From positions 6,073 through 70,072 of the forward strand of contig DOZJ01000004.1 in assembly GCA_003518055.1 (NCBI GenBank): a stretch of DNA of 64,000 nucleotides, in the 5' to 3' direction. This DNA is from Candidatus Falkowbacteria bacterium. Lineage in GTDB: Bacteria > Patescibacteriota > Patescibacteriia > UBA11705. Positions within the stretch are counted from its first letter, which is position 1. Every line of letters begins with the position of its first letter. Below the pieces are notes generated by a model. That model was not told the origin of the DNA and made no database searches. It saw nothing but the letters and a program-made list of their open reading frames with translations. Position numbers and translations under genes: made by a program. Below are positions 1-64,000 of the stretch, in pieces.

Positions 1-1311
1 GCTCAAACTCTGGCTGATCTAAAGCTACCACCAAACATGATAATTGCGGGTCTGCTCCACGACATTCCGGAAGACACCAAACATACCCTGGAAGAAATCA
101 AAGAAAAATTCGGTGCCGACGTAGCGGGCATCGTCGAGGGGATTACAAAATTGAGCAACATCAAATACCGCGGGATGGATCGCTATGTGGAAAATCTACG
201 CAAAATGTTTGTCGCCATGGCCGAAGACATCCGGGTCATCATCGTCAAATTTGCCGACCGGCTACACAACTTAACCACTCTTTACGCCCTGCCGGCCAAC
301 AAACAACGACGCATTGCTCTTGAAACGCTCGAAATTTATGCTCCGATCGCCAACCGTCTCGGTATTGGAGAACTCCAAGCTCAACTCGAGGATACGGCCT
401 TCAAATATGCCTACCCGGAAGAATATAGTTGGATTGAACAATTAATCAAACAAAACACCCCCGGAAAAAAGAAAACTCTGGATCTGATGATCAAACAATT
501 ATCCGATCAGTTGGGTTTAGAAAAAATCACCTGCGTGGAGATTTACGGCCGGTCAAAACATTATTACAGCCTTTACCGCAAATTACTGCGCTTCAATCGT
601 GATATTAGTAAAATTTATGATCTGGTCGCAATCCGCGTTATTCTCAAAAACATCGCCGACTGCTATGCCGCCCTTGGCATAATTCACAGTTTGTGGAAAC
701 CGGTCAAGGGCCGAATCAAAGATTATATTGCCCAGCCCAAACCGAACGGCTACCAATCTCTTCACACCACCGTCTTCGGCGCCAACCAAGAAATCGTTGA
801 ATTCCAGCTTCGCAGTCAAACCATGCACGAACAAGCTGATTTCGGCATTGCCGCTCACTGGAATTACAAAGAATCAGTGCAAAAAAAATCGGAAAAAAGC
901 AAAAAAGAAGTGGCTTGGGTGCAGGATTTGGCTCGGTGGCTCAAAGAAGTCCGTGACAATGAAAATTTTCTCGAGGGGGCGAAAATCGATGTTTTCCAAA
1001 ATCGTATTTTTGTCTTCACGCCTCAAGGCGACGTCATCGATCTTCCGGACGGAGCCACACCGGTAGATTTTGCTTATCATATTCATACTGACATTGGCAA
1101 CAAAACCGAACGAGCCATTGTCAACAATACATTGATCAGTTTGGATACCAAATTAAAAAACGGCGACGTGGTCGAAATTATCACCGACAAAAACCGCAAG
1201 GGCCCCAATCCCGAGTGGCTCAAATTTGTCAAAACCAGAACCGCAAGACAGCACATTGCCATCCACAAAAATCAAAGCTGGAGAAATCTTATCTCAAAAT
1301 TTAAAAAATAA
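1..1311 (+). CDS. GTP pyrophosphokinase / (p)ppGpp synthetase-hydrolase (RelA/SpoT family). The N-terminus lies upstream of the window.
   Basis: The reading frame is open from position 1. HD motif LLHDIPEDT; synthetase region RSKHYYSLYRKL...DLVAIRVI; TGS-like FVFTPQGDVIDLPDGATPVDFAYHIHTDIGN. Confidence 0.85.
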   Translation, partial: AQTLADLKLPPNMIIAGLLHDIPEDTKHTLEEIKEKFGADVAGIVEGITKLSNIKYRGMDRYVENLRKMFVAMAEDIRVIIVKFADRLHNLTTLYALPANKQRRIALETLEIYAPIANRLGIGELQAQLEDTAFKYAYPEEYSWIEQLIKQNTPGKKKTLDLMIKQLSDQLGLEKITCVEIYGRSKHYYSLYRKLLRFNRDISKIYDLVAIRVILKNIADCYAALGIIHSLWKPVKGRIKDYIAQPKPNGYQSLHTTVFGANQEIVEFQLRSQTMHEQADFGIAAHWNYKESVQKKSEKSKKEVAWVQDLARWLKEVRDNENFLEGAKIDVFQNRIFVFTPQGDVIDLPDGATPVDFAYHIHTDIGNKTERAIVNNTLISLDTKLKNGDVVEIITDKNRKGPNPEWLKFVKTRTARQHIAIHKNQSWRNLISKFKK

Positions 1312-1313
1312 AT

Positions 1314-2108
1314 ATGCCAAAAACACCCATCTGGTTTCTTTTATCCATAGCCATTTTATTATTGCTGAACCCAACCGAAACTCAGGCTGTAGCCACCCCG
1401 ACCGGCCAATCTTGCACCGCCACATCTGAATGCGATATCACTGACTATTGTTCTTCAGCTCCAAATTCAGTCTGTACGACCAAACTCGCCACCGGATCTT
1501 CTACTCCCTGTCTGAATAATGACATGTGCCAATCAAATTACTGCGATACCTCTGGCATTTTTGATCGCTGCGAAGTCAATCCGAATCCTCCGGCCCCCAC
1601 CCCTGCCGCCTGTACCAGCAGCGCTGACTGCGGCCTCAATCAATACTGCAACACTGCTACCCCGCGCGCCTGCACCGCCCAATTAAATGACAATGCCATT
1701 GGTTGTACTAGCCTTGATATGTGCCAAAGCGGCAACTGCAATCTTACCAACAGCACTTGCGAACCGGCAGCCGGAACACCTGACGTTATCCCAGCCGGTT
1801 CAAGCGGACTGACGCCGAGCGGTAATACTGCCCCCACAACCGTCACCACCCTGCCGAATCCGCTTCGAACCACTTCCATCAATCTGGTTATAGGCCGAAT
1901 CATCCGCTTTGTGATCGGCCTCTCCGGCGCGCTAGCTCTCGTTGTCTTTATCTATGGCGGTTTTCAATGGATTTTTTCTCAGGGCAAATCAGCCAACGTT
2001 GAAAAAGGCAAAAAAGCGATAACCTATTCAATTATCGGTTTGGTAATTATTTTCACCAGTTATATTGTCCTGAAATTCATCACCTCTGCTCTGACCAGTT
2101 TTACCTAA
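1314..2108 (+). CDS. Secreted Cys-rich repeat protein with a C-terminal two-helix membrane module (VirB2/TrbC pilin-like hairpin).
   Basis: Signal peptide MPKTPIWFLLSIAILLLLNPTETQA. Four repeats of C-x3-6-C-x-S/T-x2-C, for example CTSSADCGLNQYC and CLNNDMCQSNYC. C-terminus IGRIIRFVIGLSGALALVVFIYGG...KGKK...IIGLVIIFTSYIVL. Confidence 0.6.
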   Translation: MPKTPIWFLLSIAILLLLNPTETQAVATPTGQSCTATSECDITDYCSSAPNSVCTTKLATGSSTPCLNNDMCQSNYCDTSGIFDRCEVNPNPPAPTPAACTSSADCGLNQYCNTATPRACTAQLNDNAIGCTSLDMCQSGNCNLTNSTCEPAAGTPDVIPAGSSGLTPSGNTAPTTVTTLPNPLRTTSINLVIGRIIRFVIGLSGALALVVFIYGGFQWIFSQGKSANVEKGKKAITYSIIGLVIIFTSYIVLKFITSALTSFT

Positions 2109-2123
2109 ATTTAGACCGTAGAC

Positions 2124-2165
2124 ACACTTTACCATTGACATTATTAATTATATATGGTAAAGTGT
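2124..2165 (+). promoter_or_regulatory. A 12-bp perfect inverted repeat (acactttaccat / atggtaaagtgt) bracketing a TTGACA hexamer upstream of the SPFH gene. Candidate operator plus promoter.
   Basis: Read directly from the sequence: arms at 2124-2135 and 2154-2165, with TTGACA at 2136-2141. Confidence 0.45.
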
Positions 2166-2217
2166 TTTGTTATCTGTCCCTTGAAAAAACCGCTACCATT
2201 AACCGGGAGAGTGAACC

Positions 2218-3279
2218 ATGGAATGGTACAGCATTGCGGGCTTAATCTGTCTTGGATTAGCAATTCTCACTGTTTTGATTTATGGAATTGTTGTCACGTT
2301 CTTCGTCGTTGTAAGACGGCCAAACATTGGCTACCGATATTTTCTCGGCGAACTAACCAGGATTGCCATGCCCGGACTTCGTCTGCGCATTCCCTATCTA
2401 CATCGCATTGATCTTGAAAGTACTGAAACTCGTAAAACCGCGATTGAAATTAAAGAGAGTTTATACACTCAAGATGGTGTTCTTCTGACCGCGGATTTTG
2501 GTATCATTTGGCAAATTGCTCACCCTGCAATACACAAAGGACTAAAGGGGAACTCCCTTTATTATGGTAAAAAATTCCTTGATGCCAAAGTCAATATCGA
2601 ATCTATAATCAAAGAAATCATCATTGATATCGCCCGAACCGGTATTCATGCTTACAAATACGACGACATCAAAGCGCACAAAAAACTAATCATGAACTTC
2701 ATCCGCTATTTCATTCGTTACTTGGCCAATGAAGAAATTAATGAAAACGATAATGATGATCGATCCAGACTTGAAATGTCAGAACAACAAAGAATGGCTG
2801 ATGCAGAAACTGATGGTGTCAACGCAGCTGAACGCGACCAAATCAGACAAATTTTTCTTAAAACCAGAGTATCAATGCCCTCCGTCATTGCGAATAAATC
2901 ACTTCTTGAAGCAGCCGGCATTTATACACTTCGAGTGACAATTGATGACCTCGAGCCTGATCCCTCTGTGGTCAGAGCGCATCAGGACGTCGAAATCGCC
3001 AAAGCGCAAGTCCCGGCGGCTGAAGCCAAAGCCCAAGTGGCTTTGATCGAGGCCAATGCTCAGGCTGAAGTTCAGCGCCGTGTCGGCGCCGGTGAAGCAG
3101 ACCGCCGCAGTCTGTTGTTCAAGGCGGAAATTACCGGCCAAGCAGGACTGGAAGCTGTTCGTACTGAAAATATGCAGCACCGCAAAGCCGCAGGCGTAGG
3201 TGACTGGGCAATCGCGGCCGGTGAGCTGGCTGGCGCTCTCGCCGACAAAGTGAATGGCGCCACTAAAAAGAAAGAATAA
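2218..3279 (+). CDS. SPFH/band-7 (stomatin/prohibitin-like) membrane protein.
   Basis: N-terminal TM segment followed by an SPFH-like core. C-terminal Ala/Glu-rich coiled-coil (AKAQVPAAEAKAQVALIEANAQAEVQRR). Confidence 0.6.
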   Translation: MEWYSIAGLICLGLAILTVLIYGIVVTFFVVVRRPNIGYRYFLGELTRIAMPGLRLRIPYLHRIDLESTETRKTAIEIKESLYTQDGVLLTADFGIIWQIAHPAIHKGLKGNSLYYGKKFLDAKVNIESIIKEIIIDIARTGIHAYKYDDIKAHKKLIMNFIRYFIRYLANEEINENDNDDRSRLEMSEQQRMADAETDGVNAAERDQIRQIFLKTRVSMPSVIANKSLLEAAGIYTLRVTIDDLEPDPSVVRAHQDVEIAKAQVPAAEAKAQVALIEANAQAEVQRRVGAGEADRRSLLFKAEITGQAGLEAVRTENMQHRKAAGVGDWAIAAGELAGALADKVNGATKKKE

Positions 3280-3294
3280 CAGAAACATATCTCA

Positions 3295-3321
3295 TACCTC
3301 TCAACCCGAGGTATTTTTTTA
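3295..3321 (+). terminator. Rho-independent terminator after the SPFH gene.
   Basis: Stem tacctc/gaggta with loop tcaaccc, followed by a T7 run. Confidence 0.6.
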
Positions 3322-3391
3322 TTCTTTTTCATTAATCCAAAGCAAATATTCGCTAATTTATAACAATTTTTTACAATCATAACCGCCACCT

Positions 3392-3420
3392 TTGACACGC
3401 AGCATTTATTATGATATAAT
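3392..3420 (+). promoter_or_regulatory. Sigma-70-like promoter: TTGACA, 17-bp spacer, TATAAT.
   Basis: Exact consensus hexamers at 3392-3397 and 3415-3420. Confidence 0.55.
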
Positions 3421-3454
3421 ATAATGATACGCAAACCCACATTTGGAGGACTCC

Positions 3455-4156
3455 ATGCTCTACTTCATCCTACTCCTGCTTTTTGCCGGCGCCGCCTTCA
3501 TGTCCCTTTCCATTCACTGGGGACTGGCCGTTGGCATCAGTGTCCTTGGTATCATCGTGGTGGGCTATCTGATCCGACGAAATTCCACTACCACCCCCAC
3601 CCCGGCCGCCGCGGGCACTACCGCCGCCGCCCCGAAAAAAAAGAAAACCACAGATTCACCGCACCCGATTGTTTACGTTTTTGTCTTGCTGGTTCTCGCG
3701 CTCTTTACCTATGCCCTGATCGGCGTCGCGCCTGAACTCGCTAGCTGCGCCAATGGCTGCTTTACCGCTTGGAGCGACGCTACCATTGCCGGCACCGGCC
3801 GCCGCCCCGCCAACCAGCAGAAAAAGAACCTGCTCTGGACCGGTCAGGTCAATCCGGGCACGATCGTTGAAGCCGGCGACCTGAGCTACGACAGCGGCAA
3901 ATACAACACCTGTCTTCAAATCTACGTCAGAGAGAGCGCGGTCCAAGCTCAAATCTGGCGGCCGGGGCAGACTACGAACCGCTGGCTTACCGTGTCGGTC
4001 GGCAACGGTCTGGACGAAACCAAATCGATATACCCGAACGGCTACGAATTCTGTCTGGAAGAAAACGTCTCTGGAACGCTGCAGCTGACCGTTCCCAAAG
4101 ACGGCGTTCAAGAAACTGTCCAAGTATACGCTTACAAATCTCGAAGAAAGAGATAA
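3455..4156 (+). CDS. Hypothetical membrane protein. It has two TM segments, a Thr/Pro/Ala-rich linker and a Cys-containing extracytoplasmic domain. The gene is locally GC-rich.
   Basis: ATG at 3455 is preceded by GGAGGA; the ORF track instead uses a TTG at 3443. Hydrophobic N-terminus, TTTPTPAAAGTTAAAPKKKK linker, then a second hydrophobic helix. Confidence 0.55.
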   Translation: MLYFILLLLFAGAAFMSLSIHWGLAVGISVLGIIVVGYLIRRNSTTTPTPAAAGTTAAAPKKKKTTDSPHPIVYVFVLLVLALFTYALIGVAPELASCANGCFTAWSDATIAGTGRRPANQQKKNLLWTGQVNPGTIVEAGDLSYDSGKYNTCLQIYVRESAVQAQIWRPGQTTNRWLTVSVGNGLDETKSIYPNGYEFCLEENVSGTLQLTVPKDGVQETVQVYAYKSRRKR

Positions 4157-4162
4157 GCAAAA

Positions 4163-4193
4163 ACCGCTCGGCAACCACCGCGCGGCTTTTTTA
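4163..4193 (+). terminator. Weak hairpin plus T-run terminator.
   Basis: ccgc...gcgg stem followed by cttttttatt. Confidence 0.4.
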
Positions 4194-4264
4194 TTGTCTC
4201 AAAACTCAATTATCCAAACTTTGTAATCGCTGAGAGCTATAATTCAACCTTTAATCATCCCCGA

Positions 4265-4855
4265 CTATTCCTCCGGTGTAATCACCTTATCCCCGTAAAA
4301 ATTTATACTATTCAATAATAATTTGGCGTCTTCACTCTGATCAATCAATCTAATTTCCACGATTCGGTCATTGAGTTCAAAACCGATGACATCCATCTTG
4401 TCCGCTTCCGGCAGCCCGGTCACGGAGCGCAATAATGTACCTTCCGACCCATCAAATGTCACAGTTTCTTTTTGAATATTCTCCACCCACAAGTCCTGTT
4501 CCACCTCTTTACGGAAATAATCACCGATTGAATATCCGACATTCCAATTGACAAAGCCCTTCACAATCACCGCTCCCTTATAATCGTCTGACAATTTTTT
4601 ATTCTCGGGATAAAAAACCACTCTCCGGCCGCCTTCAATGTCGGTCGCGTCATCTTGATATGTCCAGCCCTTTGGCACGCGCAGTTCATACCTGAACAGC
4701 GGATTGGTATAAGTGCCAAAACCGCTGATCCCCTCAGTTGTTTGTTCGGGCGTCAAGTTCCACGTGACTGATTCATAATCAGATTTTTTTTCACAACCGG
4801 CCAAACTGACAGCCAAAATCGCCACCATCCCTCCGACTAAAAATTTCTTAATCAT
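4265..4855 (-). CDS. Hypothetical lipoprotein.
   Basis: Signal peptide with lipobox LAGC (MIKKFLVGGMVAILAVSLAGCEKK). Confidence 0.6.
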   Translation of the reverse strand: MIKKFLVGGMVAILAVSLAGCEKKSDYESVTWNLTPEQTTEGISGFGTYTNPLFRYELRVPKGWTYQDDATDIEGGRRVVFYPENKKLSDDYKGAVIVKGFVNWNVGYSIGDYFRKEVEQDLWVENIQKETVTFDGSEGTLLRSVTGLPEADKMDVIGFELNDRIVEIRLIDQSEDAKLLLNSINFYGDKVITPEE

Positions 4856-4858
4856 ACT

Positions 4859-5740
4859 TTAATTGGTTATTTTAAATACTATATCATTAAACTCTTCCTC
4901 CGAATAAAAGTCAATAATAATCTGGCCCCGACCGCCTTTTTTCTTAATATCAACTTTGGTTGATAGGGCATCGCGGATTTCTTCTTTTGCCGCCTCAGTC
5001 GTTGGATCAGCCTGTTCCCGTGTTTTCACCCGGCCTTTTTTATTAAACACTCGACTTTCCCGCTCCGCGTCTCGAACCGTAAAATTATAATTCAATATCT
5101 GCTCTAAGAATTTCAATTGTTCTCCTTCTGTTTCAAACCCGGCAATCACTCTGGCATGTCCGGCGGTAATTTTTCCATCAACCAAAGACTTTTGCACCGC
5201 CTCGGGCAAATTTATCACCCGTAACGTATTTGCGATTGACGATCTGGATTTCCCGACCCGATCCGATACCTCCTCTTGAGTCAGGTTGAATTCATCCATG
5301 AGTTTTTGGTAAGCCAACGCCTCTTCTATCGGATTCAAATTTTGTCGCTGAACATTTTCAATCAACGCTAACTCCAACTTTTGCTGTTCATCCGCTTCTC
5401 GGACAATGCAGGGTACGGTCTTTAGCCCTGCAATCTTGGATGATCGTAACCGCCGTTCACCCGCGATCAATTCATAGTGATCTCCCTGCCTGGTCACAAT
5501 CAACGGCTGAATCACCCCGTACTCTTTGATCGAGTTGATCAACTCTTCCAATTCATCATGATCAAACACCCGCCGTGGCTGCATCGGATTGACCTCAATT
5601 TTTTCAACCGGAATCTGCAATATTTTGTCCCCTTCATCAATCAATAAATCACGATGTTCTTCAGACACCACTTTTTCCGTGATCTTTTTATTTGGAATCA
5701 GGGAGCCGAGACCTCGGCCCAAACCACCAACATTTGTCAT
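4859..5740 (-). CDS. parB: Chromosome partitioning protein ParB/Spo0J.
   Basis: GLGRGLGSLIP; ParB box region LIENVQRQNLNPIEEALAYQKL; HTH. Confidence 0.9.
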   Translation of the reverse strand: MTNVGGLGRGLGSLIPNKKITEKVVSEEHRDLLIDEGDKILQIPVEKIEVNPMQPRRVFDHDELEELINSIKEYGVIQPLIVTRQGDHYELIAGERRLRSSKIAGLKTVPCIVREADEQQKLELALIENVQRQNLNPIEEALAYQKLMDEFNLTQEEVSDRVGKSRSSIANTLRVINLPEAVQKSLVDGKITAGHARVIAGFETEGEQLKFLEQILNYNFTVRDAERESRVFNKKGRVKTREQADPTTEAAKEEIRDALSTKVDIKKKGGRGQIIIDFYSEEEFNDIVFKITN

Positions 5741-5789
5741 ACAGATACTATTTTTGTTTTATTATCAGCTGTCAATTTTTTTATTTCGG

Positions 5790-6557
5790 CTACTCATTTA
5801 ACAAATCCAGCACCTCCCGAGCCAATTTGCTATAAGCCTTGGCCCCTTTGGACGTTGGATCATATTGGGAAATGGCCAAACCGTGACTCGGCGATTCTGA
5901 CAACCGCACGTTCCTCGGAATGGTTGACCGAAAAATTTTGTTGGGAAAATGCCGATACAAATCCTGCATGACTTGTCCGGACAATCTTGTCCGTTTATCA
6001 AACATGGTAATCACCGCTCCCAACACGTTAAGATTTTCTTTGATATTTTCTTTTACCAAGGATACCGTATTCAGTAATTGACCCAATCCCTCAAGCGCGT
6101 AATATTCCGCTTGAACCGGAATCAACAAATGATCCGCCGCCACCAATCCATTTATCGTGAGAATCCCAAGCGATGGCGGACAATCAATCAAAATCACGTC
6201 ATAATCGCTTTTCACTTCAAGCAAAGCGTCAGATAATCGAAACTCCCGCCGATCCACATCCACCAATTCCACATTGGCACCGGCCAAAGCCGGAGTTGAC
6301 GGCGCGATTCTATAACCATGAATCCCCGTCGGCATCACGATTTCTCGAACCATATGACTACCAATCAAGGCTTCGTATATCCCCTTGTCCAAATCTTGAT
6401 AATTAACTCCCAGTCCGGAAGAAGCATTGGCCTGAGGATCCAAATCAACCAAAAGTACATCCTTGCCATGTTCGGCCAAGTATGCCCCCAAATTTATCGC
6501 GGTTGTCGTTTTGCCCACCCCGCCCTTCTGATTGACTACACCAATAATGTGAGCCAT
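5790..6557 (-). CDS. parA: Chromosome partitioning ATPase ParA/Soj.
   Basis: Walker A GVVNQKGGVGKTTTAINLG; VLLVDLDPQANAS. I place the start at the internal ATG (MAHIIGV) because the upstream TTG used by the ORF track overlaps the -10 element of the predicted promoter. Confidence 0.85.
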   Translation of the reverse strand: MAHIIGVVNQKGGVGKTTTAINLGAYLAEHGKDVLLVDLDPQANASSGLGVNYQDLDKGIYEALIGSHMVREIVMPTGIHGYRIAPSTPALAGANVELVDVDRREFRLSDALLEVKSDYDVILIDCPPSLGILTINGLVAADHLLIPVQAEYYALEGLGQLLNTVSLVKENIKENLNVLGAVITMFDKRTRLSGQVMQDLYRHFPNKIFRSTIPRNVRLSESPSHGLAISQYDPTSKGAKAYSKLAREVLDLLNE

Positions 6558-6625
6558 ACCATTGCTAAAATTTTCAGAGGAATTTCTCCCCTTGCGATTA
6601 TTATTATCTGACAAATTATACTCCA

Positions 6626-6654
6626 ATTATACCCGACGTTTAAGCTTTTGACAA
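6626..6654 (-). promoter_or_regulatory. Promoter for parA: TTGTCA, 17-bp spacer, TATAAT on the minus strand.
   Basis: Read from the reverse complement of 6626-6654. The -10 element maps to 6631-6626 and the -35 element to 6654-6649. Confidence 0.55.
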
Positions 6655-6676
6655 TATGAAAAATATTTAGTATAAT
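6648..6676 (+). promoter_or_regulatory. Promoter for tRNA-Leu: TTGACA, 17-bp spacer, TATAAT. Its -35 element overlaps the divergent parA -35 element.
   Basis: TTGACA at 6648-6653 and TATAAT at 6671-6676. Confidence 0.55.
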
Positions 6677-6782
6677 GACCCTGCTTTTAATAAATCTTAA
6701 ACTCTAAATCATAAATTCTAAATACTCGGTAAAGTAGCATCTTAATTTAGAATTTTATGATTATTATTTAGAATTTAATTAA

Positions 6783-6869
6783 GCCGCGGTGGCGGAACTG
6801 GTAGACGCGCTGGACTCAAAATCCAGTGATGGCGACATTGTGAGAGTTCGAGTCTCTCCCGCGGCACCA
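6783..6869 (+). tRNA. tRNA-Leu (anticodon CAA), class II with a long variable arm and an encoded CCA end.
   Basis: Cloverleaf folded by hand. Acceptor gccgcgg/ccgcggc; anticodon loop ctCAAaa; variable arm of about 15 nt; 3' end ACCA. Confidence 0.85.
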
Positions 6870-7120
6870 CCTTAAAAGAAATATAAGACTAGCTCAGAGA
6901 CGAGAAGTTTACCCTGAGCGAAACGTAGTGGAGTCGAAGGGAGTCTCTCCCGCCTGCCCGCCGTAGCTTTAGCGAAGGTGGGCGGCACCACCTTAAAAGA
7001 AATATAAGACTAGCTCAGAGACGAGAAGTTTACCCTGAGCGAAACGTAGTGGAGTCGAAGGGAGTCTCTCCCGCCTGCCCGCCGTAGCTTTAGCGAAGGT
7101 GGGCGGCACCACCTTAAAAA
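6870..7120. repeat. Two complete 121-bp tandem direct repeats plus the partial start of a third. Each unit ends with a copy of the tRNA-Leu 3' end (gagtctctcccgc...ggcacca) followed by ccttaaaag.
   Basis: Exact period of 121 bp: ccttaaaaga starts at 6870 and 6991, and the truncated ccttaaaaa starts at 7112. Confidence 0.9.
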
Positions 7121-7346
7121 CAAACATTTCTTTGACCTGATTTGATCTGTTAAAATATTGGCTTTTTGCTGATATTTTTTTATTCAATAATTCTCTTACA
7201 AAACCTTTTTTCTTCTCAACGCTGCACGATTGACGGCCACAAATACATCCAAATTATTATCTTCCGCCGGCTTGACAAAAACGATAAAATAAGATAAATT
7301 TATTGATCATGTTCCTTCAAATTAAACCCCTAAACAGGAGGTTCCC

Positions 7347-7973
7347 ATGAGAATCGCCCTGCCAAAAGGCCGACTGCTTGATGGTGTTATAAAAGCCCTC
7401 CAATCTGTCGGGGTTGAATTTCACCAGCTCAATCCACGCAATTACCGGCCGGAATGCAATTGGCCCAATTTTTCAGCCAAGATGATCAAACCCAAAGCCG
7501 TCTGCCAAGGCATCGCCATGGGTAATTTTGACCTTGGATTTTGCGGCCTGGATCTCATCACCGAAGCCGGCTATGAGATGGCTGTTCCAATTCTCAACCT
7601 TGGATTGAATCCGGTAAAACTGGTTGTGGCTGTGCCTCCATGTTTCACTAACATTGTAATTAACCCGCCAAGTCGGCCAATTGTAATCGCCACAGAATAT
7701 TCCAACATCGCCAGCCGGTGGGCTTATGCTCGTAATCTGGCACATGTAATCTACTATACCGGTGGCTCCACCGAAGTTTTCCCACCCGAAGACGCCGATA
7801 TGGTTTTCGACTGTGTGGAATCCGAACGGACCATGAAAGCCAACAACCTAATTATCATTGACCGGATTATGGATAGCGCCACCTGGGTCGTAGTCAACAA
7901 GCTTGCATGGGAACGAGGAGATCAAGACCTGCATAATTTAGTCACCGCCCTCAAAGACGCCACGGAGGATTAA
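7347..7973 (+). CDS. hisG: ATP phosphoribosyltransferase, short form (HisG).
   Basis: MRIALPKGRLL; FDLGFCGLDL; C-terminus ADMVFDCVESERTMKANNL aligns to the E. coli HisG segment ADAICDLVSTGATLEANGL. Confidence 0.6.
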   Translation: MRIALPKGRLLDGVIKALQSVGVEFHQLNPRNYRPECNWPNFSAKMIKPKAVCQGIAMGNFDLGFCGLDLITEAGYEMAVPILNLGLNPVKLVVAVPPCFTNIVINPPSRPIVIATEYSNIASRWAYARNLAHVIYYTGGSTEVFPPEDADMVFDCVESERTMKANNLIIIDRIMDSATWVVVNKLAWERGDQDLHNLVTALKDATED

Positions 7974-7974
7974 A

Positions 7975-8868
7975 ATGGTTAATATCGAAACTTTGACCAT
8001 GGCTGAATTCAAATCTCTGCCTCTGGTCATCGAAGGCGAGAGTAAAGAAGTCCGCTACGCCGGCCACGGAATGGTGGTTATCCGATTCAAGCCGACCATT
8101 TATAGTTTTACCCACAATCGCTGCGGCGAAGTCCCCGGTTCGGAAATTCTGCGTCTTCGCGCCTCCAAACTTTTCCTGGAAGTGCTTCGACAAGCGGGTG
8201 TCAATCATGCTTACCGTGAAGTCAACGACCGCTGGGTTCTGGCCGAATTGGTAATGCCTCATGAAGTTGAATTCACCAAATACAGCCTGCCGGTATTTAT
8301 CCCTGAAGATCTGACGCAAGGACAAATCGCCGCCCTTCACCACGCTCCGCCGGTTGAAATCATCGTCAAAACATTCCATGGCGGCACCAGTGAACATCGC
8401 TACCTTCATATGCACGGTTCAATGGTTCGATCCAGTCATCCGCTTTATGCCGGAGAAATTATCAGGAATAAAGACGCCTATCCTCATTCGTTTGTGCGCT
8501 TTGACTGGCGGAATCCACTAAAAAACAACAACGGCGACCGAATTGCTGATGAAATCCTTCCCGATGAAATGGCTGATTGGTTCATCGATGTAAACCGAGC
8601 CAGACAGACTGCCAGAGATACATATCGTGTCTTGGAACAATTCCTGGCTGAGCATCAAATTGTCTGCAACGATCTCTGTTTATTTATTACTGAGGATGGC
8701 TCAACTCTTTATGGAGAAATCAGTCAGGATTGCGGCCGATTCCGACACTTTGATCTTGGTTCTCTCGACAAAGATGTCTGGCGCGCCGGCGGCTCAGCCG
8801 AAGACGTTTTAAAGAAATGGGAAATGCTGCTTGAAATTCTTACCACGCAAACAGGAGCTGAACGATGA
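7975..8868 (+). CDS. SAICAR-synthetase-fold protein (PurC-like), strongly diverged.
   Basis: N-terminus LVIEGESKEVRYAG...VVIRFKPTIYSF...GEVPGSE...LEVLRQAGV follows the PurC pattern (YxGKxKxVY, FxD..SAF, IPGKG). Alignment done by eye only. Confidence 0.4.
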   Translation: MVNIETLTMAEFKSLPLVIEGESKEVRYAGHGMVVIRFKPTIYSFTHNRCGEVPGSEILRLRASKLFLEVLRQAGVNHAYREVNDRWVLAELVMPHEVEFTKYSLPVFIPEDLTQGQIAALHHAPPVEIIVKTFHGGTSEHRYLHMHGSMVRSSHPLYAGEIIRNKDAYPHSFVRFDWRNPLKNNNGDRIADEILPDEMADWFIDVNRARQTARDTYRVLEQFLAEHQIVCNDLCLFITEDGSTLYGEISQDCGRFRHFDLGSLDKDVWRAGGSAEDVLKKWEMLLEILTTQTGAER

Positions 8869-9521
8869 CTCACCGATTCTACATCGGCACCACCAACCAA
8901 CACAAAATTCGAGAAATCGGCAGCATCCTTCACGCTACCGGCTGTGAATTGATTCCAACCGATAAAATTGATCCGGAAGAAACTGAACCAGATTTTGTCG
9001 GCAACGCGCTGATCAAAGCTCGAGCCTATGCCGTCCATGCCGGCGGTCTAACCATCTCTGAGGATTCCGGACTTATGGTCGCAGCTCTCAATAATCTACC
9101 CGGACCTTGGTCCGCTAGATTCAGCGACTTTGAAGTCCATCGAGATCCGTGGCGCCTTGGCGCCCATCATCCAAGCGGTCTAAGCCGTGATGAAATTGAT
9201 CGCAAAAACAATGATCTTGTCTTGGAGCTCATGCGAGGAATTGAGCAGCCGCGCCGCGCCGCCATGTTCAAAGTCGTAATGATTGTTGCCGCGGCTGATG
9301 GTGAAATTCTCTTTAAGGGTGAAAATGAAGCTCATGGCTGGATCGCTCCGGAGATGCGCGGTCAAAACGGATTTGGCTATGACCCAATTTTTATCGGCCA
9401 CAACACCTTTGACCGCACCTACGCTGAACTTGACCGCCACCGCAAGGACCTAATTAGTCATCGCCGAAAGGTTTTGAACGACTTCCAAGACTGGCTCGGA
9501 CGGTTTCTCCGCCAACCATAA
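8865..9521 (+). CDS. rdgB: Non-canonical purine NTP pyrophosphatase (RdgB/Ham1, dITP/XTPase).
   Basis: IGTTNQHKIREI; EETEPDFVGNALIKARAYA; SEDSGLMVAALNNLPGPWSARFS. The start overlaps the upstream stop (ATGA). Confidence 0.75.
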   Translation: MTHRFYIGTTNQHKIREIGSILHATGCELIPTDKIDPEETEPDFVGNALIKARAYAVHAGGLTISEDSGLMVAALNNLPGPWSARFSDFEVHRDPWRLGAHHPSGLSRDEIDRKNNDLVLELMRGIEQPRRAAMFKVVMIVAAADGEILFKGENEAHGWIAPEMRGQNGFGYDPIFIGHNTFDRTYAELDRHRKDLISHRRKVLNDFQDWLGRFLRQP

Positions 9522-9548
9522 CACTTTAAAACTTTAAAGTGTTTTTTA
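9521..9548 (+). terminator. Rho-independent terminator after rdgB.
   Basis: Perfect 10-bp stem acactttaaa/tttaaagtgt with a 2-nt loop, then a T6 run. Confidence 0.65.
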
Positions 9549-9713
9549 TTTACTGACAATCTTGTTCTGTTTCAATCACCTTCCCCCAATCCGCCCCTTG
9601 CCAAAATTTATTTTTTCCTGTATGATATGAGCGATGTTCTAAAACCTTAAAATTAGCCAAATTCATCTGTCTTATTTCCGATTTAAAATTTCGAATTTAG
9701 AATTTACTATTAT

Positions 9714-9788
9714 CGCGGGGTAGAGCAGTGGCAGCTCGCCAGGCCCATAACCTGGAGGTCGGGGGTTCGAATCCCCCCTCCGCAACCA
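9714..9788 (+). tRNA. Initiator tRNA-fMet (anticodon CAT).
   Basis: A C1:A72 mismatch. The sequence CGCGGGG...CCCCGCAACCA closely resembles E. coli tRNA-fMet. Anticodon loop ccCATaa; encoded CCA. Confidence 0.85.
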
Positions 9789-9844
9789 ACCTACGCTCCT
9801 CACTATGTTCTGAGCTTCGGTTGGTAAACCAAAAATAATATAGT

Positions 9845-10138
9845 ATGTGGTTTGTTTACTTTTTATTACTCACAAATAATGAAATATATGTTGGTTCTTC
9901 AAATAATGTTGCCCGACGCCTCATAGAACACAACAACAAATTAGTCGTGTCAACCGCTAAATTTTTACCTGCAAAACTATTATCTTATATTTGTGTCCCG
10001 ACAAAGAGTAAAGCCATTCAATTAGAAAAATATTTTAAATCTGGATCGGGAAAATCTATATTAAAAAAACGCATTATTGATGTCAACTTCTTTGTAAAGG
10101 ATGGCTTGCCATCCGAAGCTTACGCAGTAAAAGCGTAG
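9845..10138 (+). CDS. Small GIY-YIG nuclease-domain protein.
   Basis: WFVYFLLLTNNEIYVGSSNNVARRLIEHN matches the GIY-YIG core (Y-x10-YVG...R...EHN). The gene sits tightly between two tRNA genes. Confidence 0.6.
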   Translation: MWFVYFLLLTNNEIYVGSSNNVARRLIEHNNKLVVSTAKFLPAKLLSYICVPTKSKAIQLEKYFKSGSGKSILKKRIIDVNFFVKDGLPSEAYAVKA

Positions 10139-10141
10139 GAT

Positions 10142-10218
10142 GGCAGGGTAGCTCAGCTGGTCAGAGCGAGGGAATCATAACCCCTAGGTCGGCGGTTCGA
10201 TCCCGCCCCCTGTCACCA
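10142..10218 (+). tRNA. tRNA with anticodon CAT: elongator Met, or Ile2 if the base is lysidine-modified.
   Basis: Cloverleaf: acceptor ggcaggg/ccctgtc, anticodon loop atCATaa, T-loop TTCGATC, encoded CCA. Confidence 0.8.
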
Positions 10219-10235
10219 TTGCTTATTTTTACTAC

Positions 10236-11216
10236 ATGCAACATATACTTTGGGATTACAAAATCCTATCAATCTTGGCTCTCAGTCTATTAACAATATA
10301 TCTCATTGCCGGCCATCTCAAACGCCGCTGGAGATATGATTCACGGCGTCAAAAAATCCTCATTATTTCTCTTGGGGCTTTTTTTGTTTTGATTTTCGGT
10401 TTTATATTTTACGGCAGTTTTATTGAACCGCAATGGATTCAAACAAAAACCATACCCATCAACCTAAATAACACGGAAAAAAATGAATCACTCAAAATTG
10501 TTCATCTCACTGATCTCCACGCCGGCCCCTACAAAGGCCCGGGGTATTACAAACGTGTAGCCAAAAAAATTCTCGCTATAAACCCCGATTTAATTGTCAT
10601 TACGGGAGATTCTGTTCTTGGCTCGGCTAAAAACATTGAATATCTGACTCCGCTCAAAGAAGCCACCGCCATATATCCCACATACGCAATTTCCGGTAAT
10701 CATGAATATAACCTCAGTATCCCCGAAGACTTTTTTGCCGGCCGTTTTACCGACAAAACTGAAACCATCAAACAATTATTCGCTTCAATTAATATCAGCT
10801 ACATCGACAACCAAACAAAACTGATTCAAACCAAACAAGGACAGCTCTATCTCTCAGGCATCAGAGAAATTTGGTACGAACCCGACACGGTGGATTCGGA
10901 ATTAACTCGTATGGGCGGCTCTATCAACCATGACCTGCCGCACTTGCTCTTGGCCCACAATCCTGAAGTCATCATGAAACCGTCTGCCGCCAAATTTGAT
11001 TTGATTCTTTCCGGCCACACTCATGGCGGCCAAATCCGATTGCCGCTAATTGGCTCCCTCGCATCCATGCCGACAAAGTTGGGCCGATATTATGATATGG
11101 GCTTCTTCCAATTGGAAAAAAATCAGCTCTACATATCCAAAGGATTAGGAGAATCCGGACCACGGGCGCGACTATTTTGCCGCCCCGAGCTGACCGTCCT
11201 TGAAGTCAACTTGTAA
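10236..11216 (+). CDS. Membrane-anchored metallophosphoesterase (calcineurin-like, YkuE/CpdA-type).
   Basis: IVHLTDLHAG; ITGDSV; SGNHEY; LSGHTHGGQIRLP. Confidence 0.8.
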   Translation: MQHILWDYKILSILALSLLTIYLIAGHLKRRWRYDSRRQKILIISLGAFFVLIFGFIFYGSFIEPQWIQTKTIPINLNNTEKNESLKIVHLTDLHAGPYKGPGYYKRVAKKILAINPDLIVITGDSVLGSAKNIEYLTPLKEATAIYPTYAISGNHEYNLSIPEDFFAGRFTDKTETIKQLFASINISYIDNQTKLIQTKQGQLYLSGIREIWYEPDTVDSELTRMGGSINHDLPHLLLAHNPEVIMKPSAAKFDLILSGHTHGGQIRLPLIGSLASMPTKLGRYYDMGFFQLEKNQLYISKGLGESGPRARLFCRPELTVLEVNL

Positions 11217-11286
11217 GTAACTTCCCGATAGTAATACCCATTAATTTCAACCAATTTCAATTTATTTCTTTATTTCTTTTTTTCCT

Positions 11287-11751
11287 ATGCTCATGACCCT
11301 TCACGGCGCTGTCGGCGCTTATGTCGGCGAAAGAATGGATAGCCTCACCCTGGCTTTCATTTTCAGTTTTATCATCCATTTTCTATTCGACATCATTCCT
11401 CACGGCGATCATGAAAATGTCATCATGTTTAAAACCGAAAAAAAAATCAACCGAGTGATCGGTTTGATTGCTATTGATGCGGTCATGGGTCTGATATTTT
11501 TAGCCCTCTATTTCAGTCAAATAAAGACAACTGGCCCCCATCTTTACCCCATCATCGCCGGCATTATCGGCGGCGTCCTGCCGGATCTGCTCGTTGGCCT
11601 CTATCATATGAACAAAAAATATTTATTCCGGTTTAATTTCGTTCATATGCGGCTTCATGAACTGATAAAATTTCGCGTCCCATTAAAATTCGCTCTTCTG
11701 GTCCAAATTATTTTTATCTTGTTCATTTGGCAGTTTTATCATTTTGAGTAA
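11287..11751 (+). CDS. Integral membrane protein, possibly a YdjM/DUF457-like metal-dependent hydrolase.
   Basis: Four predicted TM segments with His/Asp motifs HFLFDIIPHGDHE and GVLPDLL. Confidence 0.35.
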   Translation: MLMTLHGAVGAYVGERMDSLTLAFIFSFIIHFLFDIIPHGDHENVIMFKTEKKINRVIGLIAIDAVMGLIFLALYFSQIKTTGPHLYPIIAGIIGGVLPDLLVGLYHMNKKYLFRFNFVHMRLHELIKFRVPLKFALLVQIIFILFIWQFYHFE

Positions 11752-12861
11752 TCCGACGGCCGTATTCACCCATTTGAATCTTTCAGCCGCGACTTTCCCT
11801 TTTGTTACCAATTCGGTTATCAGTGCTTCACTCGCGAGCACTTTTTTTATTGCCGAATACCAGTCGATATCATCGTGAGGCGGTATCAATAACGCGGCGC
11901 CGTCATTCACCAATTCTTCCGTCACCGGAATCTTTGAAGCGATCACCGGCACACCCTGCTTCATTGCTTCAAGGATTGGCAGACCAAAACCTTCGTTTAA
12001 CGATGGAAAAACAAAACATTTGGCCTGTTGCATCAATATGTTTCGCTCCGTGTCCGTAACCTTGCCGATATACCGAATCGCTTGCTCACCTATTTGCTGA
12101 TTTACTTTAATCATTGTTCGGAAAATTTTTCGATATTTCCACCCTTTAATGCCAGCCACCACCAACTCAACTTGACCGGGAAATTCTTGGGCATATTTAC
12201 CAAAAACGTGAAACAAATGCCGTAAATTCTTTCTCGGCTCGATCGTACCCACGAAAAAAATATAATCTTTCTTAATTTTAAATTTATCTTTGACCTCTTT
12301 GATTTCTTTTTCTCCATACGTGACTCTATCTTCAACCCCGGAATAAACCGTTATCACATCCTTTTCTCTTTTGAATTTAAACAAATAAAGCAGCTCTGTT
12401 TTAGTCGCGTTGGAAATGGTCATAATATTGGTTGCCTTGGCGATACTCGACGGCACCACCAGCAATTTTGAAAACCACTGCTTGTTCGGAAACCATTCCG
12501 GATAATTATAAATCAATAAATCATGAATAATGAGCGTACTTTTGCCCACATAAAAAAACGGCATAACATTGGCGGGGAAAATACACCAATCGAGCCATTC
12601 ACCCCAGAGATTAAACGTAAAACCAACGTGAGCCGAAAAAAACGGCACTCGATTTTTCACTTTTACCACTTTAAATCCACGATGAGTTCGCAACGCGTTC
12701 AACGTTTCCTCGCCAATCTGTTCATCAAAAAACAACACGTATTCGCTGTTTCTATCCTGAGCCAGAATCGCTTTAACCAAATTAAAAACATACCGCGGAA
12801 TTCCAGCTCCGCGATTATTTTTCACATCATAAATTTGTCGGCAATCAATTCCGATTTTCAT
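11683..12861 (-). CDS. Glycosyltransferase family 4 (GT-B fold).
   Basis: MKIGIDCRQI...; FVGTIEPRKNL; FVFPSLNEGFGLPILEAMKQGVPVIAS (EX7E-like motif). Confidence 0.85.
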   Translation of the reverse strand: MKIGIDCRQIYDVKNNRGAGIPRYVFNLVKAILAQDRNSEYVLFFDEQIGEETLNALRTHRGFKVVKVKNRVPFFSAHVGFTFNLWGEWLDWCIFPANVMPFFYVGKSTLIIHDLLIYNYPEWFPNKQWFSKLLVVPSSIAKATNIMTISNATKTELLYLFKFKREKDVITVYSGVEDRVTYGEKEIKEVKDKFKIKKDYIFFVGTIEPRKNLRHLFHVFGKYAQEFPGQVELVVAGIKGWKYRKIFRTMIKVNQQIGEQAIRYIGKVTDTERNILMQQAKCFVFPSLNEGFGLPILEAMKQGVPVIASKIPVTEELVNDGAALLIPPHDDIDWYSAIKKVLASEALITELVTKGKVAAERFKWVNTAVGLLKMIKLPNEQDKNNLDQKSEF

Positions 12862-12880
12862 AATACAAAATTTATCTTTT

Positions 12881-13393
12881 TCAATCTGCGTTCAAACCAA
12901 AAACCGCCAGCCCTCCGATACTAACGAGCGTGACGATAATCCCCGCGATAATTGTCCCTAGAGACACCAGCCAAAACGCCTTTTTCTTTTCAACCCCAAA
13001 CAAATACGCCGCCGCTGCCCCGGTCCAGACACCAGTTAGAGGCAATGGTATGGCCACAAATATCACGAGAGCGATCTCTCCGTAGGTTAAGTACTTTCCT
13101 TCAAATTTTTTTCTGGTTCGCTCAAATAACCAGCTAAAAAATTTATCCGCCCACCTGAATCTAGGCCGCAAAAATTTGGTGGCCAAATCAAGCGAATAAA
13201 CTAAAACAAAGGTTATAAATACACTCCCAAGAATCGACCAAAAAAACGCTGACCAAGCGGACATTTTGAATAACCCCATCGCTACCGGTATTGAAGCGCG
13301 AACTTCGGTCAATGGAATAATCGCCAATAAAAAAGTCGCCAATTCATGCGGCAAATTTTTCACCCAGTCTACAACAAACATAATTATTTCCAC
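12881..13393 (-). CDS. Small integral membrane protein (COG2426-like; putative small exporter).
   Basis: Four to five hydrophobic helices and no soluble domain. Confidence 0.4.
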   Translation of the reverse strand: MEIIMFVVDWVKNLPHELATFLLAIIPLTEVRASIPVAMGLFKMSAWSAFFWSILGSVFITFVLVYSLDLATKFLRPRFRWADKFFSWLFERTRKKFEGKYLTYGEIALVIFVAIPLPLTGVWTGAAAAYLFGVEKKKAFWLVSLGTIIAGIIVTLVSIGGLAVFGLNAD

Positions 13394-14337
13394 AAATAAT
13401 TTTTAAACACCCAATCAGCCAATACTTTTGTATCTTGAAATCTATCAGTAATCGTATCACTATTCAAGGCCACGAACATCACCGATTTGTCTTCATATTT
13501 TATCTCAACAGCCAGACAATAACCGGCTTCAGGCAAAAATCCGGTTTTACCGCCGATCAATTCATATCCAAATTGTTCGCTGTTCAAAAAACTTTCAAGC
13601 AAAATATCCGTATTAACGATTCTTCTTTTTTTCTCGTTATTCAATATATCAAACGAATATTCAGACTGCAACACCGATTCTCTGATTTCATTATGCTGCA
13701 AAGCAGCGTAAACCATTTTGGCCACATCGGTGGCCGTCGACACATTGGCCGGATCAAGTCCGGTCGGATCAGCGAATTTCGTATTATACAGTTTCAATTG
13801 CTTGGCTTTATCATTCATCATTATTACGAAATCAGTCTCAGAAACCCCTAAACTTCTAACCATTGCCAGGATCGCGTTGTTATCCGAACTGATCAACGCC
13901 GCTTTCCACAAATGGAAAAAGGTCACTTCTTCTCCACGATACAAATGAGGATATGCCCCGCTGGTCTCATCTCCGGCCGTCATCACGACTGTTTTATTCC
14001 AATTCGGCCGCAAATCCAAGATCACCATAGCGGTCATCAATTTGGTAATGCTGGCAATCGGCTGCTTTAGCTGGGCTTGATTTTCAATCAACACCAAACC
14101 GGTATCCACATCAATCGCGACATATTTCTCCGCCGTAATCTCGACGCCGATATTTTGTTCATTGACTCGGATTGGGATGTCATCAGAGTATTGAATCTCA
14201 GGCGTCAAAAAAACCCGCTGCTCGTTTTCCACCGTATAAACCCCCGCTTGAGTACTGATTAAAATCAAACTTAATATGATTCTTAAAACTGGCATAATGC
14301 GTAAACTTAATCTACACCCCCGGCTCGTCTTTTGCAC
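13384..14337 (-). CDS. D-alanyl-D-alanine carboxypeptidase (PBP5/6-like S11 peptidase).
   Basis: SxxK SITK (ASITKLMTAMVILD); SxN SSDNNA; KTG GGKTGF; signal peptide. Confidence 0.85.
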   Translation of the reverse strand: MQKTSRGCRLSLRIMPVLRIILSLILISTQAGVYTVENEQRVFLTPEIQYSDDIPIRVNEQNIGVEITAEKYVAIDVDTGLVLIENQAQLKQPIASITKLMTAMVILDLRPNWNKTVVMTAGDETSGAYPHLYRGEEVTFFHLWKAALISSDNNAILAMVRSLGVSETDFVIMMNDKAKQLKLYNTKFADPTGLDPANVSTATDVAKMVYAALQHNEIRESVLQSEYSFDILNNEKKRRIVNTDILLESFLNSEQFGYELIGGKTGFLPEAGYCLAVEIKYEDKSVMFVALNSDTITDRFQDTKVLADWVFKNYLWK

Positions 14338-14869
14338 TCAAAAACTGCTCGAGATTCTCCACCTGATGCAGCTTATCAAAATCCGGTAACTCTTTAACTG
14401 ACTTTAGCCCCAGATATTTCAACAATTCCGGCGTCACCACATAAACCAATCCATTTTCACGTTCTGATTCCTCAATCAATCCTCGAATCAGCAAATTCCT
14501 CAGAATCAAACTGCAATTCACGCCCCGAATTTGCTCCAGCACCGGCTTGGTTATTGGCCCGCGATAAGCGATAATCGTTAATGTTTCAAGCGATGGCTGA
14601 GTCAACTCGCCGGTTCTCTCATCTTGAACCAATATTTTAACCAAATCGGCATTCGCCGCCGCTGTGACCAGTTGATATTGCCCGTTGCTTTCAATTAGAT
14701 TAATGCCGCTGTCTTCAACATTAAACTTTGCCTGCAAACCGGCCATCGCTTCTTCCACTAAATGTTTCTCCACCTTTATCCCTTGTTTATCAAAAAACTT
14801 CACCAGCCATCCGACCGTTATTGGTTTAACCGAGGCAAATAACAGACTCTCGATCTGAGATTTAAGCAT
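14312..14869 (-). CDS. scpB: Segregation and condensation protein B (ScpB).
   Basis: N-terminal IESLLFAS..P; two winged-helix repeats; typical length. Confidence 0.7.
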   Translation of the reverse strand: MLKSQIESLLFASVKPITVGWLVKFFDKQGIKVEKHLVEEAMAGLQAKFNVEDSGINLIESNGQYQLVTAAANADLVKILVQDERTGELTQPSLETLTIIAYRGPITKPVLEQIRGVNCSLILRNLLIRGLIEESERENGLVYVVTPELLKYLGLKSVKELPDFDKLHQVENLEQFLSAKDEPGV

Positions 14870-15117
14870 AAAAAAAATTATTTCCGTACTGGCAGTATAC
14901 TACAAATCCCCACAATTCTCAAGCCATACCATAACATATAGGTAGCTGCCTTTGTAAAAAGCATCCCGAAATAGCCTGGCAATGTTAAACTCGATTTGTA
15001 AAATCCAAGATCAATTAATTTTATAGCTTTCGTAGTATTTGCGGTATTCGTAGTATTTGCCTGCCTGCCGGAGCTCGTTCAACAAGAGCATAGGCAGGTA
15101 ACCATTCGTAAATTCGT

Positions 15118-15148
15118 AACATTAAAAAAGACCTGATTATTATCAGAT
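15118..15148 (-). terminator. Terminator after the ABC ATPase gene.
   Basis: On the minus strand, agatctgataataatcaggtct followed by a T6 run. Confidence 0.5.
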
Positions 15149-16063
15149 CTAAATTGACTCAACCACCTCAGCCGCCACCGCACCCTGCTCCTCTGTCAAG
15201 GTCATGAAACTATCCGGATGCGTCTGATTGAACGCTTTGACGCTCTGACAGAATTTGGGCTCAAAACTCTCATGTCGAATCCGATGAATCAAATCGCTGA
15301 AGGCCGGAGACTTCTTGACCTCAGTCGACTTGATGCTTCGACCCAGATCATAATCAGACACAATGCGCGCGCCATGCTTCAAGCCATGACGGCCATCGCT
15401 GTAATATTGACTGAAAGCCACCACCCGAGAGCCCAAAAAAACCGCTTCTTCCAAATCATGGGTCACAAAGAAAATAGTCATCCCCGTCTCTTCCCAGACT
15501 TCCAAAATAAACATCTGCAGATCTTCACGCGTATACGGATCAAGCGCACCATAGGGTTCGTCCATCATCAAGATTTCCGGCTTCATAATCAATGCCTGAG
15601 CAATTGCGACCCGCTGCTGCTGACCGCCGGACAATTGATGCGGTTTTTTCTTCGCGTCATCTTCAAGACCAACCTTCTTCAAATAATACATGGCTTCATC
15701 TCGACTCGTCTCCATGCTTCCAAGTAATTCTAGGCATGTTGCTGTAAAAAGCTTACCGATCATTACATTTTCCATTGCTGTCAGATGAGGAAACAAACTG
15801 TAGCGCTGAAACACGATCCCTCGCGTCACGTCCGGATGGTAAATTTCCCGTCCATCGATCAGCATTGTACCGCTGGTGTGCCGCTCCTGCCCCAAAATCA
15901 ACCTGAGCATCGTCGACTTGCCGCAGCCGGATGGTCCGACCACCGTCACAAATTCCCCGCGGGACACCTTGAAGTCAATATCATCTAGAACCACGTTAGC
16001 GCCATACGCCTTCACCATGTCGAGACAATAAATCACATGATTCTCTTCTCTGGCGGCGCTCAT
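15149..16063 (-). CDS. ABC transporter ATP-binding protein (nitrate/sulfonate/bicarbonate NitT/TauT family, SsuB/TauB-like).
   Basis: Walker A GPSGCGKST; signature LSGGQQQRVAIAQAL; Walker B ILMMDEP. Confidence 0.85.
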   Translation of the reverse strand: MSAAREENHVIYCLDMVKAYGANVVLDDIDFKVSRGEFVTVVGPSGCGKSTMLRLILGQERHTSGTMLIDGREIYHPDVTRGIVFQRYSLFPHLTAMENVMIGKLFTATCLELLGSMETSRDEAMYYLKKVGLEDDAKKKPHQLSGGQQQRVAIAQALIMKPEILMMDEPYGALDPYTREDLQMFILEVWEETGMTIFFVTHDLEEAVFLGSRVVAFSQYYSDGRHGLKHGARIVSDYDLGRSIKSTEVKKSPAFSDLIHRIRHESFEPKFCQSVKAFNQTHPDSFMTLTEEQGAVAAEVVESI

Positions 16064-16072
16064 ATTTCCCTC

Positions 16073-17020
16073 CTATCCGTTTTTGATATCGACATACCAG
16101 CGGTATTTCCAATCGAGAATTTTCTTTAGAATAAAATTCATCAAAAACCCGATAGACGTAATCCAAAAAACAATGGGAATAATCAGGCTCATGTTCAAAT
16201 ACCGCCGCGACAAGAAAATGCGGTAAGCCAAACCATTCTTTGAAGCAATAGCTTCAGCCGCAATTAGAAACAACCACGCCGGACTCAGATACACTCTAAT
16301 CATCTCGATGAAACGAGGCATCACCTGAGGAAAAATAATGCGATAAACAATCGCCCACGAACTGGCGCCAAGCGTCAGCGCTTTAACAATCTGCTCCCGA
16401 GGAATGTTCTCAACCGCGATCTTGAGATCTCGAGTCATCAAAAAGGTGATCCCGAGCACAATCAAAGAAATTTTTCCCAACTCTTCCACTCCAAGCCCGA
16501 TAAAAATAATCGGCAAAATGGCCAACGGTGGAATAATGGACACGAAGGTCACAAATGGCATCCAAGTCGATCTAACCCAGGGGTAAATTCCCATCGACAA
16601 ACCCCAAATCAAAGACAGCACCGACGCAATCGAGACACCGATCAGCAACCGCTTCAAACTGGCCAACGTGTCATCCACAAACAAATTCTTGTCTGTCCTC
16701 TTGTCAGTTTCCACCACATAAATCTTGACCTGCTCATACATCTGCGAAATCGTCGGCAGAATCTTGTCTCTTGGATTTTCCTCGTGCCGCTTATTCGAAA
16801 AGTGAATATATGTCCCGAGAAGCAACACAAATGGAACGATCGCCAACAAAACCTTCGCCACTCGACTGGGACAATAGTGCAAACTAAAAAAAGTTTTTAC
16901 TGTGTTCCAAATCCGGCTCAAAACATTCACTCCCACGCTCCAAATCCATTTCAACATCTGCATTTGGGCCTCCTTTTGGGGCATTTGCTGGTTTACGTTT
17001 TTGTTATCAAAGAACCGCAT
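16073..17020 (-). CDS. ABC transporter permease (SsuC/TauC-like).
   Basis: Six TM segments and an EAA-like loop; operon context with the ATPase and the binding protein. Confidence 0.75.
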   Translation of the reverse strand: MRFFDNKNVNQQMPQKEAQMQMLKWIWSVGVNVLSRIWNTVKTFFSLHYCPSRVAKVLLAIVPFVLLLGTYIHFSNKRHEENPRDKILPTISQMYEQVKIYVVETDKRTDKNLFVDDTLASLKRLLIGVSIASVLSLIWGLSMGIYPWVRSTWMPFVTFVSIIPPLAILPIIFIGLGVEELGKISLIVLGITFLMTRDLKIAVENIPREQIVKALTLGASSWAIVYRIIFPQVMPRFIEMIRVYLSPAWLFLIAAEAIASKNGLAYRIFLSRRYLNMSLIIPIVFWITSIGFLMNFILKKILDWKYRWYVDIKNG

Positions 17021-17202
17021 ATTTTACACAAAACAATCTCATTTGTCAAGTCGTCTCTCATTTTAGCCAAAATCCCCAACAACCGAGACAAGCTTGTTTG
17101 TAATTCCTTTTTTCTTCACGTCCCCAAACCTTACTCCGTAATATTCGTATTTTTTGTAAATTCGTAATAAAAAAACTCTAGTCTGTTAACTAGAGTCTAA
17201 TA

Positions 17203-18258
17203 CTAAAGCTTGCCGTCAGCGGCCATCTGCATATACTTGGTCGTGAAGCGCAGCTTCACGTTCCTCTTGTCTCCCATCACCGAACCATCCGGCAGCTCAA
17301 TCCCGACTTCATCCTTCGACTTCGCAGTCGGGCCGAACATTCCCTTATCGAAACAGAACGTCCGAACAAACTCCATGGTCTTGGCCAACGTCGCACTGGC
17401 CGTGAATTCAACCGCCGCCTTCGGTGTGTAGTACATGTACGTCGTCTTCAGCTGAGCCTCAAACTCCGCCAGCGTACCACCGGCCGTCTTGGCCATGAAA
17501 GTCAGAGCTTCCTTGGTAGGAGCGCCCTTACCCGACATCACCGCCATGGTCTCATACCAGGCTCCGGTCAGCGCCTTCTTGAGCTCTTCCGGCGCATCGG
17601 TCCTGACCACCAAGAGATCCAGAATCTCTCCGGGGATCTGTGCGCTTGTGAAAAGAACCTTCGCTCCGCGCTCCTGCCGAATCTTCATCACGATCGGGTT
17701 CCAAGTTACGACCGTTGTCTGCGGCGTTCGATTCGCGACGAACAAACCGGCAATTTCACTGTCACTCGTATTCACAAACGCTCCGAGATCAGCCTCGCTC
17801 ATACCGTTCATGGCGAGTGCCCGAGCTACCAGATAGTGACTGACACTGAGCTCAACACCGAAAATATCTCGGCCGCGCAGATCAGCCACGCTCGTCCCAC
17901 TGTAACTCACAATGGCATCATTGCCATCACTGTAATCACCGACGATCACCACCGTCGAGTCCTTGCCTCCTGATGCCGGAACCGTCAGCGCGTCCATGTT
18001 GGTCATGACACATGCATCATAATTTCCGGCCGTATACAGATTGATTGACTCCATGTAATCCATGGGAGGTGACAGCTCAATCGTAATGCCATACTTGTCG
18101 CCCCACTTCTTCAGCGTTCCCGCCTGTTCGGTCTGAGCCCACGGCTCCCAGCCCGTATAATGCGACCACGCCACCTTGTATGTCGTCTTCGCCATCACCG
18201 AACCAGCAAAAATCGTCGCCAGAATCATAGCCGTCAGAGTCAGCAGCATCTTTCTCAT
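17203..18258 (-). CDS. ABC substrate-binding protein (NMT1/SsuA/TauA family).
   Basis: Signal peptide; YKVAWSHYTGWEP...; GDYSDGNDAIV; operon context. Confidence 0.7.
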   Translation of the reverse strand: MRKMLLTLTAMILATIFAGSVMAKTTYKVAWSHYTGWEPWAQTEQAGTLKKWGDKYGITIELSPPMDYMESINLYTAGNYDACVMTNMDALTVPASGGKDSTVVIVGDYSDGNDAIVSYSGTSVADLRGRDIFGVELSVSHYLVARALAMNGMSEADLGAFVNTSDSEIAGLFVANRTPQTTVVTWNPIVMKIRQERGAKVLFTSAQIPGEILDLLVVRTDAPEELKKALTGAWYETMAVMSGKGAPTKEALTFMAKTAGGTLAEFEAQLKTTYMYYTPKAAVEFTASATLAKTMEFVRTFCFDKGMFGPTAKSKDEVGIELPDGSVMGDKRNVKLRFTTKYMQMAADGKL

Positions 18259-18296
18259 GGGCGGTTTCTCCTGTGGTTGTTGGTTGCCCGTTGAGA

Positions 18297-19169
18297 TTAG
18301 CGGTACTTCTCGGCCCGAGCCGCTATGGCTTGCAGGCCGGCGACTACTTCATCCATCGTCGAACCATTGGCGTATTTTTCACCTGTCTTCATTCTTCCAA
18401 TATCTACAGTCCGCATTTCCAGCTGAGTAATAATCTCTTCATTTGCGACCAGCAAATCTTTGATCTGGTCCAGATTATCAATTTTCAACTGCAGCCGATC
18501 GGACAAAGTTTTTACTTCTTTTTCTACTCTCGCGGATGGCGTTTGATTTCTTTGAAGCTGTTCAATCCGAGCTCTGAGAAACCTCTCATCGACCGATCGA
18601 ATCGCTTTGAGTGTCGTCACCACCGCGTTCAAATTATCCAGCACAGTAAAAGCCGCGTTTTCCGCTGCGGCAAAAAACCGCCCGAATGTCAGTTCCCCTG
18701 TCTGCAGCTTCTCCATCAAAAGATCGATTAAATCATTTACGGTCCGGGACACTTGGTCAAACTGCTGAATGCCGCGCTCGACATACTCATTGGCGCCGGC
18801 GATCTCGATGCAGTCTTCCAAATTTTCCCGAATCTGCTGCTTTTTCCACTCATTATATTCTTCTGCTCTCTTGCGAAGCTCCTGCAAATGTTTATAGGTT
18901 AATGCTTCGCCTCGAAAGAAATAATTCACGATCCAGCTGCCCAACCCAACACCGGAGCCGCCAATCGCGGCGTAGATGAAAATCGGCAACGGGCCGAGAA
19001 TCAAACATCCCAACGCTCCAATAATGCCCAAAGCCAATGGGTAGGTGGTCACCGGACTGGTAACCGTCTTTTTCAGCACCTCCGTGCTGATCGCCTTTTC
19101 AGTGTAATCACCAGCCTCAGGCTTGGCTCGCGCTGGAGGCAGTCTTTTGGGTTCCTTTCGCCACCCCAT
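18297..19169 (-). CDS. Membrane protein with two TM segments and a long coiled-coil (XpaC/TelA-like?).
   Basis: Two hydrophobic helices (LALGIIGALGCLILGPLPIFIYAAIGGSGVGLGSWIV) then a roughly 200-aa helical region. Confidence 0.35.
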   Translation of the reverse strand: MGWRKEPKRLPPARAKPEAGDYTEKAISTEVLKKTVTSPVTTYPLALGIIGALGCLILGPLPIFIYAAIGGSGVGLGSWIVNYFFRGEALTYKHLQELRKRAEEYNEWKKQQIRENLEDCIEIAGANEYVERGIQQFDQVSRTVNDLIDLLMEKLQTGELTFGRFFAAAENAAFTVLDNLNAVVTTLKAIRSVDERFLRARIEQLQRNQTPSARVEKEVKTLSDRLQLKIDNLDQIKDLLVANEEIITQLEMRTVDIGRMKTGEKYANGSTMDEVVAGLQAIAARAEKYR

Positions 19170-19183
19170 TTTCCCTCCTTGCG

Positions 19184-20743
19184 CTACAGGTCTTCTCGCA
19201 CCAAAACAATCTCAACTCGAGGTAGACCATACTGCCAATCTCGATATGATTGCCCAGCCTCCCGAATCAAAGGCTGCTCACCCCCAAGCCCATGAGCCAA
19301 ACACCGGTTAAAATCAACATTGTGAGTCACATTCAAATACTGAACCACTGACTCGGCTCGTTCCTGAGACAGCTGCTTGTTGGCCGTAGGGTCGCCTTCA
19401 TTGCTGGTATGCCCCACCACCTTGATCCGATACTGAGGAAAATGCTTCAGCTTCTGCATCAATTTGTCGAGCTCTTCTTTGCCCTCAGTACTCAGCTGGA
19501 ACGTGCCGCTTTGAAATACAATCGGCTGAATTTTCAACGTCCCAACCGGCTGGAGCTTGGCCCAATTTTCCGCTGCCAGAGGTTCAAATTTCATCCCCTG
19601 CGTCAACATCGCTTCCGCGACCGTCGTCGGGGTCTTAACCCCACTATACCCAGCGTATAGATCCTGCAACACTCCACTATAAATAATCTTATAAGGATCC
19701 TCATCCGGCAATGGACTGGCCTTAAAATCATCATTATCAATCAACACATTAACCGTTGATTCAATCACTTCAACCAACACTTCATTCGAATCCTCACCTG
19801 GAGCTGAAATTCCAAACCACTTGGTGCAATTCTGAGACATCGACGGCCAATCCACACCGTCAACCATATCCCTTACTCGCTTCCGATCTGATTTGGTTTC
19901 CGCTTCCAATTCCTTGAACCACTCTTCTTCATTATCCCGATACCACTTTAGCGCTCGGAAATAATTGGACAGGAACAATTTCACTTCCTTTGGATTCTTC
20001 TTGAGAAAATCTCGACTCACCACCAAAATATCAACCACATACCTTTCAGTTTCTTTGGTGCTGAAAATCTTTACCACTCCGGGCTGCTCTAGGGCGCGAG
20101 AAACATCAGGCTCCCAAAGCACCGCCACGTCCGCCTGACCGGAAAGCAGCTTTTGCAGCGCTTCTTCCGATCCCTTGGTTTCAATTCTCATGCCGGTCAA
20201 ACCAGATGGCAAAAGTTCATTCAAATTAAAGTGCGACTTGAGCGCCTTGAGCAGGTAATGACTCGGCGAATCCGGTGTAAAAGCTACGCGTACGCTCTTG
20301 CCGCGAAAATCATCCAGTGATTTTCCCGCTTTTTCCAAAGCTACGACCGCGTCGCCGCCATTTGATTCATCAATCACCGTCACCACCACTCCCGGATAAT
20401 TATGCTTGGCCGCGTTCAGAATATAAGAATCAACCGTCACGACCGCAAAATCAATCTCACCGTCATTCAGCTGTTTCATCCGAGCGTGATAATCAGCCGC
20501 GTCATCAATTACTTTAACTTCCCAGCCGGCCTGACGCATCCGCTTCTTAAATTCCTTGGATCTGAATGGAAAATATCCAACCCAGTTATCAAGGGCGATA
20601 GTAATCTTTCCTTCGACATCCTTGGCATCACTGGTTTCAACCACTTCCGCTTCATCCAACACCGGCTTGGTAAATTTCCACACCAACATCGCAACCACAG
20701 CAACCAACACCAGCAATCCAGCGCCGATCAGCTTCTTATTCAC
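19184..20743 (-). CDS. Fusion protein: N-terminal TM segment, an SsuA/NMT1-like solute-binding domain, and a C-terminal OmpA/MotB-like peptidoglycan-binding domain.
   Basis: The SBP region ITIALDNWVGYFPF...ESNGGDAVVALEKAGKSL is paralogous to 17203..18258. C-terminus IVFQSGTFQLS...VVGHTSNEGDP..N..LSQERA..V..YL (OmpA-like). Confidence 0.6.
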   Translation of the reverse strand: MNKKLIGAGLLVLVAVVAMLVWKFTKPVLDEAEVVETSDAKDVEGKITIALDNWVGYFPFRSKEFKKRMRQAGWEVKVIDDAADYHARMKQLNDGEIDFAVVTVDSYILNAAKHNYPGVVVTVIDESNGGDAVVALEKAGKSLDDFRGKSVRVAFTPDSPSHYLLKALKSHFNLNELLPSGLTGMRIETKGSEEALQKLLSGQADVAVLWEPDVSRALEQPGVVKIFSTKETERYVVDILVVSRDFLKKNPKEVKLFLSNYFRALKWYRDNEEEWFKELEAETKSDRKRVRDMVDGVDWPSMSQNCTKWFGISAPGEDSNEVLVEVIESTVNVLIDNDDFKASPLPDEDPYKIIYSGVLQDLYAGYSGVKTPTTVAEAMLTQGMKFEPLAAENWAKLQPVGTLKIQPIVFQSGTFQLSTEGKEELDKLMQKLKHFPQYRIKVVGHTSNEGDPTANKQLSQERAESVVQYLNVTHNVDFNRCLAHGLGGEQPLIREAGQSYRDWQYGLPRVEIVLVREDL

Positions 20744-20863
20744 ATTTACCTCCTGTGGTTTTGGGTCTCGGCTTTAGACTGAATAATGTAATTGGGACTG
20801 CCGACGAGTTTCACCTCGCCGGCAGCAGAACCGCCGCGCAATTTGGCTGCGATTCAAAAAAAC

Positions 20864-21700
20864 TTACTTCTCAAACTCCGTCACAACGAACTCCTCCGAT
20901 TCAGCCAACACGCCCTTCAGCGCTTCAGCCAATTCCTCGGGTGAATTCGCTTCCTTGTAAATAGTCGTATTCGGCTGATTCAACGTATGACGGTTTCCAA
21001 TGCAAAAACCAATCGTATAAATCACCACCGGCGACTCGGACGTAATCTGGGTTACCAAATGATGCAAAGAATATTCATCATTGGCGATACCATCAGTTAC
21101 CACGACAATCATATATTCACCGTAGCCAAGCTGTTTGACCGCTTCCTTGTTAATCGCCTGATAAGCCAAGTGCAGCGCTTCGGTCAGCGGTGTCCCACCT
21201 CCATCACGAGCACTATTGACCTCAACAATAAACTTTTCTCGATTATTCAACCCCAGAGATACCAGCTGCCGTGGATCAGAACGCTGATCGAACAGCACAA
21301 AACCCAAATTGGCATCAGCTGGTACACTCCGAGAAAAAGCCTCAATCGCGCGTTTGGCAACAGTCAACTTACTCTCAGAACTTGAACATCCTCTCTCAGC
21401 CATACTACCTGAACTATCAAGGATAACCAAGTAATTCTTCGTCGTCCAAAGTTCGCTCGGCGAGACTTCCCGATTATCAACCGGCGCGAACGGCCAAGCC
21501 GTTTCCCGCGTTGGATTCACCACCGGAGCCACCGGCTCAACCGGCTGCGGTTCCGCCCGATAAGGCGCCGAGGCCGGTGAAGGAGATGGACTCGAACTAT
21601 GCGGAGCGTAATACTCCTGCTTCTTCCTGCAACCAAGTACCGCCAAACCAATAACCACCATCGACCACAAAGTAATCTTGATTGTGTTATTCATCGTCAT
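20864..21700 (-). CDS. von Willebrand factor type A (VWA) domain lipoprotein.
   Basis: Lipobox LAVLGC; MIDAS motif LVILDSSGSM; GGGTPLTEAL; VVVTDG; Pro-rich linker. Confidence 0.75.
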   Translation of the reverse strand: MTMNNTIKITLWSMVVIGLAVLGCRKKQEYYAPHSSSPSPSPASAPYRAEPQPVEPVAPVVNPTRETAWPFAPVDNREVSPSELWTTKNYLVILDSSGSMAERGCSSSESKLTVAKRAIEAFSRSVPADANLGFVLFDQRSDPRQLVSLGLNNREKFIVEVNSARDGGGTPLTEALHLAYQAINKEAVKQLGYGEYMIVVVTDGIANDEYSLHHLVTQITSESPVVIYTIGFCIGNRHTLNQPNTTIYKEANSPEELAEALKGVLAESEEFVVTEFEK

Positions 21701-21712
21701 TGGTCACCTCCC

Positions 21713-23428
21713 TCAGAGCGGCTTAAAGGCTGAAGCCTCAGCCTCCATGGAGATTAGGCGAAAATCCACCCGCATATTCTCCCGCCACTGCTGCTCCGTC
21801 TTGGGAGCGCAGGGATCGGCTCCGCACATACCGCTCCGCGGCTGCTCGAAGCCATGACCAACAACCGTAAACTGCGTCGGATCAAGCGTGACACCCTTGG
21901 ACGCGGCGTACTGAATAATCGAATCGCGAACAGTCATTGATCGCTGAACTGTAAGGCTCTTGGCAACCTGCCGCACCTGAGTCAGAATGACCTGTGGATC
22001 TCCGGCCTTCTTCTTGCGCAGATACCCCATCGGATCAGCATTCCCTTCAATAACAATCACCGCGCCGCCCAAAACTGCCGCCTGTGCAATGATCTGATCG
22101 TATTCATCCTGATAACGAGCAGCGGAAAAATCAATCTGGTTGGGCTCAAAGAAAATCGAACTGGTCGGGAGAATCTGATCAGAATCCAAAGTTCCGGTCC
22201 GCAATCGCGTGTCCACGACCGCTGCCACCCGTTCCTCATCGAAGAGCGGCTTTTCAGCCAGAATCTGCAGCTTGGCGCCGGAGCCCATCAACGAGTAGTC
22301 CCATTCGGCATGAGTGAGTGCTACCGTCGCGGCCATCAGTCCGAGGTCGCGGAAAGCCGACTGAATGTCAGCCACCACTTCCCGGAAACTGCGCCGAGCA
22401 CCCGCGCCGGAAAAAAACCTCTGATTTTCACCAATGTCGGAGAAAGTGCAGTCAGCATACATCGCCCCCGCGTCTTCCACCGCCTTGTCACTTCCGAGAA
22501 TAATCTTGGCAAACGCCTTGACCAGATCTCGGTATTCCTGCTTGCCCGCCTTGACCACGGCCGCCATATCCTGGCCAGCCCTGAGCATGGTCTGAGCAAA
22601 CGCGTAAACAGTTTCCTTGTGCGCGTTGAAGTAATCGCTTCTAACCGCAAACACATCGAAAATCACATGGTCAGCACTCTTGGTCGACAACAGAATACGC
22701 GCGCCCTTGACCGAACCCTCGGCACCGGTTCCAACCGTGCCGTTGCTCGACAGAGCCAGCGCGTCCGGGATAATGGCAAACGCCACATCAGCCTGACCGC
22801 GCCTGAGCGCCTCAGCCGCCGTCTTGTCCGAAGCCGTAAGGTCATCAGTCCAAACCAGCTTGACATCAGAAACACTGAGATTCACTGACTTGAGAATGCG
22901 CCAGAGATAGTACATATGCGGACCATAGGCCTGCAGCGCCACGCGCTTGCCCTTGAAATCCGCCGCCGTCTTGATGCCTTCGGTCACGACCACAGCGTCA
23001 CCGCCGGTTGACCGAGTCAGAAGCAGCACTACCACGGGCTGCACCCGAGGATCGCTCTTCGTCGCCTCTGTCACCGCGTTGATCATGTCGAGCGTGCCGC
23101 GCAGATATGGCGTCTTGCCGGACATATAATCCTTGAACTGCTGTCGGAAATCGTCCTGCAGCGTGATATCAAAACACAGCCCCGCCTGAGCAAAAAGAGA
23201 GCCGGACTTGGTCCGCTTCTCATTGCCATTGGCAAAAACCGTTTCATATTCACCACCCCAGGTAATCACCGGCAGCTGCACACAATCACTTGGAGTCACC
23301 TCTCCGACTGACACATGAACATCCTGCCAAATCGGCTTGAGCTGCTGAGCTGAAACCTGATTCGACACCAACGTCACCGCCAAAATCGCCCACAGACACC
23401 ACCTTCTCATGTCTCCCTCCTGCCCCAC
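21713..23428 (-). CDS. Secreted SsuA/NMT1-like solute-binding domain fused to a C-terminal OmpA-like domain. Paralog of 19184..20743.
   Basis: Signal peptide; LLTRSTGGDAVVVTEGIKTAADFKGKRV parallels ESNGGDAVVALEKAGKSLDDFRGKSV; C-terminus IFFEPNQIDFS...VIEGNADPMG...VVGHGFEQP. Confidence 0.6.
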   Translation of the reverse strand: MGQEGDMRRWCLWAILAVTLVSNQVSAQQLKPIWQDVHVSVGEVTPSDCVQLPVITWGGEYETVFANGNEKRTKSGSLFAQAGLCFDITLQDDFRQQFKDYMSGKTPYLRGTLDMINAVTEATKSDPRVQPVVVLLLTRSTGGDAVVVTEGIKTAADFKGKRVALQAYGPHMYYLWRILKSVNLSVSDVKLVWTDDLTASDKTAAEALRRGQADVAFAIIPDALALSSNGTVGTGAEGSVKGARILLSTKSADHVIFDVFAVRSDYFNAHKETVYAFAQTMLRAGQDMAAVVKAGKQEYRDLVKAFAKIILGSDKAVEDAGAMYADCTFSDIGENQRFFSGAGARRSFREVVADIQSAFRDLGLMAATVALTHAEWDYSLMGSGAKLQILAEKPLFDEERVAAVVDTRLRTGTLDSDQILPTSSIFFEPNQIDFSAARYQDEYDQIIAQAAVLGGAVIVIEGNADPMGYLRKKKAGDPQVILTQVRQVAKSLTVQRSMTVRDSIIQYAASKGVTLDPTQFTVVGHGFEQPRSGMCGADPCAPKTEQQWRENMRVDFRLISMEAEASAFKPL

Positions 23429-23565
23429 CCGGGGCTTCTGTGGTGAAGGTCAAAACTCCAAAAATTTTTCTTGATCTATTTCCATTGTCAAGGCACAAAA
23501 TAACCTCTTAAATTACTACAAAAATATAAATTTGTCAACACCCCAACCTTTTTACCCTAAAAATA

Positions 23566-23593
23566 CAAAAAAAATGGTTCCAACACCATTTTT
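23566..23593 (-). terminator. Terminator after scpA, possibly bidirectional.
   Basis: Stem aaaatggt/accatttt with loop tccaac, flanked by A/T runs. Confidence 0.55.
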
Positions 23594-23600
23594 CTTCCCC

Positions 23601-23760
23601 TTGCTGCGAGGCGTACGTAGTAACGCCGTGGCAGCCTCCACCCGGTTTCAAGATTTAGCTCAAAGTAGTAACGACGCCTGCCCGCCTTTGGCGGGAAGCA
23701 GCCTCCAATCAGCTGCCAGACGCGGCAACCCTCAATAGCCGTCAAATGTAGCTGCCCCCA
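23601..23760. repeat. GC-rich structured segment between the scpA stop and its terminator. It contains internal imperfect direct repeats (gtagtaacgNcg x2, gcagcctcca x2) and several hairpins.
   Basis: Copies of the first repeat at 23617-23628 and 23665-23678. gcagcctcca at 23631-23640 and 23698-23707. Hairpin cccgcctttggcggg. Confidence 0.5.
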
Positions 23761-23831
23761 TTCAACGTTGCAGTTAACTTTTATCCCTCCCCCGAAAAAA
23801 CATTTTTTTCTTGTCTTTAATCACTTGCCGT

Positions 23832-24545
23832 TCACATCTTCTCAATATAAATTTCATCAAATAAATTTCCTTGTTTAACCGTCAAATGTTTTTGTTTCAC
23901 CAGCTCCAACATCGCCAAAAAGCTCATGATCACCTCGGTTCGCGATTCAGCCTGATCAAACAATTCCTTGAAACTCAAATTTTTTCTGGTTAAAAGCAAT
24001 TCTTTCAAATGCAAAATTTTCTGCTGCAGACTGACAGCCCGATCAATCATCTGCTTCGGCATTCTGACCAACGGATCCAATCTCTTTAACACCTGAATCA
24101 ATACTGATTTTAAATTATTGGTGGTAATATTTTCCGCCGGTGAAAAATCCACCTGCAAATCAATTTTGGTTTTTTCCCGCGAATACAAAAATTTTTCTTG
24201 TTTCAAAATCTGCTCCACCTTTTTCGTTGCTTCCAAAAATTCTTTATAAATCCTTAACTGCTTTTCCAGACTGTCAAAATCTTCTTCATCATCAATAACC
24301 GGTAATATCGCTTTTGATTTCAAATACAAAAGCCTGGCCGCGACCACCAAAAAATCTGACAACTCTTCAGGGTCTCGTTCACTCAATTTTTCCGTGTATC
24401 CGATAAACTGATCAGTCACCTGACTCAAAGACACTTCAGTTATTTCCAGTTTTTGCTGTTCGATTAACTGAAGCAGCAAATCCATCGGACCAGCGAATTT
24501 ATCAATTTTAATTTTATACATAATATATAAACACAAAAATTCCAA
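23832..24545 (-). CDS. scpA: Segregation and condensation protein A (ScpA).
   Basis: FAGPMDLLLQLIEQQKLEITEVSLSQVTDQFIGY, the canonical ScpA N-terminus. Confidence 0.8.
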   Translation of the reverse strand: MEFLCLYIMYKIKIDKFAGPMDLLLQLIEQQKLEITEVSLSQVTDQFIGYTEKLSERDPEELSDFLVVAARLLYLKSKAILPVIDDEEDFDSLEKQLRIYKEFLEATKKVEQILKQEKFLYSREKTKIDLQVDFSPAENITTNNLKSVLIQVLKRLDPLVRMPKQMIDRAVSLQQKILHLKELLLTRKNLSFKELFDQAESRTEVIMSFLAMLELVKQKHLTVKQGNLFDEIYIEKM

Positions 24546-24586
24546 TTACGTCGCGCTCCCAAACCTAATTATGAATTACGGCCTCT

Positions 24587-26017
24587 CTACTCATTCAACT
24601 TAAACCCCCGGCTCTGACTTTCTTCCCAGCCGGCCGAAGTCATTAAAATAAATTCTGCGTTAATCTGCATTTCTTTGATGTTGTGCGCGCCGCAATAGCT
24701 GATCCCGCTGCGCAAACCCTTCACCATTGGCGCGATAATTTCAGATACAGGTCCCTTATATTCTACCAAATTAGTCACCCCCTCGACAAATATATCCAAT
24801 TTCTTTTTGTGTTTTTTTCCATCCAAATTTTCCCGCCTCTCATGATTATTGTCATAACTTGCGCTCCCCATGTATCGTTTGAACCGCTGCCCGTTTCGAT
24901 AGACGATTATCCCCGGCGTTTCATCCGTCCCCGAAAAAATTGATCCACAGTATCCGGTACTGGCCCCAGCCGCGATCGCCTTTGACAAATCACCCGGATA
25001 TTTAATTCCGCCGTCAGCGCTGACCGGAATATTATATTGATTGGCGATTTTTCCCACATCCATGATCGCCGTCAGCTGTGGCACGCCGGCGCCGGATATG
25101 ATTCTCGTCGTACAAACCGGCGACGGTCCAATCCCGACCTTCAACCCATCGGCTCCGGCCAAAATCAAATCACGAGCCGCGTCCGCAGTTGCGATATTGC
25201 CAACCATAACGTCAACATTTACAAATTGCGTTTTCAACTCTCGCAGCCGTCTAATCACCAAATCAGAATGAGCGTGAGCAATATCCAAAACCAAAACATC
25301 GACGCCGGCCTGAATCAATGCTTTGCCCCGCTCTATACAATCCTTGACCCCAACCGCTCCGGCCACCATCAGCCGCCCCTTTGCGTCTCGGCTGGCTGAC
25401 GGCCACGATTCCAGCTTTGAAATATCTTTGGATGTAATCAAGCCTTTGAGTTCGCCGTCAACCATCAAAGGCAACTTTTCAATTCGGTTCTTTTTCAAAA
25501 TCATTTTCGCTTCTTCCAGCTTTATCCCGGGTTTTGAAGTTATCAACTTTTCTTTCGGCGTCATCAAATCCTTGACCTTGCGTTTATTATCTTCTTCAAA
25601 TATATAATCTCTGGCCGTCAATATTCCCTGCACTTTATTTTCCATTACCACAATCAAACTGGTCACGCCCTCTCCGGTCATAAATGCCATGGCCTCGCCG
25701 ATTTCCATTTCCGGCGCGCAAGTCACCGGTTTTTCTATCATATAACTCGTGCTTTTCTTTACTTTTCGCACTTCATCCACCTGATCATCGATTGAACCGA
25801 ACTGATGGACCACGCCCAAACCACCTTCTCGCGCCATGGCAATCGCCATTTCATGTTCAGTCACCGTGGCCATATTCGAGCTTACCAACGGAATATTCAA
25901 TTCAACATTTCGGGTAAACTTTGTTCGAACATCAGCCTCACCTCGTGACGACAACGGTGTTTTTTTTGGCACAAGTAAAACATCAGCATAGGTATATCCT
26001 GTGCGAAATTTTTCCAT
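24587..26017 (-). CDS. guaB: IMP dehydrogenase.
   Basis: [24 protein letters not shown] (IMPDH active-site loop with catalytic Cys). CBS pair. N-terminal [10 protein letters not shown]. Confidence 0.9.
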
Positions 26018-26024
26018 ATATATT

Positions 26025-26987
26025 TTAGGTTAAATGTAATTTTGTAATAATCTCAGTAAACACTTTTGCGGCTTTGTCATAGCCTTCCAGAATCGGAATC
26101 GCGCCCACATCCTCATGCCCCCCGCCGCCATATTCCTTGGCTATCGCTCCCATATCATACGTATTTTTCGCCACTCCCTTGAACCAAGGATTAAAGTTCA
26201 GCTTGATCGAACAGGAATCTTCTTGATCAATCAAACCAAACCAATATTTACTTTGGGGATAAACCACCGCCGGCAAATACCGAAAATATTCTTGTCCATG
26301 GAAATCAAAAATTACCGTTTGACCAACCACACGACTGACCGTTTTAAACTCCGCCAGACTTTTCCGCACCCTAGGCTTCAAATCTGCAATTATTTTTTTT
26401 ACATCTCTCTGCCGGGCTACCGCTTCCAGCCTCCAATCAAATCGATCAGCCCATTTCATCGACTCCAAATCATCCAATATCGTATCGATGATTGCACTAT
26501 CCTCCTCAATCGCTCTAGTCACTCGCAAAAAACCTTTTTCAGGTAAAATATATTCCATTGGATCAATCCCATATCCGGCATAATCAGCTGAGTCAACAAT
26601 TTCACTTTGTCTCACAAACCTCCGGACTCGAGACAACTTCACGCCGCGTTCTTCCGCCAAACGCAAAACCAAACTAGTGCAGGCTTTAGCTGTTTTATCA
26701 AATATACAATATTTCAATCCAGAAAGATCACAATCAACTTTGTGCGTTTCATGATGATCAATATAACCCAAAGCATCCGGATGATATTGAAAATCAATTA
26801 TTACAAACGGTCGTTTAAATGGGTACTCCCGCCAATTTTCTTTTACCGACGCGTCATATTTCAAATATCCACCATACTCAGGATTATAACCATCAGCTTC
26901 GAGCACTTTTTTCATTAAAAAAGCCGAAGTCACTCCGTCTAAATCAGCATGGAAATAGATATAAACTGTTTGTTTTTTTACTGTCAT
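26025..26987 (-). CDS. DHH/DHHA1 phosphoesterase (NrnA-like oligoribonuclease/pAp phosphatase).
   Basis: FHADLDGVTS; DHH motif (YIDHHE); DHHA1 GGGGH. Confidence 0.7.
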   Translation of the reverse strand: MTVKKQTVYIYFHADLDGVTSAFLMKKVLEADGYNPEYGGYLKYDASVKENWREYPFKRPFVIIDFQYHPDALGYIDHHETHKVDCDLSGLKYCIFDKTAKACTSLVLRLAEERGVKLSRVRRFVRQSEIVDSADYAGYGIDPMEYILPEKGFLRVTRAIEEDSAIIDTILDDLESMKWADRFDWRLEAVARQRDVKKIIADLKPRVRKSLAEFKTVSRVVGQTVIFDFHGQEYFRYLPAVVYPQSKYWFGLIDQEDSCSIKLNFNPWFKGVAKNTYDMGAIAKEYGGGGHEDVGAIPILEGYDKAAKVFTEIITKLHLT

Positions 26988-27079
26988 TTGTGTTTATGTT
27001 AACCATTCATTTCCCAAAATATATTCCCCAAACCCATATTTTAGTATATAATAAAACCAATCAAAATCAAACTAACACT

Positions 27080-27574
27080 ATGGCTAAACTTCTAAAAAAT
27101 TATCAATCGGCCTCAAACAGTTCTACCGTCATTATTTTTGTCGCGGTCATTCTATTCCTCTTCAGCGGTATTGCCTTGATTGCCAACCTGATCCACCGCC
27201 AAAACATCAATAACTTTGAGCAACTGGGTCAAATCTATTCCGGCCCGATTACCGACAATTACTATTTTGAAGCTCCTGAATATGGGACAAAATACGGCAA
27301 AACCCGAACCAAATTCATGATTTGCTTCAAACCCGAGACACCACCTGAAAATGTTGATCTTCTATGTTCCACCGAATTTGTGTCCAAATCTTTTGCCGCC
27401 AAATATCCCATCGGGTCACCTATTTCCGCCTATTATCGCTCTGACATCAATGACCTTCTACTTATTCCGGCCATTGAACACTGGCGGAACAACTGGTTCT
27501 TCCAGACATTATTCCCGGGAATTTTCATCCTCGGTCTGTTGATGTTTATTTACGTAAAATTTTTCAAAAAATAA
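27080..27574 (+). CDS. Hypothetical membrane protein with N- and C-terminal TM segments.
   Basis: I place the start at the internal ATG (MAKLLKNY). The longer ORF in the track (26819) overlaps the nrnA-like gene on the other strand. Confidence 0.45.
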   Translation: MAKLLKNYQSASNSSTVIIFVAVILFLFSGIALIANLIHRQNINNFEQLGQIYSGPITDNYYFEAPEYGTKYGKTRTKFMICFKPETPPENVDLLCSTEFVSKSFAAKYPIGSPISAYYRSDINDLLLIPAIEHWRNNWFFQTLFPGIFILGLLMFIYVKFFKK

Positions 27575-27580
27575 CCCCCA

Positions 27581-27607
27581 AAAAAAACCGCGCCACGCGG
27601 TTTTTTT
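27581..27607. terminator. Bidirectional terminator between convergent genes.
   Basis: A8 run, then ccgcg, loop cca, cgcgg, then a T7 run. Confidence 0.7.
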
Positions 27608-28367
27608 ATTTCCAAATCAAATCAAACCGCGTTCCAGTCCATTTTAATGCCGCGAAATCAGTATCAGACACCAAATCATAAATATTAATTCTGGTTCCAA
27701 ATCTCGGAATCTCATACAAAAAATTATAAATGTCAGCATCATAATTGAAATCACGGCCGAATTTTTCCTTGTATTTTTCCGTAAATTTATTATACATCTC
27801 CCCGCTGTCGATTTGAGGAAAAACCGCATCACTCACATCAATCCATTCACCATCAACATACTCCAAGAAAACCAAATCCTGATGACACAGTGGTCCGCAT
27901 CCAACCGTACTTGAAGCCACCACCGCGCCGCCGCTGGTTTTCAAAAAAACCGCTGTCACCGATACAATATCCGCCGCCAACTCCATAAAATAATTATCCT
28001 CATCAATCAACAAACGTTCGTATTGCGAAATTTGTTTTATATCATAATTGCCCAACGGTTTGTATTCATCCGGCAAGGAATTATACACCTCAACCACATC
28101 CCAGTTATTAAACGGGCCGGGAGTTGATGTTTTTTCCGACTTTTCACCGGTTTTACTCTCACCACCATCCCCATCCACCTCTGCTGATGAGCTTTTTGGA
28201 TTCAATTGTTCATCTTGGTCGATTTCATCATTTTCATTCACATTTGACCCCAACCTCAAATTCTCCACTGACAGAATCGGGCTTTCTTTTACCGGCGCGA
28301 AAAAATAAAAAACCGCGGTCGTTATCAATATAATCATTATCCCCGCGATTACGATTTTAAATTTCAT
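27606..28367 (-). CDS. Hypothetical membrane-anchored protein with an acidic linker.
   Basis: N-terminal TM segment and a D/E/G-rich segment. No recognisable domain. Confidence 0.45.
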   Translation of the reverse strand: MKFKIVIAGIMIILITTAVFYFFAPVKESPILSVENLRLGSNVNENDEIDQDEQLNPKSSSAEVDGDGGESKTGEKSEKTSTPGPFNNWDVVEVYNSLPDEYKPLGNYDIKQISQYERLLIDEDNYFMELAADIVSVTAVFLKTSGGAVVASSTVGCGPLCHQDLVFLEYVDGEWIDVSDAVFPQIDSGEMYNKFTEKYKEKFGRDFNYDADIYNFLYEIPRFGTRINIYDLVSDTDFAALKWTGTRFDLIWK

Positions 28368-28371
28368 AATT

Positions 28372-28668
28372 TTATTTTAATGGTAACCTTTTTTGTTCTC
28401 CCAGCAGTTTCAAAGATTCTTTTTGCCCTCGACCGGTTAATTTTACCTGTTCGATAAACCATTTATGCGGCGTTCTGCGACCGTAACCGATCAACAATTC
28501 CTTGTCGATCAAACTTTCCAGCGATCCGGTAATAATTTTCTGCCGCGCTTCTTTTTTTATTTTCACATTCCCCTTGTAAAATTCAACAAAAACTTTCCGC
28601 AGTGTTTTTTGCCCCGCTTTTTCCAAGCATTTCAGCAAAATAAATTTTTGCAAAGAGGAAAGTCTCAT
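28372..28668 (-). CDS. Small basic protein of 98 aa; possibly DNA- or RNA-binding.
   Basis: ORF only; Lys/Arg-rich; placed immediately upstream of 27606..28367. Confidence 0.3.
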   Translation of the reverse strand: MRLSSLQKFILLKCLEKAGQKTLRKVFVEFYKGNVKIKKEARQKIITGSLESLIDKELLIGYGRRTPHKWFIEQVKLTGRGQKESLKLLGEQKRLPLK

Positions 28669-28778
28669 ATTTTTCTTATCCGGCTAAATTTATTTCAGCA
28701 TCTCCCCTCATCAGCTTGTCTTGCTGCCATTCTACCCCAAATTCATTTAGATTCGATTCAGTTTTATTCCCCGTCAAG

Positions 28779-30170
28779 TCAAACCCCTTTAATGTGTAAT
28801 TCATTTAAAACTTCTTTTGATATTTCGCTCGGGGCCCCCATCATCAAATCCTTAGCGTCACCAGTTTTAGGAAACGCAATTACTTCTCGGATATTCTTTT
28901 CATTTAAAAGTATCGCGATGAGACGGTCCAGCCCTAATGCGATTCCACCATGTGGAGGCGGGGCGAAGCTAAAAGCCTCAAGCAAATGCCCAAAACGTAA
29001 ACTAATCTCAGTTTCATTTAATCCTAATATTTGGAACACCTTCTTTTGTAAATCACGTTCAAATATTCTTAGACTTCCGCCACCAACTTCAAACCCATTT
29101 AAGACAAGATCATATGCCTCCGCCCGCACCTTTTCTGGTTTTTCTTCCATCATGTTAATATCATCATTTTTTGGTCGAGTAAATGGATGGTGCACCGAAA
29201 CCATTTTTTTCTCCGTATCGCTATATTCAAATAAAGGGAAATCGATAATCCAACCGAATGCCAATAAATTTGGATCTTGCTCTGTGCGCAAGTCCGGTTT
29301 ATCACTTTTATACAATTTTTGTGCTTCCATATATGTTAAGCGTGGAAATGGTATTTGCTGCATTCTTAAATTCGGGAAAAGCTCTTTCACCAAATCAATC
29401 ATGGCTTTTTCTATCAATTGCAAGATATCTTCTTGATCTATAAAAGACATTTCTAAGTCAAATTGGGTAAATTCCGGTTGACGATCACCACGCTGATCTT
29501 CATCACGAAAACAGCGAACAACCTGGTAATAACGTTCAATTCCAGCAACCATTAGCAACTGCTTAAACTGTTGTGGTGATTGTGGTAAAACATAAAAATT
29601 CCCTTTATGAATCCGAGAAGGGATAACGAATTCGCGCGCACCCTCTGGCGTTCCCTTGGTCAGATAAGGCGTCTCAATTTCCCAGAAACCTTGTTTCGAA
29701 AAATAATTGCGTAAAAACAAATTTATTTCTTGCCTCTTTTTCAAATTGTTTTTTACTCGTTCACTACGAATATCCAAATACCGATATTTCAATCGCATGC
29801 CCTCACTCAATTCAAGAGTATTCTGCTCAACTTCAAAAGGCAAAGCTTCAGACTCTGAAATAATAAAAATATTTAAGACTAAAATTTCAATTCGATCCAG
29901 CTGCACTACAAAACTCTTTTGTTTATCACCCCTTTTTTGTACAATTCCGTTTATTTCAACCAACCAACCCAATCGAACGTTGCTCAAGACATCAATTGAG
30001 TGTTGATCCAAATCATTACCTACGCCGACTACCTGAACTACACCCGAACGATCCCTAATGTCTAAAAAAACAATCTTGCCCATATTACGTCTAGCTGCAA
30101 CCCAACCCTTAATCCAAACCGTCTCCCCTATTTTGCTGACTGCTTCTTCTAAAAAAATGTATTTACTCAT
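28779..30170 (-). CDS. aspS: Aspartyl-tRNA synthetase (compact form of 463 aa).
   Basis: FRDEDQRGDRQPEFTQFDLEMSF (class IIb motif 2, bacterial AspRS type); OB-fold N-terminus; motif 3 GGGSLRI. Confidence 0.8.
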   Translation of the reverse strand: MSKYIFLEEAVSKIGETVWIKGWVAARRNMGKIVFLDIRDRSGVVQVVGVGNDLDQHSIDVLSNVRLGWLVEINGIVQKRGDKQKSFVVQLDRIEILVLNIFIISESEALPFEVEQNTLELSEGMRLKYRYLDIRSERVKNNLKKRQEINLFLRNYFSKQGFWEIETPYLTKGTPEGAREFVIPSRIHKGNFYVLPQSPQQFKQLLMVAGIERYYQVVRCFRDEDQRGDRQPEFTQFDLEMSFIDQEDILQLIEKAMIDLVKELFPNLRMQQIPFPRLTYMEAQKLYKSDKPDLRTEQDPNLLAFGWIIDFPLFEYSDTEKKMVSVHHPFTRPKNDDINMMEEKPEKVRAEAYDLVLNGFEVGGGSLRIFERDLQKKVFQILGLNETEISLRFGHLLEAFSFAPPPHGGIALGLDRLIAILLNEKNIREVIAFPKTGDAKDLMMGAPSEISKEVLNELHIKGV

Positions 30171-30178
30171 AAATGTTT

Positions 30179-31153
30179 TTAGTAATCCTTTATTTGTTTT
30201 ATTATATTCTCAACTATTTTAACATTTTGCATTGCCTCATATGCTTCCGGTTCAAATTTTTTTCCCTTCATAATTGCCCAATAAAAATCGTTTAACTCTT
30301 TATTTTCAGCATCTTCAGCAACATAATCAATCTCTTTACGATTGAGACCACTATGCTTCTGAATAAACAATCCATTAAAAGGATCCACAAACAAACTACC
30401 TTTTGTACCAAAAAAATTTATATAAAATGTTTCCTGTAAAACATAGCTGGAAACTAAATGAACCAAACAACCATTATCCAGCTCAAATATCGAAGAAAAC
30501 GTTTCTGGATTTTCTGTTGTTAAAAACTTCTTTTGACATAAAGTCATAAAACTTTTACCTTCAAACCCGCAAACGAATCTGATCGTATCTATAATATGAA
30601 TTCCCATTTGAATTAGCGGCCCGCCATTACATGAAGTCCGATAATAACGCCAATTATTTTTATCAATCCGATATCCAATTGGTCTTGACCTGTTTCCATC
30701 GATTAGAATCAAATCCCCAAGAACACCAGAATTAACCATCTTTTTAGCTTTTCTAAATATAGAATAACGACGTACATTATGCCCTACAGCCAAAAGAGTT
30801 TTATTCTTTCTGCAAGCCTTCAAAATTTCGGCGCATTCAGATGACGTATTAGCAAGCGGCTTTTCAACAAAAATTTTCTTCCCTGCTTTGGCCGCAGCTA
30901 CAATTTGTTCCTTATGATATTGATTTGGAGAAAAAATAAAAACAACCTTTATCTGACTATTTACCAAAATTTTCTGAAAATCGTCAACCCCCAAACAATT
31001 TAATTTCATTGCCGTAGAATGTGTTTTATTCTTATCTGAATCAAAAACAGTCAAAATATTAAATTTATTTGTTTTTTTTATTTTCTGAATCATTTGTTGC
31101 CCCCACCAACCTAACCCAATAACAGCACAACCTATCTTATTTTTTTCTTTCAT
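30179..31153 (-). CDS. Gfo/Idh/MocA-family NAD(P)-dependent sugar oxidoreductase.
   Basis: Rossmann N-terminus IGCAVIGLGWWGQQMI; family-typical EKPLA motif. Confidence 0.7.
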   Translation of the reverse strand: MKEKNKIGCAVIGLGWWGQQMIQKIKKTNKFNILTVFDSDKNKTHSTAMKLNCLGVDDFQKILVNSQIKVVFIFSPNQYHKEQIVAAAKAGKKIFVEKPLANTSSECAEILKACRKNKTLLAVGHNVRRYSIFRKAKKMVNSGVLGDLILIDGNRSRPIGYRIDKNNWRYYRTSCNGGPLIQMGIHIIDTIRFVCGFEGKSFMTLCQKKFLTTENPETFSSIFELDNGCLVHLVSSYVLQETFYINFFGTKGSLFVDPFNGLFIQKHSGLNRKEIDYVAEDAENKELNDFYWAIMKGKKFEPEAYEAMQNVKIVENIIKQIKDY

Positions 31154-31160
31154 ACTGCAA

Positions 31161-31940
31161 TTATATTCTATTTTCTAAATAATGTTGATATAAATTTACA
31201 GGAAGATTGAATTGCCCATCAGTATATTTAATAAGTTCTTTTTTGATTTTTGAAAAATTTTTTTCCCGTTTAATAACAGCATTTCGGTTAAATTTACAAA
31301 ATAACGCTAAAGATTGCAACTCTTCATTGTTCTTCCACGGAACCCAACTTAAACCCTTTAACAATCTTATTTTATTTTTAGAATCTGGGTATGGCTCAAT
31401 ATTTAACAAATAAACTAAATCTAAAATGGAATCAAAACAATATGATAAAAGCTGTTGTGCTGAAAAATAATCCTTTCGTAATAGAAATTTTGATAAGTGG
31501 GTTGTAGTTTTAAGCCCCCGCCAGTCGTCCGAAAATTCAAGAATAACACTAAGGGCTACAAATTTATTAATTATTTTCCCGACAATCTCTTTTTTCCAAT
31601 ATTCTTTCTTAATTGCTATGATTTGCTTCAAATTTTTCTGTCTATCATAGATAATTCTCTCATCCCAAAAAGCAAAAAACATTTCGCATGACCATTCATC
31701 CAGAAACTGCTTCAAAGTTATAATTCTTACATCAAACAACTTATTATCTTTATAGTACTTACCATGAGGTATGTTTTTAGTTGTTTTTTTTACTATCACG
31801 ACAATATCAATATCAGATAAAACATCAAAATCACAACGACCATAACTTCCAGTCAAAATAGCACCCAGGCAATTTGTATTACCTCTCAAATCAACGACAT
31901 AATCATTAAGATAAAAAGGTGACTTAAACATAATTTTCAA
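31161..31940 (-). CDS. Pol-beta-superfamily nucleotidyltransferase (ANT/LinB-like minimal NTase).
   Basis: GSYGRCDFDVLSDIDIVVIV, i.e. the GS-x9-13-[DE]h[DE]h motif. Confidence 0.55.
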   Translation of the reverse strand: MKIMFKSPFYLNDYVVDLRGNTNCLGAILTGSYGRCDFDVLSDIDIVVIVKKTTKNIPHGKYYKDNKLFDVRIITLKQFLDEWSCEMFFAFWDERIIYDRQKNLKQIIAIKKEYWKKEIVGKIINKFVALSVILEFSDDWRGLKTTTHLSKFLLRKDYFSAQQLLSYCFDSILDLVYLLNIEPYPDSKNKIRLLKGLSWVPWKNNEELQSLALFCKFNRNAVIKREKNFSKIKKELIKYTDGQFNLPVNLYQHYLENRI

Positions 31941-32937
31941 TACATTTTTGACTAATATCTGAAATTTTCCGACAGTTAGAAAATAACATAGCTTTTACTA
32001 GTTCATTTTGCATTTTCCTCAACAAAGAAATAAGGCCTGGTCTACCACCACCAACAACTGCATATACGGCCTCCCGGCCTATTAACACCCCATCCGCACC
32101 CAAGGCCAAACAAATGAAAGTTTCAAAACCATTTGAAATACCACCATCAACAAGAATTGTCATTTTCCCTTTGAACGTTTTAGCTATTTGCGATAAAACT
32201 GACAATGGAGCCGCTGCATAATCAAAAGACCGCCCTCCATGGTTTGAGACAACAACGCCATCGTAACCACAATCATGAGCGATTTGAGCATCATTTAAGC
32301 TCAAAATTCCTTTTAAAAACATAGGCCCATGATATAACAATCGTATTTCTTTTAACTCCTTTGCGTTTTTTCTAAAAACTTTTTTTTCATTTGATAGAAA
32401 CACACCACCAATACCATCCAAATCAATACCAATTACTTTAACATGAACTTTTTTCAATAACATTATACGTTTTTTTATTTCATCAAAACTTCTGGGTTTA
32501 CAAACAGCAATCCCATCGTTTTGGCTCAACAACTCTGGAACATCATAATTCTGTGTTGTATCAAAGCTATCTCCACACATTCCAATCATCCCACATTTAG
32601 AACAACTAGTAAGGATCATCTTTAAAAACACTTTTTCACTAATGAAACCATTAAGATTAGATTTAATTCCACTCATGGGAGCAACCATAATTGGCGCTGA
32701 CAAATCAAAACCAAATAAAAAACTTGTTGTGTCGGGGGTAAAATTATCCCCAATAATCTGTGATTTAATCTGGTAATTCTCAAACATTTTTTTATTACGC
32801 GTATACGAAACGCCACTGCCAGCCCATCCTAAACCTGGTAAACTCATCATGCCAGAACAATAATCATTACCTGCCCTCCCACTCAATCTTTCCATTTTTT
32901 TTCTACCATTTTTTATAATCTTATCAAAATTAACCAT
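31924..32937 (-). CDS. FMN-dependent alpha-hydroxy-acid dehydrogenase/oxidase family (TIM barrel).
   Basis: VVSNHGGRSFD active-site motif; ILVDGGISNG. Confidence 0.55.
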   Translation of the reverse strand: MVNFDKIIKNGRKKMERLSGRAGNDYCSGMMSLPGLGWAGSGVSYTRNKKMFENYQIKSQIIGDNFTPDTTSFLFGFDLSAPIMVAPMSGIKSNLNGFISEKVFLKMILTSCSKCGMIGMCGDSFDTTQNYDVPELLSQNDGIAVCKPRSFDEIKKRIMLLKKVHVKVIGIDLDGIGGVFLSNEKKVFRKNAKELKEIRLLYHGPMFLKGILSLNDAQIAHDCGYDGVVVSNHGGRSFDYAAAPLSVLSQIAKTFKGKMTILVDGGISNGFETFICLALGADGVLIGREAVYAVVGGGRPGLISLLRKMQNELVKAMLFSNCRKISDISQKCIENYV

Positions 32938-34084
32938 ATAATTTGATCGCTTTCTCTAATATTGTTATTGCAAAATCAATATCTGTCTTAGTAATAATAA
33001 ATGGTGGTAACATCCGTATAACATTTTTATTAACAACATCCAATAAAAGTCCGTTATCAAAACAAAATTCAACAATCTCATTGGCGTTTAATCCGACTTC
33101 TATGCCCAGCATTAAACCCATACCCCGTATTTCGATTATAGTTTTGTATTTAATTTGTAGGGACTTCAAACGTCGAAACAAATAATCTGCTTTTTCATTT
33201 ATACTCCTAATATTCTTTTTTTTATCAAGGTAATCTAGAATATAACATCCTGCAGCGCAAGCCACAGAATTCCCCCCCATGGTACAACCATGATCTCCAG
33301 GTTTTATCACGTCGGCGATGGATTTCCGCATCAAAGTGGCCGCCAACGGGAACCCGCCCCCAAGAGATTTTGCAAGAGTAAGGATATCTGGTTTTAATTG
33401 AATTTTCTTTGATAATAACACCGACCCGCAACGACCCAACCCAGTCTGAACCTCATCAACAAATATTAGACATCCAGTTTTTTTACATTTTTGTTGTATC
33501 AAACGAACCAATTTTCTGTCCATAAGACGAATTCCACCGTGCCCTTGTAATAATTCCACATGAACAGCCAATGTCTTGCTGGAAAAAACATCTAAAAAAG
33601 CTGCACAATCATTTAATGGGATTCTTTTGATTTTAATCTTTTCAACTCTTTTCAGATTTGTCAAAGAACGTGAACCGTATGTTCTACCGACAAACGAACC
33701 ATTAAAAGAAATTAATTCATCTTGATTTTTTAATACAGTTTCGTGATATTTTTTAATGAAAACCAACGCCGCTTCATTTGCTTCTGTCCCACTATTAGAA
33801 AAAAACACACGATCCAATGAACTCATTTTTACAAGTTTTTTTGCTAAATTTATTTGCGACTCTGTAAAATAATAATTTGAAGCATGGACAACCTTATCAA
33901 TCTGACTTTTCATTACCATCTTTAATTCTTCATTAGAAAACCCCAGATTATTAATTGAAATTCCACTAATAAAATCTAGGTATCTCCGCCCACGATCGCC
34001 AAAGAGACTAACAACACTACCTGATTCAACAATCAAGGGTTTCTTATTATAGTTATTAACAAATAATTTTTGTTCAATCCCCAT
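32930..34084 (-). CDS. Class-III PLP-dependent aminotransferase.
   Basis: FFSNSGTEANEAAL; FVDEVQTGLGRCG; PLP lysine in TLAKSLGGG. Confidence 0.8.
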   Translation of the reverse strand: MGIEQKLFVNNYNKKPLIVESGSVVSLFGDRGRRYLDFISGISINNLGFSNEELKMVMKSQIDKVVHASNYYFTESQINLAKKLVKMSSLDRVFFSNSGTEANEAALVFIKKYHETVLKNQDELISFNGSFVGRTYGSRSLTNLKRVEKIKIKRIPLNDCAAFLDVFSSKTLAVHVELLQGHGGIRLMDRKLVRLIQQKCKKTGCLIFVDEVQTGLGRCGSVLLSKKIQLKPDILTLAKSLGGGFPLAATLMRKSIADVIKPGDHGCTMGGNSVACAAGCYILDYLDKKKNIRSINEKADYLFRRLKSLQIKYKTIIEIRGMGLMLGIEVGLNANEIVEFCFDNGLLLDVVNKNVIRMLPPFIITKTDIDFAITILEKAIKLYG

Positions 34085-34088
34085 AATC

Positions 34089-35237
34089 TTAGTATGTCAT
34101 CCTTTTTTCAAATTCTAATTCTACTTTTTCTAAAATAGACGCAATTTTCTTCCCAGCGCTACCATCCCCATAATATTCATTCCGTTTGTATTTTCCATGT
34201 ATCAATTGTTTCCGTATAGCGTTTATAATTTTATTTTTATCCATTGAGCAATCGATAACATTTTGACATCTTAATCTCCCTATTTGACGATTACCCACAT
34301 TAACAGACGGTACACCCAGGAATGATGATTCTCTTATTCCCACGCTCGAATTGCCTACAATACATTTTGAATTTTTTATTAACAACAAATAATCATCGGC
34401 ATTAAAATGCTTAAAAAAATGAATTTTACCGACCTTATCCATAGATTTAAAATTCAAAATTTCTTTTCGCAAAATATCTCCACCCGCATCAATATTTGGA
34501 TACATCCAAATAGTCTGCAATCCTATTATCTTTATTGCTTCTAACAAAACACGAAAATTACGAACATTCTCAATAATGTTTTTTTCAGTCGTTACGGGAT
34601 GAAAAGAAACTAGCAAATAATTATCCCCTAAAATAAACCTTTTTTCATAATCTCCCGAATCTTTTGATATAAAGATTTCTTTAGGATCATTTTTAGGTAA
34701 CCTACGACAAATATCTATTGTTGGACAACCAGTTACGAACACATTTTTTTTATCTTCTCCCATTTTAATTACACGCTTAGCACAATCTTTATTTGAAACA
34801 AAATGCAAATTAGCGAACTTAGTAATAGCATGACGAACACTATCGTCAATCGATCCTGTTATTTCACCACCTTGAATATGAGCCAAAGATATGTTCATAT
34901 AACGTGCCGCAATGGCCGCCGCCAAGGCTTCATAACGATCAGCAATCACGACAACCACATCTGGCCTATCGTGTACCAATTCAACAGCCAAATCAATCAC
35001 AGCTAAACCGGTAGATTTAGTCATCGTCAAAAGGTTGCTCCCTGAAATATTAGTATACAACACAGAAACATTGTTTGTGATTTTATTTATTTCATCTAAA
35101 ACTCCTCCATGATCTTGAATAGCCGCTGCTTCGAACACGATAATACGATAGCTATTATCTGGCAAATATTTAATAATCGGCCGCACCCTAGCAAAGTGGG
35201 CTCTGTTCCCAACAACAAAAGCGATTTTTCTTAGCAT
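34089..35237 (-). CDS. UDP-N-acetylglucosamine 2-epimerase family, NeuC/LegG-like (probably the hydrolysing type).
   Basis: ADRYEALAAAIAARYMNISLAHIQGGEITGSIDDSVRHAITKFANLHF; SFHPVTTE. Confidence 0.65.
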   Translation of the reverse strand: MLRKIAFVVGNRAHFARVRPIIKYLPDNSYRIIVFEAAAIQDHGGVLDEINKITNNVSVLYTNISGSNLLTMTKSTGLAVIDLAVELVHDRPDVVVVIADRYEALAAAIAARYMNISLAHIQGGEITGSIDDSVRHAITKFANLHFVSNKDCAKRVIKMGEDKKNVFVTGCPTIDICRRLPKNDPKEIFISKDSGDYEKRFILGDNYLLVSFHPVTTEKNIIENVRNFRVLLEAIKIIGLQTIWMYPNIDAGGDILRKEILNFKSMDKVGKIHFFKHFNADDYLLLIKNSKCIVGNSSVGIRESSFLGVPSVNVGNRQIGRLRCQNVIDCSMDKNKIINAIRKQLIHGKYKRNEYYGDGSAGKKIASILEKVELEFEKRMTY

Positions 35238-35292
35238 AAAATAAATAATATTATACTCCTATAATCATTCATAAATAAAATCACAAAAATGA

Positions 35293-36588
35293 TTACGGCG
35301 TTATCCGATTTATCATCCTCGGAAATGGAATAGTCTCCCTCACATGATGAATACCGCACATCCAGCGGGTCAATCTTTCAATCCCCATACCAAAACCGCA
35401 ATGAGGCACTGATCCGTATTTGCGCAAATCCAAATACCACTCAAAATCCGCCATTGGCAATTTCGCTTCTTCCATTCGTTGTTTTAATACCTGATAATCA
35501 TCTTCTCTCTGCGACCCGCCGATAATTTCCCCAAACCCTCTCGCCGCCAGCATGTCCGCGTTCAAAACCAAATCAGGATTGGCCGGATGCCGTTTCATGT
35601 AAAATGGTTTTATTTCTTTCGGCCAATTTTTCACTATAACAGGAACTGCCGAATCATTGGTCAATAATTCTTCATCATCAGCGCCAAGATCATCGCCATA
35701 TTTAATATCTGAACCGCGTTTTTGCAGTTCTTCAATCGCCGCCCCGTATTCATAATGAATAAACGGCTGATCAACAATCGCTTGAAGTTCTGTGGTGTCG
35801 CGTTCCAACATCTTCAATTCTTCCTGACCGTGCTCTAAAACATATTTTGCCAAATACTTAACTGCCGCTTCTTGAATTTTCAAACTGTCTTCATGCTCGC
35901 AAAAAGCGATTTCCGGATTCAATGACCAAAACTCCGTTAAATGTTTTCGGGTCTTTGATTTTTCCGCTCGAAAATTTGGACATAAATCATAAACTTTACC
36001 AAAAGACATTGCTAAGGCTTCCAAATATAGCTGCCCATTCTGAGTTAAGTAAGCTTTCCGATCAAAATACTCCACTTCAAACAAATCCGAGGTACCTTCA
36101 CAGCTTGTCGGCGTAAATGTCGGCGTATCCAACTCTTTATATCCATTATTATTAAAAAATTCCTGCAATCCCATTTTTACCAGATGACGAATTCGCAGCA
36201 CCGCCCACTGACTTTGCGCCCGGAGCCACAAATGTCTATTGTTCAACAAAAAATCCGGTCCATGCTCTTTCTTGCCGATCGGATATTCCTCCGCTATCTG
36301 AACAATCTTCAAATCAGTCACCTGCAATTCAAAAACATCATCTTGCTTCGGATGCTTTGTCACTTTACCCTGAATTTCCACCGATGATTCCAGCGTCAAC
36401 TTTTCCACCTGAACCCAAATTTCCGACGATAACTGATCTTTCACCGCTACCGCCTGAGCAAAACCGCTGCCGTCGCGGACTTGCAAAAAGGCAATTGCTC
36501 CTGAAGACCGCAAATTATAAACCCAGCCCTTGATTAAAACTGTTTGATCTTGGTTGTCTCTAAAATCTTTGATGTAGCTCTGCTGCAT
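35293..36588 (-). CDS. asnS: Asparaginyl-tRNA synthetase.
   Basis: FRAEKSKTRKHLTEFWSLNPEIAF (AsnRS motif 2); motif 3 GFGMGIERL. Confidence 0.8.
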   Translation of the reverse strand: MQQSYIKDFRDNQDQTVLIKGWVYNLRSSGAIAFLQVRDGSGFAQAVAVKDQLSSEIWVQVEKLTLESSVEIQGKVTKHPKQDDVFELQVTDLKIVQIAEEYPIGKKEHGPDFLLNNRHLWLRAQSQWAVLRIRHLVKMGLQEFFNNNGYKELDTPTFTPTSCEGTSDLFEVEYFDRKAYLTQNGQLYLEALAMSFGKVYDLCPNFRAEKSKTRKHLTEFWSLNPEIAFCEHEDSLKIQEAAVKYLAKYVLEHGQEELKMLERDTTELQAIVDQPFIHYEYGAAIEELQKRGSDIKYGDDLGADDEELLTNDSAVPVIVKNWPKEIKPFYMKRHPANPDLVLNADMLAARGFGEIIGGSQREDDYQVLKQRMEEAKLPMADFEWYLDLRKYGSVPHCGFGMGIERLTRWMCGIHHVRETIPFPRMINRITP

Positions 36589-36708
36589 AAATTTAAGTTA
36601 ATTTACGGCTAAATTATACCCAATCTTTTCAAAAAAGTAAAATCCGTTCCCAAGACTTTGCTATCCATAAGGACTTGCTTATCCCCAACCTGACAAATCA
36701 ATATTAAT

Positions 36709-37173
36709 TTGTTAAAATGTCTATATATGGAAAATACCCACCCCACAATTCAAGACGTCCTTCAAGCAGTCAATGCGACAACCGAATCAACAAACAAACA
36801 ATTCGCCCAAATTCAAGAACAATTTAATGATGTCTTGCAATCGGTAAACACAGCTTCTGAATTGACCCAGAAACAATTTGATCATGTTCAAGAACAATTT
36901 GATCACGTTCAAGGACAATTTGATCAGATGCAAGGCCAAATCACCGAAATAAATGAAACCATGGCCACGAAGGCTGACTTGGCCGATCTTGTTACCAAAG
37001 ACTACCTTGACAACAAACTCGCTGACCTGCGTGGCGATTTAGTTGTTTTAACGCGTAAAGAAGACACCAAACTAAAAAAACTGGTGGATATTTTGACCAC
37101 AAAAAATCTTCTTTCCCCGGAAGAAAAAGAAGTCATTTTTGCCTTGGAGCCATTTCCGAAAACTCGCTTATAA
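36709..37173 (+). CDS. Hypothetical coiled-coil protein with QF-x-x-VQEQFD heptad-like repeats.
   Basis: Repeats QFAQIQEQFNDV / QFDHVQEQFDHVQGQFDQMQGQ. Confidence 0.4.
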   Translation: MLKCLYMENTHPTIQDVLQAVNATTESTNKQFAQIQEQFNDVLQSVNTASELTQKQFDHVQEQFDHVQGQFDQMQGQITEINETMATKADLADLVTKDYLDNKLADLRGDLVVLTRKEDTKLKKLVDILTTKNLLSPEEKEVIFALEPFPKTRL

Positions 37174-37194
37174 ATTAACCCCAGATTATATTCC

Positions 37195-37220
37195 AACATC
37201 CGCTACTGGATGTTTTTTAT
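37195..37220 (+). terminator. Rho-independent terminator.
   Basis: Stem aacatcc/ggatgtt with loop gctact, then a T6 run. Confidence 0.65.
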
Positions 37221-37269
37221 TTTTAATTAATTTTTCATCCAACGCCCATTCGCATCATGGACACCCTAA

Positions 37270-37319
37270 AAGCTAACAGCTCTAAGCTAACAGCTCTAAG
37301 CTAACAGCTCTAAGCTAAC
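37270..37319. repeat. A 14-bp tandem repeat (aagctaacagctct) in 3.5 copies.
   Basis: Exact copies at 37270, 37284 and 37298, with a partial copy at 37312. Confidence 0.9.
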
Positions 37320-37321
37320 TC

Positions 37322-38434
37322 CTACTTCACCCCTACATATCCGCCCCTAACGCCCTTTGGCGCTAAAACTATCTGCCACAATTGATTTTTGCGGCAGCGA
37401 AATGATCCGGCGCAGCTCAAAAGGTAAAATTCCCACATGCGGAAAAAATATGGCGGATAATTATCCTTGATTTCATTCCAATGACTTTTAAAATTTTCAT
37501 ACCAAGCCATCAGCGTTTTATCATAATCAACGCCGAAATTATGCCAATCTTCCATTACAAACAACCCCTCAAACGCTTTGGCTAATTGCTTGGCGCTCGG
37601 CAGCATGGAATTCGGGAAAATATACTTTTCAATCCATGAGTTGGTGCCGGTGACCGATTTATTGCCTCCGATGGTGTGAAGCAAAAACAAACCTGAATCC
37701 TTCAAACATCGCCTCACCATCTTCATATATATTCGATAATTTTTGTAGCCGACATGCTCAATCATCCCAAGCGATACAATATGATCAAACTTTTCATTCA
37801 CTTCTCGATAATCTTGCAGTCGAATTTCTATCGGTAATCCCTCGCATTTTTTCTCAGCTAATTCTTTTTGTTCCTTCGAAACCGTAATCCCGACAACCCG
37901 CGCTCCATATTTCTCCGCCGCGAATTTGGCAAAACTACCCCAGCCACAGCCAATATCCAACACCCGATCACCGGCTTTCAACCCGAGTTTTCGGCACACC
38001 AAATCAAGTTTGGCTTCTTGCGCTTCAGCCAGATTATTCGCCTTTGACCAATAACCGCAAGTATAAACCATTCTTCGATCAAGCATCCGCTTGTACAGAT
38101 CATTGCCAATATCATAATGCCTCTCTCCAATTTCAAACGCCTTTTTCTTCGATTGCGCATTTAAAACCCGAGACTTAACGATTGGCCACGCCAAGCTCAT
38201 CGGACTGATTTTTTTATCCAACTCCGCTGCGAGTAAACGAGAAATCAATTCATCTACTTTATCCGCGGACCACCAACCATCCATATACGATTCCCCAAAA
38301 CCGAGCGATCCCTGAGCCAAAATTCTGGTATAAGTTCTATTATCCTTGATTTGAATATCCCACGGCCGATCTCCATTAATTTTTACGTCCGCGAAATTCA
38401 ACCACCCTTGAATTTTTTGATGTAAATCACGCAT
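37322..38434 (-). CDS. cfa: Cyclopropane-fatty-acyl-phospholipid synthase family SAM methyltransferase.
   Basis: VLDIGCGWGSFAKFAAEKYGARVVGITVS; HYDIGNDLYKRMLD...YTCGYW. Confidence 0.8.
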   Translation of the reverse strand: MRDLHQKIQGWLNFADVKINGDRPWDIQIKDNRTYTRILAQGSLGFGESYMDGWWSADKVDELISRLLAAELDKKISPMSLAWPIVKSRVLNAQSKKKAFEIGERHYDIGNDLYKRMLDRRMVYTCGYWSKANNLAEAQEAKLDLVCRKLGLKAGDRVLDIGCGWGSFAKFAAEKYGARVVGITVSKEQKELAEKKCEGLPIEIRLQDYREVNEKFDHIVSLGMIEHVGYKNYRIYMKMVRRCLKDSGLFLLHTIGGNKSVTGTNSWIEKYIFPNSMLPSAKQLAKAFEGLFVMEDWHNFGVDYDKTLMAWYENFKSHWNEIKDNYPPYFFRMWEFYLLSCAGSFRCRKNQLWQIVLAPKGVRGGYVGVK

Positions 38435-38605
38435 AAATCAATTAATTTATTCTTGTTTAATTATATCACGCCTAATTTTCTTGACAAAAAGCCCCCTACT
38501 GAAAATAACAATAATCAATTTTAATATAAATCTAATTTGACAAAAACACCATTTAATCATAATGTTCATCAAGGATCATTCACCCACTAAACCGGGAGTT
38601 GACTC

Positions 38606-39520
38606 ATGTCCTTCAAAACCCTGCCAGTAAAGAAAATTCGTCCCGAAGCAACATTGCCTATTCGCACTACTGACAATGCGGTTGGCTATGATGTTTTCGC
38701 TTCCACTGCATTCCGTGTTGATCGTGCCGATGATCAAAGAAAAATTCAAGAAGAAATCCCTTTTCCGGTAACGATCAATCCGCATGAAAGTTTTCTTTTT
38801 GGTATTGGCATTGCCATGGCTCTCCCGTGGCCTTATGAATGCCAAGTCCGGTCACGAAGCGGCATCGCAACTTATGATAAAATTCAAATGCTCAATTCAC
38901 CTGGCACGGTTGATCCTGATTTCCGCGGTGAAGCCGGCGTGCTTCTCTTTAACCAAGGGAGCAAGCCTTACTTGGTCCACCCCAACCAAAGAATCGCGCA
39001 GTTGATTTTTTCTAAAGTGGAAATTCCAGACTTGATTGAAACAGATGAATTGCCGGAAACTCGCCGCGCTGAAGGTGGGTTCGGTTCCACCGGCCAATTT
39101 GGCACCGGCCTCGGCACCGAAGAATATCGACGCCGCCAATCGATTATCGATCAACAGTTCATGGCTATGGCGGAAGCGTGCGGCCTCCGTGCCAGAATCA
39201 GCTCCAGTCAAAAATCAAGCGGCTGTGTCATTGTCCATCGCGACAATATCATTGCATTTGGCTGCGAAAATTGCGCCTTATCATTTACTCCAATCAGCTG
39301 TATCCTTGATGCGATTACCAAGGCGGCCAGAGCTGGACATTCGACTCATGACAGCTGCGCCTATGTGACAGCCGATGAGATTTCCATCGTTGATCTGAAT
39401 CTTCTAATTTATTCCGGCATCACTGAAGTTGTATTCCCTGCCGCCACGACTGAAAAAGCCGTCACGCAAAAAATTGTCAAACATTTGTCCAAAGTAAATA
39501 TCGAAGTCCGCTACGCCTAA
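38606..39520 (+). CDS. dut: dUTP diphosphatase fused to a C-terminal degenerate dCMP-deaminase-like domain.
   Basis: All five dUTPase motifs are present (AVGYDV, RSRSG, GTVDPDFRG, QRIAQL, RAEGGFGSTG). Residues 165-304 align to ComEB (QQFMAMAEACGLRARISS...GCVIVHRDNIIAFG against QYFMAQSHLLALRSTCTRLAVGATIVRDKRIIAGG), but the HAE and PCxxC motifs are not evident. Confidence 0.7.
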   Translation: MSFKTLPVKKIRPEATLPIRTTDNAVGYDVFASTAFRVDRADDQRKIQEEIPFPVTINPHESFLFGIGIAMALPWPYECQVRSRSGIATYDKIQMLNSPGTVDPDFRGEAGVLLFNQGSKPYLVHPNQRIAQLIFSKVEIPDLIETDELPETRRAEGGFGSTGQFGTGLGTEEYRRRQSIIDQQFMAMAEACGLRARISSSQKSSGCVIVHRDNIIAFGCENCALSFTPISCILDAITKAARAGHSTHDSCAYVTADEISIVDLNLLIYSGITEVVFPAATTEKAVTQKIVKHLSKVNIEVRYA

Positions 39521-39546
39521 ACACCGTCACAATCGGTGTTTTTTCT
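39521..39546 (+). terminator. Rho-independent terminator after the dut-fusion gene.
   Basis: Stem acaccg/cggtgt with loop tcacaat, then a T6 run. Confidence 0.65.
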
Positions 39547-40095
39547 TCAACTGCGCCTTTCGCAACCGACAGAACCATGTTTTACCGCGTTATATCGAAT
39601 ATAATGACGAATCCGTTCCAATGATTTTTCATCACGAATAATGTGATCATGATATGATCGTTGCCATTTAAAATTTAACCAACCTGATTGATGGATTAAT
39701 TTGGATGCGGCGGATTTAAACGATCCAATTATCACCGGCAATTTTTCATAATTATGATTATTAATTACCACCGGTAAATGTAGGTGCAAGGTATGCCTTG
39801 CACCTACATTTACGTTGCCGGTCCCAATCACATCATCCAAATTTTTAATAAATAAAATACCATGAACATGATCCGGTAATACGTTAAATTCATCTATTTC
39901 CACTATTTCAAAATGTCGCTCTAGCTCCACCCAACATTTTTTCACCCATTCTCCGTATTGATTTAGTTTCATTTCTCCCTCGATAATTCTACCCAAATCA
40001 AAACTCCCGCGCCTCACTTTGATCGTCACAAAATAATAACCATATCGGCCGTAATTCCAACCGTCCAAACGCCTTGATTTATATTCATTAAACAT
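39547..40095 (-). mobile_element. tnpA: IS200/IS605-family (HuH Y1, RAYT-like) transposase TnpA gene.
   Basis: YYFVTIKVRR; HuH motif LPDHVHGILFI; C-terminal SYHDHIIRDE...YIRYNAVKHG. It carries an unusual insert of about 30 aa between the HuH motif and the IIGSFKS helix. Confidence 0.65.
39774..39813. repeat. A perfect 18-bp inverted repeat (gtaaatgtaggtgcaagg / ccttgcacctacatttac) with a 4-nt loop, lying inside the tnpA coding sequence.
   Basis: Read directly from the sequence. It maps onto the extra GNVNVGARHTLHLHLP segment of TnpA. Confidence 0.85.
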
Positions 40096-40126
40096 ATATT
40101 ATATTATAACTGTTTTTTTGTAATTA

Positions 40127-41065
40127 ATGATTAAAAATGCTAAACTTATCCATATGACAAACTTTTTTATTCGGCAGAAATTCATCGATGAACGCCTCGA
40201 CAAATATTTGGTGGCGCGGCTGCGTCTCTCACGCAATCAAGTCCAAAAATTAATTAAGCAGCATCAAATAACCGTTAATGACCGCCTTCCCAGCGTCCAT
40301 CAATTTTTACGCTCCGGCGACAAAATTTCCATCAACCAACCCGCGACGGCCCAAACCGATAACAGCGTCAAAACCGTTCCCAAAATTATCAAAACGACCG
40401 CCGACTATTACATCATCAATAAACCAGCGGGATTACTGGTTCATCCAACCGCTAAAGGCGAAACCGATACGCTGCTTGATTGGCTGCTTGCCTTTGATCC
40501 CAAATTAAAAACCGTCGGCGACGACCCCAACCGCCCGGCGCTCATTCATCGTTTGGACAAAGAAGTTTCCGGTCTGATGATTATTCCCCGCCACTTGGAT
40601 GCGTTTGACCATTTCAAAAAATTATTCAAAACTCGCGCCATTCACAAAACCTACGTCGCTCTGGTCCACGGCACCATCGCCGCCGAATCCGGTATTATTA
40701 ACTTCCCCATAACGCGGTCAAAATCAGGTTTATATGTCGCTTCACCGCAAAATTCCGCCACCGGCCAATCCGCCGAAACCAGATTCAAAGTGACCAAACG
40801 GTTTGATCACCACACGCTACTCGAAATCAACCCCAAAACCGGCCGCACCAACCAAATCCGCGTTCATCTCAATGCCATTGATCATCCGATTGTCGGCGAC
40901 CCGCTTTATACCAACGCCAAAATCAAACCTCAATACAATTTCAATCTCGACCGCGTATTTCTCCACGCCGCCGAATTGAATTTTGTCGATCTTAATCAAC
41001 AATCAGTATCTGTAAAATCAACTTTGCCTAAAAACCTTCAAACCATTCTTGAATCACTCGATTAG
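40127..41065 (+). CDS. rluD: 23S rRNA pseudouridine synthase (RluA family, RluD-like), with an S4 domain.
   Basis: S4 domain RLDKYLVARL; HRLDKEVSGLMII (catalytic Asp); GRTNQIRVHL. Confidence 0.85.
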   Translation: MIKNAKLIHMTNFFIRQKFIDERLDKYLVARLRLSRNQVQKLIKQHQITVNDRLPSVHQFLRSGDKISINQPATAQTDNSVKTVPKIIKTTADYYIINKPAGLLVHPTAKGETDTLLDWLLAFDPKLKTVGDDPNRPALIHRLDKEVSGLMIIPRHLDAFDHFKKLFKTRAIHKTYVALVHGTIAAESGIINFPITRSKSGLYVASPQNSATGQSAETRFKVTKRFDHHTLLEINPKTGRTNQIRVHLNAIDHPIVGDPLYTNAKIKPQYNFNLDRVFLHAAELNFVDLNQQSVSVKSTLPKNLQTILESLD

Positions 41066-41066
41066 T

Positions 41067-41885
41067 ATGGCTTTTAATTTTCACAACCAACCGATCCAGA
41101 CAATCTATGAACCGACACCGGACCGAACCCGCGATCTGACGGAATTTGCTGTCTTAGTCAACACTCAACTGGATTCAATCCTCCAAACCAGCCACCTGCC
41201 ATACACCGTCTCCGGAGAAAAAAAACCAATCACCATTTCCATTCAATTCACTCATTTTTTGGGACCTGACGAATCCAAAGTTGTCACACCGCCGTCAAAA
41301 TTAAAATCGCCGCAAACCATTACAATCACCATTGAAATTGATCGCGCCAACCGCTTTCGTCATCTTCGGACATCCGAAACGAGTAAACTGCTCGAAGATA
41401 CACTGGCTTTCGGCCTTTCCAATTTAACTGTCCGACAAAAATTAACCGCCGCCACCACCGCCGGTGATGAGCAAACAATCGCCAAAATAATTTACACTCT
41501 GCTTGATAAAAGTTTTGCCACCAAACAGCTGCGCAAAAGCGACCAGTGCCGAACCAAAGACGATCTGGGTGTTTATCTGTCCAACTCCATTTTCAAAACC
41601 CTTGACGCGCCGCAACTCAAAACATTTCTCACTTATCTGATCAAAAATATTTTGGCCCAAACCGCCGTGGCCGCTCGTCAAACCGAGATCTCAGATGACG
41701 GGCTGGCTCAAATTTTATCTTCTCAATTTGATCATCTTGTCGCGCTAGAATTCAACCGGACATTTGATCCGGAAATAAAAACCTCCGTCGGCCGCTATCT
41801 CGTTGACAAAACCGCAGACGTCGCCGCCCGCGGCGCCATGTTTGAAGCCTTGAAACAACAAATTATCAACGATCTAGTTTCTTGA
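41067..41885 (+). CDS. Hypothetical protein.
   Basis: The ORF sits in the operon between rluD and the CCA-adding enzyme gene. It shares the LT-x-LIKN motif with the next ORF. Confidence 0.4.
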   Translation: MAFNFHNQPIQTIYEPTPDRTRDLTEFAVLVNTQLDSILQTSHLPYTVSGEKKPITISIQFTHFLGPDESKVVTPPSKLKSPQTITITIEIDRANRFRHLRTSETSKLLEDTLAFGLSNLTVRQKLTAATTAGDEQTIAKIIYTLLDKSFATKQLRKSDQCRTKDDLGVYLSNSIFKTLDAPQLKTFLTYLIKNILAQTAVAARQTEISDDGLAQILSSQFDHLVALEFNRTFDPEIKTSVGRYLVDKTADVAARGAMFEALKQQIINDLVS

Positions 41886-42916
41886 ATAATTTTTTCGCCA
41901 TGTCCAAATTCATCAAACCAATCAATCAACTCGAGTTCTGGCGCGGTGACCAAACCCTGCCGCCCGGGCACAAACTCCAATGGCACGACCGCAAATTGGT
42001 CGCCCTTGATGTTGGTTCGGAATTCCAGCAATTCCTCGCCGAATTGAAAGAAACCAACAAAATTTTAAACCGCCTTTTTGAGGCGAAACTTCAAGCCGCT
42101 GGTCTGCCCTTTAGCACCAAACCCGACAAAGAGATTTTCCAGCTGACCCTGCGATTTGCGCCGCCATATACCAGTCCGTTTGAACAAACTAAAAGTGAAC
42201 TTGAAGCTAAAGCCGCCAAAGGCGAACGTTATTCCCCCAGCGCCGACGAAATAATTTTTTATCTGCATGTAGATGAAGACCAACAGTTCCACGGTGCCCG
42301 AACTGTAGCCTATGATGCTCTGAGACTTGGTGCCATAACGGACAGCCTGACGAACCAAGGAATAAATTCCTTTCACCTTGATGCCGCATTAACCGCTCTC
42401 ATAAAAAATCAGGACGTAAGCGGTATCACCGATTTATTGATCAAGAGACTCCAAAAATCCGGTGAGGTTAAAAACATTTTGGCTTATACCGACGTTTCAA
42501 CCGTTGAGGAAGCGCGAGTTAATTTTGCTCAACCATATTTTAGCAACTTCAATCGGACCATTTACCGCAATTTCGCTGAAGCCATGTTGCTTAAAATTCT
42601 CAGACACGAAATTGATTCATACATCACCGAGCCCTCCCTCACCCCCAAGGAAAAAGAAGCCACCGCCGCGCAACAAAAAAACCGTCTCTTGGAGATTATC
42701 CTGGAGTTTACAAAAATAAAAATCGGCAGTTACCACCCCATCGATATGGAAACAATTTTAAGCCCGAATATATCTCTCAAAAATCTTGATCTTGACAAAC
42801 TCTCAGCGGAAGATATCGAACACTATGTTAATATCCAAACTCGTGCTTATTATTATTCATTGATCAAACGTGCAGAAGATGAAGCCAAAAGTCAGCGTTC
42901 AGCGCCCAAAAAATAA
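41882..42916 (+). CDS. Hypothetical protein, a distant paralog of the preceding ORF.
   Basis: Four-base overlap with the previous gene. No recognisable catalytic motif. Confidence 0.4.
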   Translation: MNNFFAMSKFIKPINQLEFWRGDQTLPPGHKLQWHDRKLVALDVGSEFQQFLAELKETNKILNRLFEAKLQAAGLPFSTKPDKEIFQLTLRFAPPYTSPFEQTKSELEAKAAKGERYSPSADEIIFYLHVDEDQQFHGARTVAYDALRLGAITDSLTNQGINSFHLDAALTALIKNQDVSGITDLLIKRLQKSGEVKNILAYTDVSTVEEARVNFAQPYFSNFNRTIYRNFAEAMLLKILRHEIDSYITEPSLTPKEKEATAAQQKNRLLEIILEFTKIKIGSYHPIDMETILSPNISLKNLDLDKLSAEDIEHYVNIQTRAYYYSLIKRAEDEAKSQRSAPKK

Positions 42917-42921
42917 CCTTT

Positions 42922-44409
42922 ATGGAACATCGGCTTGAACATCAAGACCAAAACCCAATTAAAGACCGCTTCAAACAAAAAATTGAGAGCGAGCCTAATC
43001 TTGAATTTATCGATCAACTGTTCGAAATGTTCCCCGCCGCTAAAATTTATCTTGTAGGCGGAATTGTTCGAGATACCTTAATCGGTGAACACGTCAAATC
43101 AAAAGATTATGATTTTATCATCTGCGGGGTTCCCCATCAAGAGCTCGAAGCCGCGATGACCAAACTCGGCCAATGGACCTTTGCCGGTAAAAATTTCGGC
43201 GTCTACAAATTTCGGCCGTATAATTTTACTTTAAAACACGAATTTGACATTGCTCTCCCCAGAACCGAAAAAGCTCGCGGCACCGGCCGCCGCGCCGACG
43301 TCGATGTCCAATCCGACCACACCATGAAGGTCGAGGATGATCTCGGCCGCCGCGATTTAACCATCAACGCTATGGCCTGGGATCTAAGAAATCACACGTT
43401 GATTGATCCTTTTCACGGCCGCCAAGATTTACGCGACCGCAAAATTCGCTCTGTTGGCAATCCATTCGATCGTTTTACCGAAGATCGATCCCGAATGCTG
43501 AGGGCTATCCGCTTTGCCTGTAAATTTAATTTTGCCCTTGATCCTTTGACCTACGACGCTATTGAATCTTTCATGCCTCGCATCAACGATGCCGAGCTTA
43601 ATCCGGAAACCAATAAAGTCGAAAAAATCACACCGATGGAAACCGTCAAAACCGAAATTTTTAAAACCTTGGCCGCCGACCCGTCAAAAGCCTTTCGGCT
43701 ACTAGAAAAAACCGGCGCTTGGCGGGCTATATTACCTGAATTGGATATTCTGAGAAACAACCCTGAAATATGGAAACAACTGAAAACTTCACTGGAAATT
43801 TTATCCAAAGAAAATTTGGAAGCTGAGCTGGCCGAAGAATACACCCTCGATGTTTCCACTTTTCACAAATCCGGTGACTTTGTTTTTGCCGTCATTTTAT
43901 ATTATCTCAAATTAGCCCTGCCTCCACAGGTTGAAGCTAACACCAAAAAGGCTACTCGTCGAGACAACCCCATCAATCAAATTTATCATCGCTTTGTTCT
44001 GACCAATCCGGAAAAAAACAAAGCTTCATGGTTAATCGATAACATTGACGTCTTTACCACCGGTCTACCCACCAACTGGGCTGACCAAGAAAAACTTTTA
44101 GCGCACCAACACACCGCCGACGCTCTCGCTCTGGCCCTAATCATTCACCAAACCGACGATCAACTCGATGATCACCTGCGATATGAAAATCAAAAAGACG
44201 CTATCAATGCCTTTGGTCAACTTTTTGCTGCAACCGGTGAACTGCCACCACCACTTCTAAACGGCCGAGACATTTTACAAGAACTCAACATGGATAAAGG
44301 CGGACCGATTGTGGCGGAAATCCAAAAAAAATTGCGTCATTTACAGTTATCAGGCAGAATCAAAGATAAAAAGACCGCTATCGAGTGGCTTAAAACTCAT
44401 TCATTATGA
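42922..44409 (+). CDS. tRNA nucleotidyltransferase / poly(A) polymerase family (CCA- or A-adding enzyme).
   Basis: Head-domain motifs IYLVGGIVRDTLIG..DYDF and RRDLTINAMAWD. Confidence 0.75.
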   Translation: MEHRLEHQDQNPIKDRFKQKIESEPNLEFIDQLFEMFPAAKIYLVGGIVRDTLIGEHVKSKDYDFIICGVPHQELEAAMTKLGQWTFAGKNFGVYKFRPYNFTLKHEFDIALPRTEKARGTGRRADVDVQSDHTMKVEDDLGRRDLTINAMAWDLRNHTLIDPFHGRQDLRDRKIRSVGNPFDRFTEDRSRMLRAIRFACKFNFALDPLTYDAIESFMPRINDAELNPETNKVEKITPMETVKTEIFKTLAADPSKAFRLLEKTGAWRAILPELDILRNNPEIWKQLKTSLEILSKENLEAELAEEYTLDVSTFHKSGDFVFAVILYYLKLALPPQVEANTKKATRRDNPINQIYHRFVLTNPEKNKASWLIDNIDVFTTGLPTNWADQEKLLAHQHTADALALALIIHQTDDQLDDHLRYENQKDAINAFGQLFAATGELPPPLLNGRDILQELNMDKGGPIVAEIQKKLRHLQLSGRIKDKKTAIEWLKTHSL

Positions 44410-45011
44410 AAAAAAATTACAAATCCGGCTTTATTGTTGTCATCGCCGGCCCGACCGGAGTCGGTGAATCAACGGTTACCAAAGCCTTGATCAAACTTTA
44501 TCCCAACGCTATTAGATTGGTTACAACCACATCAAGACCAAAACGCCTGAATGAACAGAATCATATCGATTACCACTTTCTATCAAAATCCCAATTTGAA
44601 AAAAACATTCAGGCCGGCCAATTTTTAGAATGGACCTACATCAAAAAACGAGATGTTTATTATGGTACCAAATTGGCTGATTACACCAAACTTCTAAATC
44701 AAGGTAAAATGATTTTTTTCAATTGTGATGCCAAAGGTCTTCAAGCCGTTCGTAAACAATTTCCCCAACAAAATGTTTCATTTTTTATCACCTACAAATC
44801 AATCAATGACAACCGCCGAAGATTGCTTCATCGCGAGCCCAATATTACGCCTGAAGAATTAAATAAACGAATAGAATACGCTACCTTTGAAGTTCTTCAT
44901 GAAAAAAAATACTACGATCGTGTAATTGTTAATTACATGGGAAAACTGCCTGAAACCGTCAAAAAAGCCAAAACAATCATTGATCATGCCCTAAAACAAG
45001 CCAACTCTTGA
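44406..45011 (+). CDS. gmk: Guanylate kinase.
   Basis: P-loop GPTGVGEST; TTSRPKRLNEQNHIDYHF; YYGT. Confidence 0.75.
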   Translation: MKKNYKSGFIVVIAGPTGVGESTVTKALIKLYPNAIRLVTTTSRPKRLNEQNHIDYHFLSKSQFEKNIQAGQFLEWTYIKKRDVYYGTKLADYTKLLNQGKMIFFNCDAKGLQAVRKQFPQQNVSFFITYKSINDNRRRLLHREPNITPEELNKRIEYATFEVLHEKKYYDRVIVNYMGKLPETVKKAKTIIDHALKQANS

Positions 45012-45145
45012 CATTTTTCCCACGATCAGTTATTATAAAGCCACATAATTACCATAAAAAAGCTAGAAAGCTAGAAAGCAAGATAAGTTAAACATCGCAC
45101 TACTTATCTCGCTTATTTCACTTATAACTTATCTCGCTTATAAAT

Positions 45146-45496
45146 ATGTCTGAAGAAAAAACCTCTACCGTCATCAAAGAACCTAAACTTTACCCTGACG
45201 TTGCCGCCGGCTGCGTGGTTCGCGTGCATGAAAAAATCACCGAAACCAACGCCAAAGGCGAAGAAAAGCAGCGTGTCCAGGTATTTGAAGGAATGGTAAT
45301 TCAAAGAAAACACGGCAAAGGCATCACCGCCACGATCACCGTCCGCAAAGAATCTGACGGTATCGGCGTGGAAAAAATTTATCCGCTGAGCGCCCCGATT
45401 GTGGAAAAAATCGAAGTGGTCAAACGCTTCAAAGTCCGCCGCGCCAATCTTTCATACCTCCGCAATTACTTCAAACGACTCAAAGAAATCAAATAA
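45146..45496 (+). CDS. rplS: 50S ribosomal protein L19.
   Basis: VQVFEGMVIQRKHGKGITATITVRKESDGIGVEKIYPLSAP...RRANLSYLR. Confidence 0.9.
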   Translation: MSEEKTSTVIKEPKLYPDVAAGCVVRVHEKITETNAKGEEKQRVQVFEGMVIQRKHGKGITATITVRKESDGIGVEKIYPLSAPIVEKIEVVKRFKVRRANLSYLRNYFKRLKEIK

Positions 45497-45508
45497 TTCT
45501 TGCATCAT

Positions 45509-45537
45509 AAAACTGGCTTTCCGCCAGTTTTTGTTTT
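45509..45537 (+). terminator. Rho-independent terminator after rplS.
   Basis: Stem aaactggc/gccagttt with loop tttcc, then ttgtttt. Confidence 0.6.
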
Positions 45538-45585
45538 GGGTCTATTAACAATCTCCCCTAACTTAAACCTGGTAGCCCAGCCCGA

Positions 45586-45730
45586 CTCCCGCCCTAAAAG
45601 ACGGGAAAAATTCTCTTCCCCGCGGCTTTCTTGACTGCCGAAGCTTCAGCGCAGGCAGTAGCCCGGGAGCTCAACTCGGCCTCCCGCCCTAAAGGACGGG
45701 AATAATTCACTTCCCCACGGCTTTCTTGAC
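45586..45730. repeat. Two imperfect 50-bp direct repeats, 95 bp apart. Each carries a small hairpin (tcccgcc...gacggga) and ends in ggctttcttgac.
   Basis: Copy 1 at about 45586-45635 and copy 2 at about 45681-45730. They are roughly 90% identical. Confidence 0.7.
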
Positions 45731-45788
45731 CAACAAATCATTTTTTCAAAAACAATAAAAAACAGTGGTTTTCACTGTTTATTGCGAC

Positions 45789-46046
45789 TTATCGCCGCTC
45801 AAAAAACTTCTCACTATCGCCTTCACACTGATCAGTTCGAACGTTAATAACCAAATACTCATTTCCATATGACAGCTTTACCTGATGATCGCTGATCCAT
45901 TCCATCCCGACAAACGGCACATCCGGCCGCACTCGCTGAGCCACCTGAACCCCTGCCGTCAAACATTGTACACAAAGATTCGCGTCTCCGAGAACCATGA
46001 CATCGTCTTTTTCTTGACCACAGCCATGCTCGCATCGCATATCCAC
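45789..46046 (-). CDS. Small Cys-rich hypothetical protein (possible zinc ribbon).
   Basis: CEHGCGQ...CVQC pairs; ORF only. Confidence 0.3.
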   Translation of the reverse strand: MDMRCEHGCGQEKDDVMVLGDANLCVQCLTAGVQVAQRVRPDVPFVGMEWISDHQVKLSYGNEYLVINVRTDQCEGDSEKFFERR

Positions 46047-46125
46047 CTCCTTTGTGGGTTAAAGCAATATCACCTCAATCTAACATGACAAACAAATCCT
46101 GTCAAATGTCAACATTGAAGAATAC

Positions 46126-46950
46126 TTATAACTTCCCTCTCGCTTGAACCAACTTCATTATCTTTTCCAATTCGTAAGATGTCTCCCATGGAAATAAATT
46201 TTGTTCATGCTGACCACGGTTCACCTCACTTTTAAAATACGTTCCCACAATAACACCATCGACGTCATAATCATGAACATTATCAGGAGTAATACCACTT
46301 CCCAATAACACCGGCAGTTCCCCAGCCACCGACTTTACTTCAGACACATCTTGAACCGTCGGCGCGTCCCCTGTCCACTTACCCGTGACAATCAGAGCAT
46401 CGGCCCCTTTTTCTTCCGCTTCAGCCGCCGCCTCCGCAATCGGCCGCTTAATCAGATGCTCGGCATGCTTGACTTGAATATCCGCCAAAATTAAAACCTC
46501 ATCTGCCGCGATCTGTTTTCTATATTCCAAACATTCCTTCGCCTTTGGTTCAAACACTCCGTATTCTGTTTTAACTCGATCAACAAATACCGGCACTCTG
46601 ACAAACTGAAAATTATATTTTTTCGCTATTCTCAATGCGTTTTCATAATCATTCCATAGTAGAGAAATCCCTAAAGGCAACTTTGTTTTTTCTCTTAACA
46701 ATTCACATAAATATTCAAAATCTTGAATCGTAGACATCAAAACTTTTTCATAATGCGGCACATCATAATTATTTTCAATCATCACGCCATCGACGCCGCC
46801 TTTTTCCAACGCTTCCAAATCTGCAGACATTTTTTCTTTCAACCGATCCAGTCCCGGATAACCGGCATAGCCTGACATTGGGCCGAGATGGATCATACCA
46901 ATAATAAACGGCTTCAATTTTTTCTTAAATAATTTGCTTAATTTATTCAT
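46126..46950 (-). CDS. BtpA/SgcQ-family predicted TIM-barrel protein.
   Basis: FIIGMIHLGPMSGYAGYPG matches the BtpA family N-terminal signature. Confidence 0.55.
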   Translation of the reverse strand: MNKLSKLFKKKLKPFIIGMIHLGPMSGYAGYPGLDRLKEKMSADLEALEKGGVDGVMIENNYDVPHYEKVLMSTIQDFEYLCELLREKTKLPLGISLLWNDYENALRIAKKYNFQFVRVPVFVDRVKTEYGVFEPKAKECLEYRKQIAADEVLILADIQVKHAEHLIKRPIAEAAAEAEEKGADALIVTGKWTGDAPTVQDVSEVKSVAGELPVLLGSGITPDNVHDYDVDGVIVGTYFKSEVNRGQHEQNLFPWETSYELEKIMKLVQARGKL

Positions 46951-46999
46951 ATATCAATATTGTAAATGAAAATAAAAAAAAGAGCTAGTATTTACCAGC

Positions 47000-48187
47000 T
47001 CATTTACCGGACATCTTCTTGGGCATGAATTGCTGAATTTTTTGCATCAATTCATAAGGCTGCCCACTCATCAAACATTCCATACTCAGTTTAAACCCCT
47101 CCTCAAAAGTTGCCGCCTTTTCTGCGAGCCATAACAATACCGCCGCGTTTGCCACCACCAAATCACGAGCCGCCCCCTGAATATCTCCCTTGAGCAAAGC
47201 TAATGAAAATTGACCCTTATCACCAATCGGCGTAATCGCGTCAGCATCAATCGGGTCCAAACCAAAATCTCGTGCTTCCAACTCATATTCATGAATTTTT
47301 CCATGACGCAATTCCGCCACCATGGTTCCACCAGCGCATACTGATACTTCATCCATTCCCCGATAATGATGTTTATCGATAAAACCACGAACCACCAATA
47401 CTCGTTCAAAAAAAGTCACTCCCCTTTCATTTAATACCTGCAGGGCTTCGGCCACCACTCTGGGTTTCACCAAATGATTAACACCGATCACCCTTCGAGT
47501 CATGATTCTTGGATCAATCGGATTAGTAATGGGTCCAATAATATCATTCATGTGGGGCAGTTGCGCGATTTCATGAGTCTGCAGGTGTATTACTTTGTAA
47601 TTCGTATCAAGCGCTTCAGTATAGCCAAAACCAAATTGTTCAATCGCTAACTCAACTTCATTGCGCTTGCTGTACTCATTGATATTACAAATTAAAGCTA
47701 CAAAATCTGAACTGCCGTAACGACCTTGATCAGCGTTGGCCGGAGATCCATGTTTTCCCATGGAGATTCCCATCGCCGCCGCAATAAATGCCGCCACCGT
47801 ACTGACGTTCGGAGTCACCACCAAATCTCCACCCATGCCGCAATTATCCATTACCATCGATACCTTGGGAGTCAAAAATCCGTAACGTGACCTTCTAATA
47901 TCAGCTTCAAATATCGCTGCGCACACCCCCGCAATCTGCTCCGCCGCATTGGCTGGCAGCCGATGGCCGTGCAAATCTTCCGCTTTCTGCGACCTGACCC
48001 ATTTATAAGTCGCGTAATTATGAAGCGCGCTCAATGCCGCCACGCTCTGAATCTGAGCCAAACGATTCCCATTACATCCTTGTAGTGCATACAACCCCAA
48101 GGCATATGCCTCTTCATACGTTAACGGAATATTCTGATACGCATGATTTTTCAACACATGCTTGATGTTCACGTTCTCCATTGCCAT
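47000..48187 (-). CDS. Anthranilate phosphoribosyltransferase-like (TrpD / glycosyltransferase family 3) protein.
   Basis: MDNCGMGGDLVVTPNVSTVAAFIAAAMGISMGKHGS compared with the TrpD segment DTCGTGGDG..T.NIST..A.V.AA.G..V.KHGN. Confidence 0.6.
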   Translation of the reverse strand: MAMENVNIKHVLKNHAYQNIPLTYEEAYALGLYALQGCNGNRLAQIQSVAALSALHNYATYKWVRSQKAEDLHGHRLPANAAEQIAGVCAAIFEADIRRSRYGFLTPKVSMVMDNCGMGGDLVVTPNVSTVAAFIAAAMGISMGKHGSPANADQGRYGSSDFVALICNINEYSKRNEVELAIEQFGFGYTEALDTNYKVIHLQTHEIAQLPHMNDIIGPITNPIDPRIMTRRVIGVNHLVKPRVVAEALQVLNERGVTFFERVLVVRGFIDKHHYRGMDEVSVCAGGTMVAELRHGKIHEYELEARDFGLDPIDADAITPIGDKGQFSLALLKGDIQGAARDLVVANAAVLLWLAEKAATFEEGFKLSMECLMSGQPYELMQKIQQFMPKKMSGK

Positions 48188-48516
48188 CCCCCTGTGGTTT
48201 CGGTAATTTATTTATTGCTTCTCAATATACTCTTATCTGCTAAAACCGAGCCTATCGTCACTAGGATCAAACTCAAAGCAATTAATCCATAATTAAATCC
48301 TCTCTCGCCATTAATTACATACGCATAACCCATGGCAAAAAATGGCATAAAATATTCCAAAAAAACTAAACGTCGGAATGTTTTCGATTATTAATAAGAA
48401 AATGCTCGGACCAGATGCTGAAATCATTACTGCCACCAACTTCAACAAATATGCTTTTGTTGTTTGACTCATTTTCGTACTTCAACGCTTGTTGCTTGGG
48501 TTAATTTTTCAATGAA

Positions 48517-48800
48517 CAAAAAAACTCCTCATCATTTTCCACCTATGTTGCCATACGCGAGAAAGGATGAAGAGTCTAAAAATAGACAATCCACGGTGCC
48601 ACCTTTCTGCCGCAAGTTAATGTAACTTACGACGCTTTAGCTGCTTTGTCAATACAACACAGCCTATCCCATGGTTACGGGGGACTCCGGCTTTTCACCT
48701 GTTTAAATGCCTTAAACTAGCAAAAAGCACCTTCCTCCTATTTTGTAAAGTGGGAGGGAATCGAGCCCAACTGCTCGACCCAAAGGTTTTGTAATTTTCA
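48517..48800 (-). promoter_or_regulatory. Candidate T-box riboswitch leader on the minus strand. A T-box-like sequence with a UGGC bulge sits immediately 5' of a terminator hairpin.
   Basis: The minus strand reads AAAGGUGGCACCGUGG (reverse complement of 48591-48606), against the consensus AGGGUGGNACCGCGG. The terminator is ctcttcatc...gatgaggag plus a U7 run (reverse complement of 48517-48575). The stem has a G.U pair on the minus strand but a C.A mismatch on the plus strand. Confidence 0.4.
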
Positions 48801-48933
48801 AGTTCGTACTTAATATGTTATCAAATATACTTATTCTGTCAAATTCTTTATTGACATTATCCTATTTTTGGCATAAATTAACCTGAACGGTTCTTTAACA
48901 ACCAACCCCGAAAATCGGGGACAGGAGTCTATC

Positions 48934-49938
48934 ATGGGACAAGTGGTGGTCTCAGGTATTAGAGCTACAGGCAAAATGCATATCGGCAATTACCTTGGAG
49001 CCATGCGTTACTTCGCCACTCTGAGTCATAATTCGGAAATGGAATGTTTTTTCTTCATTGCCAACCTACACACGCTGACAACAAGGCAGGATCCGGAAGC
49101 CATCAAACATGATTTGCGGGAAATTGTCCTTGATTTTCTCGCTGCGGGTGTCAATCCGGACAGCGCGATTATTTATGCTCAATCAAGTATTCCTGAAACA
49201 TCGGAACTGTCTTGGCTCCTCACTTGTCTTTGCACGGTAAACGAACTCCAAGGTCTGCCGCATTTTAAAGAAAAAAAAGAAACCATTCAATCTCATGGAG
49301 AAATCGTTAACGCCGGTCTCCTGATTTATCCGGCTCTCATGGCCGCGGATATTCTCGGCGTCCGAGCTGAACTGGTGCCTGTCGGACAGGATCAGCGTCC
49401 TCACGTGGAATTAACGCGTGATTTGGCGCGCCGCTTCAATTCGCTCTATAGTCAAGTCTTCCCGATTCCCCAGACCCTCGAGGGTGAAGGCATCCGCGTA
49501 CCATCTTTGACCGGCGAAGGGAAAATGGGGAAAAGCGATACCACCGGCCTGATTTTTCTTGATGATTCCGCCGCTTCCGTGACTGCCAAATTAAAAGTCG
49601 CCAAAACTGATCCGGCTCGGGAACGCCGCTCTGATCCCGGAAATCCGGACCACTGCAACATTTTTACCATGCATCATATCGTCAGCACTCCTCAGGAAAT
49701 TGCTTGGGCTTCAACCGGCTGCCAGTCCGCCGGCATTGGTTGTGTCGAGTGCAAAATGGTGGTCGCCAAACACCTCAATGACATGCTTGGCCCGATTCAA
49801 GAGCGCCGTCAAGAATACGCCGCCAAAGGCCCCACCTACATTGATGAAATTCTGCATGCCGGCGGCCTGACCGCTCGCGTTCGGGTCAAAGAAACCGTTG
49901 ACCTCGTCAAAGATCTCATGGGCGTCCCCAGCTACTAA
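48934..49938 (+). CDS. trpS: Tryptophanyl-tRNA synthetase.
   Basis: The HIGH motif is HIGN (KMHIGNYLGA). KMSKS appears as KMGKS. Length 334 aa. RBS AGGAG. Confidence 0.85.
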   Translation: MGQVVVSGIRATGKMHIGNYLGAMRYFATLSHNSEMECFFFIANLHTLTTRQDPEAIKHDLREIVLDFLAAGVNPDSAIIYAQSSIPETSELSWLLTCLCTVNELQGLPHFKEKKETIQSHGEIVNAGLLIYPALMAADILGVRAELVPVGQDQRPHVELTRDLARRFNSLYSQVFPIPQTLEGEGIRVPSLTGEGKMGKSDTTGLIFLDDSAASVTAKLKVAKTDPARERRSDPGNPDHCNIFTMHHIVSTPQEIAWASTGCQSAGIGCVECKMVVAKHLNDMLGPIQERRQEYAAKGPTYIDEILHAGGLTARVRVKETVDLVKDLMGVPSY

Positions 49939-49951
49939 AAGGAGAAACTCC

Positions 49952-51466
49952 ATGGGCCGTCGAAAAACAATTTCTTATCACTGGCAAATGCCTCGTAAAA
50001 AAAATCACTCCGCTAAACTCGCTAACAAGATCAAAAACATTCCTTCACCGTATACTCCCAAAGATTTCCCTAATAAACTCCCAATGTCATACCCAGCGAC
50101 GCCTCTATCAAAATCAATTCTAGGCCGCTCGCAAGGTCTTTTGGCCAAACACATCAATGCTATTGGTAGCCACACTCACGCTGAATTTGATGAATTTGGA
50201 TTCCCCAAGTTTGCTGAAGGAGAAGGTGGATTTGAGACTATTCAACAAATCGAAGCCGAGGCTATATGGATGCTCTCTTCCGTTTTGGGAGGTACACCCC
50301 AAACGATTGATGGCTTCTTTTGCGGCGGAGGTACGGAGTCAATCCATCAAGGCATGTGGATTGGCCGTGAATGGCTGAATACCAAATCCGACAGTGCCAA
50401 AAAGGGGATCGTGGTTTTCACCACCCCGCTCGGTCACTATTCAATCGCCAAAGGGGTCGAACTAACCGGTATGGGACACCATAGTTGGGGGCAATGTACC
50501 AGATGCAACAAAAATCACATTTTTAATCCCGATACCAATGGCTGCGGACTACACTTGGTCGGTATGAATAATTCTGGTGAAATGTCGCTTAAACAGCTCG
50601 ACAAACGCTTCAAACAAAAATTCGCCGAAGGATTTCGCAAATTCATGATCGTGGCCACTGTCGGCACCAGTCTTCTTGGTTCAATCGATCCCATCAAAGA
50701 AATCGCTGATTACATCAATAAAACCCGCCGTGAAACCGGCGCGAATTTCTATCTTCATATCGACGCCAGCTTTGCCGGGTTTACCGTTCCATTTGTTGCG
50801 CCTGATTTTCAATTTGCTTTTCAGATCCCCGAAGTAATGTCTGCCACTGTCGATGGTCACAAAATGGGACAATTACCCTACCCTGCCGGAATTTTCCTTT
50901 GTCGCAAGGGATTAATGTCTCTAGTCGCTAAAAGCGTCAACTACGTTCGCGGCCATGATGATGACACCATTCCTGGATCACGAAGTTGTTTAGCTCCCAT
51001 CCTCGCTTGGTATATCATGAAAACCGAAGGTTTTGATGGTCAAAAAATGTATGTTTCCAACTGCCTGTCGCTACGAGATGAATTGTATGATAGATTAAAA
51101 CAATTACCTATCCCGACACAAGTTTTCGATCCTAATCCATGGGTCAACCAGCTTGGAGTAGCCATTAACTTTTCGGCTTTAAACGGGGTTCACAATGCAA
51201 ACTGTGGCATTCCCAAAATGATTCTTGAACCTCGACCCAATACCACACCGGAAACTGATAAATATTATCACGTAAAAGGCAAACTTGCGGCCTATCACCT
51301 CCGAGCTGATAATTTTCCCATCGATCCATCAGACACCATGAGCTGCCCGCAAACAGTTTACAAACTCTGCATCATGCCCCACCACACCCTAGCCAGTTTT
51401 GATCACTTCATTACAGATCTGGTTGAAGTTTACAACCTGTGGGAAGAAATCATTTCACGTTCATAG
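49952..51466 (+). CDS. Group-II pyridoxal-dependent decarboxylase (aromatic amino acid / glutamate decarboxylase family).
   Basis: FFCGGGTESIHQGMW; HIDASFAGF; PLP-lysine motif VDGHKMGQLPYPAGIFLCRKG. Start at the ATG preceded by AGGAG. Confidence 0.65.
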   Translation: MGRRKTISYHWQMPRKKNHSAKLANKIKNIPSPYTPKDFPNKLPMSYPATPLSKSILGRSQGLLAKHINAIGSHTHAEFDEFGFPKFAEGEGGFETIQQIEAEAIWMLSSVLGGTPQTIDGFFCGGGTESIHQGMWIGREWLNTKSDSAKKGIVVFTTPLGHYSIAKGVELTGMGHHSWGQCTRCNKNHIFNPDTNGCGLHLVGMNNSGEMSLKQLDKRFKQKFAEGFRKFMIVATVGTSLLGSIDPIKEIADYINKTRRETGANFYLHIDASFAGFTVPFVAPDFQFAFQIPEVMSATVDGHKMGQLPYPAGIFLCRKGLMSLVAKSVNYVRGHDDDTIPGSRSCLAPILAWYIMKTEGFDGQKMYVSNCLSLRDELYDRLKQLPIPTQVFDPNPWVNQLGVAINFSALNGVHNANCGIPKMILEPRPNTTPETDKYYHVKGKLAAYHLRADNFPIDPSDTMSCPQTVYKLCIMPHHTLASFDHFITDLVEVYNLWEEIISRS

Positions 51467-51519
51467 AACTCTTGACAAATTTCCAATCATCCCCTAAGAT
51501 AGAAATGTTCCTTTCCTGC

Positions 51520-51592
51520 GGGCGCATAGCTCTAATGGTAGAGCGTCGGTCTCCAAAACCGGTGGTTGGGGGTTCGAGTCCCTCTGCGCTCG
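51520..51592 (+). tRNA. tRNA-Trp (anticodon CCA). The 3' CCA is not encoded.
   Basis: Acceptor gggcgca/tgcgctc; D-arm gctc/gagc; anticodon loop ctCCAaa; T-loop TTCGAGT; discriminator G. Confidence 0.8.
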
Positions 51593-51604
51593 CTCTCTTT
51601 CCTC

Positions 51605-51633
51605 GCTGACTTATCATAGTCAGCCTTTTTTTA
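51605..51633 (+). terminator. Terminator after tRNA-Trp. A second weak hairpin at 51640-51660 probably terminates the convergent uvrA gene.
   Basis: Stem gctgact/agtcagc with loop tatcat, then a T9 run. Confidence 0.6.
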
Positions 51634-51685
51634 TCAAAAAAGACCCCCTCTCGGGATCTTTTTATTTCATTGCTTCGATTTTTCT

Positions 51686-54577
51686 TCAAGCTCTCAGCTC
51701 CTTCGCCAAATAACGTCCGGTTACCGATTTTTTCACTTTTGCCACTTGTTCCGGCGTGCCTTCAGCCACGAGCTCTCCGCCTTCATCGCCACCGCCCGGA
51801 CCAAGATCGATGACCCAATCGGCATTTTTTACCACATCCAAATTATGTTCAATTATAAGCACTGAATTTCCTTTATCCGCCAATCGATGCAAAATTACGA
51901 GCAGTTTATTAATATCATCAAAATGCAATCCGGTTGTCGGTTCATCGAGGATATACAATGTTTTTCCGGTTGAATATCTGGACAGCTCAGTTGCCAATTT
52001 AATTCGTTGAGCCTCACCTCCGGACAAAGTTGTGGCCGGCTGACCCAAAGTCAAATAGCCGAGACCAACCTCCACCAATGTGGTCAATTTTTCATTGATA
52101 ATCGGAGTATCGCGGAAAAACTCCTTGGCTTCAGACACGGTCATGCCCAAAATATCCGCAATATTTTGACCGCGATAATGAATTTCCAGCGTTTCCTTGT
52201 TGTATCGCCGGCCTTTGCACTCCTCGCATTCGACATACACATCGGGTAAAAATTGCATTTCATATTTAACATAACCATCACCGCCGCAGGCCTCGCACCG
52301 TCCTCCTTTGACATTGAAACTAAATCGGCCGGCGTCAAACCCCTTGATTTTAGCTTCAGGAATTTGGGTAAATAAATCTCGGATATAGGTGAATACTCCC
52401 GTATACGTCGCTGGATTGGATCGCGGCGTCCGTCCGATTGGAGTTTGATCGATAGTAATGACCTTATCCAAATTTTCAATTCCAATAATAGTTTTATGTT
52501 CCGCCGGTAAATCCTTTGATCGGTAGAAATGTCGAGACAGCGCCTTGGCCAAAATGTCGTTGATCAGACTGGATTTGCCCGACCCCGACACCCCGGTAAC
52601 ACAAACCAATTCCCCGAGAGGAATATCCACGGTAATATTTCTCAAATTATAAGCCATGGCGTTTTTTATCGTCAGTTTCTTGCCGTTGCCGCGCGGGCCT
52701 TTTTTAATCGCTTCAATTTTTTTCTTTCTAACCAAATATTGACCGGTCAAACTTTTTTCATTTTTCTTGATTTCCGCCGGCGTGCCTTCCGCCACCACCT
52801 CGCCGCCATAAATCCCCGCGCCCGGACCGAGATCAATTACATAATCAGCTGCCTCAATCGTTTCTTTGTCATGCTCAACGACAATAACCGAATTTCCCTT
52901 ATCTCGAAGTTGCTTTAAAGTGTTGATCAACTTTTCATTATCCACCGAATGTAATCCAATCGAGGGTTCATCAAGAACGTAAATCACCTCGGACAAAGCC
53001 GATCCCAATTGGGTCGCCAGTCTAAGCCTCTGCGCTTCTCCGCCCGACAAAGTGACTGAACTTCGACCTAAAGACAGATAGCCTAAACCGACATTTTCCA
53101 AAAATTTGATGCGCCTCACGATTTCTTTTATCAATAATTCCACAATCGTATACTCTGTTTGCTCCAATTCCAGTTTGATAAATTGCAATTTTTCTTTTGT
53201 TTTGGTGACGGCTGAACTTTTTTTAACTGTTTTTACCATCTCCGCCAAAATATCCGCCAAATCCCTGACCGAAATATCCGTATATTTATCAACAGACAGT
53301 CCAGCTACTCGAACCGACAGACTTTCCGGTCGAAGCCGTTTGCCCATACAAGACAAACAGATATGGCTCCGCATATATTTCTCAATTTCTCTTCTGATAT
53401 AATCAGAGTCCGTCTCTTTGTACTTCTGCTCAAGCCCTGGAATCACCCCTTCAAACATCATTTTCCGCGCTCCGAGGTCATGCAACATATCACCTGAACC
53501 GTACAAAATAACATCAAGATTTTTCTTGTTCAATTTATTGACCGGTACATCGAGAGAAAATTTATGCTTTTGCGCCACCTTCTCGAGCAGATGCCACATG
53601 GATTTTTGATTGGAAAATATTTTCGTCCACGGCTTGATTGCTCCCTCCGCCAAACTGAGTTTCGGGTTGCTGATAACCAGCTCCGGATCGATTTCTTGTT
53701 TCATCCCCAAACCGGAACAAACCGGACAGGCACCAAACGGCGAATTGAACGAAAAACTTCGCAGTTCAACTTCCGGCAAATTAATTCCGCACTTATGGCA
53801 GCTAAAATATTGACTGTACAAAATATCTTCATCAATATCAGTTCGATAAACAATAACCAAACCATCACCCAAATCAGCCGCGATTTTTACCGACTCCAGC
53901 ATTTGTTTCTTGACTTCCCTATCGCCATCGAGCAATGCCCGATCCACCACCACTTCAATTGTATGTTTGGCGTTTTTATCAATATCCAAGCCATCTATTT
54001 CTTCAATATTATAAACAATGCCATCCAATCTGATTTGATAAAAATTGGCCTTTCTGATTTCTTCAAACACTTTTTTGTGCGTGCCTTTTTCTTCTCTGAC
54101 CACCGGCGCCAAAATTGTCACATTCACTTTGTGATTGATTTTCCAAATTTTATCAACAATCTCCTCCACCGTTTGTTTTCTGACTTCCGTGCCGCAGATA
54201 TGACAATGTGAACGTCCGATTCTGGCGTACATCAATCGAATCAAATCATAAATTTCCGTAATCGTGCCGACCGTTGACCGAGGGTTTTGCACCACGGACT
54301 TTTGATCAATGGCAATGGCCGGAGACAATCCGTCAATCCGGTCAACGTCCGGTTTTTCTTTTACTTCCAAAAATTGCCGCGCATATGAAGACAAACTTTC
54401 CACGTAGCGGCGCTGGCCTTCAGCATAAATAGTATCAAATGCCAAAGACGACTTGCCGGATCCGGACAAGCCGGTAATCACGACAAATTTGCCGCGCGGA
54501 ATATCCACGTCAATATTCTTCAAATTATTAACTCGAGCGCCTCGAATAGAAATTTTATTTTGATTGCCCATAATCAT
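51686..54577 (-). CDS. uvrA: Excinuclease ABC subunit A.
   Basis: Two ABC modules ([28 protein letters not shown]; [13 protein letters not shown]), zinc-finger Cys pairs, 963 aa. Confidence 0.95.
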
Positions 54578-54589
54578 TAGGGTAAAGCG

Positions 54590-54648
54590 ATCAGCGGTTA
54601 GCGTTTAGTCAAATCTCTAAACGCTATACGCTTAACGCTAAACGCTTT
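54590..54648. promoter_or_regulatory. Repeat array immediately upstream of uvrA. A 10-bp inverted repeat (tagcgtttag / ctaaacgcta) is followed by four direct AACGCT half-sites at a period of about 7 bp.
   Basis: Read from the sequence: 54599-54608 pairs with 54617-54626; ACGCT occurs at 54621, 54628, 54635 and 54642. Confidence 0.45.
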
Positions 54649-54948
54649 TATAAACGAATATACTGTCATTCATTTTACAAATAAAACAAAACTTTGTAAA
54701 GAGGCCGAGAATGAGTATCGGAACAAATGCTATTCTTTGTCCATCGGTTTGTCATAATTTCACCACGTTTCGCTAATTACACCAACATCCATCCTCGTAT
54801 ACGCCATGGCCATCCTGTTGCGATAAGCCCTGAGCCAGTCTGCCGACAGACAGGCTAATCGAAGGGCGACAAAGCAACCTCGTAAGTGCTTCAATTTTCT
54901 CATATCCCTTTTATATAATTTAAAAAAGCTCCTTATTTAAGGAACTTC

Positions 54949-55302
54949 TTACTCAATACGATCCAACATGAACTGAAGCATTACATAAGTTGAACGATTC
55001 TGAAAAAAGTTTTTCTGCAATTCAAGATCCCGACTAATATTTTCCATCATTTCATACGTTTCCACCGTGGGATCAATACCGAATCGGAATGGCAAATTAT
55101 AATTACCCAAGCAAAAGACCACTCCTCGCACCTGAACAAATTGTTTCAACACTCTCCAAACATACAAAACAGCCGAACAACATTCCTGACATTGCTCCGG
55201 AAAAATAAACTCCCGAGATTCAATCCTAGTAATATTATCAATTACCAAGTTAACAGTATCTGTACAATCCACAAATTGCCCAGTTAACAATCTTGCTTTC
55301 AT
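54949..55302 (-). CDS. Hypothetical protein, paralogous to 55511..55903.
   Basis: Shared motif CS..L...W..L..F..V.GVV....PxFG with the neighbouring ORF. Confidence 0.4.
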   Translation of the reverse strand: MKARLLTGQFVDCTDTVNLVIDNITRIESREFIFPEQCQECCSAVLYVWRVLKQFVQVRGVVFCLGNYNLPFRFGIDPTVETYEMMENISRDLELQKNFFQNRSTYVMLQFMLDRIE

Positions 55303-55510
55303 GCTCCCTCCTTCTTCAGGGATTGATATTGAACTTTACCAATTGAAAATTAATATGTCAATAAAATAAACTTCAAACAATTATATTAATCACGCCGAGC
55401 CACTTGTCCCATGCTTTCCCTATTTATATAAGAAACAAATTCATTTTTGGGAGAAAAAAAGCACCTATTACCTAGGTACTTATATCTTATTATTCTGACA
55501 ATTTCAGAGC

Positions 55511-55903
55511 TTACCCCATATCGATCTGTCGACTATTATCCTCAACTGCAAAAACTACCTTCTTAAAACATTTCGGTGGCTCAAGCAGCAACTGGGATCG
55601 TCTTGCCTCATCAGATTCTGCCAATCTTTTCACGAATGCATAAGATCTAATCGTCCAGCCTTCACCAAAAACTGGCTTCTCATGAACCGAATAGATAACC
55701 ACCCCAAGAACATGACAAAATCGGGCCAATTTGCGCCATACAGCCTCAATATCCTTAAACAACTCTTCGGAACAATCATCATGCGGTTGATCCCGATCAA
55801 TCTGATACTGTGCGTATTCGACCCGCTTCACAAACTGAACCACATCATGAAAAGAGACAAACGCTTCTCCCTGCGACTGATCGGTCGGCTTAACCATCAG
55901 CAT
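55511..55903 (-). CDS. Hypothetical protein, paralogous to 54949..55302.
   Basis: Motif CSEELFKDIEAVWRKLARFCHVLGVVIYSVHEKPVFGEGW, as above. Confidence 0.4.
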   Translation of the reverse strand: MLMVKPTDQSQGEAFVSFHDVVQFVKRVEYAQYQIDRDQPHDDCSEELFKDIEAVWRKLARFCHVLGVVIYSVHEKPVFGEGWTIRSYAFVKRLAESDEARRSQLLLEPPKCFKKVVFAVEDNSRQIDMG

Positions 55904-56202
55904 TTTCAGCCTCCCCCCTTTGTTGTGACTTCACATTATAATACCATTTAATCATTTTGTCAACACTTCGACTGACCAGAACTCCGAGAACTAGACAAAC
56001 GTTAAAAATCACTATTATTATCAAATTGTACAAAAAAATACTGCTGTTACAGTATTTTATTCCCTATCTCTTTCCTATAATAATTTTCAGCTCCCAATTC
56101 TCTTACTCCTCTTAATTCTATCAACTCTGACCTACTCAATCTTTACCCCCATACCAACTATTATGTTTTCGTAATTTCCTTAATATTCGTAAATTCGTAA
56201 CC

Positions 56203-58092
56203 CTACTCCCTCACCATCCCCAATCGCTGCAAATCCACCAAACTGGCATACAAACCATTTCTCTTCATCAAAATCTGGTGATCACCGAATTCCTTGACCC
56301 GGCCGTTATCGAGAACATAAATCAAATCCGCCTTTTGAATCGTTGACAAGCGATGAGCGATAACCACAAGCGTAATATCCAACCGCTCCCGAATACTATT
56401 AATCATGAGCTGAATCGCCCGCTCAGCTTCAGAATCAAGGTTAGACGTCGCTTCATCCAAAATCAAAATTTTGGCTCCATGAAGCAAAGAAATATACGCC
56501 CGCGCGATGCCCACTCTCTGACGTTCCCCACCGGACAGCTTGACCCCGCGTTCTCCAACCGGTGTATCCAATCCATTTGGGAACCGCTCTTTTGATTCAA
56601 GCATCACCTGCAGATGCGCCGCCCGAATCGCTTCGAGCACTTCTTCTTCAGTGGCTTCTCTACATGGATAAACCACATTATCTCGAATCGACGCGTCAAA
56701 GACATCCACGTCCTGCTGCACAATGGCAAACAGCCGCCGATACCAATACAAATCAACCTCTCGAATATCTTGGCCATCAAGCCTAATCCTACCTGAAGTA
56801 ACATCATACATTCTGGCCAATAGTCGAATCAGTGTTGTCTTGCCCTCACCGCTCTTGCCGACAAAAGCGACCATTTTCCCAGCCGGAATTTTCAAACTCA
56901 TTTCATCAACCACCGGATTTTCACCGCCCGGATATACAAACTTCACGGCGTCCAATTCAACATTTCCGGTGTAGTCCTCTGGAATAACTCCGGCTGAATC
57001 ATTGGTAATGTCCGCCTTTTGATTCAACAAATCGTTCATTCTGACCACCGACACCAATCGTCTGATGATATGTGAATAGCTGTTGATCATGTGATAAATG
57101 TTCGAGTTGATCACATTGCCGGTCATAATCATAAAGATGATTGAACCGATCGTGATTCTCCCCTGATACACAAACCACAACCCGGCAAAAATCGTCAGGT
57201 AAAAAATCAACGAAAGCGCATTGGAAAATTTCCAAAAAAATCCTTCTATCTTGCGATTCATTCCAATATCAAGCACCGTCATGTTTTCACGTACCCGCGT
57301 CAACTGCTCTTCTTCCCGTTTTTCCTGAACAAAACTCTGCACCGTCCGCACATTAATAATTGACTGACATAAAATCCCGCCGGATTCCTCGCGCAGCTTC
57401 TCCCATTTTTCCCAATCGACCACAAAACTATCCCACTTCCTGACCCCGATACAGAAAATCGTCAAATACGGAATGAAAAAAATCAATCCGAGCAGCCAAT
57501 CGATGGCAAAAACGAAAATCATATTCACAATGAGATAAAATGTCTGAGGCGCCAAATCCCAAAATAACTTCGCCACCGCATCCACCATCTTATCGCAGCC
57601 CTTATCAATCTTGCTGATCTTCTTGCCGGTATTTTCTTTTTCATGATAACCGATCGTCAGCTCCAGTAATTTTTTTTGCGCCTGCACCGGCCAAAAATTT
57701 TCCAACTTGATCAGATTACGAGAAAATTTTATCTGCACCACGAAATGCCACAGCGACAAATTCACGACCACCAGCAGCATCATTCCACCCACAATCCACA
57801 AAATGGTTTCAATTGTTTGTTCCCCGGCAATCACGTCCGGCAACCGATCGAAAATCAGTTTCCACAAATATGGGAAGGTAACATTGATACTCTGATTTAC
57901 CAGCAGCAAACCAGTTGCAACCAAAATTCCGTATCGATACTGCCCCATAAGTCGCCACAGCACCTTGAGCGCGGAAAAAAAGAAATTAGCGCTGCGATCT
58001 TTATCCGCGATCTTGTCATCCCAATCGATTTCCGCCATTTGCGCCTCCACTCCGGGTCTGGTGTATCGGTTTATATTGTCAAAAAACGACAA
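56203..58092 (-). CDS. ABC exporter with fused transmembrane and ATP-binding domains (MsbA/MdlB-like).
   Basis: Six-TM N-terminal half; Walker A GKSGEGKTT; signature LSGGERQRVGIARAY; Walker B ILILDEAT. Confidence 0.9.
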   Translation of the reverse strand: MSFFDNINRYTRPGVEAQMAEIDWDDKIADKDRSANFFFSALKVLWRLMGQYRYGILVATGLLLVNQSINVTFPYLWKLIFDRLPDVIAGEQTIETILWIVGGMMLLVVVNLSLWHFVVQIKFSRNLIKLENFWPVQAQKKLLELTIGYHEKENTGKKISKIDKGCDKMVDAVAKLFWDLAPQTFYLIVNMIFVFAIDWLLGLIFFIPYLTIFCIGVRKWDSFVVDWEKWEKLREESGGILCQSIINVRTVQSFVQEKREEEQLTRVRENMTVLDIGMNRKIEGFFWKFSNALSLIFYLTIFAGLWFVYQGRITIGSIIFMIMTGNVINSNIYHMINSYSHIIRRLVSVVRMNDLLNQKADITNDSAGVIPEDYTGNVELDAVKFVYPGGENPVVDEMSLKIPAGKMVAFVGKSGEGKTTLIRLLARMYDVTSGRIRLDGQDIREVDLYWYRRLFAIVQQDVDVFDASIRDNVVYPCREATEEEVLEAIRAAHLQVMLESKERFPNGLDTPVGERGVKLSGGERQRVGIARAYISLLHGAKILILDEATSNLDSEAERAIQLMINSIRERLDITLVVIAHRLSTIQKADLIYVLDNGRVKEFGDHQILMKRNGLYASLVDLQRLGMVRE

Positions 58093-58422
58093 ATCCCACT
58101 CAACTGAGTAGGATTTATATTCATCTTTAAGTAAAAATCATTTTTACTTTATAGCAATGACAAATATAAATCCCACTCATAAACTACTTTCGGTGATTGT
58201 TTAAAATTCAAAATCACCCCGCGCAGTTTATAGGCAATCGCGCGCAAAATACTCATTTGCTTAATTTTCATTTTTTGATTCATCATAATGATAACGTCAA
58301 TGAATTTCATATAACTAAGGATATCCAAGCCTGACTGTCTTTCCAAGCTTAACCAGAAATCAAAACACTCAACCGTTAGAATCCCTTTATTCATCTTCAA
58401 AGGAGACCAAACCTGACTGTCT

Positions 58423-58458
58423 TTCCGGGCCTGCCTGCCGGCAGGCAGGCTTGACCCG
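58423..58458. repeat. A 22-bp perfect palindrome gcctgcctgccggcaggcaggc (58429-58450) with extended near-palindromic flanks.
   Basis: Read from the sequence. Related copies occur at 59169-59189 and 15061-15100, and there is a partial copy at 63447-63456. Confidence 0.85.
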
Positions 58459-58618
58459 GAATCTAAGCCCTCGGCCGCCACCATTCCTCATCAAAACCGG
58501 ATATAACACTTTACAATTTTATTTATTTATTGTCAATAGGTAATTTTTAACTTATTTTAGCCACTTATATAAATTTAAATAAAAAAATTGAGTCGTTAAC
58601 TCAAAATTTGTATCCATA

Positions 58619-58936
58619 TTATTCCGTTGAAAGTCTCCGTTTTTGATTCAAAAGCTTCAATTTATAATCATAATATACCCTAAAAGCTTCTTTTTCCTTA
58701 TCCCCATAACGAAACCATAACATTGCGAACAACACAGCCAAAAAAACTAATTCAATTGTTACGATAGCCCCCCAAAGACTCAAACCAATCGAATTAAACA
58801 ATAGGATGATAAACATTAGACTGCAAACCAAGGTCGCATAACCAAAGACGTGTTGAACAAAGTTATAAGTATCGTACTTTTTCCACAAGCTCTTCATTTC
58901 TTGATCAGTATAAACTGGAACCGTCTGACAATTCAT
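58619..58936 (-). CDS. Small hypothetical membrane protein with two TM segments.
   Basis: ORF with two hydrophobic helices, flanked by repeat-rich non-coding DNA. Confidence 0.4.
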   Translation of the reverse strand: MNCQTVPVYTDQEMKSLWKKYDTYNFVQHVFGYATLVCSLMFIILLFNSIGLSLWGAIVTIELVFLAVLFAMLWFRYGDKEKEAFRVYYDYKLKLLNQKRRLSTE

Positions 58937-59246
58937 CGCCCCCCCTTTGTAGATATGAATAACTCATTCTAGCACCGAAGCTTGAACTTGTCAATCATTA
59001 AAAAATTAAATCAGAAACTCGCCCTCAACCGCCGCCGTTTTTTTTTACTTCTCTTATTCTCCCAATTTTCCGCCTTCTAACGCCTTTTTCCGCCCCCTTA
59101 CCCCGTCTCTCTAATCTCTTAATTCTCTCAATCTGCCTTACCAATTAATTTCTGCGCCAGAGGCGCATCCCTGCCTACCGGCAGGCAGGCGTCTTTGGCG
59201 GATATTTATTTCCAGTAATTTCGATGAATTTATTAATCATTTCAAT

Positions 59247-59268
59247 CCCGCTTCTCGCGAGAGGCGGG
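59247..59268. repeat. A 22-nt near-perfect palindrome cccgcttctcgcgagaggcggg.
   Basis: Read from the sequence; a single G.T position breaks perfect symmetry. Confidence 0.8.
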
Positions 59269-59297
59269 ATCAATCTCTCAATTCTCTCAATCTCTTA

Positions 59298-60194
59298 TTA
59301 TCTCAACCCAAACCTCTCAATATTCTCATCCGCCTGCTTCTGCATTCGTTTGATAATTTTTTTACCCTCTTCATTATTACCCAAATGACGGAATCGTCCT
59401 TGCAGCTCCAAAAATCTCTCGACCCGTGGCGTCTCATTTGGGACTTTCATCACTGACGATAACCTTCCATTTACGTATTCAAACACCGGATACAAACCGG
59501 TTTCCTGCGCCAGCTTTGCCACTTTTATTGCGTTGCACGCCTCCACATTCCATCCGGGCGCGCACGTTGAATAAACCTGAATATATCTCGGCCCTTTGAT
59601 CGCCGCCGCTTTTTTTACTTTTTCCCGAAAATCACTCAAATCACCGACCGTCGCAGTTGCCACATATGGCAACCCATGAGCCAGAGCAATCGCCGGCAGA
59701 TCTTTTTTATGAAGCAGGTTGCCGGTGGAAAAACTCGTCGCCGGCGTCGTCATGGTATACGATCCAATCGGCGTCGAACCGCTCGACTGCGCGCCAGTAT
59801 TCATATACGCCTCATTGTCATAACAAATATACAAAATATTATCGCCTCGGGTCCACGCCCCGGAATTCAACGCCAATCCGATATCAAAGAAAAAACCATC
59901 TCCGCCGTGAACAACCACATTGACATCGTCTTGTTTTTTCCGTTTTAACATCGCCAAAACACCTGTCGCCACCGGCGCCGGATTTTCAAACAATGAATGA
60001 ATATACGGCACACGAAAAACTGACGCCGGATATTTTGTCGTCGTCACCTCGGAACAGCCGGTCGCGCCGCACACGATTGTTTTGTCGCCGAGCGTATTCA
60101 CCGCCATGGTCAAAGCGACAATCATGCCGCAGCCCACACACGCAGTATGACCGGGCGCGATGAGACTATATGATTTTTCTTTTTTTATCTTCAT
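59298..60194 (-). CDS. porB: Pyruvate/2-oxoacid:ferredoxin oxidoreductase beta subunit (TPP-binding).
   Basis: CVGCGM (Cys cluster); GGDGFFFDIG (TPP GDG motif); 298 aa. Confidence 0.85.
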   Translation of the reverse strand: MKIKKEKSYSLIAPGHTACVGCGMIVALTMAVNTLGDKTIVCGATGCSEVTTTKYPASVFRVPYIHSLFENPAPVATGVLAMLKRKKQDDVNVVVHGGDGFFFDIGLALNSGAWTRGDNILYICYDNEAYMNTGAQSSGSTPIGSYTMTTPATSFSTGNLLHKKDLPAIALAHGLPYVATATVGDLSDFREKVKKAAAIKGPRYIQVYSTCAPGWNVEACNAIKVAKLAQETGLYPVFEYVNGRLSSVMKVPNETPRVERFLELQGRFRHLGNNEEGKKIIKRMQKQADENIERFGLR

Positions 60195-60196
60195 AC

Positions 60197-62107
60197 CTAT
60201 TTACACAGTCTGAGTGAACCAATAAGCGCTAGCTCCTCACACTTTTTTCCGGTTGGACAATCATTATCACCCCGGCAACCACAAACGCGTTTCCCCATAA
60301 ACTCAGGAAAATACTGACTTCTGGAAGGATTATTACAAAGGTTTGTTAAACACTGGTCAGCATCATCACACTCTGCTCCATATGACCGCCTCTCAAGACA
60401 ACGGCCGCCCACAGTTTCATCAATCTTACAATATTGTTCATCATCACAATCTTCGTCATCATCACAACCGCAGGTTCCTTTTTGACAAGAATCGGACAAA
60501 CATTCCCAATCGTCATCACACGCCTGTGTTATAGTCTTCCCCGGAACACAGGTATTTTGCATCCCCGAATTTTCTTTACACAGCATCCCTTCAGGACAAC
60601 TCCCATCATTCGGACTGCATTCACAAATCCCCGTGGCATCATAGCAATCACCGCTGATACACCCATCATCCCCTCGATCGCCACAAGCAGTGCCGGACGG
60701 AACCTTGTCTGTAGTAGAACAAACCCCCCAATTTCCGGTATCCACACATATTTTCCCAAACGGACAATCCGCCGTGCTATTGCATGAACATCTATAGGTA
60801 ATTATTTCTTGATCACTGACTTGTTCTGAAGCAACACAACTGCCTTTTATACATTCAGAATCATTTCCAGTACAAACATTCCCGATCGGAATACTGCCTT
60901 TTGTAACATAACATTCATCATCCTCATAAGAATGTCCATCTTTATCTACCATATCCGCTATCGGTTTATCACCGCAAAACAATTTTCGTGTATCCACATC
61001 AATACTAATCGCTGTTTTATCAGTCCCCACCAATTCATTCCTATTGATCAAATCGCAACCTTCGGTTATCACCAACCGCCCATCTCCACCACAGCTGTAT
61101 TTACAGCAAATAGAACCATCAATTCCAATCGGATTGCCATATCTATCTATTGAATATGAATGATCCCAACTTGGACCAAAAGCCGGAGTATTGGATTCAA
61201 TTGATAAATAATAAGTTTGAGCATTAAATTCATCGCTTCCGACCCAATTTGGCAAAACATCATTCTGACCAATGGAATAATTTGTTTTCTCAGAATAAAA
61301 ACGCGCCAACCCCATTTGAGTATCCTCTGCACCAATTCTATTAGCTTTCAATCTGACATAATCCACGTATGCTTCGGGATATTCAATTATATCTCCATAA
61401 ACATAAGCGAAAACACATTGATATGTCCCATCAAACTGATCACAGGCATCAGTTGGATTATCACATTTACTAGATATACATGTTTTTTGAGTCAAATTCA
61501 TCTGCACGCCACGCTCAACAGCTTTATTGTATTCAATTTCATATGTTTTTCCATCTCCGCATTTGGCCGTCGCCGGGTCATATCCCTTGATCGTAAACAT
61601 GGTCTGATCCAATCTTTCACAAAACTTCGAATCACCGGTCACAATTTCAATTCGTTTCACCTGTTCCACCTCAATCGACGGCAGCTTGGTTAAATCCGGA
61701 TTAATTTGATACAAAATTAAATATGACCCGAATAAAATCACCATGCCGAACAACGATGATAATATATACCCCTTGGCCTTGGAGACACTGCCCGGGTTCA
61801 CCCCGGCTGTGAGATACATCAACCCGCCGACGATTATCATCAACACCGAGAACATCGCCCCGATCCGTAAACCATAAAAATAAATCGCTCCGATATATTG
61901 CGCGATCCACGGAATTTTCGTGCAATCATTATCCGGATTGTTCGAACACGGCCCGACAATCGGCTCATCCAATTTGGTTAAATCGCCGATCGGTACATTC
62001 AGCGTCACATCACGGATATCCGCCGCGAGTGCCATCGCCACATCGAGCACGGTAAATAAAACAAACACCGTGATAAATAAAATTAGCAATTTATTTTTGT
62101 TTTTCAT
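60197..62107 (-). CDS. Large Cys-rich surface protein with an N-terminal VirB2/TrbC-like two-helix membrane module. Paralog of 1314..2108 with the module order swapped.
   Basis: N-terminal IAQYIGAIYFYGLRIGAMFSVLMIIVGGLMYLTAGV...KAKGYILSSLFGMVILFGSYLILYQI aligns to the C-terminus of the 1314..2108 protein. The C-terminal half carries many Cys modules such as CDDDWECLSDSCQKGTCGC and CDDADQCLTNLC. Confidence 0.6.
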   Translation of the reverse strand: MKNKNKLLILFITVFVLFTVLDVAMALAADIRDVTLNVPIGDLTKLDEPIVGPCSNNPDNDCTKIPWIAQYIGAIYFYGLRIGAMFSVLMIIVGGLMYLTAGVNPGSVSKAKGYILSSLFGMVILFGSYLILYQINPDLTKLPSIEVEQVKRIEIVTGDSKFCERLDQTMFTIKGYDPATAKCGDGKTYEIEYNKAVERGVQMNLTQKTCISSKCDNPTDACDQFDGTYQCVFAYVYGDIIEYPEAYVDYVRLKANRIGAEDTQMGLARFYSEKTNYSIGQNDVLPNWVGSDEFNAQTYYLSIESNTPAFGPSWDHSYSIDRYGNPIGIDGSICCKYSCGGDGRLVITEGCDLINRNELVGTDKTAISIDVDTRKLFCGDKPIADMVDKDGHSYEDDECYVTKGSIPIGNVCTGNDSECIKGSCVASEQVSDQEIITYRCSCNSTADCPFGKICVDTGNWGVCSTTDKVPSGTACGDRGDDGCISGDCYDATGICECSPNDGSCPEGMLCKENSGMQNTCVPGKTITQACDDDWECLSDSCQKGTCGCDDDEDCDDEQYCKIDETVGGRCLERRSYGAECDDADQCLTNLCNNPSRSQYFPEFMGKRVCGCRGDNDCPTGKKCEELALIGSLRLCK

Positions 62108-62225
62108 ACTTGATTATCAAAAAATATAATTTGTCACATAAACTCTGTATAAGACTGCCGATCTTGTCACACTAAACCTTTTAATAAACTTAATTTTAAA
62201 CTCAAAATAATCAACTGGCGACATT

Positions 62226-63425
62226 TTACTTCAACATTTTTTCAAAAATTACTCGTATTTCTTCTTTCGTAATATCTCTGCCCCCGAGTCCCATTGAATA
62301 TGATTTGATTTCCGCTGAACTTTTGCCGTAAAGCGCTGCTTTGACTTCCAAATCCAACCCGCCGGTACTGCCAAACGCGATATCTTTTTCTATAATCGCG
62401 ATTTTTTCGCAACCATTCAATACTTCACCTATTTCCTTTTTGGGAAACGGCCGGAACATCACCACATTCACCACCCCCACCCCCCTGTCACCCTGCTTGT
62501 CCCCCTGGTTTATCCTCTCTCGCTTGTCACCATGCTTGTCCGCCGAAACGCTAGTGAAGGCGGAAGGCTCTCGAAGGGTCGAGTTCAATTCATCCACCGT
62601 GTCTTTTATCGTTCCGACCACTGACCCGAAAGAAATTATCACCGCCTCCGGCTTTTTGGCGCCGTAATATTCAACCGATTTATACTCACGGCCGAAAACC
62701 TGTTTAAATTTTTTATTTTCTTTTATAAACAATCCTTCAGCCGCCAGCAAATCCTGCTGCAGCTCTTGTCTGAATTCCTGATAATGCTCCGGCGTCACGA
62801 ACGCGCCCAAAGTCACCGGATGATTAACGTCCAAAATCGTATTCTTCGCCGCTTTATATCTCGGCAGAAATTGTCTTATCTGATTTTTACTCGGGACATC
62901 AACCGGCTCAACCGTATGCGTCAAAATAAAGCCATCCATATTCACCACCGCCGGCACTCTTAATTCTTCCGCCATTCTATAAGCTATGATATGCAAATCC
63001 ACCGCCGCCTGATTATCCTCGGCAAAAAGCATCATCCACCCAGCGTCGCGCATGGCCATCGCGTCCTGCTGGTCATTCCAGATATTGATCGGCGCCGACA
63101 CCGCCCGATTGGCGAGCGTCATCACCACTGGCAGCCTGAGCCCGGCCGTCGCGTAGACCACCTCCATCATCAGGAGTAATCCCTGCGCGCTTGTGGCCGT
63201 ATACGTCCGCCCGCCGGCCGCCGCCGCCCCCTGCACAATTGACGCGGCCGCGAACTCACTGTCAGCTTGAATAAATTCAAAATCCGCCCGATGGGAATTT
63301 TTCAGCCACGCGAGATATTCCACTATATGTGTTTGCGGGGTGATCGGATACGAGGCGACGACATCCGGCTGGCAATTCGCCACCGCGCTCGCTACCGCTT
63401 CCGAACCCTCAATGCATTTTTTCAT
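62226..63425 (-). CDS. porA: Pyruvate/2-oxoacid:ferredoxin oxidoreductase alpha subunit.
   Basis: GSEAVASAVANCQPDVVASYPITPQT; typical domain order. It carries an in-frame insertion of about 38 aa at about residues 281-318. Confidence 0.85.
   Translation of the reverse strand: MKKCIEGSEAVASAVANCQPDVVASYPITPQTHIVEYLAWLKNSHRADFEFIQADSEFAAASIVQGAAAAGGRTYTATSAQGLLLMMEVVYATAGLRLPVVMTLANRAVSAPINIWNDQQDAMAMRDAGWMMLFAEDNQAAVDLHIIAYRMAEELRVPAVVNMDGFILTHTVEPVDVPSKNQIRQFLPRYKAAKNTILDVNHPVTLGAFVTPEHYQEFRQELQQDLLAAEGLFIKENKKFKQVFGREYKSVEYYGAKKPEAVIISFGSVVGTIKDTVDELNSTLREPSAFTSVSADKHGDKRERINQGDKQGDRGVGVVNVVMFRPFPKKEIGEVLNGCEKIAIIEKDIAFGSTGGLDLEVKAALYGKSSAEIKSYSMGLGGRDITKEEIRVIFEKMLK
62472..62585. repeat. 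Repeat-like insertion inside porA that preserves the reading frame. It shares tgtcaccctg and ctctcgaagggt motifs with the intergenic sequence at 63430-63480.
   Basis: The encoded segment NSTLREPSAFTSVSADKHGDKRERINQGDKQGDRGVGV has no counterpart in PorA family proteins. The nucleotide motifs were matched by eye. Confidence 0.5.
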
Positions 63426-63515
63426 AATTTTTATACTTTGTCACCCTGAGCCTGCCTACCCTGAGACTCTCGAAGGGTTACACTCGTTCGACAACTTCAA
63501 CATGACACAAAAAAT

Positions 63516-64000
63516 TTAATTTAATTCCCTTTTTAGCTCTCTAATAAGTTTAATATTTTTTTCCAGAATCTCCGGCCGATCGTGAAAAACTTCCTTCACC
63601 GCTTTGATCACATTCTCCAATTTGATTAACCCTGTTTGCTGGGCAAACCAATAAACCATGGCTGTATTGACAATATCCCGACCCAAAAACTTCTTGACTA
63701 CTGATGCCATATCATAAACCACGACCGTAATCATTTTATTTTTGGGTTTATAATCAACGGCATTGGCAAAAACCAACCCTTTTTTCTTCAACCCATCAAA
63801 CACATCAACCTGATCAAACAACCGCTGATCGAACACCAACAAATAATCCGGCTCATAGATATGCGCTCTGAGTCTAATCGGCTTATTATCAATTCTAACA
63901 TATGACTCCACCGGCGCCCCGCGTCTTTCAACCCCAAAAAAAGGAAACGCCTGCACTTGGTGACCTTCATAAAACGCGGCCTTTGCCAGCATCTCTGCCG
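63516..64000 (-). CDS. porC: Pyruvate/2-oxoacid:ferredoxin oxidoreductase gamma subunit; N-terminus beyond the window.
   Basis: AEMLAKAAFYEGHQVQAFPFFGVERRGAPV; the frame is open to the window edge. Confidence 0.75.
   Translation of the reverse strand, partial: AEMLAKAAFYEGHQVQAFPFFGVERRGAPVESYVRIDNKPIRLRAHIYEPDYLLVFDQRLFDQVDVFDGLKKKGLVFANAVDYKPKNKMITVVVYDMASVVKKFLGRDIVNTAMVYWFAQQTGLIKLENVIKAVKEVFHDRPEILEKNIKLIRELKRELN

Follow-up and report, generated by a model that had tools for sequence, protein, structure and literature searches.

The 64,000-nt stretch of DNA analysed here (the window), which comes from a groundwater Candidatus Falkowbacteria bacterium (Patescibacteria/CPR), contains a seven-gene cargo module of ~8.5 kb that was probably acquired by horizontal transfer, its entry point being the short spacer that separates the chromosomal genes scpA and scpB. 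An acquired island at this position had been proposed from a sequence-only reading, and this interpretation is supported by the spacing of the two genes in relatives, by composition, by independent assemblies and by the distribution of the module in other genomes. Judged by sequence comparison, the block is one copy of a conserved, mobile and undescribed module (no description of it was found in the searchable literature), consisting of two SBP-OmpA-like fusions, a VWA lipoprotein, a 2-TM helical protein, usually TelA, and a NitT/TauT-type ABC importer. Gene transfer into scpA/scpB is in itself real yet fairly ordinary, and it is the presence of the block on giant phages and megaplasmids that makes it notable.

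Separation of scpA and scpB

Both genes flanking the block are intact. The product of scpA, the kleisin subunit of SMC-ScpAB, matched PF02616 (E=3.9e-22, near-full model coverage) and NF000994 (E=1.4e-39), and the public gene call gives the same length of 237 aa. The scpB call, whose failure in a profile search had been named as a refuting result, proved solid (PF04079, E=2e-40, near-full model coverage; TIGR00281, 108 bits against a cutoff of 89 bits). As first described, the two genes are on the minus strand in the canonical order, scpA then scpB, some 9 kb apart, the exact distance being 8,962 nt. With this distance, a hairpin 3' of scpA and a promoter-like site 5' of scpB, the adjacency that marks an ScpAB operon is missing; scpA is the left and scpB the right flank of the insertion.

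Both genes are present in 145 related CPR loci (77 GTDB-representative and 68 metagenome loci), in which the scpA-scpB gap has a median of ~27 nt and is at most 150 nt in 127 (66/77 and 61/68, respectively). The gap in the window is the largest seen, followed by one of 5,975 nt, and island genes were found between scpA and scpB in 0/145 of these loci, so no relative shares the spacing with the same genes. The pair is separated by additional sequence in about 12% of relatives, some of them with 2-6 kb of other genes there; the junction is not inviolable within the lineage. A D-Ala-D-Ala carboxypeptidase gene lies 3' of scpB in the window and in 76/80 related loci, mostly within 1-2 kb, and this conserved downstream neighbour indicates that the ancestral unit was scpA-scpB-dac. 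No relative nearer than 59% ScpB identity was found, and hence no "empty site" for comparison.

The block also differs from its surroundings in composition. Mean GC3 is 0.58 for the seven island genes and 0.44 for the other 52 ORFs (Mann-Whitney p=6e-5), and in a sliding profile of 8.5-kb segments over the whole window the dinucleotide signature difference (delta*) reached its maximum at 15001-23500 (0.1035 versus a background of 0.02-0.04), making the block the strongest outlier of the window. The GC-rich segment first noticed at 17.2-23.4 kb therefore reflects a real compositional shift, but this limit is too narrow: GC3 is raised to 0.57 in the ATPase and permease genes as well, indicating that the foreign segment is the whole block. 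Profile searches revealed no integrase or transposase among the seven genes, there is no tRNA target at the block (the nearest tRNA is at 10142), and direct repeats, for which a search at 14870-15150 and 23430-23830 had been suggested, were not found in common when the left and right spacers were compared. With no mobility genes and no att-like repeats found, the block differs from classical genomic islands, which are associated with an integrase or a tRNA.

Genes and predicted transcription signals of the block

Table 1. Features of the interrupted scpA-scpB region, in window positions
Feature	Position	Strand	Description
scpA (kleisin subunit of SMC-ScpAB)	23832..24545	-	237 aa, intact; PF02616, NF000994
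Left spacer	23594..23831	-	238 nt, GC-rich, 3' of scpA stop
AT-rich hairpin and T-run	23566..23593	-	9-bp stem; predicted at 3' end of fold
Two TTGACA promoter-like elements	23464..23538	-	23538-23533 and 23491-23464, 5' of first island gene
SBP and OmpA-like fusion	21713..23410	-	565 aa, secreted, signal peptide
VWA lipoprotein	20864..21700	-	PF13519 E=2.5e-12; PF00092 E=5.5e-11
TM-anchored SBP-OmpA fusion	19184..20743	-	519 aa; PF00691 E=2.5e-18; PF09084 E=2.6e-10
2-TM helical protein	18297..19169	-	290 aa; no Pfam or NCBIfam match
Substrate-binding protein, TIGR03427	17203..18258	-	351 aa, secreted; 457.3 bits vs 333.9 cutoff
Predicted internal terminator and promoter	17021..17198	-	hairpin 17198-17173, TACGAA cluster, TTGACA-17-TAAAAT at 17049-17021
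ABC permease, NitT/TauT type	16073..16963	-	PF00528 E=4e-19; best NCBIfam TauC, SaoP, SsuC
ABC ATPase	15149..16063	-	PF00005 E=4.5e-35
Right spacer	14870..15150	-	predicted terminator hairpin 15150-15129, two TACGAA clusters, TTGAGA-17-TATACT at 14922-14894
scpB	14312..14869	-	185 aa, intact; PF04079, TIGR00281
D-Ala-D-Ala carboxypeptidase (Peptidase_S11)	13384..14337	-	PF00768 on public gene call

Seven genes, all on the minus strand, lie between scpA and scpB (independent public gene calls were examined too). The sequence-only reading had spoken of eight, although its own list sums to seven; it was right that all are co-oriented and that they include an ABC importer, a 2-TM protein, a VWA lipoprotein and two SBP-OmpA fusions. 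The 565-aa fusion combines a TauA/SsuA/NrtA-like substrate-binding domain with a divergent OmpA/Pal-like wall-binding domain of Pal-like fold, in which D459 and R490, the Asp and Arg of the peptidoglycan-binding motif, are invariant across the family. The 519-aa fusion has an N-terminal TM anchor, an NMT1/SsuA-like substrate-binding domain and an OmpA domain; it is 100% identical to a public Ca. Falkowbacteria protein and ~50% identical to Desulfobacterota proteins named [quoted passage not shown]. In its family the Arg is invariant, and the position of the canonical peptidoglycan-binding Asp is occupied by Ser in the window protein and by Gly in most of the family. Read from the translation, the VWA lipoprotein has the lipobox VLGC, a Pro/Ser-rich linker and an intact MIDAS (DSSGS, GGGTP, VTDG).

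The importer set of NitT/TauT type is complete, comprising an SsuA/TauA/NrtA-fold binding protein, a BPD_transp_1 permease and an ABC ATPase with taurine-, nitrate- and sulfonate-type models among its top matches. The free binding protein scored above the curated equivalog cutoff of TIGR03427 ("putative urea ABC transporter substrate-binding protein"); no solved structure for it was matched by sequence. The permease ORF reaches 17020, and the start at 16963 is favoured because of the public gene call (296 aa) and the position of the predicted promoter. The 2-TM protein, which is orthologous over its full length to the ~295-aa gene of other modules, belongs to a family of ~1,200 clusters at 50% identity that has no Pfam model; its AF2 model is all-helical (pLDDT 70), and its C-terminal helical domain is probably cytoplasmic. 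TelA (PF05816) follows at this position in 8/8 other bacterial and plasmid copies (L081, L083, L086, L093, L094, L095, L177 and L178) and is missing from the window copy, which has just 38 nt (18258 to 18297) in its place.

Promoters and terminators were identified as consensus matches. The hairpin and T-run noted earlier as scpA's own terminator are present, with an AT-rich stem; a consensus terminator scan omitted them because the stem has fewer than three G-C pairs. This terminator-like structure would probably end scpA transcription. The adjoining left spacer holds an imperfect direct repeat spaced by 67 nt (GCAGCCTCC...), and showed no Rfam match, no similarity to any other locus and a fold z-score of just -1.4. 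Two TTGACA elements lie between the hairpin and the block, as first described, the first read from the sequence and the second (hexamer 23491-23486) with 10/12 consensus matches. Since a TTGACAAATTTATATTTTTGTAGTAAT stretch is ~80% identical to its counterpart 5' of the module in L081, and similar in L083, these promoter-like elements appear to belong to the module. The left island boundary lies somewhere between the spacer 23594-23831 and 23545, and the right one within 14870-15150.

Within the block, a hairpin with an 11-bp stem precedes a predicted promoter ahead of the permease gene that was rated strong (11/12 consensus matches). This layout of a terminator and TTGACAAA is common to the CPR-clade copies L081, L083, L093 and L094, whereas Desulfogranum has a mere 21-nt gap there. 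The TACGAA clusters of the island spacers are a motif of the host lineage, the exact 12-mer TTACGAATTTAC recurring at 56189, and this speaks against the block having come only very recently from a distant donor. Transcription of scpA would probably stop at the hairpin. The module would bring TTGACA promoters of its own, a terminal terminator and, separating the permease gene from that of the free binding protein, a terminator-promoter pair. For scpB, expression would start from the promoter-like site 25 nt 5' of the gene or come from read-through, which is conceivable because the block is co-oriented.

Distribution and proposed function of the module

Homologues of the block cargo were found in Desulfobacterota, Gammaproteobacteria and Planctomycetota, on megaplasmids and giant phages, and in a few CPR genomes. 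Desulfogranum japonicum has the same gene order with a host-like composition (GC3 0.44 versus 0.45), Ca. Electrothrix has the five-gene core alone, including two SBP-OmpA genes without adjacent ABC genes, and on Vibrio megaplasmids the module adjoins RctB and PRTRC genes. The module is carried by phage genomes of 0.5-0.7 Mb, among them LR756511.1 (595 kb), and binding-protein and ABC genes occur on the very large phages LR756511.1, LR756501, LR756503 and Bacillus phage G and on a 545-kb IMG/VR contig. On that contig the module has the same GC content as its flanks, and homing endonucleases are found both next to it and within it. Bacillus phage G has a reduced form (gp243 and gp245, plus the SBP-OmpA paralogues gp249 and gp250) with no TelA or VWA gene. 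Nutrient-uptake auxiliary genes are known from phages, as in the case of cyanophage pstS; the binding-protein and ABC genes of these very large phages resemble them, but here a whole multi-gene envelope module is carried and not a single binding protein.

The module most likely encodes an ABC importer of the NitT/TauT (taurine/sulfonate/nitrate) type that is anchored to the wall and depends on binding proteins, a role for which we infer both substrate and mechanism. The OmpA-like domains would tether the two paralogous binding proteins, one of them also membrane-anchored, to peptidoglycan; the VWA lipoprotein, with its intact metal site, would probably bridge the components; and the free TIGR03427 binding protein, the permease and the ATPase would take up a small anionic or nitrogenous solute. 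The 2-TM protein would normally pair with cytoplasmic TelA, probably as an accessory for membrane homeostasis, and the window copy would have lost TelA or never had it. In Bacillus phage G, no binding proteins other than the two SBP-OmpA proteins are encoded beside the ABC genes, an arrangement that fits these two as cognate, wall-anchored receptors.

Compared with TauABC, SsuABC and NrtABCD/CmpABCD, the module has three binding-protein paralogues instead of one, two of them fused to OmpA-like domains, and its operon embeds a VWA lipoprotein and a 2-TM helical protein (and TelA elsewhere). The Vibrio plasmid orthologue of the TIGR03427 protein is given the same name by NCBI's annotation pipeline, but the module lacks the context that gave this "urea carboxylase-region" family its name: no urea carboxylase or allophanate hydrolase gene was found within ~7-10 kb of the module in the window and eight other copies. 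The wall-binding domains are related to the OmpA-like anchors of Pal, MotB, YiaD and the C-domain of A. baumannii OmpA, by PF00691 in the 519-aa protein and by fold in the 565-aa protein. They differ in being fused to solute-binding domains and not to a lipid anchor, stator plug or beta-barrel, in the loss of the canonical Asp in the 519-aa family, and in that the host of the window copy is a CPR bacterium. CPR bacteria are not known to have an outer membrane. Both the Asp lost from the 519-aa family and the missing urea carboxylase count against the proposed function.

A different reading takes the module for a phage- or plasmid-borne system of envelope stress, exclusion or conflict that is kept for envelope protection or phage exclusion, and not for nutrient import. 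We consider this unlikely, and equally so its corollary that the SBP-OmpA, VWA, 2-TM and TelA proteins form the core with the ABC genes as an optional adjunct. In line with this reading, the five-gene core of Ca. Electrothrix lacks ABC genes, suggesting that SBP-OmpA proteins need not serve a transporter, and the module is borne by megaplasmids and giant phages. Moreover, TelA is a "toxic anion resistance" protein, and in Enterococcus faecium xpaC-telA affects daptomycin binding and membrane phospholipid domains (PMC6811118). Other module copies resemble this Firmicutes pair in having a gene for a 2-TM protein with a helical cytoplasmic domain directly 5' of TelA; the window copy differs in lacking TelA, its 2-TM protein did not match XpaC (PF10112) up to E=10, and 1/148 family members did (E=1.4e-3). 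Against the reading, the window copy without TelA has a complete ABC importer, phage G keeps the ABC and two SBP-OmpA genes without TelA or VWA, and the binding proteins have bona fide solute-binding folds. PADLOC likewise gave no family-specific match of the block to known defence systems, returning nothing beyond generic P-loop ATPase matches, MotB-like matches and one weak LeoBC match (E=6.7e-4, 2-TM protein).

Beyond the importer function, we put forward only tentatively that this is an undescribed, widely mobile envelope module with TelA and the ABC importer each present in most copies, borne by giant phages and megaplasmids, which has crossed repeatedly between Gram-negative phyla and CPR and whose real job meets a need that mobile elements have of the host envelope. 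Examples would be the capture of a specific solute at the wall while infection proceeds, or an exclusion or protective role at the envelope, and the CPR copies would be traces of genes carried by phages or plasmids into the reduced genomes of episymbionts.

Probable origin of the window copy

Four CPR genomes with the module were examined, with GC3 values for module and flanks of 0.58/0.44, 0.59/0.50, 0.81/0.31 and 0.58/0.35, the extreme (0.81/0.31) being that of GW2011_GWA2_40_23. The module lies at three different sites: between scpA and scpB in the window, beside alaS in two genomes, and at a further position in GW2011_GWA2_40_23, whose own scpA and scpB adjoin each other. In two proteins, the CPR copies group as a single clade (200/200 bootstrap); a different CPR bacterium or some unsampled element may therefore have been the immediate donor, and not a Gram-negative bacterium directly. 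The identity between CPR genomes is 50-58% for the module and 53-58% for ScpA and ScpB; divergences this similar would also be compatible with a long stay in CPR that included relocation.

The same clade would be expected if the module were old in this part of the CPR, vertically inherited, and had reached scpA/scpB by intragenomic relocation or rearrangement, an explanation that we regard as rather improbable. It would accommodate the matching identities, the alaS-adjacent site common to two genomes, the host-type TACGAA motif within the island spacers, and derived features common to the CPR copies, namely the predicted terminator and promoter before the permease gene and the lipoprotein form of the VWA protein (a Cys follows the signal peptide in CPR copies and is absent in the Desulfogranum copy). 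However, GC3 is unameliorated in 4/4 CPR hosts, which is hard to square with residence of the module since these hosts diverged. The module also seems rare and patchy, with just four named CPR carriers among the 240 homologues listed, and it was present in none of ~160 scpB neighbourhoods inspected.

That a Gram-negative contig was chimerically joined between scpA and scpB during assembly or binning, as a metagenome-assembled source and a block unlike its surroundings in composition might suggest, is effectively refuted by the two chimeric junctions in the same orientation that it needs, by the host's own 12-mer motif inside the block spacers, and by independent assemblies, which repeat the arrangement or its junction: the 83-kb L087 (ENA SRR2177986) has scpA, block and scpB in full and the same genes throughout, L089 (SRR2177953) has the block and scpB, with a fragment of 136 aa upstream that was interpreted as the 3' end of scpA, and the Logan assemblies L088 and L090 cover the island-scpB junction.

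Acquisition by horizontal transfer, the reading we prefer, resembles what has been described for laterally acquired accessory gene blocks in Candidate Phyla Radiation genomes (Jaffe et al. 2020, PMC7304191), in that an accessory trait set of patchy occurrence is found in a CPR genome of reduced size and that transfer is indicated by both phylogeny and composition. It differs in that the cargo of the window is an envelope and transport module and not a central-metabolism enzyme or hydrogenase, and in that the block interrupts a conserved housekeeping gene pair.

The seven genes between scpA and scpB

As judged by ORF listing and profile searches, scpA and scpB were both identified correctly; they lie in that order with a separation of 8,962 nt. 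The intervening genes, counted as eight in the sequence-only reading, are in fact seven, as in the public calls on identical contigs and as in that reading's own list when summed. All seven are co-oriented (see table), and the fusion of a substrate-binding protein (SBP) to an OmpA domain has a 100% identical public counterpart in a metagenome-assembled genome of Candidatus Falkowbacteria. Profile searches found no integrase or transposase among the island genes.

Features of the window (no locus named) and of the comparison loci; island genes are numbered in transcription order, and promoters and terminators are consensus or fold predictions only
Feature	Position	Strand	Remarks
scpA	23832-24545	minus	PF02616 E=3.9e-22; full length
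Spacer of 238 nt	23594-23831	minus	GC-rich; directly 3' of scpA stop; imperfect repeat GCAGCCTCC..., 67 nt apart
Terminator hairpin with T-run	23566-23593		AT-rich; 238 nt past scpA stop
TTGACA element, first	23538-23533		after hairpin
TTGACA element, second	23491-23464		after hairpin
Secreted 565-aa protein	21713-23410	minus	island gene 1
VWA lipoprotein	20864-21700	minus	island gene 2
TM-anchored SBP fused to OmpA domain	19184-20743	minus	island gene 3
2-TM helical protein	18297-19169	minus	island gene 4
TIGR03427 binding protein	17203-18258	minus	island gene 5; 457 bits, cutoff 334
Terminator hairpin	17198-17173	minus	11-bp stem; after TIGR03427 gene
TACGAA cluster	17149-17166	minus	
Promoter	17049-17021	minus	11-of-12 match; after TIGR03427 gene
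TauC/SsuC-like permease	16073-16963	minus	island gene 6
ABC ATPase	15149-16063	minus	island gene 7
Terminator	15150-15129	minus	after ATPase gene
TACGAA cluster	15034-15118	minus	
Promoter-like site TTGAGA-17-TATACT	14922-14894	minus	25 nt upstream of scpB
scpB	14312-14869	minus	PF04079 E=2e-40; TIGR00281 score over cutoff; full length
Second compositionally odd block	30179-35237	minus	GC 0.29-0.35, GC3 ~0.25-0.28
Class-II aminoacyl-tRNA synthetase paralogues	28779-30170, 35293-36588		Asp/Asn/Lys-type
TACGAA cluster	56173-56199	minus	
Host ABC exporter gene	56203-58092		
GC-rich ORF	3443-4156	plus	GC 0.56, GC3 0.68
Two tRNA-Met(CAT) genes	9714-10218		350 nt apart
Low-GC ORF between them	9845-10138		GC 0.33
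scpA/scpB insert, L022	5168-9783		other Patescibacteria
scpA/scpB insert, L033	4147-9148		other Patescibacteria
scpA/scpB insert, L037	7914-8945		other Patescibacteria
scpA/scpB insert, L052	6157-9941		other Patescibacteria
TACGAA cluster, L004	1251-1314		
TACGAA cluster, L001			
alaS upstream of module, L081	4929-6986		Falkowbacteria
alaS upstream of module, L095	6207-8060		Kuenenbacteria
Module, L083	7381-18123		GW2011_GWA2_40_23
First five module genes, L177	7279-13791		Ca. Electrothrix, CP178758.1

The block had been described as compositionally distinct, and this was borne out by third-codon-position GC (GC3), which ranged from 0.52 to 0.68 in the island genes (mean 0.58), compared with a mean of 0.44 for the other 52 ORFs (Mann-Whitney p=6e-5). 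Dinucleotide relative abundance, scanned along the window in 8.5-kb steps of a sliding frame, differed most from the remaining sequence at 15001-23500 (distance 0.1035, the maximum anywhere; background 0.02-0.04), where the tetranucleotide distance also peaked (0.30). An assembly chimera is ruled out, since the complete scpA-island-scpB arrangement is found on an 83-kb contig of ENA run SRR2177986 (L087), the block with scpB and a 136-aa upstream fragment, the putative 3' end of scpA, on L089 (SRR2177953), and the island-scpB junction on the Logan contigs L088 (SRR6482257) and L090 (SRR5855242).

The closest ScpB relatives were all Patescibacteria (Candidate Phyla Radiation, CPR), mostly Falkow-, Magasanik-, Uhr-, Komeili- and Buchananbacteria, at no more than 59% identity; no closer relative with an empty site was found, the top identities being 58% among GTDB representatives and 59% among JGI metagenomes. 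The scpA-scpB gap, measured in every fetched locus of these two sets (not de-duplicated), was at most 150 nt in 66 of the 77 GTDB loci carrying both genes and in 61 of the 68 from JGI, 150-1000 nt in seven and four, and above 1 kb in four and three, respectively, with a median of about 27 nt and the widest class spanning 2.1-6.0 kb. The two genes are thus mostly contiguous in relatives, the point that the proposed comparison was to check, and none of the 77 plus 68 loci carried island genes between them. The wide gaps are filled by unrelated genes, among them a PEP-utiliser-domain protein (three of the four inserts in L022, L033, L037 and L052), NAPRTase paralogues (L033) and an M20 peptidase (L022), indicating that the junction is usually tight yet was opened independently several times in the lineage. 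With roughly one in eight relatives opened there, adjacency is a habit of the lineage rather than a constraint. In 76 of 80 loci scpB is followed, mostly no more than 1-2 kb away, by a D-Ala-D-Ala carboxypeptidase gene, so the ancestral unit was scpA-scpB-dac.

The tight junction in relatives, the compositional shift and the independent assemblies together sustain the interpretation of the block as an acquired island, a clean and well-controlled case in which a reduced CPR genome has gained genes, here inside a housekeeping operon. Horizontal transfer into CPR genomes is an already known kind of event (PMC7304191), and the split pair is a tidy marker of it, not a surprise. The cargo is of more use, and any further interest lies in this module rather than in the split pair.

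A mobile module and its proposed function

The block is a copy of a module that is conserved elsewhere and in full reads SBP (~570 aa)-VWA-SBP/OmpA-2TM (~295 aa)-TelA (~405 aa)-SBP (~350 aa)-permease-ATPase; it comprises seven to nine genes across its carriers. These are Desulfobacterota (including cable bacteria), sulfur-oxidising Gammaproteobacteria, a few CPR bacteria, Vibrio megaplasmids, phages of 0.5-0.7 Mb and Bacillus phage G. The module was found in Desulfogranum japonicum, in three other CPR genomes and two metagenome contigs, and in Vibrio megaplasmids such as pIFO15640 (L178), where it adjoins RctB and PRTRC genes. On a 545-kb IMG/VR contig (L182) it has the same GC as its flanks, with LAGLIDADG and HNH homing endonucleases beside and inside it; the phage genome LR756511.1 (L180, 595 kb) keeps the order without a recognisable TelA, and the giant phage LR756501.1 (L181, 735 kb) carries the module or a reduced form. 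Phage G (L179, gp243-gp250) has a reduced module with ABC genes gp243 and gp245 and the SBP-OmpA paralogues gp249 and gp250. Candidatus Electrothrix has only the first five genes, SBP-VWA-SBP/OmpA-2TM-TelA, without adjacent ABC genes; its copy adjoins an oxidative-stress cluster of rubrerythrin, desulfoferrodoxin, peroxiredoxin and Fur. Among the bacterial and plasmid copies examined, the window copy alone is missing TelA, and 38 nt separate its 2-TM gene from the binding-protein gene.

The searchable literature offered nothing relevant on this uncharacterised, unusually mobile module, on TIGR03427, on the phage accession or on the ABC/OmpA genes of phage G. The 2-TM family, with about 1,200 clusters at 50% identity, is without a Pfam model, and the placing of the gene upstream of TelA resembles xpaC-telA of Enterococcus (PMC6811118), a likeness of position that need not mean homology to XpaC. 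The 'urea' name of TIGR03427 derives from a gene context that is absent at this locus, and the TIGR03427 protein had no sequence match in the PDB.

The combination of binding-protein folds, permease and ATPase points to a NitT/TauT-type importer, in which the two OmpA-like fusions would hold binding proteins at the cell wall and the VWA lipoprotein, whose metal-ion-dependent adhesion site (DSSGS) is intact, may bridge components. CPR cells are thought to be without an outer membrane, and the host of phage G is Gram-positive. In cells of this kind, wall anchoring would be the functional counterpart of a lipid-anchored binding protein, and the SBP fold fused to a peptidoglycan anchor in two proteins suggests a way to retain binding proteins at the wall without an outer membrane. 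In phage G the two fusions are the sole binding proteins adjoining the ABC genes, which supports a role for them as putative receptors of the transporter. Carriage by phages and plasmids, together with the Electrothrix core that is without ABC genes, would also fit an envelope-stress or exclusion role instead of import, a rival that is less likely. PADLOC matched no known defence system in the block and gave only generic ATPase and MotB-like matches and one weak LeoBC match. If the import reading is correct, identifying the substrate would reveal which solute is worth importing for episymbiotic CPR cells and giant phages alike.

Boundaries and history of the island

The left end of the island can be bracketed only to 23545-23831, and the right end to 14923-15128. 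In the search for flanking repeats that had been proposed, 14870-15150 and 23430-23830 shared only short direct or inverted matches at chance level. No tRNA or Rfam elements were found at the boundaries, and word-7 blastn with the three spacers as queries gave, in the window and in every fetched locus, nothing beyond the TACGAA motif. The 238-nt spacer had no Rfam match and no similarity to any of the other fetched loci, folds no more stably than shuffled sequences (z=-1.4) and may have been left behind by the insertion.

The hairpin and the TTGACA elements that had been placed after scpA were confirmed as predicted signals. The first TTGACA stretch is about 80% identical to that preceding the module in L081, another Falkowbacteria genome, and is recognisable in L083, suggesting that the elements arrived with the module. 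The promoter-like and terminator-like signals of the block would let scpB be expressed separately.

In neighbour-joining trees of the best 120 homologues of each SBP-OmpA protein, all named CPR copies and a few unlabelled ones formed a single clade (bootstrap 200/200 in both trees). Copies of this clade share an internal terminator-promoter pair and the lipoprotein form of the VWA protein, both of which Desulfogranum is without. In every CPR host examined, GC3 of the module exceeded that of its flanks (0.58 and 0.44 in the window, 0.59 and 0.50 in L081, 0.81 and 0.31 in L083, 0.58 and 0.35 in L095), whereas the values in Desulfogranum (L086) were 0.44 and 0.45. The CPR copies occupy three different sites: scpA|scpB in the window, in contrast to a position downstream of alaS in L081 and L095, and a further site in GW2011_GWA2_40_23 (L083), where scpA and scpB are adjacent. 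The L083 module, in which permease and ATPase are merged in one gene call (933-aa product), is flanked by mobile-element-like genes (Fic/RhuM, Bro-N, GIY-YIG, PD-(D/E)XK) and presumably represents an extreme, very recent acquisition.

Read most simply, the module entered a CPR-associated gene pool once and was transferred repeatedly thereafter; that it has been inherited vertically in CPR since ancient times is less likely. The TACGAA motif of the host lineage in the island spacers speaks for relocation to scpA|scpB of a copy already long resident in the clade, which we nevertheless consider quite improbable. TACGAA clusters closely follow terminator hairpins or the ends of genes, similar ones occur in related CPR genomes, and they look like a lineage-typical intergenic motif. 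The exact 12-mer TTACGAATTTAC has three copies in the window, two in island spacers and one after the host ABC exporter gene. The last copy, at 56189, was also considered as a trace of an ancestral alaS-module junction, which was rejected because the adjoining gene encodes the ABC exporter, not alaS.

Other features of the window

The second compositionally odd block contains five genes, coding for a GFO/IDH/MocA oxidoreductase, a nucleotidyltransferase, an FMN-dependent dehydrogenase, a class-III aminotransferase and a UDP-GlcNAc 2-epimerase, and is flanked by the aminoacyl-tRNA synthetase paralogues. Like the island, it was probably acquired, with sugar modification as its probable role. Elsewhere, the GC-rich ORF without a Pfam match lies in surroundings of 43-46% GC, and the two tRNA-Met(CAT) genes enclose a low-GC ORF.

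Follow-up and report, generated by a model that had tools for sequence, protein, structure and literature searches.

The window analyzed here (a 64,000-nucleotide stretch of contig DOZJ01000004.1 from a Candidatus Falkowbacteria bacterium) carries on its minus strand three neighboring genes that the initial annotation had singled out, and whose open reading frames we find where it had placed them: A and C, which encode fusions of a substrate-binding protein (SBP) to an OmpA-like domain, and B, which lies between them and encodes a vWA lipoprotein. Rather than standing alone, these genes belong to a membrane/transport module of seven to eight genes, of which they make up the core. Its order is fixed: A (571 residues), vWA, C (519 residues), D (a two-TM helical protein), the optional TelA (gene E), a free SBP of the TIGR03427 type (F), a permease (G), and an ATPase (H). 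The features in the window are as follows.

23832–24545, minus strand: scpA, the upstream boundary of the island (Pfam SMC_ScpA, 3.9e-22)
23464–23491, minus strand: promoter-like site upstream of A (TTGACA, 16 nt, AAAAAT; consensus scan only)
21713–23428, minus strand: gene A, secreted SBP::OmpA-like fusion (Pfam NMT1, AF2, Foldseek, orthologue profiles)
20864–21700, minus strand: gene B, vWA lipoprotein (Pfam VWA_2, 2.5e-12; VWA, 5.5e-11)
19184–20743, minus strand: gene C, membrane-anchored SBP::OmpA fusion, 519 residues (Pfam, PDB profile matches)
18297–19169, minus strand: gene D, 290 residues, Gly-rich TM hairpin (residues ~43–83) and all-helical domain (synteny, AF2)
17203–18258, minus strand: gene F, free SBP of the TIGR03427 type, "putative urea ABC transporter substrate-binding protein" (NCBIfam, Pfam)
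17021–17198, minus strand: hairpin (17198–17173) and promoter-like site (17049–17021, 11/12 matches) between F and G (consensus scan only)
16073–17020, minus strand: gene G, NitT/TauT-family ABC permease, TauC/SsuC-like (Pfam BPD_transp_1, 4.1e-19)
15149–16063, minus strand: gene H, ABC ATPase (Pfam ABC_tran, 4.5e-35)
15129–15150, minus strand: terminator-like hairpin directly 3' of the ATPase stop, at the 3' end of the module (consensus scan only)
14312–14869, minus strand: scpB, the downstream boundary of the island (Pfam SMC_ScpB, 2e-40)

Two fusion proteins and the lipoprotein between them

The product of C consists of an N-terminal TM helix (residues ~5–25), an SBP of the NMT1/SsuA type (~45–385), and an OmpA domain (~405–519), as initially annotated. 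Pfam recognized OmpA at residues 410–497 (2.5e-18; 66.7 bits against a cutoff of 27.2) and NMT1 (2.6e-10), Phosphonate-bd (7.8e-10), and NMT1_2 (2.3e-06) at residues ~70–278, and a profile of the C family matched many solved OmpA-like domains in the PDB (5WTP, 1.4e-21) as well as TauA (3.8e-4). All 77 homologues have a hydrophobic N-terminal anchor. Whether C is anchored to the wall is uncertain, because most members of its family lack the canonical peptidoglycan-binding Asp: among the 72 sequences in which the motif could be matched (78 were scanned), the position is occupied by G in 42, S in 13 (the residue in the window), A in 6, and D in 11.

The start codon of gene A is most likely the ATG at 23410 (Met7), which would yield a protein of 565 rather than 571 residues, because AGGAGG is found 6 nt upstream and the NCBI model likewise has 565 residues. 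The gene encodes a signal peptide, a TauA/SsuA-like bilobed SBP (residues ~45–390), and a divergent OmpA-like domain (~420–560). Hydropathy and family conservation agree with the annotated signal peptide of A (VSA/QQ), as they do with the TM anchor of C. The best Foldseek matches to the AF2 model of A (pLDDT 86) were TauA (6SSY, 8e-14), Thi5, and SsuA. The annotated SBP domain of A was borne out by Pfam, which found NMT1 alone (1.6e-08) in the window's own sequence and did not detect OmpA there; the OmpA-like assignment stands on orthologue profiles and structure prediction. PF00691 was matched by 11 of 12 orthologue C-termini at E ≤ 0.1 (best 2.5e-6), the orthologue profile matched Acinetobacter baumannii Omp38/OmpA (3TD3, 1.3e-4), and hhalign aligned A with the OmpA domain of the 519-residue family (probability 78.7%, E 1.7e-5), which brought the GH(S/T)D and NxxLSxxRA motifs into register. 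The C-terminal domain of the model folds as β-α-β-α-β.

The OmpA-like domains of the module share their fold and order of motifs (GH(T/S)D followed by N..LS..RA) with Pal, MotB/PomB, YiaD, and A. baumannii OmpA (PF00691). A, moreover, keeps the OmpA-type diaminopimelate-binding Asp and Arg (EGHSDP...NLSLxRA in the family; EGNADP...SLTVQRS in the window). Unlike in those anchors, however, the domain is fused to an SBP and not to a β-barrel, a lipid anchor, or a stator TM helix, and in A it contains an inserted basic helix of ~20 residues (with a conserved LRKKK) and a C-terminal Cys-x4-Cys loop. In an alignment of 31 sequences the pair Cys535/Cys540 is invariant, as are E562, E564, F568, and L571 of an acidic C-terminal tail (pLDDT <51).

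The protein encoded by B has a lipobox (AVLG-C), a Ser/Pro-rich linker, a WP motif, and, reading from its sequence, a complete MIDAS (DSSGS...T...D), and is thus the MIDAS-containing lipoprotein that had been annotated. DxSxS is present in 73 of 74 homologues (DxSGS in 71), and the family is always membrane-tethered, by a lipobox in about half of its members and by an N-terminal TM helix in the others.

A, C, and F had been described as clearly paralogous in their binding domains. The relationship is real but distant: C is 29% identical to A (E 7e-13, confined to the SBP domain) and 26% identical to F (2e-10), A is 22% identical to F (0.016), and S-x-G-[GN]-D-[AG] is the sole motif common to all three families. 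Certain polar residues of the N-lobe and of the region near the hinge are invariant within each family but differ from one family to the next, which argues that the binding sites are functional and distinct. All three proteins exceed the cutoff for NMT1 (PF09084), have the bilobed type-II fold of TauA/SsuA/NrtA-type SBPs, and are encoded in one operon with a NitT/TauT-type permease and ATPase. A and C nonetheless score far below the TauA and SsuA equivalog cutoffs and depart from those SBPs in their OmpA-like domains, in the TM anchor of C, in an inserted Gly-rich loop of A (GTVGTGAEGSVKG), and in belonging to a module that also holds a separate, canonical SBP.

We consider it improbable that A, B, and C together bridge membrane and peptidoglycan independently of any ligand, as anchors of the Pal, YiaD, or MotB type do, the SBP fold being no more than a rigid spacer or a module for protein interaction. 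Such a bridge would suit the MotB/YiaD-like layout of C, the long flexible linker through which B is tethered, and the basic helix and disulfide-type Cys pair of A, which are typical of an extracytoplasmic structural protein. Many polar residues in the SBP domains of A and C, however, are invariant across phyla at ~50% overall identity, which fits a binding site better than a spacer, and genes for an ABC permease and ATPase regularly accompany the fusions in two kinds of module that differ greatly.

A conserved gene neighborhood

We detected the module in no fewer than 175 species-level genomes, from Desulfobacterota, Gammaproteobacteria, Verrucomicrobia, Elusimicrobia, and several CPR lineages. 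Synteny was counted in 80 species-level loci, the denominator for each gene being the loci in which it could be evaluated. A–B immediately precedes C in 69 of 70 loci, and A–B–C also occurs with no other module gene nearby (L010, L036, L047, and L049, with sufficient flank; apparently also L016, with a short flank). Thus, A–B–C is a real evolutionary unit, normally enlarged by the two-TM helical protein, TelA, and the ABC importer. The commonest order is ABCDEFGH; that of the window, ABCDFGH, is seen in three loci. The suggestion that the three genes make up an undescribed system therefore holds in part: no account of the module turned up in the literature that could be searched, but the unit is usually larger, and the fusion architecture is already known to automated annotation ([quoted passage not shown]).

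D follows C in 69 of 75 loci, and its family (351 cluster representatives at E < 1e-30, all of 260–300 residues and none fused to another domain) is specific to the module. The AF2 model is all-helical (pLDDT 69.6), and the helical domain is probably cytoplasmic. Searches of Pfam, NCBIfam, and the PDB returned no relatives, and no similarity to TelA, XpaC, PspA, or solved structures was detectable. TelA, found in 53 of 66 loci, was not found in the window, and at least seven other loci lack it while retaining all else. Most modules resemble the XpaC–TelA envelope-stress pairs (PF05816) in having TelA directly after a small TM and helical protein (241 bits for TelA of D. japonicum), but D is not detectably related to either partner, and known telA loci are unlinked to SBP::OmpA fusions or vWA lipoproteins.

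F scored 457 bits against TIGR03427 (2.7e-137; cutoff 333.9), also matched Phosphonate-bd and NMT1 of Pfam, and has a signal peptide without a lipobox. Although TIGR03427 denotes SBPs of "urea carboxylase-associated" ABC transporters, urea carboxylase and allophanate hydrolase genes were not found in the window, and none were seen in the eight-gene modules. G matched TauC (1.3e-24) and SsuC (4.8e-18) of NCBIfam, in each case below the cutoff. F is present in 31 of 43 loci and G together with H in 30. In the 12 of 43 loci (examined over at least 6 kb on both sides) in which none of F, G, or H is nearby, among them cable-bacteria chromosomes with only A–B–C–D–TelA, the core evidently exists without an adjacent importer.

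These counts bear on a possible, though in our judgment unlikely, role as an envelope sensor or stress module. The SBP fold of A and C would sense a cue borne by the wall or periplasm, such as damage, a fragment of the wall, or a toxic anion. Through its TM helix, C would relay the signal to D, with its TM hairpin, and to TelA, which would protect or remodel the membrane, and the ABC transporter would be an effector that removes or takes up the compound. In keeping with this role, D and TelA accompany A–B–C more faithfully than do F, G, and H, the set A–B–C–D–TelA is found without the importer, and 14 loci add a classical AAA ATPase to the module. The cytoplasmic part of C is only ~4 residues, so signaling would need a partner such as D. 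telA contributes to nisin tolerance in Listeria. Also, xpaC–telA is reported to be upregulated with daptomycin resistance in Enterococcus faecium (PMC6811118). Against a sensor stand the TelA-less loci, the lack of detectable likeness between D and known envelope-stress proteins, the phage relatives described below, and the neighborhood survey, which revealed no conserved kinase, sigma/anti-sigma pair, or transcription factor adjoining the module.

Insertion between scpA and scpB and carriage by mobile elements

In the window the module is inserted between scpA and scpB as an island (14870–23831) with a GC content of 0.497, as compared with 0.424 in the rest of the window, and the junction of scpA with A is present in three independent assemblies. 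The CPR copies are polyphyletic in a tree of A and C. We propose that the TelA-less module of this Falkowbacteria genome was acquired by horizontal transfer. Vibrio megaplasmids carry the module, and a 595-kb phage (LR756511) carries A–B–C, a D-like gene, a coiled-coil gene, and F–G–H.

A simpler set is found in Bacillus phage G, which encodes a NitT/TauT-like permease (gp243), an ATPase (gp245), and two side-by-side paralogous NMT1+OmpA proteins (gp249 and gp250). Their family (PHROG 25518, with no assigned function) matches both window fusions end to end, aligning to residues 63–529 of A. The phage proteins are only 23–25% identical to the window fusions, come from a phage of a Gram-positive host, and are accompanied by two small proteins (gp246, and gp247 with TM and coiled coil) but not by vWA, D, TelA, or a free SBP. 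The gp249 family is present on 57 IMG/VR contigs, with permease and ATPase both immediately upstream in 54 and a separate SBP in none. The fusions had initially been set apart from the transporter's own SBP. That claim is weakened by these relatives, in which the fusion is the sole SBP beside the permease and ATPase, so that capture, tethering, or sensing rather than import is a choice and not a conclusion.

Carriage of this kind could also mean that mobile elements use the module for exclusion or defense, changing the envelope of the host so that it resists toxic compounds, colicins, or superinfecting phages, a reading that we think very improbable. Phage and colicin resistance has historically been attributed to ter/TelA loci, and TelA, vWA (TerY-like) proteins, and AAA ATPases recur in conflict systems; the presence of the module or its relatives on phage G, huge phages, IMG/VR contigs, and megaplasmids, and its insertion here as an island, would match. 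PADLOC, however, gave no match except a generic one of MotB/ZorB to the OmpA domain, and no conserved nuclease, toxin, or other effector was found in the neighborhood. Phages also encode SBPs, such as cyanophage PstS, and carriage is equally consistent with an auxiliary uptake gene.

A possible route for ligand capture and uptake

In the reading that we tentatively favor, though we give it a little less than an even chance, a mobile ABC importer would use the fusions as receptors docked on the wall, and vWA, D, and TelA would be accessory parts for tethering or membrane stress. A, secreted, and C, held by its TM helix, would both be TauA/SsuA-type ligand binders whose OmpA-like domains dock non-covalently on peptidoglycan. 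They would capture ligand (its identity, like its transfer, we can only infer) in the wall zone directly above the membrane and pass it to G and H, directly or via F. Tethered SBPs exist in monoderm bacteria, which likewise keep the protein at the cell surface; here, in mainly diderm lineages, the tether would be peptidoglycan, through the OmpA-like domain, and not a lipid or a fusion to the permease.

Several points weigh against an importer. A protein fixed both at a TM helix and at the wall is an awkward shuttle for the classical cycle of docking between SBP and permease. The full module has a dedicated free SBP, which points to an additional task for A and C, and the core occurs in the 12 importer-free loci. 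Finally, vWA proteins, D, and TelA are not known to take part in ABC import.

In the favored reading of wall-docked receptors, B is membrane-tethered, and its intact MIDAS would probably coordinate a conserved acidic residue and so retain A, which is otherwise soluble, at the membrane; the best candidate is the invariant, disordered acidic tail of A. Meanwhile D, with its TM hairpin and cytoplasmic helical domain, may be the membrane partner of cytoplasmic TelA in most versions of the module, and would probably tie the module to a function in membrane stress or protection.

Gene layout and domain composition

Seven co-directional minus-strand genes lie between positions 15149 and 23428. They encode two fusions of a solute-binding protein (SBP) to an OmpA-like domain (A and C), a von Willebrand factor A (vWA) lipoprotein (B), a transmembrane (TM)-hairpin protein (D), and the three components of an ABC transporter (F, G, and H).

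Genes of the module
21713-23428, minus strand: A, SBP::OmpA-like fusion, open reading frame of 571 aa
20864-21700, minus strand: B, vWA lipoprotein, 278 aa
19184-20743, minus strand: C, SBP::OmpA fusion, 519 aa
18297-19169, minus strand: D, TM-hairpin protein, 290 aa
17203-18258, minus strand: F, free SBP, 351 aa
16073-17020, minus strand: G, ABC permease, 315 aa
15149-16063, minus strand: H, ABC ATPase, 304 aa

The genes are mostly separated by 9-38 bp (38 bp between D and F), the exceptions being the B-C and F-G intervals (120 bp and 182 bp, respectively), and a terminator-like hairpin directly follows H. In the F-G interval (17021-17198) we also observed a near-consensus promoter-like site (TTGACA, 17 nt, TAAAAT) preceded by a hairpin, an arrangement that could uncouple expression of the SBP from that of the membrane components. 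Both A and C match proteins from a metagenome-assembled genome of Candidatus Falkowbacteria at 100% identity. The open reading frame of A opens with GTG, whereas the NCBI model starts at Met7 (565 aa); given this model and the placement of an AGGAGG sequence 6 nt upstream of the ATG at 23410, translation probably begins at that ATG, which would make the actual length of the protein 565 aa. The intergenic region after scpA (23560-23800) is GC-rich and structured-looking, with a terminator-like hairpin at its end. We considered and rejected a riboswitch or small RNA in the 400-nt leader upstream of A: Rfam returned nothing meaningful, the fold z-score was only -1.7, and the sole feature was the terminator-like hairpin after scpA.

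The initial annotation described C as an NMT1/SsuA-type SBP joined to an OmpA domain, and this is unambiguous. Pfam matches to C were NMT1 (41 bits, cutoff 20.5, E 2.6e-10), Phosphonate-bd (39 bits, cutoff 27, E 7.8e-10), and OmpA (PF00691, 66.7 bits versus a gathering threshold of 27.2, E 2.5e-18), and the family profile of C matches dozens of solved OmpA-like domains in the PDB as well as TauA (3.8e-4), the SBP fold of C being judged by sequence profile alone. The SBP assignment for A is likewise solid: the NMT1 match is above cutoff (35.2 bits, E 1.6e-08), and the AlphaFold2 model (pLDDT 86) has a bilobed type-II periplasmic-binding-protein fold whose best Foldseek matches in the PDB are TauA (6SSY, 8.3e-14, target TM-score 0.73), SsuA, and Thi5. 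The free SBP, F, has NMT1- and Phosphonate-bd-type Pfam matches above cutoff (23 bits and 29.5 bits). That the three SBP domains are paralogous holds, at a distance (29%, 26%, and 22% identity; E 7e-13, 2e-10, and 0.016). The motif they had been said to share narrows to S-x-G-[GN]-D-[AG], which is common to all three families, but nothing else is shared in the three-family alignment, where each family has an invariant N-lobe motif of its own.

Despite their resemblance to TauA and SsuA, A and C fall under the cutoffs of the corresponding equivalogs (NCBIfam TIGR01729, TIGR01728, and PRK11480): C scores 74 bits versus 163.5 for SsuA_fam and 42 versus 304 for TauA, and A scores 45.7 versus 163.5. 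By the equivalog-cutoff criterion, then, A and C are neither taurine nor sulfonate SBPs. Their SBP domains contain polar residues that are strongly conserved and family-specific. We propose that A and C may bind a ligand and deliver it to the cognate ABC permease, for which these invariant polar residues and the co-located permease and ATPase provide indirect support. F, in turn, passes the equivalog cutoff for TIGR03427 (457.3 bits versus 333.9), yet it lies outside the urea-carboxylase neighborhood that defines such systems. There is no urea carboxylase or allophanate hydrolase beside it (the window has no open reading frame longer than 963 aa, and no carboxylase is present among the scanned neighbors), and among the 80 comparison loci described below neither is a recurrent flanking gene; we therefore reject a urea or guanidine carboxylase context for F. 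F (17203-18258) has a cleavable-looking signal peptide and no lipobox, although the candidate phyla radiation (CPR) host is presumed to be monoderm, lacking an outer membrane.

The OmpA-like domain of A required a less direct argument. A Pfam search of its own sequence found no PF00691 match in the C-terminal 150 residues, and the Desulfogranum japonicum orthologue scores 23.6 bits, under the threshold of 27.2; relatives and structure nevertheless support the domain. Of 12 orthologue C-termini, 11 match PF00691 at E<=0.1 (best 2.5e-6), and several orthologues carry precomputed PF00691 annotation. The orthologue profile matches the OmpA-like domain of Acinetobacter baumannii Omp38 (3TD3, 1.3e-4), with EGHSDP aligned to EGHTDN, and hhalign of the A C-terminus with the OmpA domain of C gave a probability of 78.7% (E 1.7e-5). 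Moreover, the modeled C-terminal domain has a predicted beta-alpha-beta-alpha-beta order, as expected for an OmpA-like domain; BFVD yielded weak fold matches to OmpA-like proteins; and PHROG 25518, a phage family with NMT1+OmpA members, aligns to residues 63-529 of A. On the strength of the orthologue profiles, hhalign, the model topology, and PHROG 25518, we accept the C-terminus of A as a divergent OmpA-like domain, distinguished by a basic inserted helix of ~20 residues (YLRKKK...) and an invariant Cys535/Cys540 pair.

The two domains differ at the residues that bind the diaminopimelate of peptidoglycan in OmpA-like domains, Asp and Arg (D271/R286 of A. baumannii OmpA). A keeps both (EGNADP...QRS in the window's copy; EGHSDP...SRA across its family). 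C keeps the Arg and has Ser at the Asp position, which among the 72 family members with the motif matched is occupied by Gly in 42, Ser in 13, Ala in 6, and Asp in 11. We also note in the OmpA domain of C (19184-19531) an invariant Gly-Asp, often Arg-Gly-Asp (RGD), four residues after the lost Asp of GHTD, which might serve as a ligand to the MIDAS of the neighboring B.

As had been described, a vWA lipoprotein with a metal-ion site (MIDAS) lies between the two fusions. B matches VWA_2 (PF13519, 47.8 bits, cutoff 27) and VWA (PF00092, 43.4 bits, cutoff 23.8), has a Ser/Pro-rich linker, and has a MIDAS that is complete in sequence (DSSGS, GGGTP, and TDG, conforming to the DxSxS...T...D pattern), the DxSxS motif being present in 73 of 74 homologues. 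It has a putative lipobox (...IGLAVLG-C-RKK), read as the pattern [LVI][ASTVI][GAS]C after a signal-peptide h-region; about half of the family has a lipobox, and others have an N-terminal TM anchor instead. Hydropathy and family conservation agree on a signal peptide for A and a TM anchor for C (77 of 77 homologues), and likewise point to a TM hairpin in D. The latter constitutes a family of its own: all 351 cluster representatives at E<1e-30 are 260-300 aa in length, with zero fusions.

Conservation of gene order

A and C each have hundreds of homologues of near-constant length, with about 45-58% identity. A pattern scan for relatives of C, taking one genome per species, found them in at least 175 species-level genomes. 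We fetched 80 loci and mapped onto them the seven proteins of the window together with TelA of D. japonicum (PF05816, 241 bits), an additional member of the module in other organisms. A and B were directly upstream of C at 69 of 70 evaluable loci, and D followed C at 69 of 75. TelA was present at 53 of 66 loci, the free SBP at 31 of 43, and the permease and ATPase at 30 of 43. The three genes A-B-C, which the initial annotation had singled out as a module, are thus a real evolutionary unit, but rather than being free-standing they are the core of a system of seven to eight genes. A-B-C stood on its own at four loci with enough flank (and apparently at a fifth, with short flank).

The most frequent order was A-B-C-D-TelA-F-G-H (19 loci). 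The order seen in the window, A-B-C-D-F-G-H, occurred at three of the loci whose flanks were long enough on either side, and modules without TelA numbered at least seven overall; a tblastn search of the complete window with TelA as query found none, which sets the window's module apart from TelA-associated systems. Conversely, cable bacteria and others have A-B-C-D-TelA without the transporter. D and TelA track A-B-C more faithfully than does the transporter, which speaks for the main rival to a role in uptake, namely that the genes form a sensor or stress module. We consider this rival rather unlikely; evidence that ties the fusions to a transporter is taken up below.

Gene order is strict in no fewer than eight phyla. 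Most hosts belong to Desulfobacterota (among them Electrothrix, Electronema, Desulfosarcina, and Desulfomonile), and the range extends to sulfur-oxidizing and other Gammaproteobacteria, Betaproteobacteria, Verrucomicrobia, Elusimicrobia, Entotheonella, and seven CPR lineages. Two further genes were seen near the module. A classical AAA ATPase (PF00004; Mpa/CDC48-like), absent from the window, lies beside or inside it at 14 species-level loci (L031, L050, L053, L055, L032, L034, L038, L001, L005, L037, L051, and others), and is inside the operon in Verrucomicrobia and at three CPR loci. A RaSEA-like radical-SAM gene (TIGR01210, 115 bits, under cutoff) directly adjoins the module at 15 loci (L002/L028, L005, L008, L030, L033, L045, L046, L048, L052, L061, and others), and in Electrothrix queC is also near the module with this gene.

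The genomic island and its mobile carriers

The genes scpA and scpB are normally adjacent. Here the module is flanked by scpA (23832-24545) and scpB (14312-14869), an arrangement found at no other fetched locus, and the 9-kb block has a GC content of 0.497 versus 0.424 in the rest of the window. An assembly chimera is ruled out, as the junction of scpA with A is present in three independent groundwater assemblies. A search for direct or inverted repeats at the island ends yielded none that were convincing. Elsewhere in the window is a low-GC block (28779-36588, 0.31-0.36) with genes for an FMN-dependent dehydrogenase, a class-III aminotransferase, and a UDP-GlcNAc 2-epimerase, flanked by paralogous genes for class-II (Asp/Asn/Lys-type) aminoacyl-tRNA synthetases (28779-30170 and 35293-36588).

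In a neighbor-joining tree of A and C, the CPR copies formed three groups apart from one another, of which one clusters with Verrucomicrobia and another lies within Desulfobacterota; this polyphyly implies repeated transfer. Because the nearest CPR relatives of the window's module (L004, L014, and L027) retain TelA, its loss is recent.

The module is also carried by plasmids and phages. Vibrio megaplasmids have the same eight genes under generic NCBI names; we rejected carriage by IncC-type plasmids, as full-length homologues of A in PLSDB were on Vibrio megaplasmids only. LR756511.1 ("uncultured phage", 595 kb; L089, 9150-17712) has the order A-B-C, then genes for a D-like and a coiled-coil protein, then F-G-H, and three more IMG/VR contigs are arranged likewise. 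Bacillus phage G (L091, 3971-11056) has a simpler version, in which gp243 is the permease and gp245 the ATPase; besides two small proteins, it includes the adjacent gp249 and gp250, both of which are NMT1+OmpA fusions. The gp249 family is present on 57 IMG/VR contigs, viral by IMG/VR listing, 51 of which have permease-ATPase-gp246-gp247-gp249, all five in order. Giant phages, together with the IMG/VR contigs, carry either the full module or a simplified form (L089, L091, and L093-L152). A likeness of the gp247 family and of the 277-aa coiled-coil protein of huge phages to PspA was by eye only and was discarded, there being no Pfam match and no PDB profile match below E 0.26.

Carriage by mobile elements brings to mind an exclusion or defense role encoded by those elements, which we regard as the least probable of the readings. 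The module did not correspond to a known defense system in PADLOC-DB: the sole match beyond weak ones was a generic MotB/ZorB match to the OmpA domain of C (7.6e-10), D had a weak LeoBC match (6.7e-4), and A, B, and F had none.

A possible mode of action and its significance

Taken singly, the parts of the module are well known, namely SBPs of TauA/SsuA type, OmpA-like anchors, a vWA/MIDAS protein, TelA, and a TIGR03427 transporter. Automated annotation already has a name for fusions of this architecture ([quoted passage not shown]), and the PHROGs entry for the phage relatives of the fusions is of unknown function. We found no description of the gene set in the searchable literature; an earlier mention in the 2012 comparative-genomics work on Ter/TelA is possible. 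As a whole, the module is real, widely conserved, and mobile, and can be likened to an ABC importer combined with a TelA-type envelope module, with putatively wall-docked SBP fusions.

Our preferred reading, tentative and held at somewhat less than even confidence, is that A and C are wall-docked receptors that would dock on peptidoglycan and, within the zone of the wall, catch ligand for the importer. B would tether soluble A to the membrane through an acidic residue that it coordinates; the best candidate is the tail of A, which is conserved and disordered (E562, E564, F568, and L571; pLDDT below 51). D would pair with cytoplasmic TelA. In two very different types of module the fusions regularly occur together with a permease and ATPase of NitT/TauT type, and, as the only SBP of the phage-G-type module, the fusion could plausibly serve the transporter directly. 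A caveat to wall docking is that most members of the C family lack the canonical peptidoglycan-binding Asp. A purely structural membrane-to-wall tether is another reading, which we judge improbable.

The broader version of the wall-docked-receptor reading is one that we advance with considerable doubt. A-B-C together with D and TelA would be a self-contained, previously undescribed envelope machine spread by phages, megaplasmids, and genomic islands, in which two peptidoglycan-docked receptors of SBP fold and a MIDAS adaptor would connect the capture of ligand outside the cytoplasm with a D/TelA module associated with the membrane and with a dedicated ABC importer. The machine might then be acquired by giant phages and CPR bacteria to reprogram envelope uptake or tolerance of the host, and it would represent a new class of wall-docked receptor system, not an ordinary transporter with extra SBPs.

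The module is experimentally tractable, as its carriers include the cultured Bacillus phage G, Vibrio plasmids (pSEA1 and pIFO15640), and two Desulfobacterota in culture, Desulfosarcina variabilis and D. japonicum. If the fusions are wall-docked receptors, then solute capture would be positioned inside the cell wall, outside the textbook model of ABC importers, and the module would offer a functional way into TelA, a protein with a mechanism that has stayed obscure for decades. Finally, CPR bacteria have tiny genomes and depend on uptake, and the 9-kb uptake or envelope island acquired here, which parts scpA from scpB, clearly exemplifies the recent horizontal gain of envelope functions in this group.

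Follow-up and report, generated by a model that had tools for sequence, protein, structure and literature searches.

Organization and base composition of the cassette

The 64-kb window (the whole 64,000-nucleotide stretch analyzed here) belongs to Candidatus Falkowbacteria, a tiny groundwater bacterium of the Candidate Phyla Radiation (CPR). On its minus strand, five tightly packed genes occupy positions 30179 to 35237, with asnS and aspS on either side. In the window, the cassette begins with the gene for an epimerase (34089 to 35237; 382 amino acids [aa]), followed by those for an aminotransferase (32930 to 34084; 384 aa), an FMN dehydrogenase (31924 to 32937; 337 aa), a nucleotidyltransferase (31161 to 31940; 259 aa from a TTG start, or 256 aa with the NCBI start, an ATG at 31931), and a Gfo/Idh/MocA oxidoreductase (30179 to 31153; 324 aa). 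The epimerase and aminotransferase genes are separated by 4 bp, the latter overlaps the FMN dehydrogenase gene by 8 bp, this in turn overlaps the nucleotidyltransferase gene by 17 bp (8 bp if translation begins at the ATG), and the Gfo/Idh/MocA gene follows after 7 bp. Catalytic motifs are intact, and protein lengths agree with those of orthologs.

Both flanking synthetases pass their equivalog cutoffs. The asnS gene (35293 to 36588, minus strand; PRK03932, 532.6 bits) has a host-like GC3 of 0.435 and probably heads the transcription unit; a promoter-like site was found at 36641 to 36613 on the minus strand, although such sites are no commoner here than expected by chance. Between the asnS stop and the epimerase start lies, as read from the sequence, an AT-rich spacer of 55 bp at the left island junction (35238 to 35292, minus strand), where searches for terminators, tRNA genes, att-like repeats, and Rfam elements were all negative. 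The aspS gene (28779 to 30170, minus strand; PRK00476, 606 bits) starts 8 bp downstream of the cassette and encodes a housekeeping, Patescibacteria-type AspRS without the GAD domain, a type with hundreds of CPR homologs of ∼460 aa. The cassette is probably cotranscribed with asnS and aspS in this genome.

The cassette genes have a GC content of 0.286 to 0.348 and a GC3 of 0.246 to 0.278, the latter being the five lowest values among the 57 ORFs of the window and ∼2.8 standard deviations below the window mean. The other 52 ORFs have a GC content of 0.448 ± 0.049 and a GC3 of 0.477 ± 0.077. The cassette is also more AT-rich than its flanks at the sister loci L007, L008/L034, and L036. The gene identities, tight packing, and AT-richness reported in the first-pass annotation were borne out.

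Family assignment of the encoded proteins

All five family assignments were supported by HMM or fold tests. The epimerase passes the NeuC_NnaA model (TIGR03568, 334.6 bits; cutoff, 235.9), in keeping with the hydrolyzing NeuC/LegG/GNE UDP(GDP)-2-acetamido-sugar 2-epimerases, and matches Epimerase_2 with 227 bits but wecB with just 72 bits. Its top PDB sequence matches, with about equal scores, were the epimerase domain of human GNE (4zht) and LegG (5xvs), and orthologs from the sister loci share 57 to 64% identity with it.

The aminotransferase is a class-III PLP enzyme (Aminotran_3, 292 bits) carrying the motifs DEVQTG and LAKSLGGG, the latter with the PLP-lysine. Its best PDB matches were the N-acetylornithine aminotransferases 2eh6 (262 bits) and 2ord and the AcOrn/AcLys aminotransferase 1vef, with 2pb0 also matched. 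However, its argD score (TIGR00707, 365.7 bits) falls under the subfamily cutoff of 410, and its gene belongs to a sugar operon, in an organism where no arginine or lysine pathway context can be seen. The substrates of ArgD, LysJ, and DapC, its closest solved relatives, are N-acyl alpha-amino acids whose distal group is an aldehyde or an alpha-keto acid, the shape expected for an oxidized 2-acetamido sugar acid; the acceptor of the cassette enzyme may be of the N-acyl-amino-acid omega-aldehyde or keto type.

The FMN-dependent enzyme is a divergent member of the alpha-hydroxy-acid-oxidase fold (PF01070 FMN_dh, 182 bits). Its AF2 model (pLDDT, 83) superimposes on glycolate, mandelate, and hydroxy-acid oxidases with TM scores of 0.77 to 0.80. 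The VSNHGGR motif noted initially is present in the translation, and the Lys and the His-Arg dyad of SNHGGR are kept, whereas segment 92 to 190 could not be aligned to the classical enzymes, where it carries Tyr129 and Arg164. In the cassette family this segment holds the invariant motifs GDSFD, CKPR, and GIDLDG. At another locus (L009), an FMN_dh protein 61% identical to a cassette copy is encoded beside a DegT aminotransferase in a NeuB/DegT/GT/methyltransferase glycan cluster, a context that connects this subfamily with aminosugar chemistry and with aminotransferase partners.

The last protein contains both the N- and C-terminal GFO_IDH_MocA domains (PF01408, PF22725, PF02894) of NAD(P)-dependent sugar oxidoreductases. 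Its top NCBIfam matches, all far under their cutoffs, were D-xylose 1-dehydrogenase Gfo6 (126 bits), IolG, and UDP-GlcNAc 3-dehydrogenase, and the top PDB matches were 3db2, aldose-aldose oxidoreductase, and GFOR; free-aldose 1-dehydrogenases are thus among its best matches. The corresponding protein of L008/L034 is a different and very divergent one (22 to 34% identity).

The nucleotidyltransferase is an orphan of the Pol-beta superfamily. It scores 25.3 bits against NTP_transf_2 (PF01909; cutoff, 21) and carries the motif GSYGRCDFDVLSDIDIVV identified earlier, while searches of NCBIfam and of PDB sequences gave no match. An exhaustive HMMER search recovered 63 representatives of the family in 1.84e9 proteins, essentially limited to Patescibacteria-type metagenome contigs. 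Its orthologs conserve G31-S32, D43, D45, and D70 (the G-S...D-x-D catalytic motif). The AF2 model (pLDDT, 93) has a helical C-terminal domain, and the top Foldseek matches were ANT(4′) (6nmk/1kny), LinB (3jyy), ANT(4′)-IIb, and ANT(6), with an E value of 1e−8, a TM score of ∼0.55, and 12 to 14% identity to the ANT enzymes. The fold search thus upheld an initial guess of ANT/LinB likeness, with ANT(4′)/kanamycin nucleotidyltransferase, LinB, and ANT(6) sharing the two-domain form of Pol-beta core plus helical domain. This structural likeness, along with horizontal acquisition of the island, could suggest that the protein is an aminoglycoside/lincosamide-type resistance enzyme among unrelated metabolic genes. 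We regard this as very improbable and an antibiotic-modifying set, as first suggested, as unlikely: the identity to ANT enzymes is low, no NCBIfam resistance model was matched, and no plasmid copies of this extremely rare family were found. Further, ANT and LinB are stand-alone resistance genes, whereas this gene was met solely inside the biosynthetic-looking cassette (eight fully read loci and the two partial contigs L031 and L032), with overlapping reading frames.

Distribution and exchange of the cassette

The same gene order was found in ∼10 contigs from four Patescibacteria lineages. It recurs at L007, L008/L034, L010/L037/L031, L035/L032, and L036, with otherwise unrelated neighbors. Usually a lactonase-like MBL gene comes first; it is present in 6 of the 8 fully read sister loci and missing from the window. 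Lactonases were consistently the top matches of this MBL protein, under curated equivalog cutoffs as for the Gfo and aminotransferase matches. As the whole cassette is kept as a unit in several lineages, the comparison supports the earlier proposal that the five genes form a dedicated aminosugar pathway.

The aspS gene adjoins the cassette in every locus examined, in three topologies. One of these is convergent, and there cotranscription cannot account for the linkage. A role as a recombination anchor would by itself leave the three topologies unaccounted for. The initial placement of the cassette between asnS and aspS thus holds for aspS as a universal neighbor; asnS, in contrast, adjoins it in this genome only and at none of the other loci. 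In the close relatives L038 and L040 (AspRS identity, 71% and 67%), the native aspS-scpA-scpB-S11 synteny downstream is kept and the cassette is missing upstream of aspS, which makes it an accessory island.

L008 and L034 share 98 to 100% identity through aspS and 0.90 to 0.99 from mreB on, but 0.61 to 0.80 in the stretch between the start of MBL and the end of Gfo, such that divergence of 20 to 39% is restricted to the cassette. Judged from this alignment, the pattern is allelic replacement of the kind known at O-antigen loci. Those clusters have a GC content under that of the genome, are sited between housekeeping genes, and are exchanged via recombination in their flanks (PMC7685785). The cassette resembles them (e.g., E. 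coli galF-gnd) in low GC, fixed position by housekeeping genes, and whole-block replacement. It differs in having no glycosyltransferase, Wzx/Wzy, or ABC-transporter genes, in alleles that diverge mainly in sequence while having the same set of genes, and in that the conserved flank is an aminoacyl-tRNA synthetase gene. Exactly the MBL-to-Gfo block is swapped, which suggests a functionally complete unit. Features beyond those first annotated are the island swapping, the aspS linkage, and the presence at sister loci of a sixth, lactonase-like gene.

A set of ordinary housekeeping genes whose synteny is conserved, with a compositional difference that is mere noise, would fit the tight packing with two essential synthetase genes. 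This reading has a negligible probability and was refuted by absence of the cassette from close relatives, the five lowest GC3 values, and block replacement between near-identical strains; the rarity of the nucleotidyltransferase (63 representatives) also argues against it.

Possible alternative products of the cassette

The block could instead supply the first steps of a surface-glycan pathway, of the nonulosonic-acid (sialic/legionaminic-like) or another kind, in which the NeuC-type enzyme makes a free hexosamine that the others tailor. Genes of the NeuB/NeuA and transferase types at other places in the genome would finish and attach the sugar, and swapping would then reflect diversifying selection on a surface antigen. 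The NeuC_NnaA equivalog, the FMN_dh ortholog in the L009 glycan cluster, and the O-antigen-like low GC and flank-mediated replacement (PMC7685785) are consistent with this. However, NeuB, NeuA, glycosyltransferase, flippase, and polymerase genes were unlinked to the cassette in all eight fully read loci, no NeuB-like gene occurs in the 64-kb window, and no NeuB or NeuA Pfam family was found within ±10 kb of the cassette, as the first-pass annotation had stated. These condensing enzymes and CMP-synthetases are the defining downstream partners of nonulosonic-acid pathways, in place of which the cassette has two oxidoreductases, a class-III aminotransferase, and a Pol-beta nucleotidyltransferase. 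A GT4 gene ∼17 kb away belongs to a conserved synteny also found in cassette-free L038. Given also the apparent completeness of the swapped unit, a cell-surface sugar pathway, as first suggested, is possible but rather unlikely in this form.

The product could also be a diffusible bioactive aminosugar-nucleotide (aminoglycoside-like or an aminoacyl-adenylate mimic), nucleotidylation serving as a self-protecting cap or part of the pharmacophore and aspS adjacency being functional via target, resistance, or coregulation. In favor of this are the ANT(4′)/LinB/ANT(6)-like fold, the lack of a linked glycosyltransferase gene, and the constant proximity of aspS, which holds for all three topologies and thus also for the convergent one. 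L036 further encodes an APH(3′)-like kinase and a HinT-like HIT protein directly upstream, and L034 has an MFS transporter gene in its variable segment. We nevertheless find such a product doubtful, as the adjacent AspRS is of the ordinary Patescibacteria type, in native synteny and with host-like GC in L008/L034, and there is no sign of a second, sensitive aspS copy. The APH and HIT genes are confined to one locus, PADLOC gave no matches, and the chemistry holds no specific pointer to aspartate.

Proposed pathway and comparison with known systems

There is, in our estimate, about an even chance that the cassette is a self-contained accessory operon, horizontally acquired and exchanged among Patescibacteria by homologous recombination with aspS as one conserved flank, whose enzymes convert a UDP-2-acetamido sugar to a nucleotidylated amino-sugar acid. 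The order proposed here gives each enzyme its family-typical reaction, and every step is inferred. The NeuC-type epimerase would free a 2-acetamido-manno-sugar from UDP-GlcNAc or UDP-GlcNAcA, and the Gfo/Idh/MocA enzyme would oxidize it, in the simplest case at C1 to a lactone. Opening to the sugar acid could be catalyzed by the lactonase-like MBL enzyme where encoded and be spontaneous in the window. The FMN dehydrogenase may then turn a hydroxyl beside a carboxylate into a carbonyl, from which the ArgD/LysJ/DapC-like aminotransferase would make an amine. Finally, the ANT(4′)/LinB-like nucleotidyltransferase could add NMP to a hydroxyl of the product, for activation before transfer or as a cap. 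A plain ManNAc-derived aldonic acid offers the FMN enzyme no alpha-hydroxy acid, and the scheme therefore requires either that a uronic acid enter the pathway or that the FMN enzyme use a non-classical substrate; an NDP-sugar dehydrogenase gene occurs near the cassette in L036 only, truncated there. Transferase and exporter genes show no consistent linkage to the cassette, the MFS gene of L034 being the only one of its kind. Because the Gfo, MBL, and aminotransferase proteins score under equivalog cutoffs, the regiochemistry and reaction order are guesses.

The Wbp/Wlb pathway to UDP-ManNAc3NAcA (WbpA, WbpB, WbpE, WbpD, and WbpI) similarly modifies a GlcNAc-derived sugar by the combined action of a Gfo/Idh/MocA sugar dehydrogenase, a 2-epimerase, and a PLP aminotransferase (PMC10622841). 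All of its steps take place on the UDP-sugar, with a DegT-type aminotransferase, a non-hydrolyzing WecB-like epimerase, and a required 6-dehydrogenase and N-acetyltransferase; the cassette has a hydrolyzing epimerase and a class-III ArgD-like aminotransferase, lacks an acetyltransferase gene, and encodes an FMN enzyme and nucleotidyltransferase in addition.

Similar in logic are systems in which a hydroxyl is oxidized to a carbonyl and then transaminated by a class-III/omega-type PLP enzyme. Such pairs of oxidase or dehydrogenase and class-III aminotransferase aminate neamine at 6′ (NeoQ/NeoB and GenQ/GenB1) and form Kdo8N (KdnB/KdnA), and GabT1 acts in 1-deoxynojirimycin biosynthesis. Their oxidants are GMC/FAD or Fe-ADH enzymes, unlike the FMN alpha-hydroxy-acid-oxidase-fold protein of the cassette, and to our knowledge none of these systems has a hydrolyzing 2-epimerase as its first enzyme or a Pol-beta nucleotidyltransferase as its last. 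If the proposed pathway is correct, a common cell wall sugar nucleotide would be converted to an amino-sugar acid derivative by an operon that is exchanged among these bacteria like a surface-antigen locus.

Organization and composition of the cassette

The arrangement proposed in the first-pass annotation, five packed genes on one strand between asnS and aspS, was confirmed from the ORF coordinates. The cassette runs head to tail on the minus strand from position 35237 down to 30179 and encodes proteins of 382 (epimerase), 384 (class III aminotransferase), 337 (FMN enzyme, FMN_dh), 259 (nucleotidyltransferase), and 324 (Gfo/Idh/MocA oxidoreductase) amino acids. In this order, the first two genes are 4 bp apart, the next two pairs overlap by 8 and 17 bp, and the last pair is separated by 7 bp. 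Should the ATG at position 31931, as in the NCBI record, be the true start, the 17-bp overlap between the FMN_dh and nucleotidyltransferase genes would shrink to 8 bp. Databases carry the nucleotidyltransferase in this 256-amino-acid ATG-start form; exact look-up of the 259-amino-acid TTG-start form gave no match. Upstream, the cassette lies 55 bp from the end of asnS (35293 to 36588, minus strand), and downstream 8 bp separate it from the start of aspS (28779 to 30170, minus strand). HMM searches recovered all the gene families that had been named, with asnS and aspS above their equivalog cutoffs. Same-strain copies of the nucleotidyltransferase and FMN_dh proteins were identified on a 305-kb contig from JGI and on several additional contigs from metagenomes.

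Gene-by-gene composition bore out the suggested AT-richness of the cassette relative to its flanks. The five genes have a GC content of 0.286 to 0.348 and GC3 values of 0.246 to 0.278, the five lowest among the 57 ORFs of the window; the mean GC3 of the other 52 ORFs is 0.477 ± 0.077. No tRNA gene, att-like direct repeat, Rfam element, or terminator was found at the cassette borders in the window, and site-specific insertion of the integrase type is therefore unsupported.

Several other features of the window were recorded. A 182-amino-acid relative of IS200-like Y1 transposases (39547 to 40095, minus strand; 21.5 bits against a Pfam cutoff of 23; GC3, 0.32) is located ∼4 kb away from the cassette; no connection between the two was found. 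Divergent to and upstream of asnS, a 154-amino-acid coiled-coil protein (36709 to 37173, plus strand) carries tandem QFDHVQEQFDHVQGQFDQMQGQ-type repeats and has weak, below-cutoff Pfam matches, the best being DUF948. A 304-amino-acid protein (38606 to 39520, plus strand) joins a dUTPase/dCTP-deaminase-like domain to a C-terminal cytidine/dCMP-deaminase zinc-binding region and is a compact pyrimidine-salvage fusion. Two NMT1/phosphonate-binding-like substrate-binding proteins (17203 to 18258 and 21713 to 23428, minus strand) are composition outliers on the high side (GC, 0.55 to 0.56; GC3, 0.64 to 0.68, versus a window mean of 0.48) and may point to a further acquired segment. All 1-kb bins from 1 to 64000 have a negative GC skew, with the cumulative skew falling to −14.8, and the minus strand holds most genes from ∼11 kb onward.

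Recurrence of the cassette in other contigs

The same gene order (epimerase, class III aminotransferase, FMN_dh, a nucleotidyltransferase of 245 to 266 amino acids, and Gfo/Idh/MocA) recurs near FMN_dh relatives of 45 to 62% identity. Carriers are L007 (GCA_964362205.1); L008 and L034, from two JGI samples; L010, L037 (GCA_018400305.1), and L031; L033/L035 and L032; and L036. In six of the eight fully read loci, the window counted, a metallo-beta-lactamase (MBL)-fold gene of ∼215 to 250 codons precedes the epimerase gene; it is absent from the window and from L035. Pairwise identities between orthologs are 57 to 64% for the epimerase, 47 to 57% for the aminotransferase, 47 to 62% for FMN_dh, 36 to 45% for the nucleotidyltransferase, and 47 to 57% for the Gfo enzyme, although L008 and L034 carry a different, very divergent Gfo protein. 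The data of the analysis as a whole speak effectively against the idea that the five are housekeeping genes whose deviating composition is due to chance, and it is scarcely credible.

Wider searches added little. Alignment-derived patterns scanned over genome contigs found no relative, and the hand-built degenerate pattern TGSxGRxDxDxxSDxD identified 20 unrelated loci in the same kind of contigs, mostly in high-GC MAGs, for which tblastn detected no similarity to any cassette protein. A metagenome scan yielded only three further loci, all related to those already known. No nucleotidyltransferase homolog was found on plasmids, and the FMN_dh homologs from the plasmid search (Vescimonas and Acetoanaerobium) were stand-alone genes or lay within unannotated sequence and were uninformative.

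Two of the carriers have peculiarities of their own. L036 is the only locus with a recombinase near the cassette: positions 2013 to 5687, immediately upstream of its MBL gene and cassette, encode a serine recombinase together with a HinT-like HIT protein and an APH(3′)-like kinase, the last scoring 117 bits against a cutoff of 205. L010 (Logan SRR14234111; MCB0367847.1; GC, ∼0.36) is of a contig type labeled Bdellovibrionales at NCBI. Its AspRS is of the CPR type without a GAD domain and is 61 to 62% identical to those of L008 and L034; the Bdellovibrionales bin label is probably wrong.

Replacement of the cassette as a block

Relatives did not share the same asnS-aspS genes at uniform composition. 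The cassette is absent from two that are close by AspRS identity, L038 (71%) and the Magasanikbacteria contigs L040/L041 (67%), both of which retain a block of aspS, a small ORF, scpA, scpB, and an S11 peptidase gene, with a pseudouridine synthase or GAPDH gene upstream of aspS. L007 has this aspS-scpA-scpB-S11 arrangement downstream of aspS too, and the window has it in a looser form. The small ORF encodes 98 amino acids without a Pfam match and is conserved shortly after aspS in the window (28372 to 28668, minus strand), in L007 (13293 to 13589), and in the cassette-free L038 (10568 to 10864); it belongs to the native aspS-scpA-scpB synteny.

In four lineages the cassette is lower in GC than its flanks (0.33 versus 0.45 in the window, 0.35 versus 0.42 in L007, 0.34 versus 0.47 in L008/L034, and 0.445 versus 0.50 in L036). 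In L035, as in the low-GC L010/L037, its composition matches that of its surroundings. L008 and L034 encode AspRS proteins that are 100% identical, and their DNA is 98 to 100% identical from a histidine kinase gene through aspS. At precisely the point where the MBL gene begins, identity drops to 0.61 to 0.80; it stays there until the end of the Gfo gene and returns to 0.90 to 0.99 from mreB on. After the Gfo gene the two carry a nonhomologous gene (L008, 10971 to 11708; L034, 11302 to 12483), which in one strain encodes an S51 peptidase of the aspartyl-dipeptidase/cyanophycinase family and in the other an MFS transporter. The difference between L008 and L034 is a whole-block allelic replacement between conserved flanks, and the cassette is an accessory, horizontally exchanged island.

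In E. coli, the O-antigen clusters, which are situated between galF and gnd, likewise have a GC content below that of the genome and are transferred via recombination in the flanking genes (PMC7685785). The cassette resembles such O-antigen and capsule loci in its low GC content and in its replacement as a block between housekeeping flanks. Unlike them, it has no glycosyltransferase, Wzx/Wzy, or ABC export genes in the variable block across eight loci. The L008/L034 replacement shows that island exchange of the O-antigen kind takes place in CPR bacteria.

Linkage to aspS

The surroundings of the cassette vary between loci with the sole exception of aspS: in every cassette locus the gene directly adjoining it on one side encodes an AspRS, 48 to 73% identical to that of the window. 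Three topologies were identified. The cassette is followed by aspS on the same strand in the window, L007, L010, L037, and L031; aspS is followed by the MBL gene and cassette in L008 and L034; and cassette and aspS are convergent, with a 4-bp overlap, in L035, L032, and L036. Only in the window is asnS a neighbor.

The Patescibacteria AspRS (that of the window and homologs P0186 to P0304) is uniformly ∼460 amino acids long and bacterial-type by sequence. Its ∼130-amino-acid GAD insertion domain is cleanly missing, so that the match to the 590-amino-acid profile falls in two stretches. AspRS proteins of 460 to 500 amino acids without this domain were found in hundreds of Patescibacteria clusters, and the idea that the 463-amino-acid AspRS is a special resistance paralog was rejected, the GAD-less form being the standard in this group. 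In L008 and L034 the GC content of aspS is host-like.

Import of the window aspS together with the cassette was also rejected. Its GC3 of 0.34 is intermediate, but this is no sign of co-import because it does not vary along the gene and because aspS of the cassette-free L038 is also below its neighbors. Our preferred explanation is that aspS serves as a conserved recombination anchor for cassette exchange, because the L008/L034 breakpoint sits at the 3′ end of aspS. An anchor leaves the survival of the adjacency through three rearranged topologies unaccounted for, and the strict linkage of cassette and aspS is a concrete, testable puzzle.

Enzymes encoded by the cassette

The epimerase, a member of the Epimerase_2 family, scored 334.6 bits against TIGR03568 (NeuC/NnaA; equivalog cutoff, 235.9), with residues 3 to 369 of 382 covered, and just 72 bits against the nonhydrolyzing wecB model (cutoff, 210). 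These profile scores place it in the hydrolyzing class, as a predicted enzyme of the NeuC/LegG/GNE type.

The aminotransferase is a class III member (PF00202, 292 bits) that did not reach the cutoff of the argD subfamily TIGR00707 (365.7 versus 410.05 bits). Its nearest solved relatives are the N-acetylornithine aminotransferases 2eh6 (262 bits) and 2ord, the AcOrn/AcLys enzyme 1vef, and AcOrn/succinyl-DAP aminotransferases. The substrates of N-acetylornithine, AcLys, and succinyl-DAP aminotransferases are N-acyl amino acids with a distal aldehyde or alpha-keto acid.

The FMN enzyme scored 182 bits against PF01070 (cutoff, 24.9) and is a full-length TIM barrel with Foldseek TM scores of 0.77 to 0.80 to glycolate, mandelate, and hydroxy-acid oxidases (1gox, 5zzt, and 2w0u). 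The catalytic lysine and His-Arg dyad (K230, H254, and R257 in spinach GOX numbering) are conserved, and the motifs FLKGI and VSNHGGR align with those of LOX and HAO2 and are invariant in 20 family members. The substrate-carboxylate residues Tyr24, Tyr129, and Arg164 were sought by sequence alignment only; profile positions 92 to 190, whose strands hold Tyr129 and Arg164 in the classical members, could not be aligned to any solved member and carry the family-invariant motifs GDSFD, CKPR, and GIDLDG. A protein 61% identical to the FMN_dh of the L010 cassette is encoded in L009 (positions 1 to 17014; Patescibacteria GCA_040384205.1), a glycan cluster in which an operon of SDR, FMN_dh, DegT, and SDR genes is accompanied by GT2 and GT11 glycosyltransferases, C- and O-methyltransferases, an MptE-like protein, and a 631-amino-acid NeuB fused to an AP_endonuc_2 (xylose-isomerase-like) domain. 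The FMN subfamily therefore recurs in aminosugar contexts, paired with an aminotransferase.

The nucleotidyltransferase scored 25.3 bits against NTP_transf_2 (cutoff, 21) and had no match in NCBIfam (E ≤ 0.01) or among PDB sequences (E ≤ 1). A word-indexed homolog search returned only the protein itself, and an exhaustive HMMER search of 1.84 billion proteins identified 63 cluster representatives, ten of them at an E value of ≤1e−30. Its AlphaFold model (pLDDT, 93) has a Pol-beta core and a helical C-terminal domain, and the catalytic GSYGR...SDID and D70 (G-[GS]...D-x-[DE] motif) are conserved. The best Foldseek matches (6nmk, 1kny, 3jyy, 4ebk, and 8vxb; E values, 1e−8 to 5e−6; TM scores, 0.47 to 0.56) belong to ANT(4′)/kanamycin nucleotidyltransferase, LinB, ANT(4′)-IIb, and ANT(6), which vindicates the initial guess of an ANT/LinB-like enzyme. 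Unlike ANT(4′), LinB, and ANT(6), it falls outside every curated resistance family by sequence, and its identity in the structural alignments is 12 to 14%. These data effectively oppose the proposal that the cassette is an antibiotic-modifying set, and a role in antibiotic resistance is very improbable; this orphan ANT-fold enzyme appears to have a biosynthetic role instead. An antiphage defense reading was dropped because PADLOC gave no meaningful match to a defense system.

The Gfo enzyme is a Gfo/Idh/MocA member (PF01408, 85.7 bits; PF22725, 74.1 bits; PF02894, 50.7 bits) with the EKP motif present as FVEKPL. Among its best matches are the free-aldose C1 dehydrogenases D-xylose 1-dehydrogenase, aldose-aldose oxidoreductase, and GFOR, although IolG and UDP-GlcNAc 3-dehydrogenase score nearly as high, and it remains far under the curated cutoffs (126 versus 350 for xylose 1-dehydrogenase; 119 versus 355 for IolG). 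For the MBL partner, lactonases (AiiA, AttM, YtnP, and 4-pyridoxolactonase) were the top match in all four loci tested, with weak scores.

Predicted pathway and comparison with known systems

Giving each enzyme the reaction typical of its family suggests a chain of six steps. From a UDP-2-acetamido sugar the epimerase would release a free 2-acetamido sugar of manno configuration, which the Gfo enzyme would oxidize at C1 to a lactone; this would open to the sugar acid whether or not an MBL lactonase is present. The FMN enzyme would then turn a hydroxyl into a carbonyl, the ArgD/DapC-like enzyme would transaminate that carbonyl, and the ANT-like enzyme may O-nucleotidylate the product. Lactonases are typically dispensable because lactones open spontaneously, which would fit the missing MBL gene in two loci. 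The FMN step would be chemically simplest with a uronic input such as UDP-GlcNAcA, since the C5 hydroxyl and C6 carboxyl of the opened aldaric acid would form an alpha-hydroxy acid, and the resulting N-acetyl-2-amino-5-oxo diacid would resemble the DapC/ArgD substrate N-acyl-2-amino-6-oxopimelate. The general scheme has about an even chance of being right, and any specific regiochemistry is doubtful at best, because an NDP-sugar dehydrogenase gene was found nearby only in L036, where it is truncated (12207 to 13061, after the convergent aspS), and none was found in the window. The product may serve as an activated donor in decorating the surface, or it may be a small molecule bearing a cap; at no locus is the cassette linked to a transferase.

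The cassette could instead be the front end of a nonulosonic acid (NulO) or other surface-glycan pathway, as the NeuC signature of the epimerase, the context of the FMN_dh relative in L009, and the O-antigen-like population genetics would suggest. We consider this unlikely, as genes for NeuB, NeuA, and glycosyltransferases are consistently missing. The absence of NeuB and NeuA recorded in the first-pass annotation held: NeuB/LegI/PseI-type synthases (PF03102) are absent from all cassette loci, tblastn with the L009 NeuB domain found no match in the 64-kb window, and no NeuA-type CMP-sugar synthetase (CTP_transf_3) was present among the called genes within ±8 to 10 kb at any locus. The cassette thus differs from sialic, legionaminic, and pseudaminic acid clusters in having no linked NeuB-type synthase or NeuA-type synthetase. 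The Wbp/Wlb pathway to UDP-ManNAc3NAcA employs the 6-dehydrogenase WbpA, the DegT-type WbpE, the acetyltransferase WbpD, and the nonhydrolyzing WbpI (PMC10622841). In contrast, the cassette epimerase is of the NeuC type and the aminotransferase of class III; the window has no DegT homolog, and no acetyltransferase family was found at any locus.

Alternatively, the product could be a diffusible, bioactive aminosugar-nucleotide with a functional link to aspS. The ANT fold of the nucleotidyltransferase, the APH(3′)-like and HinT-like genes of L036, the MFS gene of L034, and the adjacency to aspS in every locus point this way, but aspS is of a housekeeping nature, and we rate the idea as distinctly unlikely. 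A fuller version, in which the product acts on a class IIb aminoacyl-tRNA synthetase or its tRNA, would have the UDP-2-acetamido sugar converted to an N-acetylated, polyhydroxylated diamino (di)acid that the ANT-like enzyme couples to a nucleotide, so that the molecule would resemble an aminoacyl-adenylate or an aminoalkyl-adenylate; taken together, these propositions are a long shot. If true, the molecule could be used by an episymbiotic CPR bacterium as a weapon against its host or to signal to it, or could regulate the AspRS of the bacterium itself, and would represent a new class of CPR natural product and a new biosynthetic use for an ANT-fold enzyme.

Each cassette protein lies within a known superfamily, and the cassette is an uncharacterized sugar-tailoring operon whose combination of genes differs from the NulO, Wbp (PMC10622841), kanosamine/NTD, and aminocyclitol schemes. 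Full-text literature searches, whose limited coverage makes this absence of evidence only, returned nothing on the gene combination or on a CPR aspS cluster; familiar enzyme families are here set in a gene order absent from the literature searched. Its unusual features are an orphan ANT-fold nucleotidyltransferase that appears to be used biosynthetically, a divergent branch of FMN oxidases, and O-antigen-style exchange anchored, in our preferred explanation, at an aminoacyl-tRNA synthetase gene. The genomes of Patescibacteria (CPR) are tiny and leave very little room for biosynthesis. A conserved pathway of five or six enzymes that is traded horizontally is therefore likely to be important for the way in which these episymbionts present themselves to, or interact with, hosts or phages.
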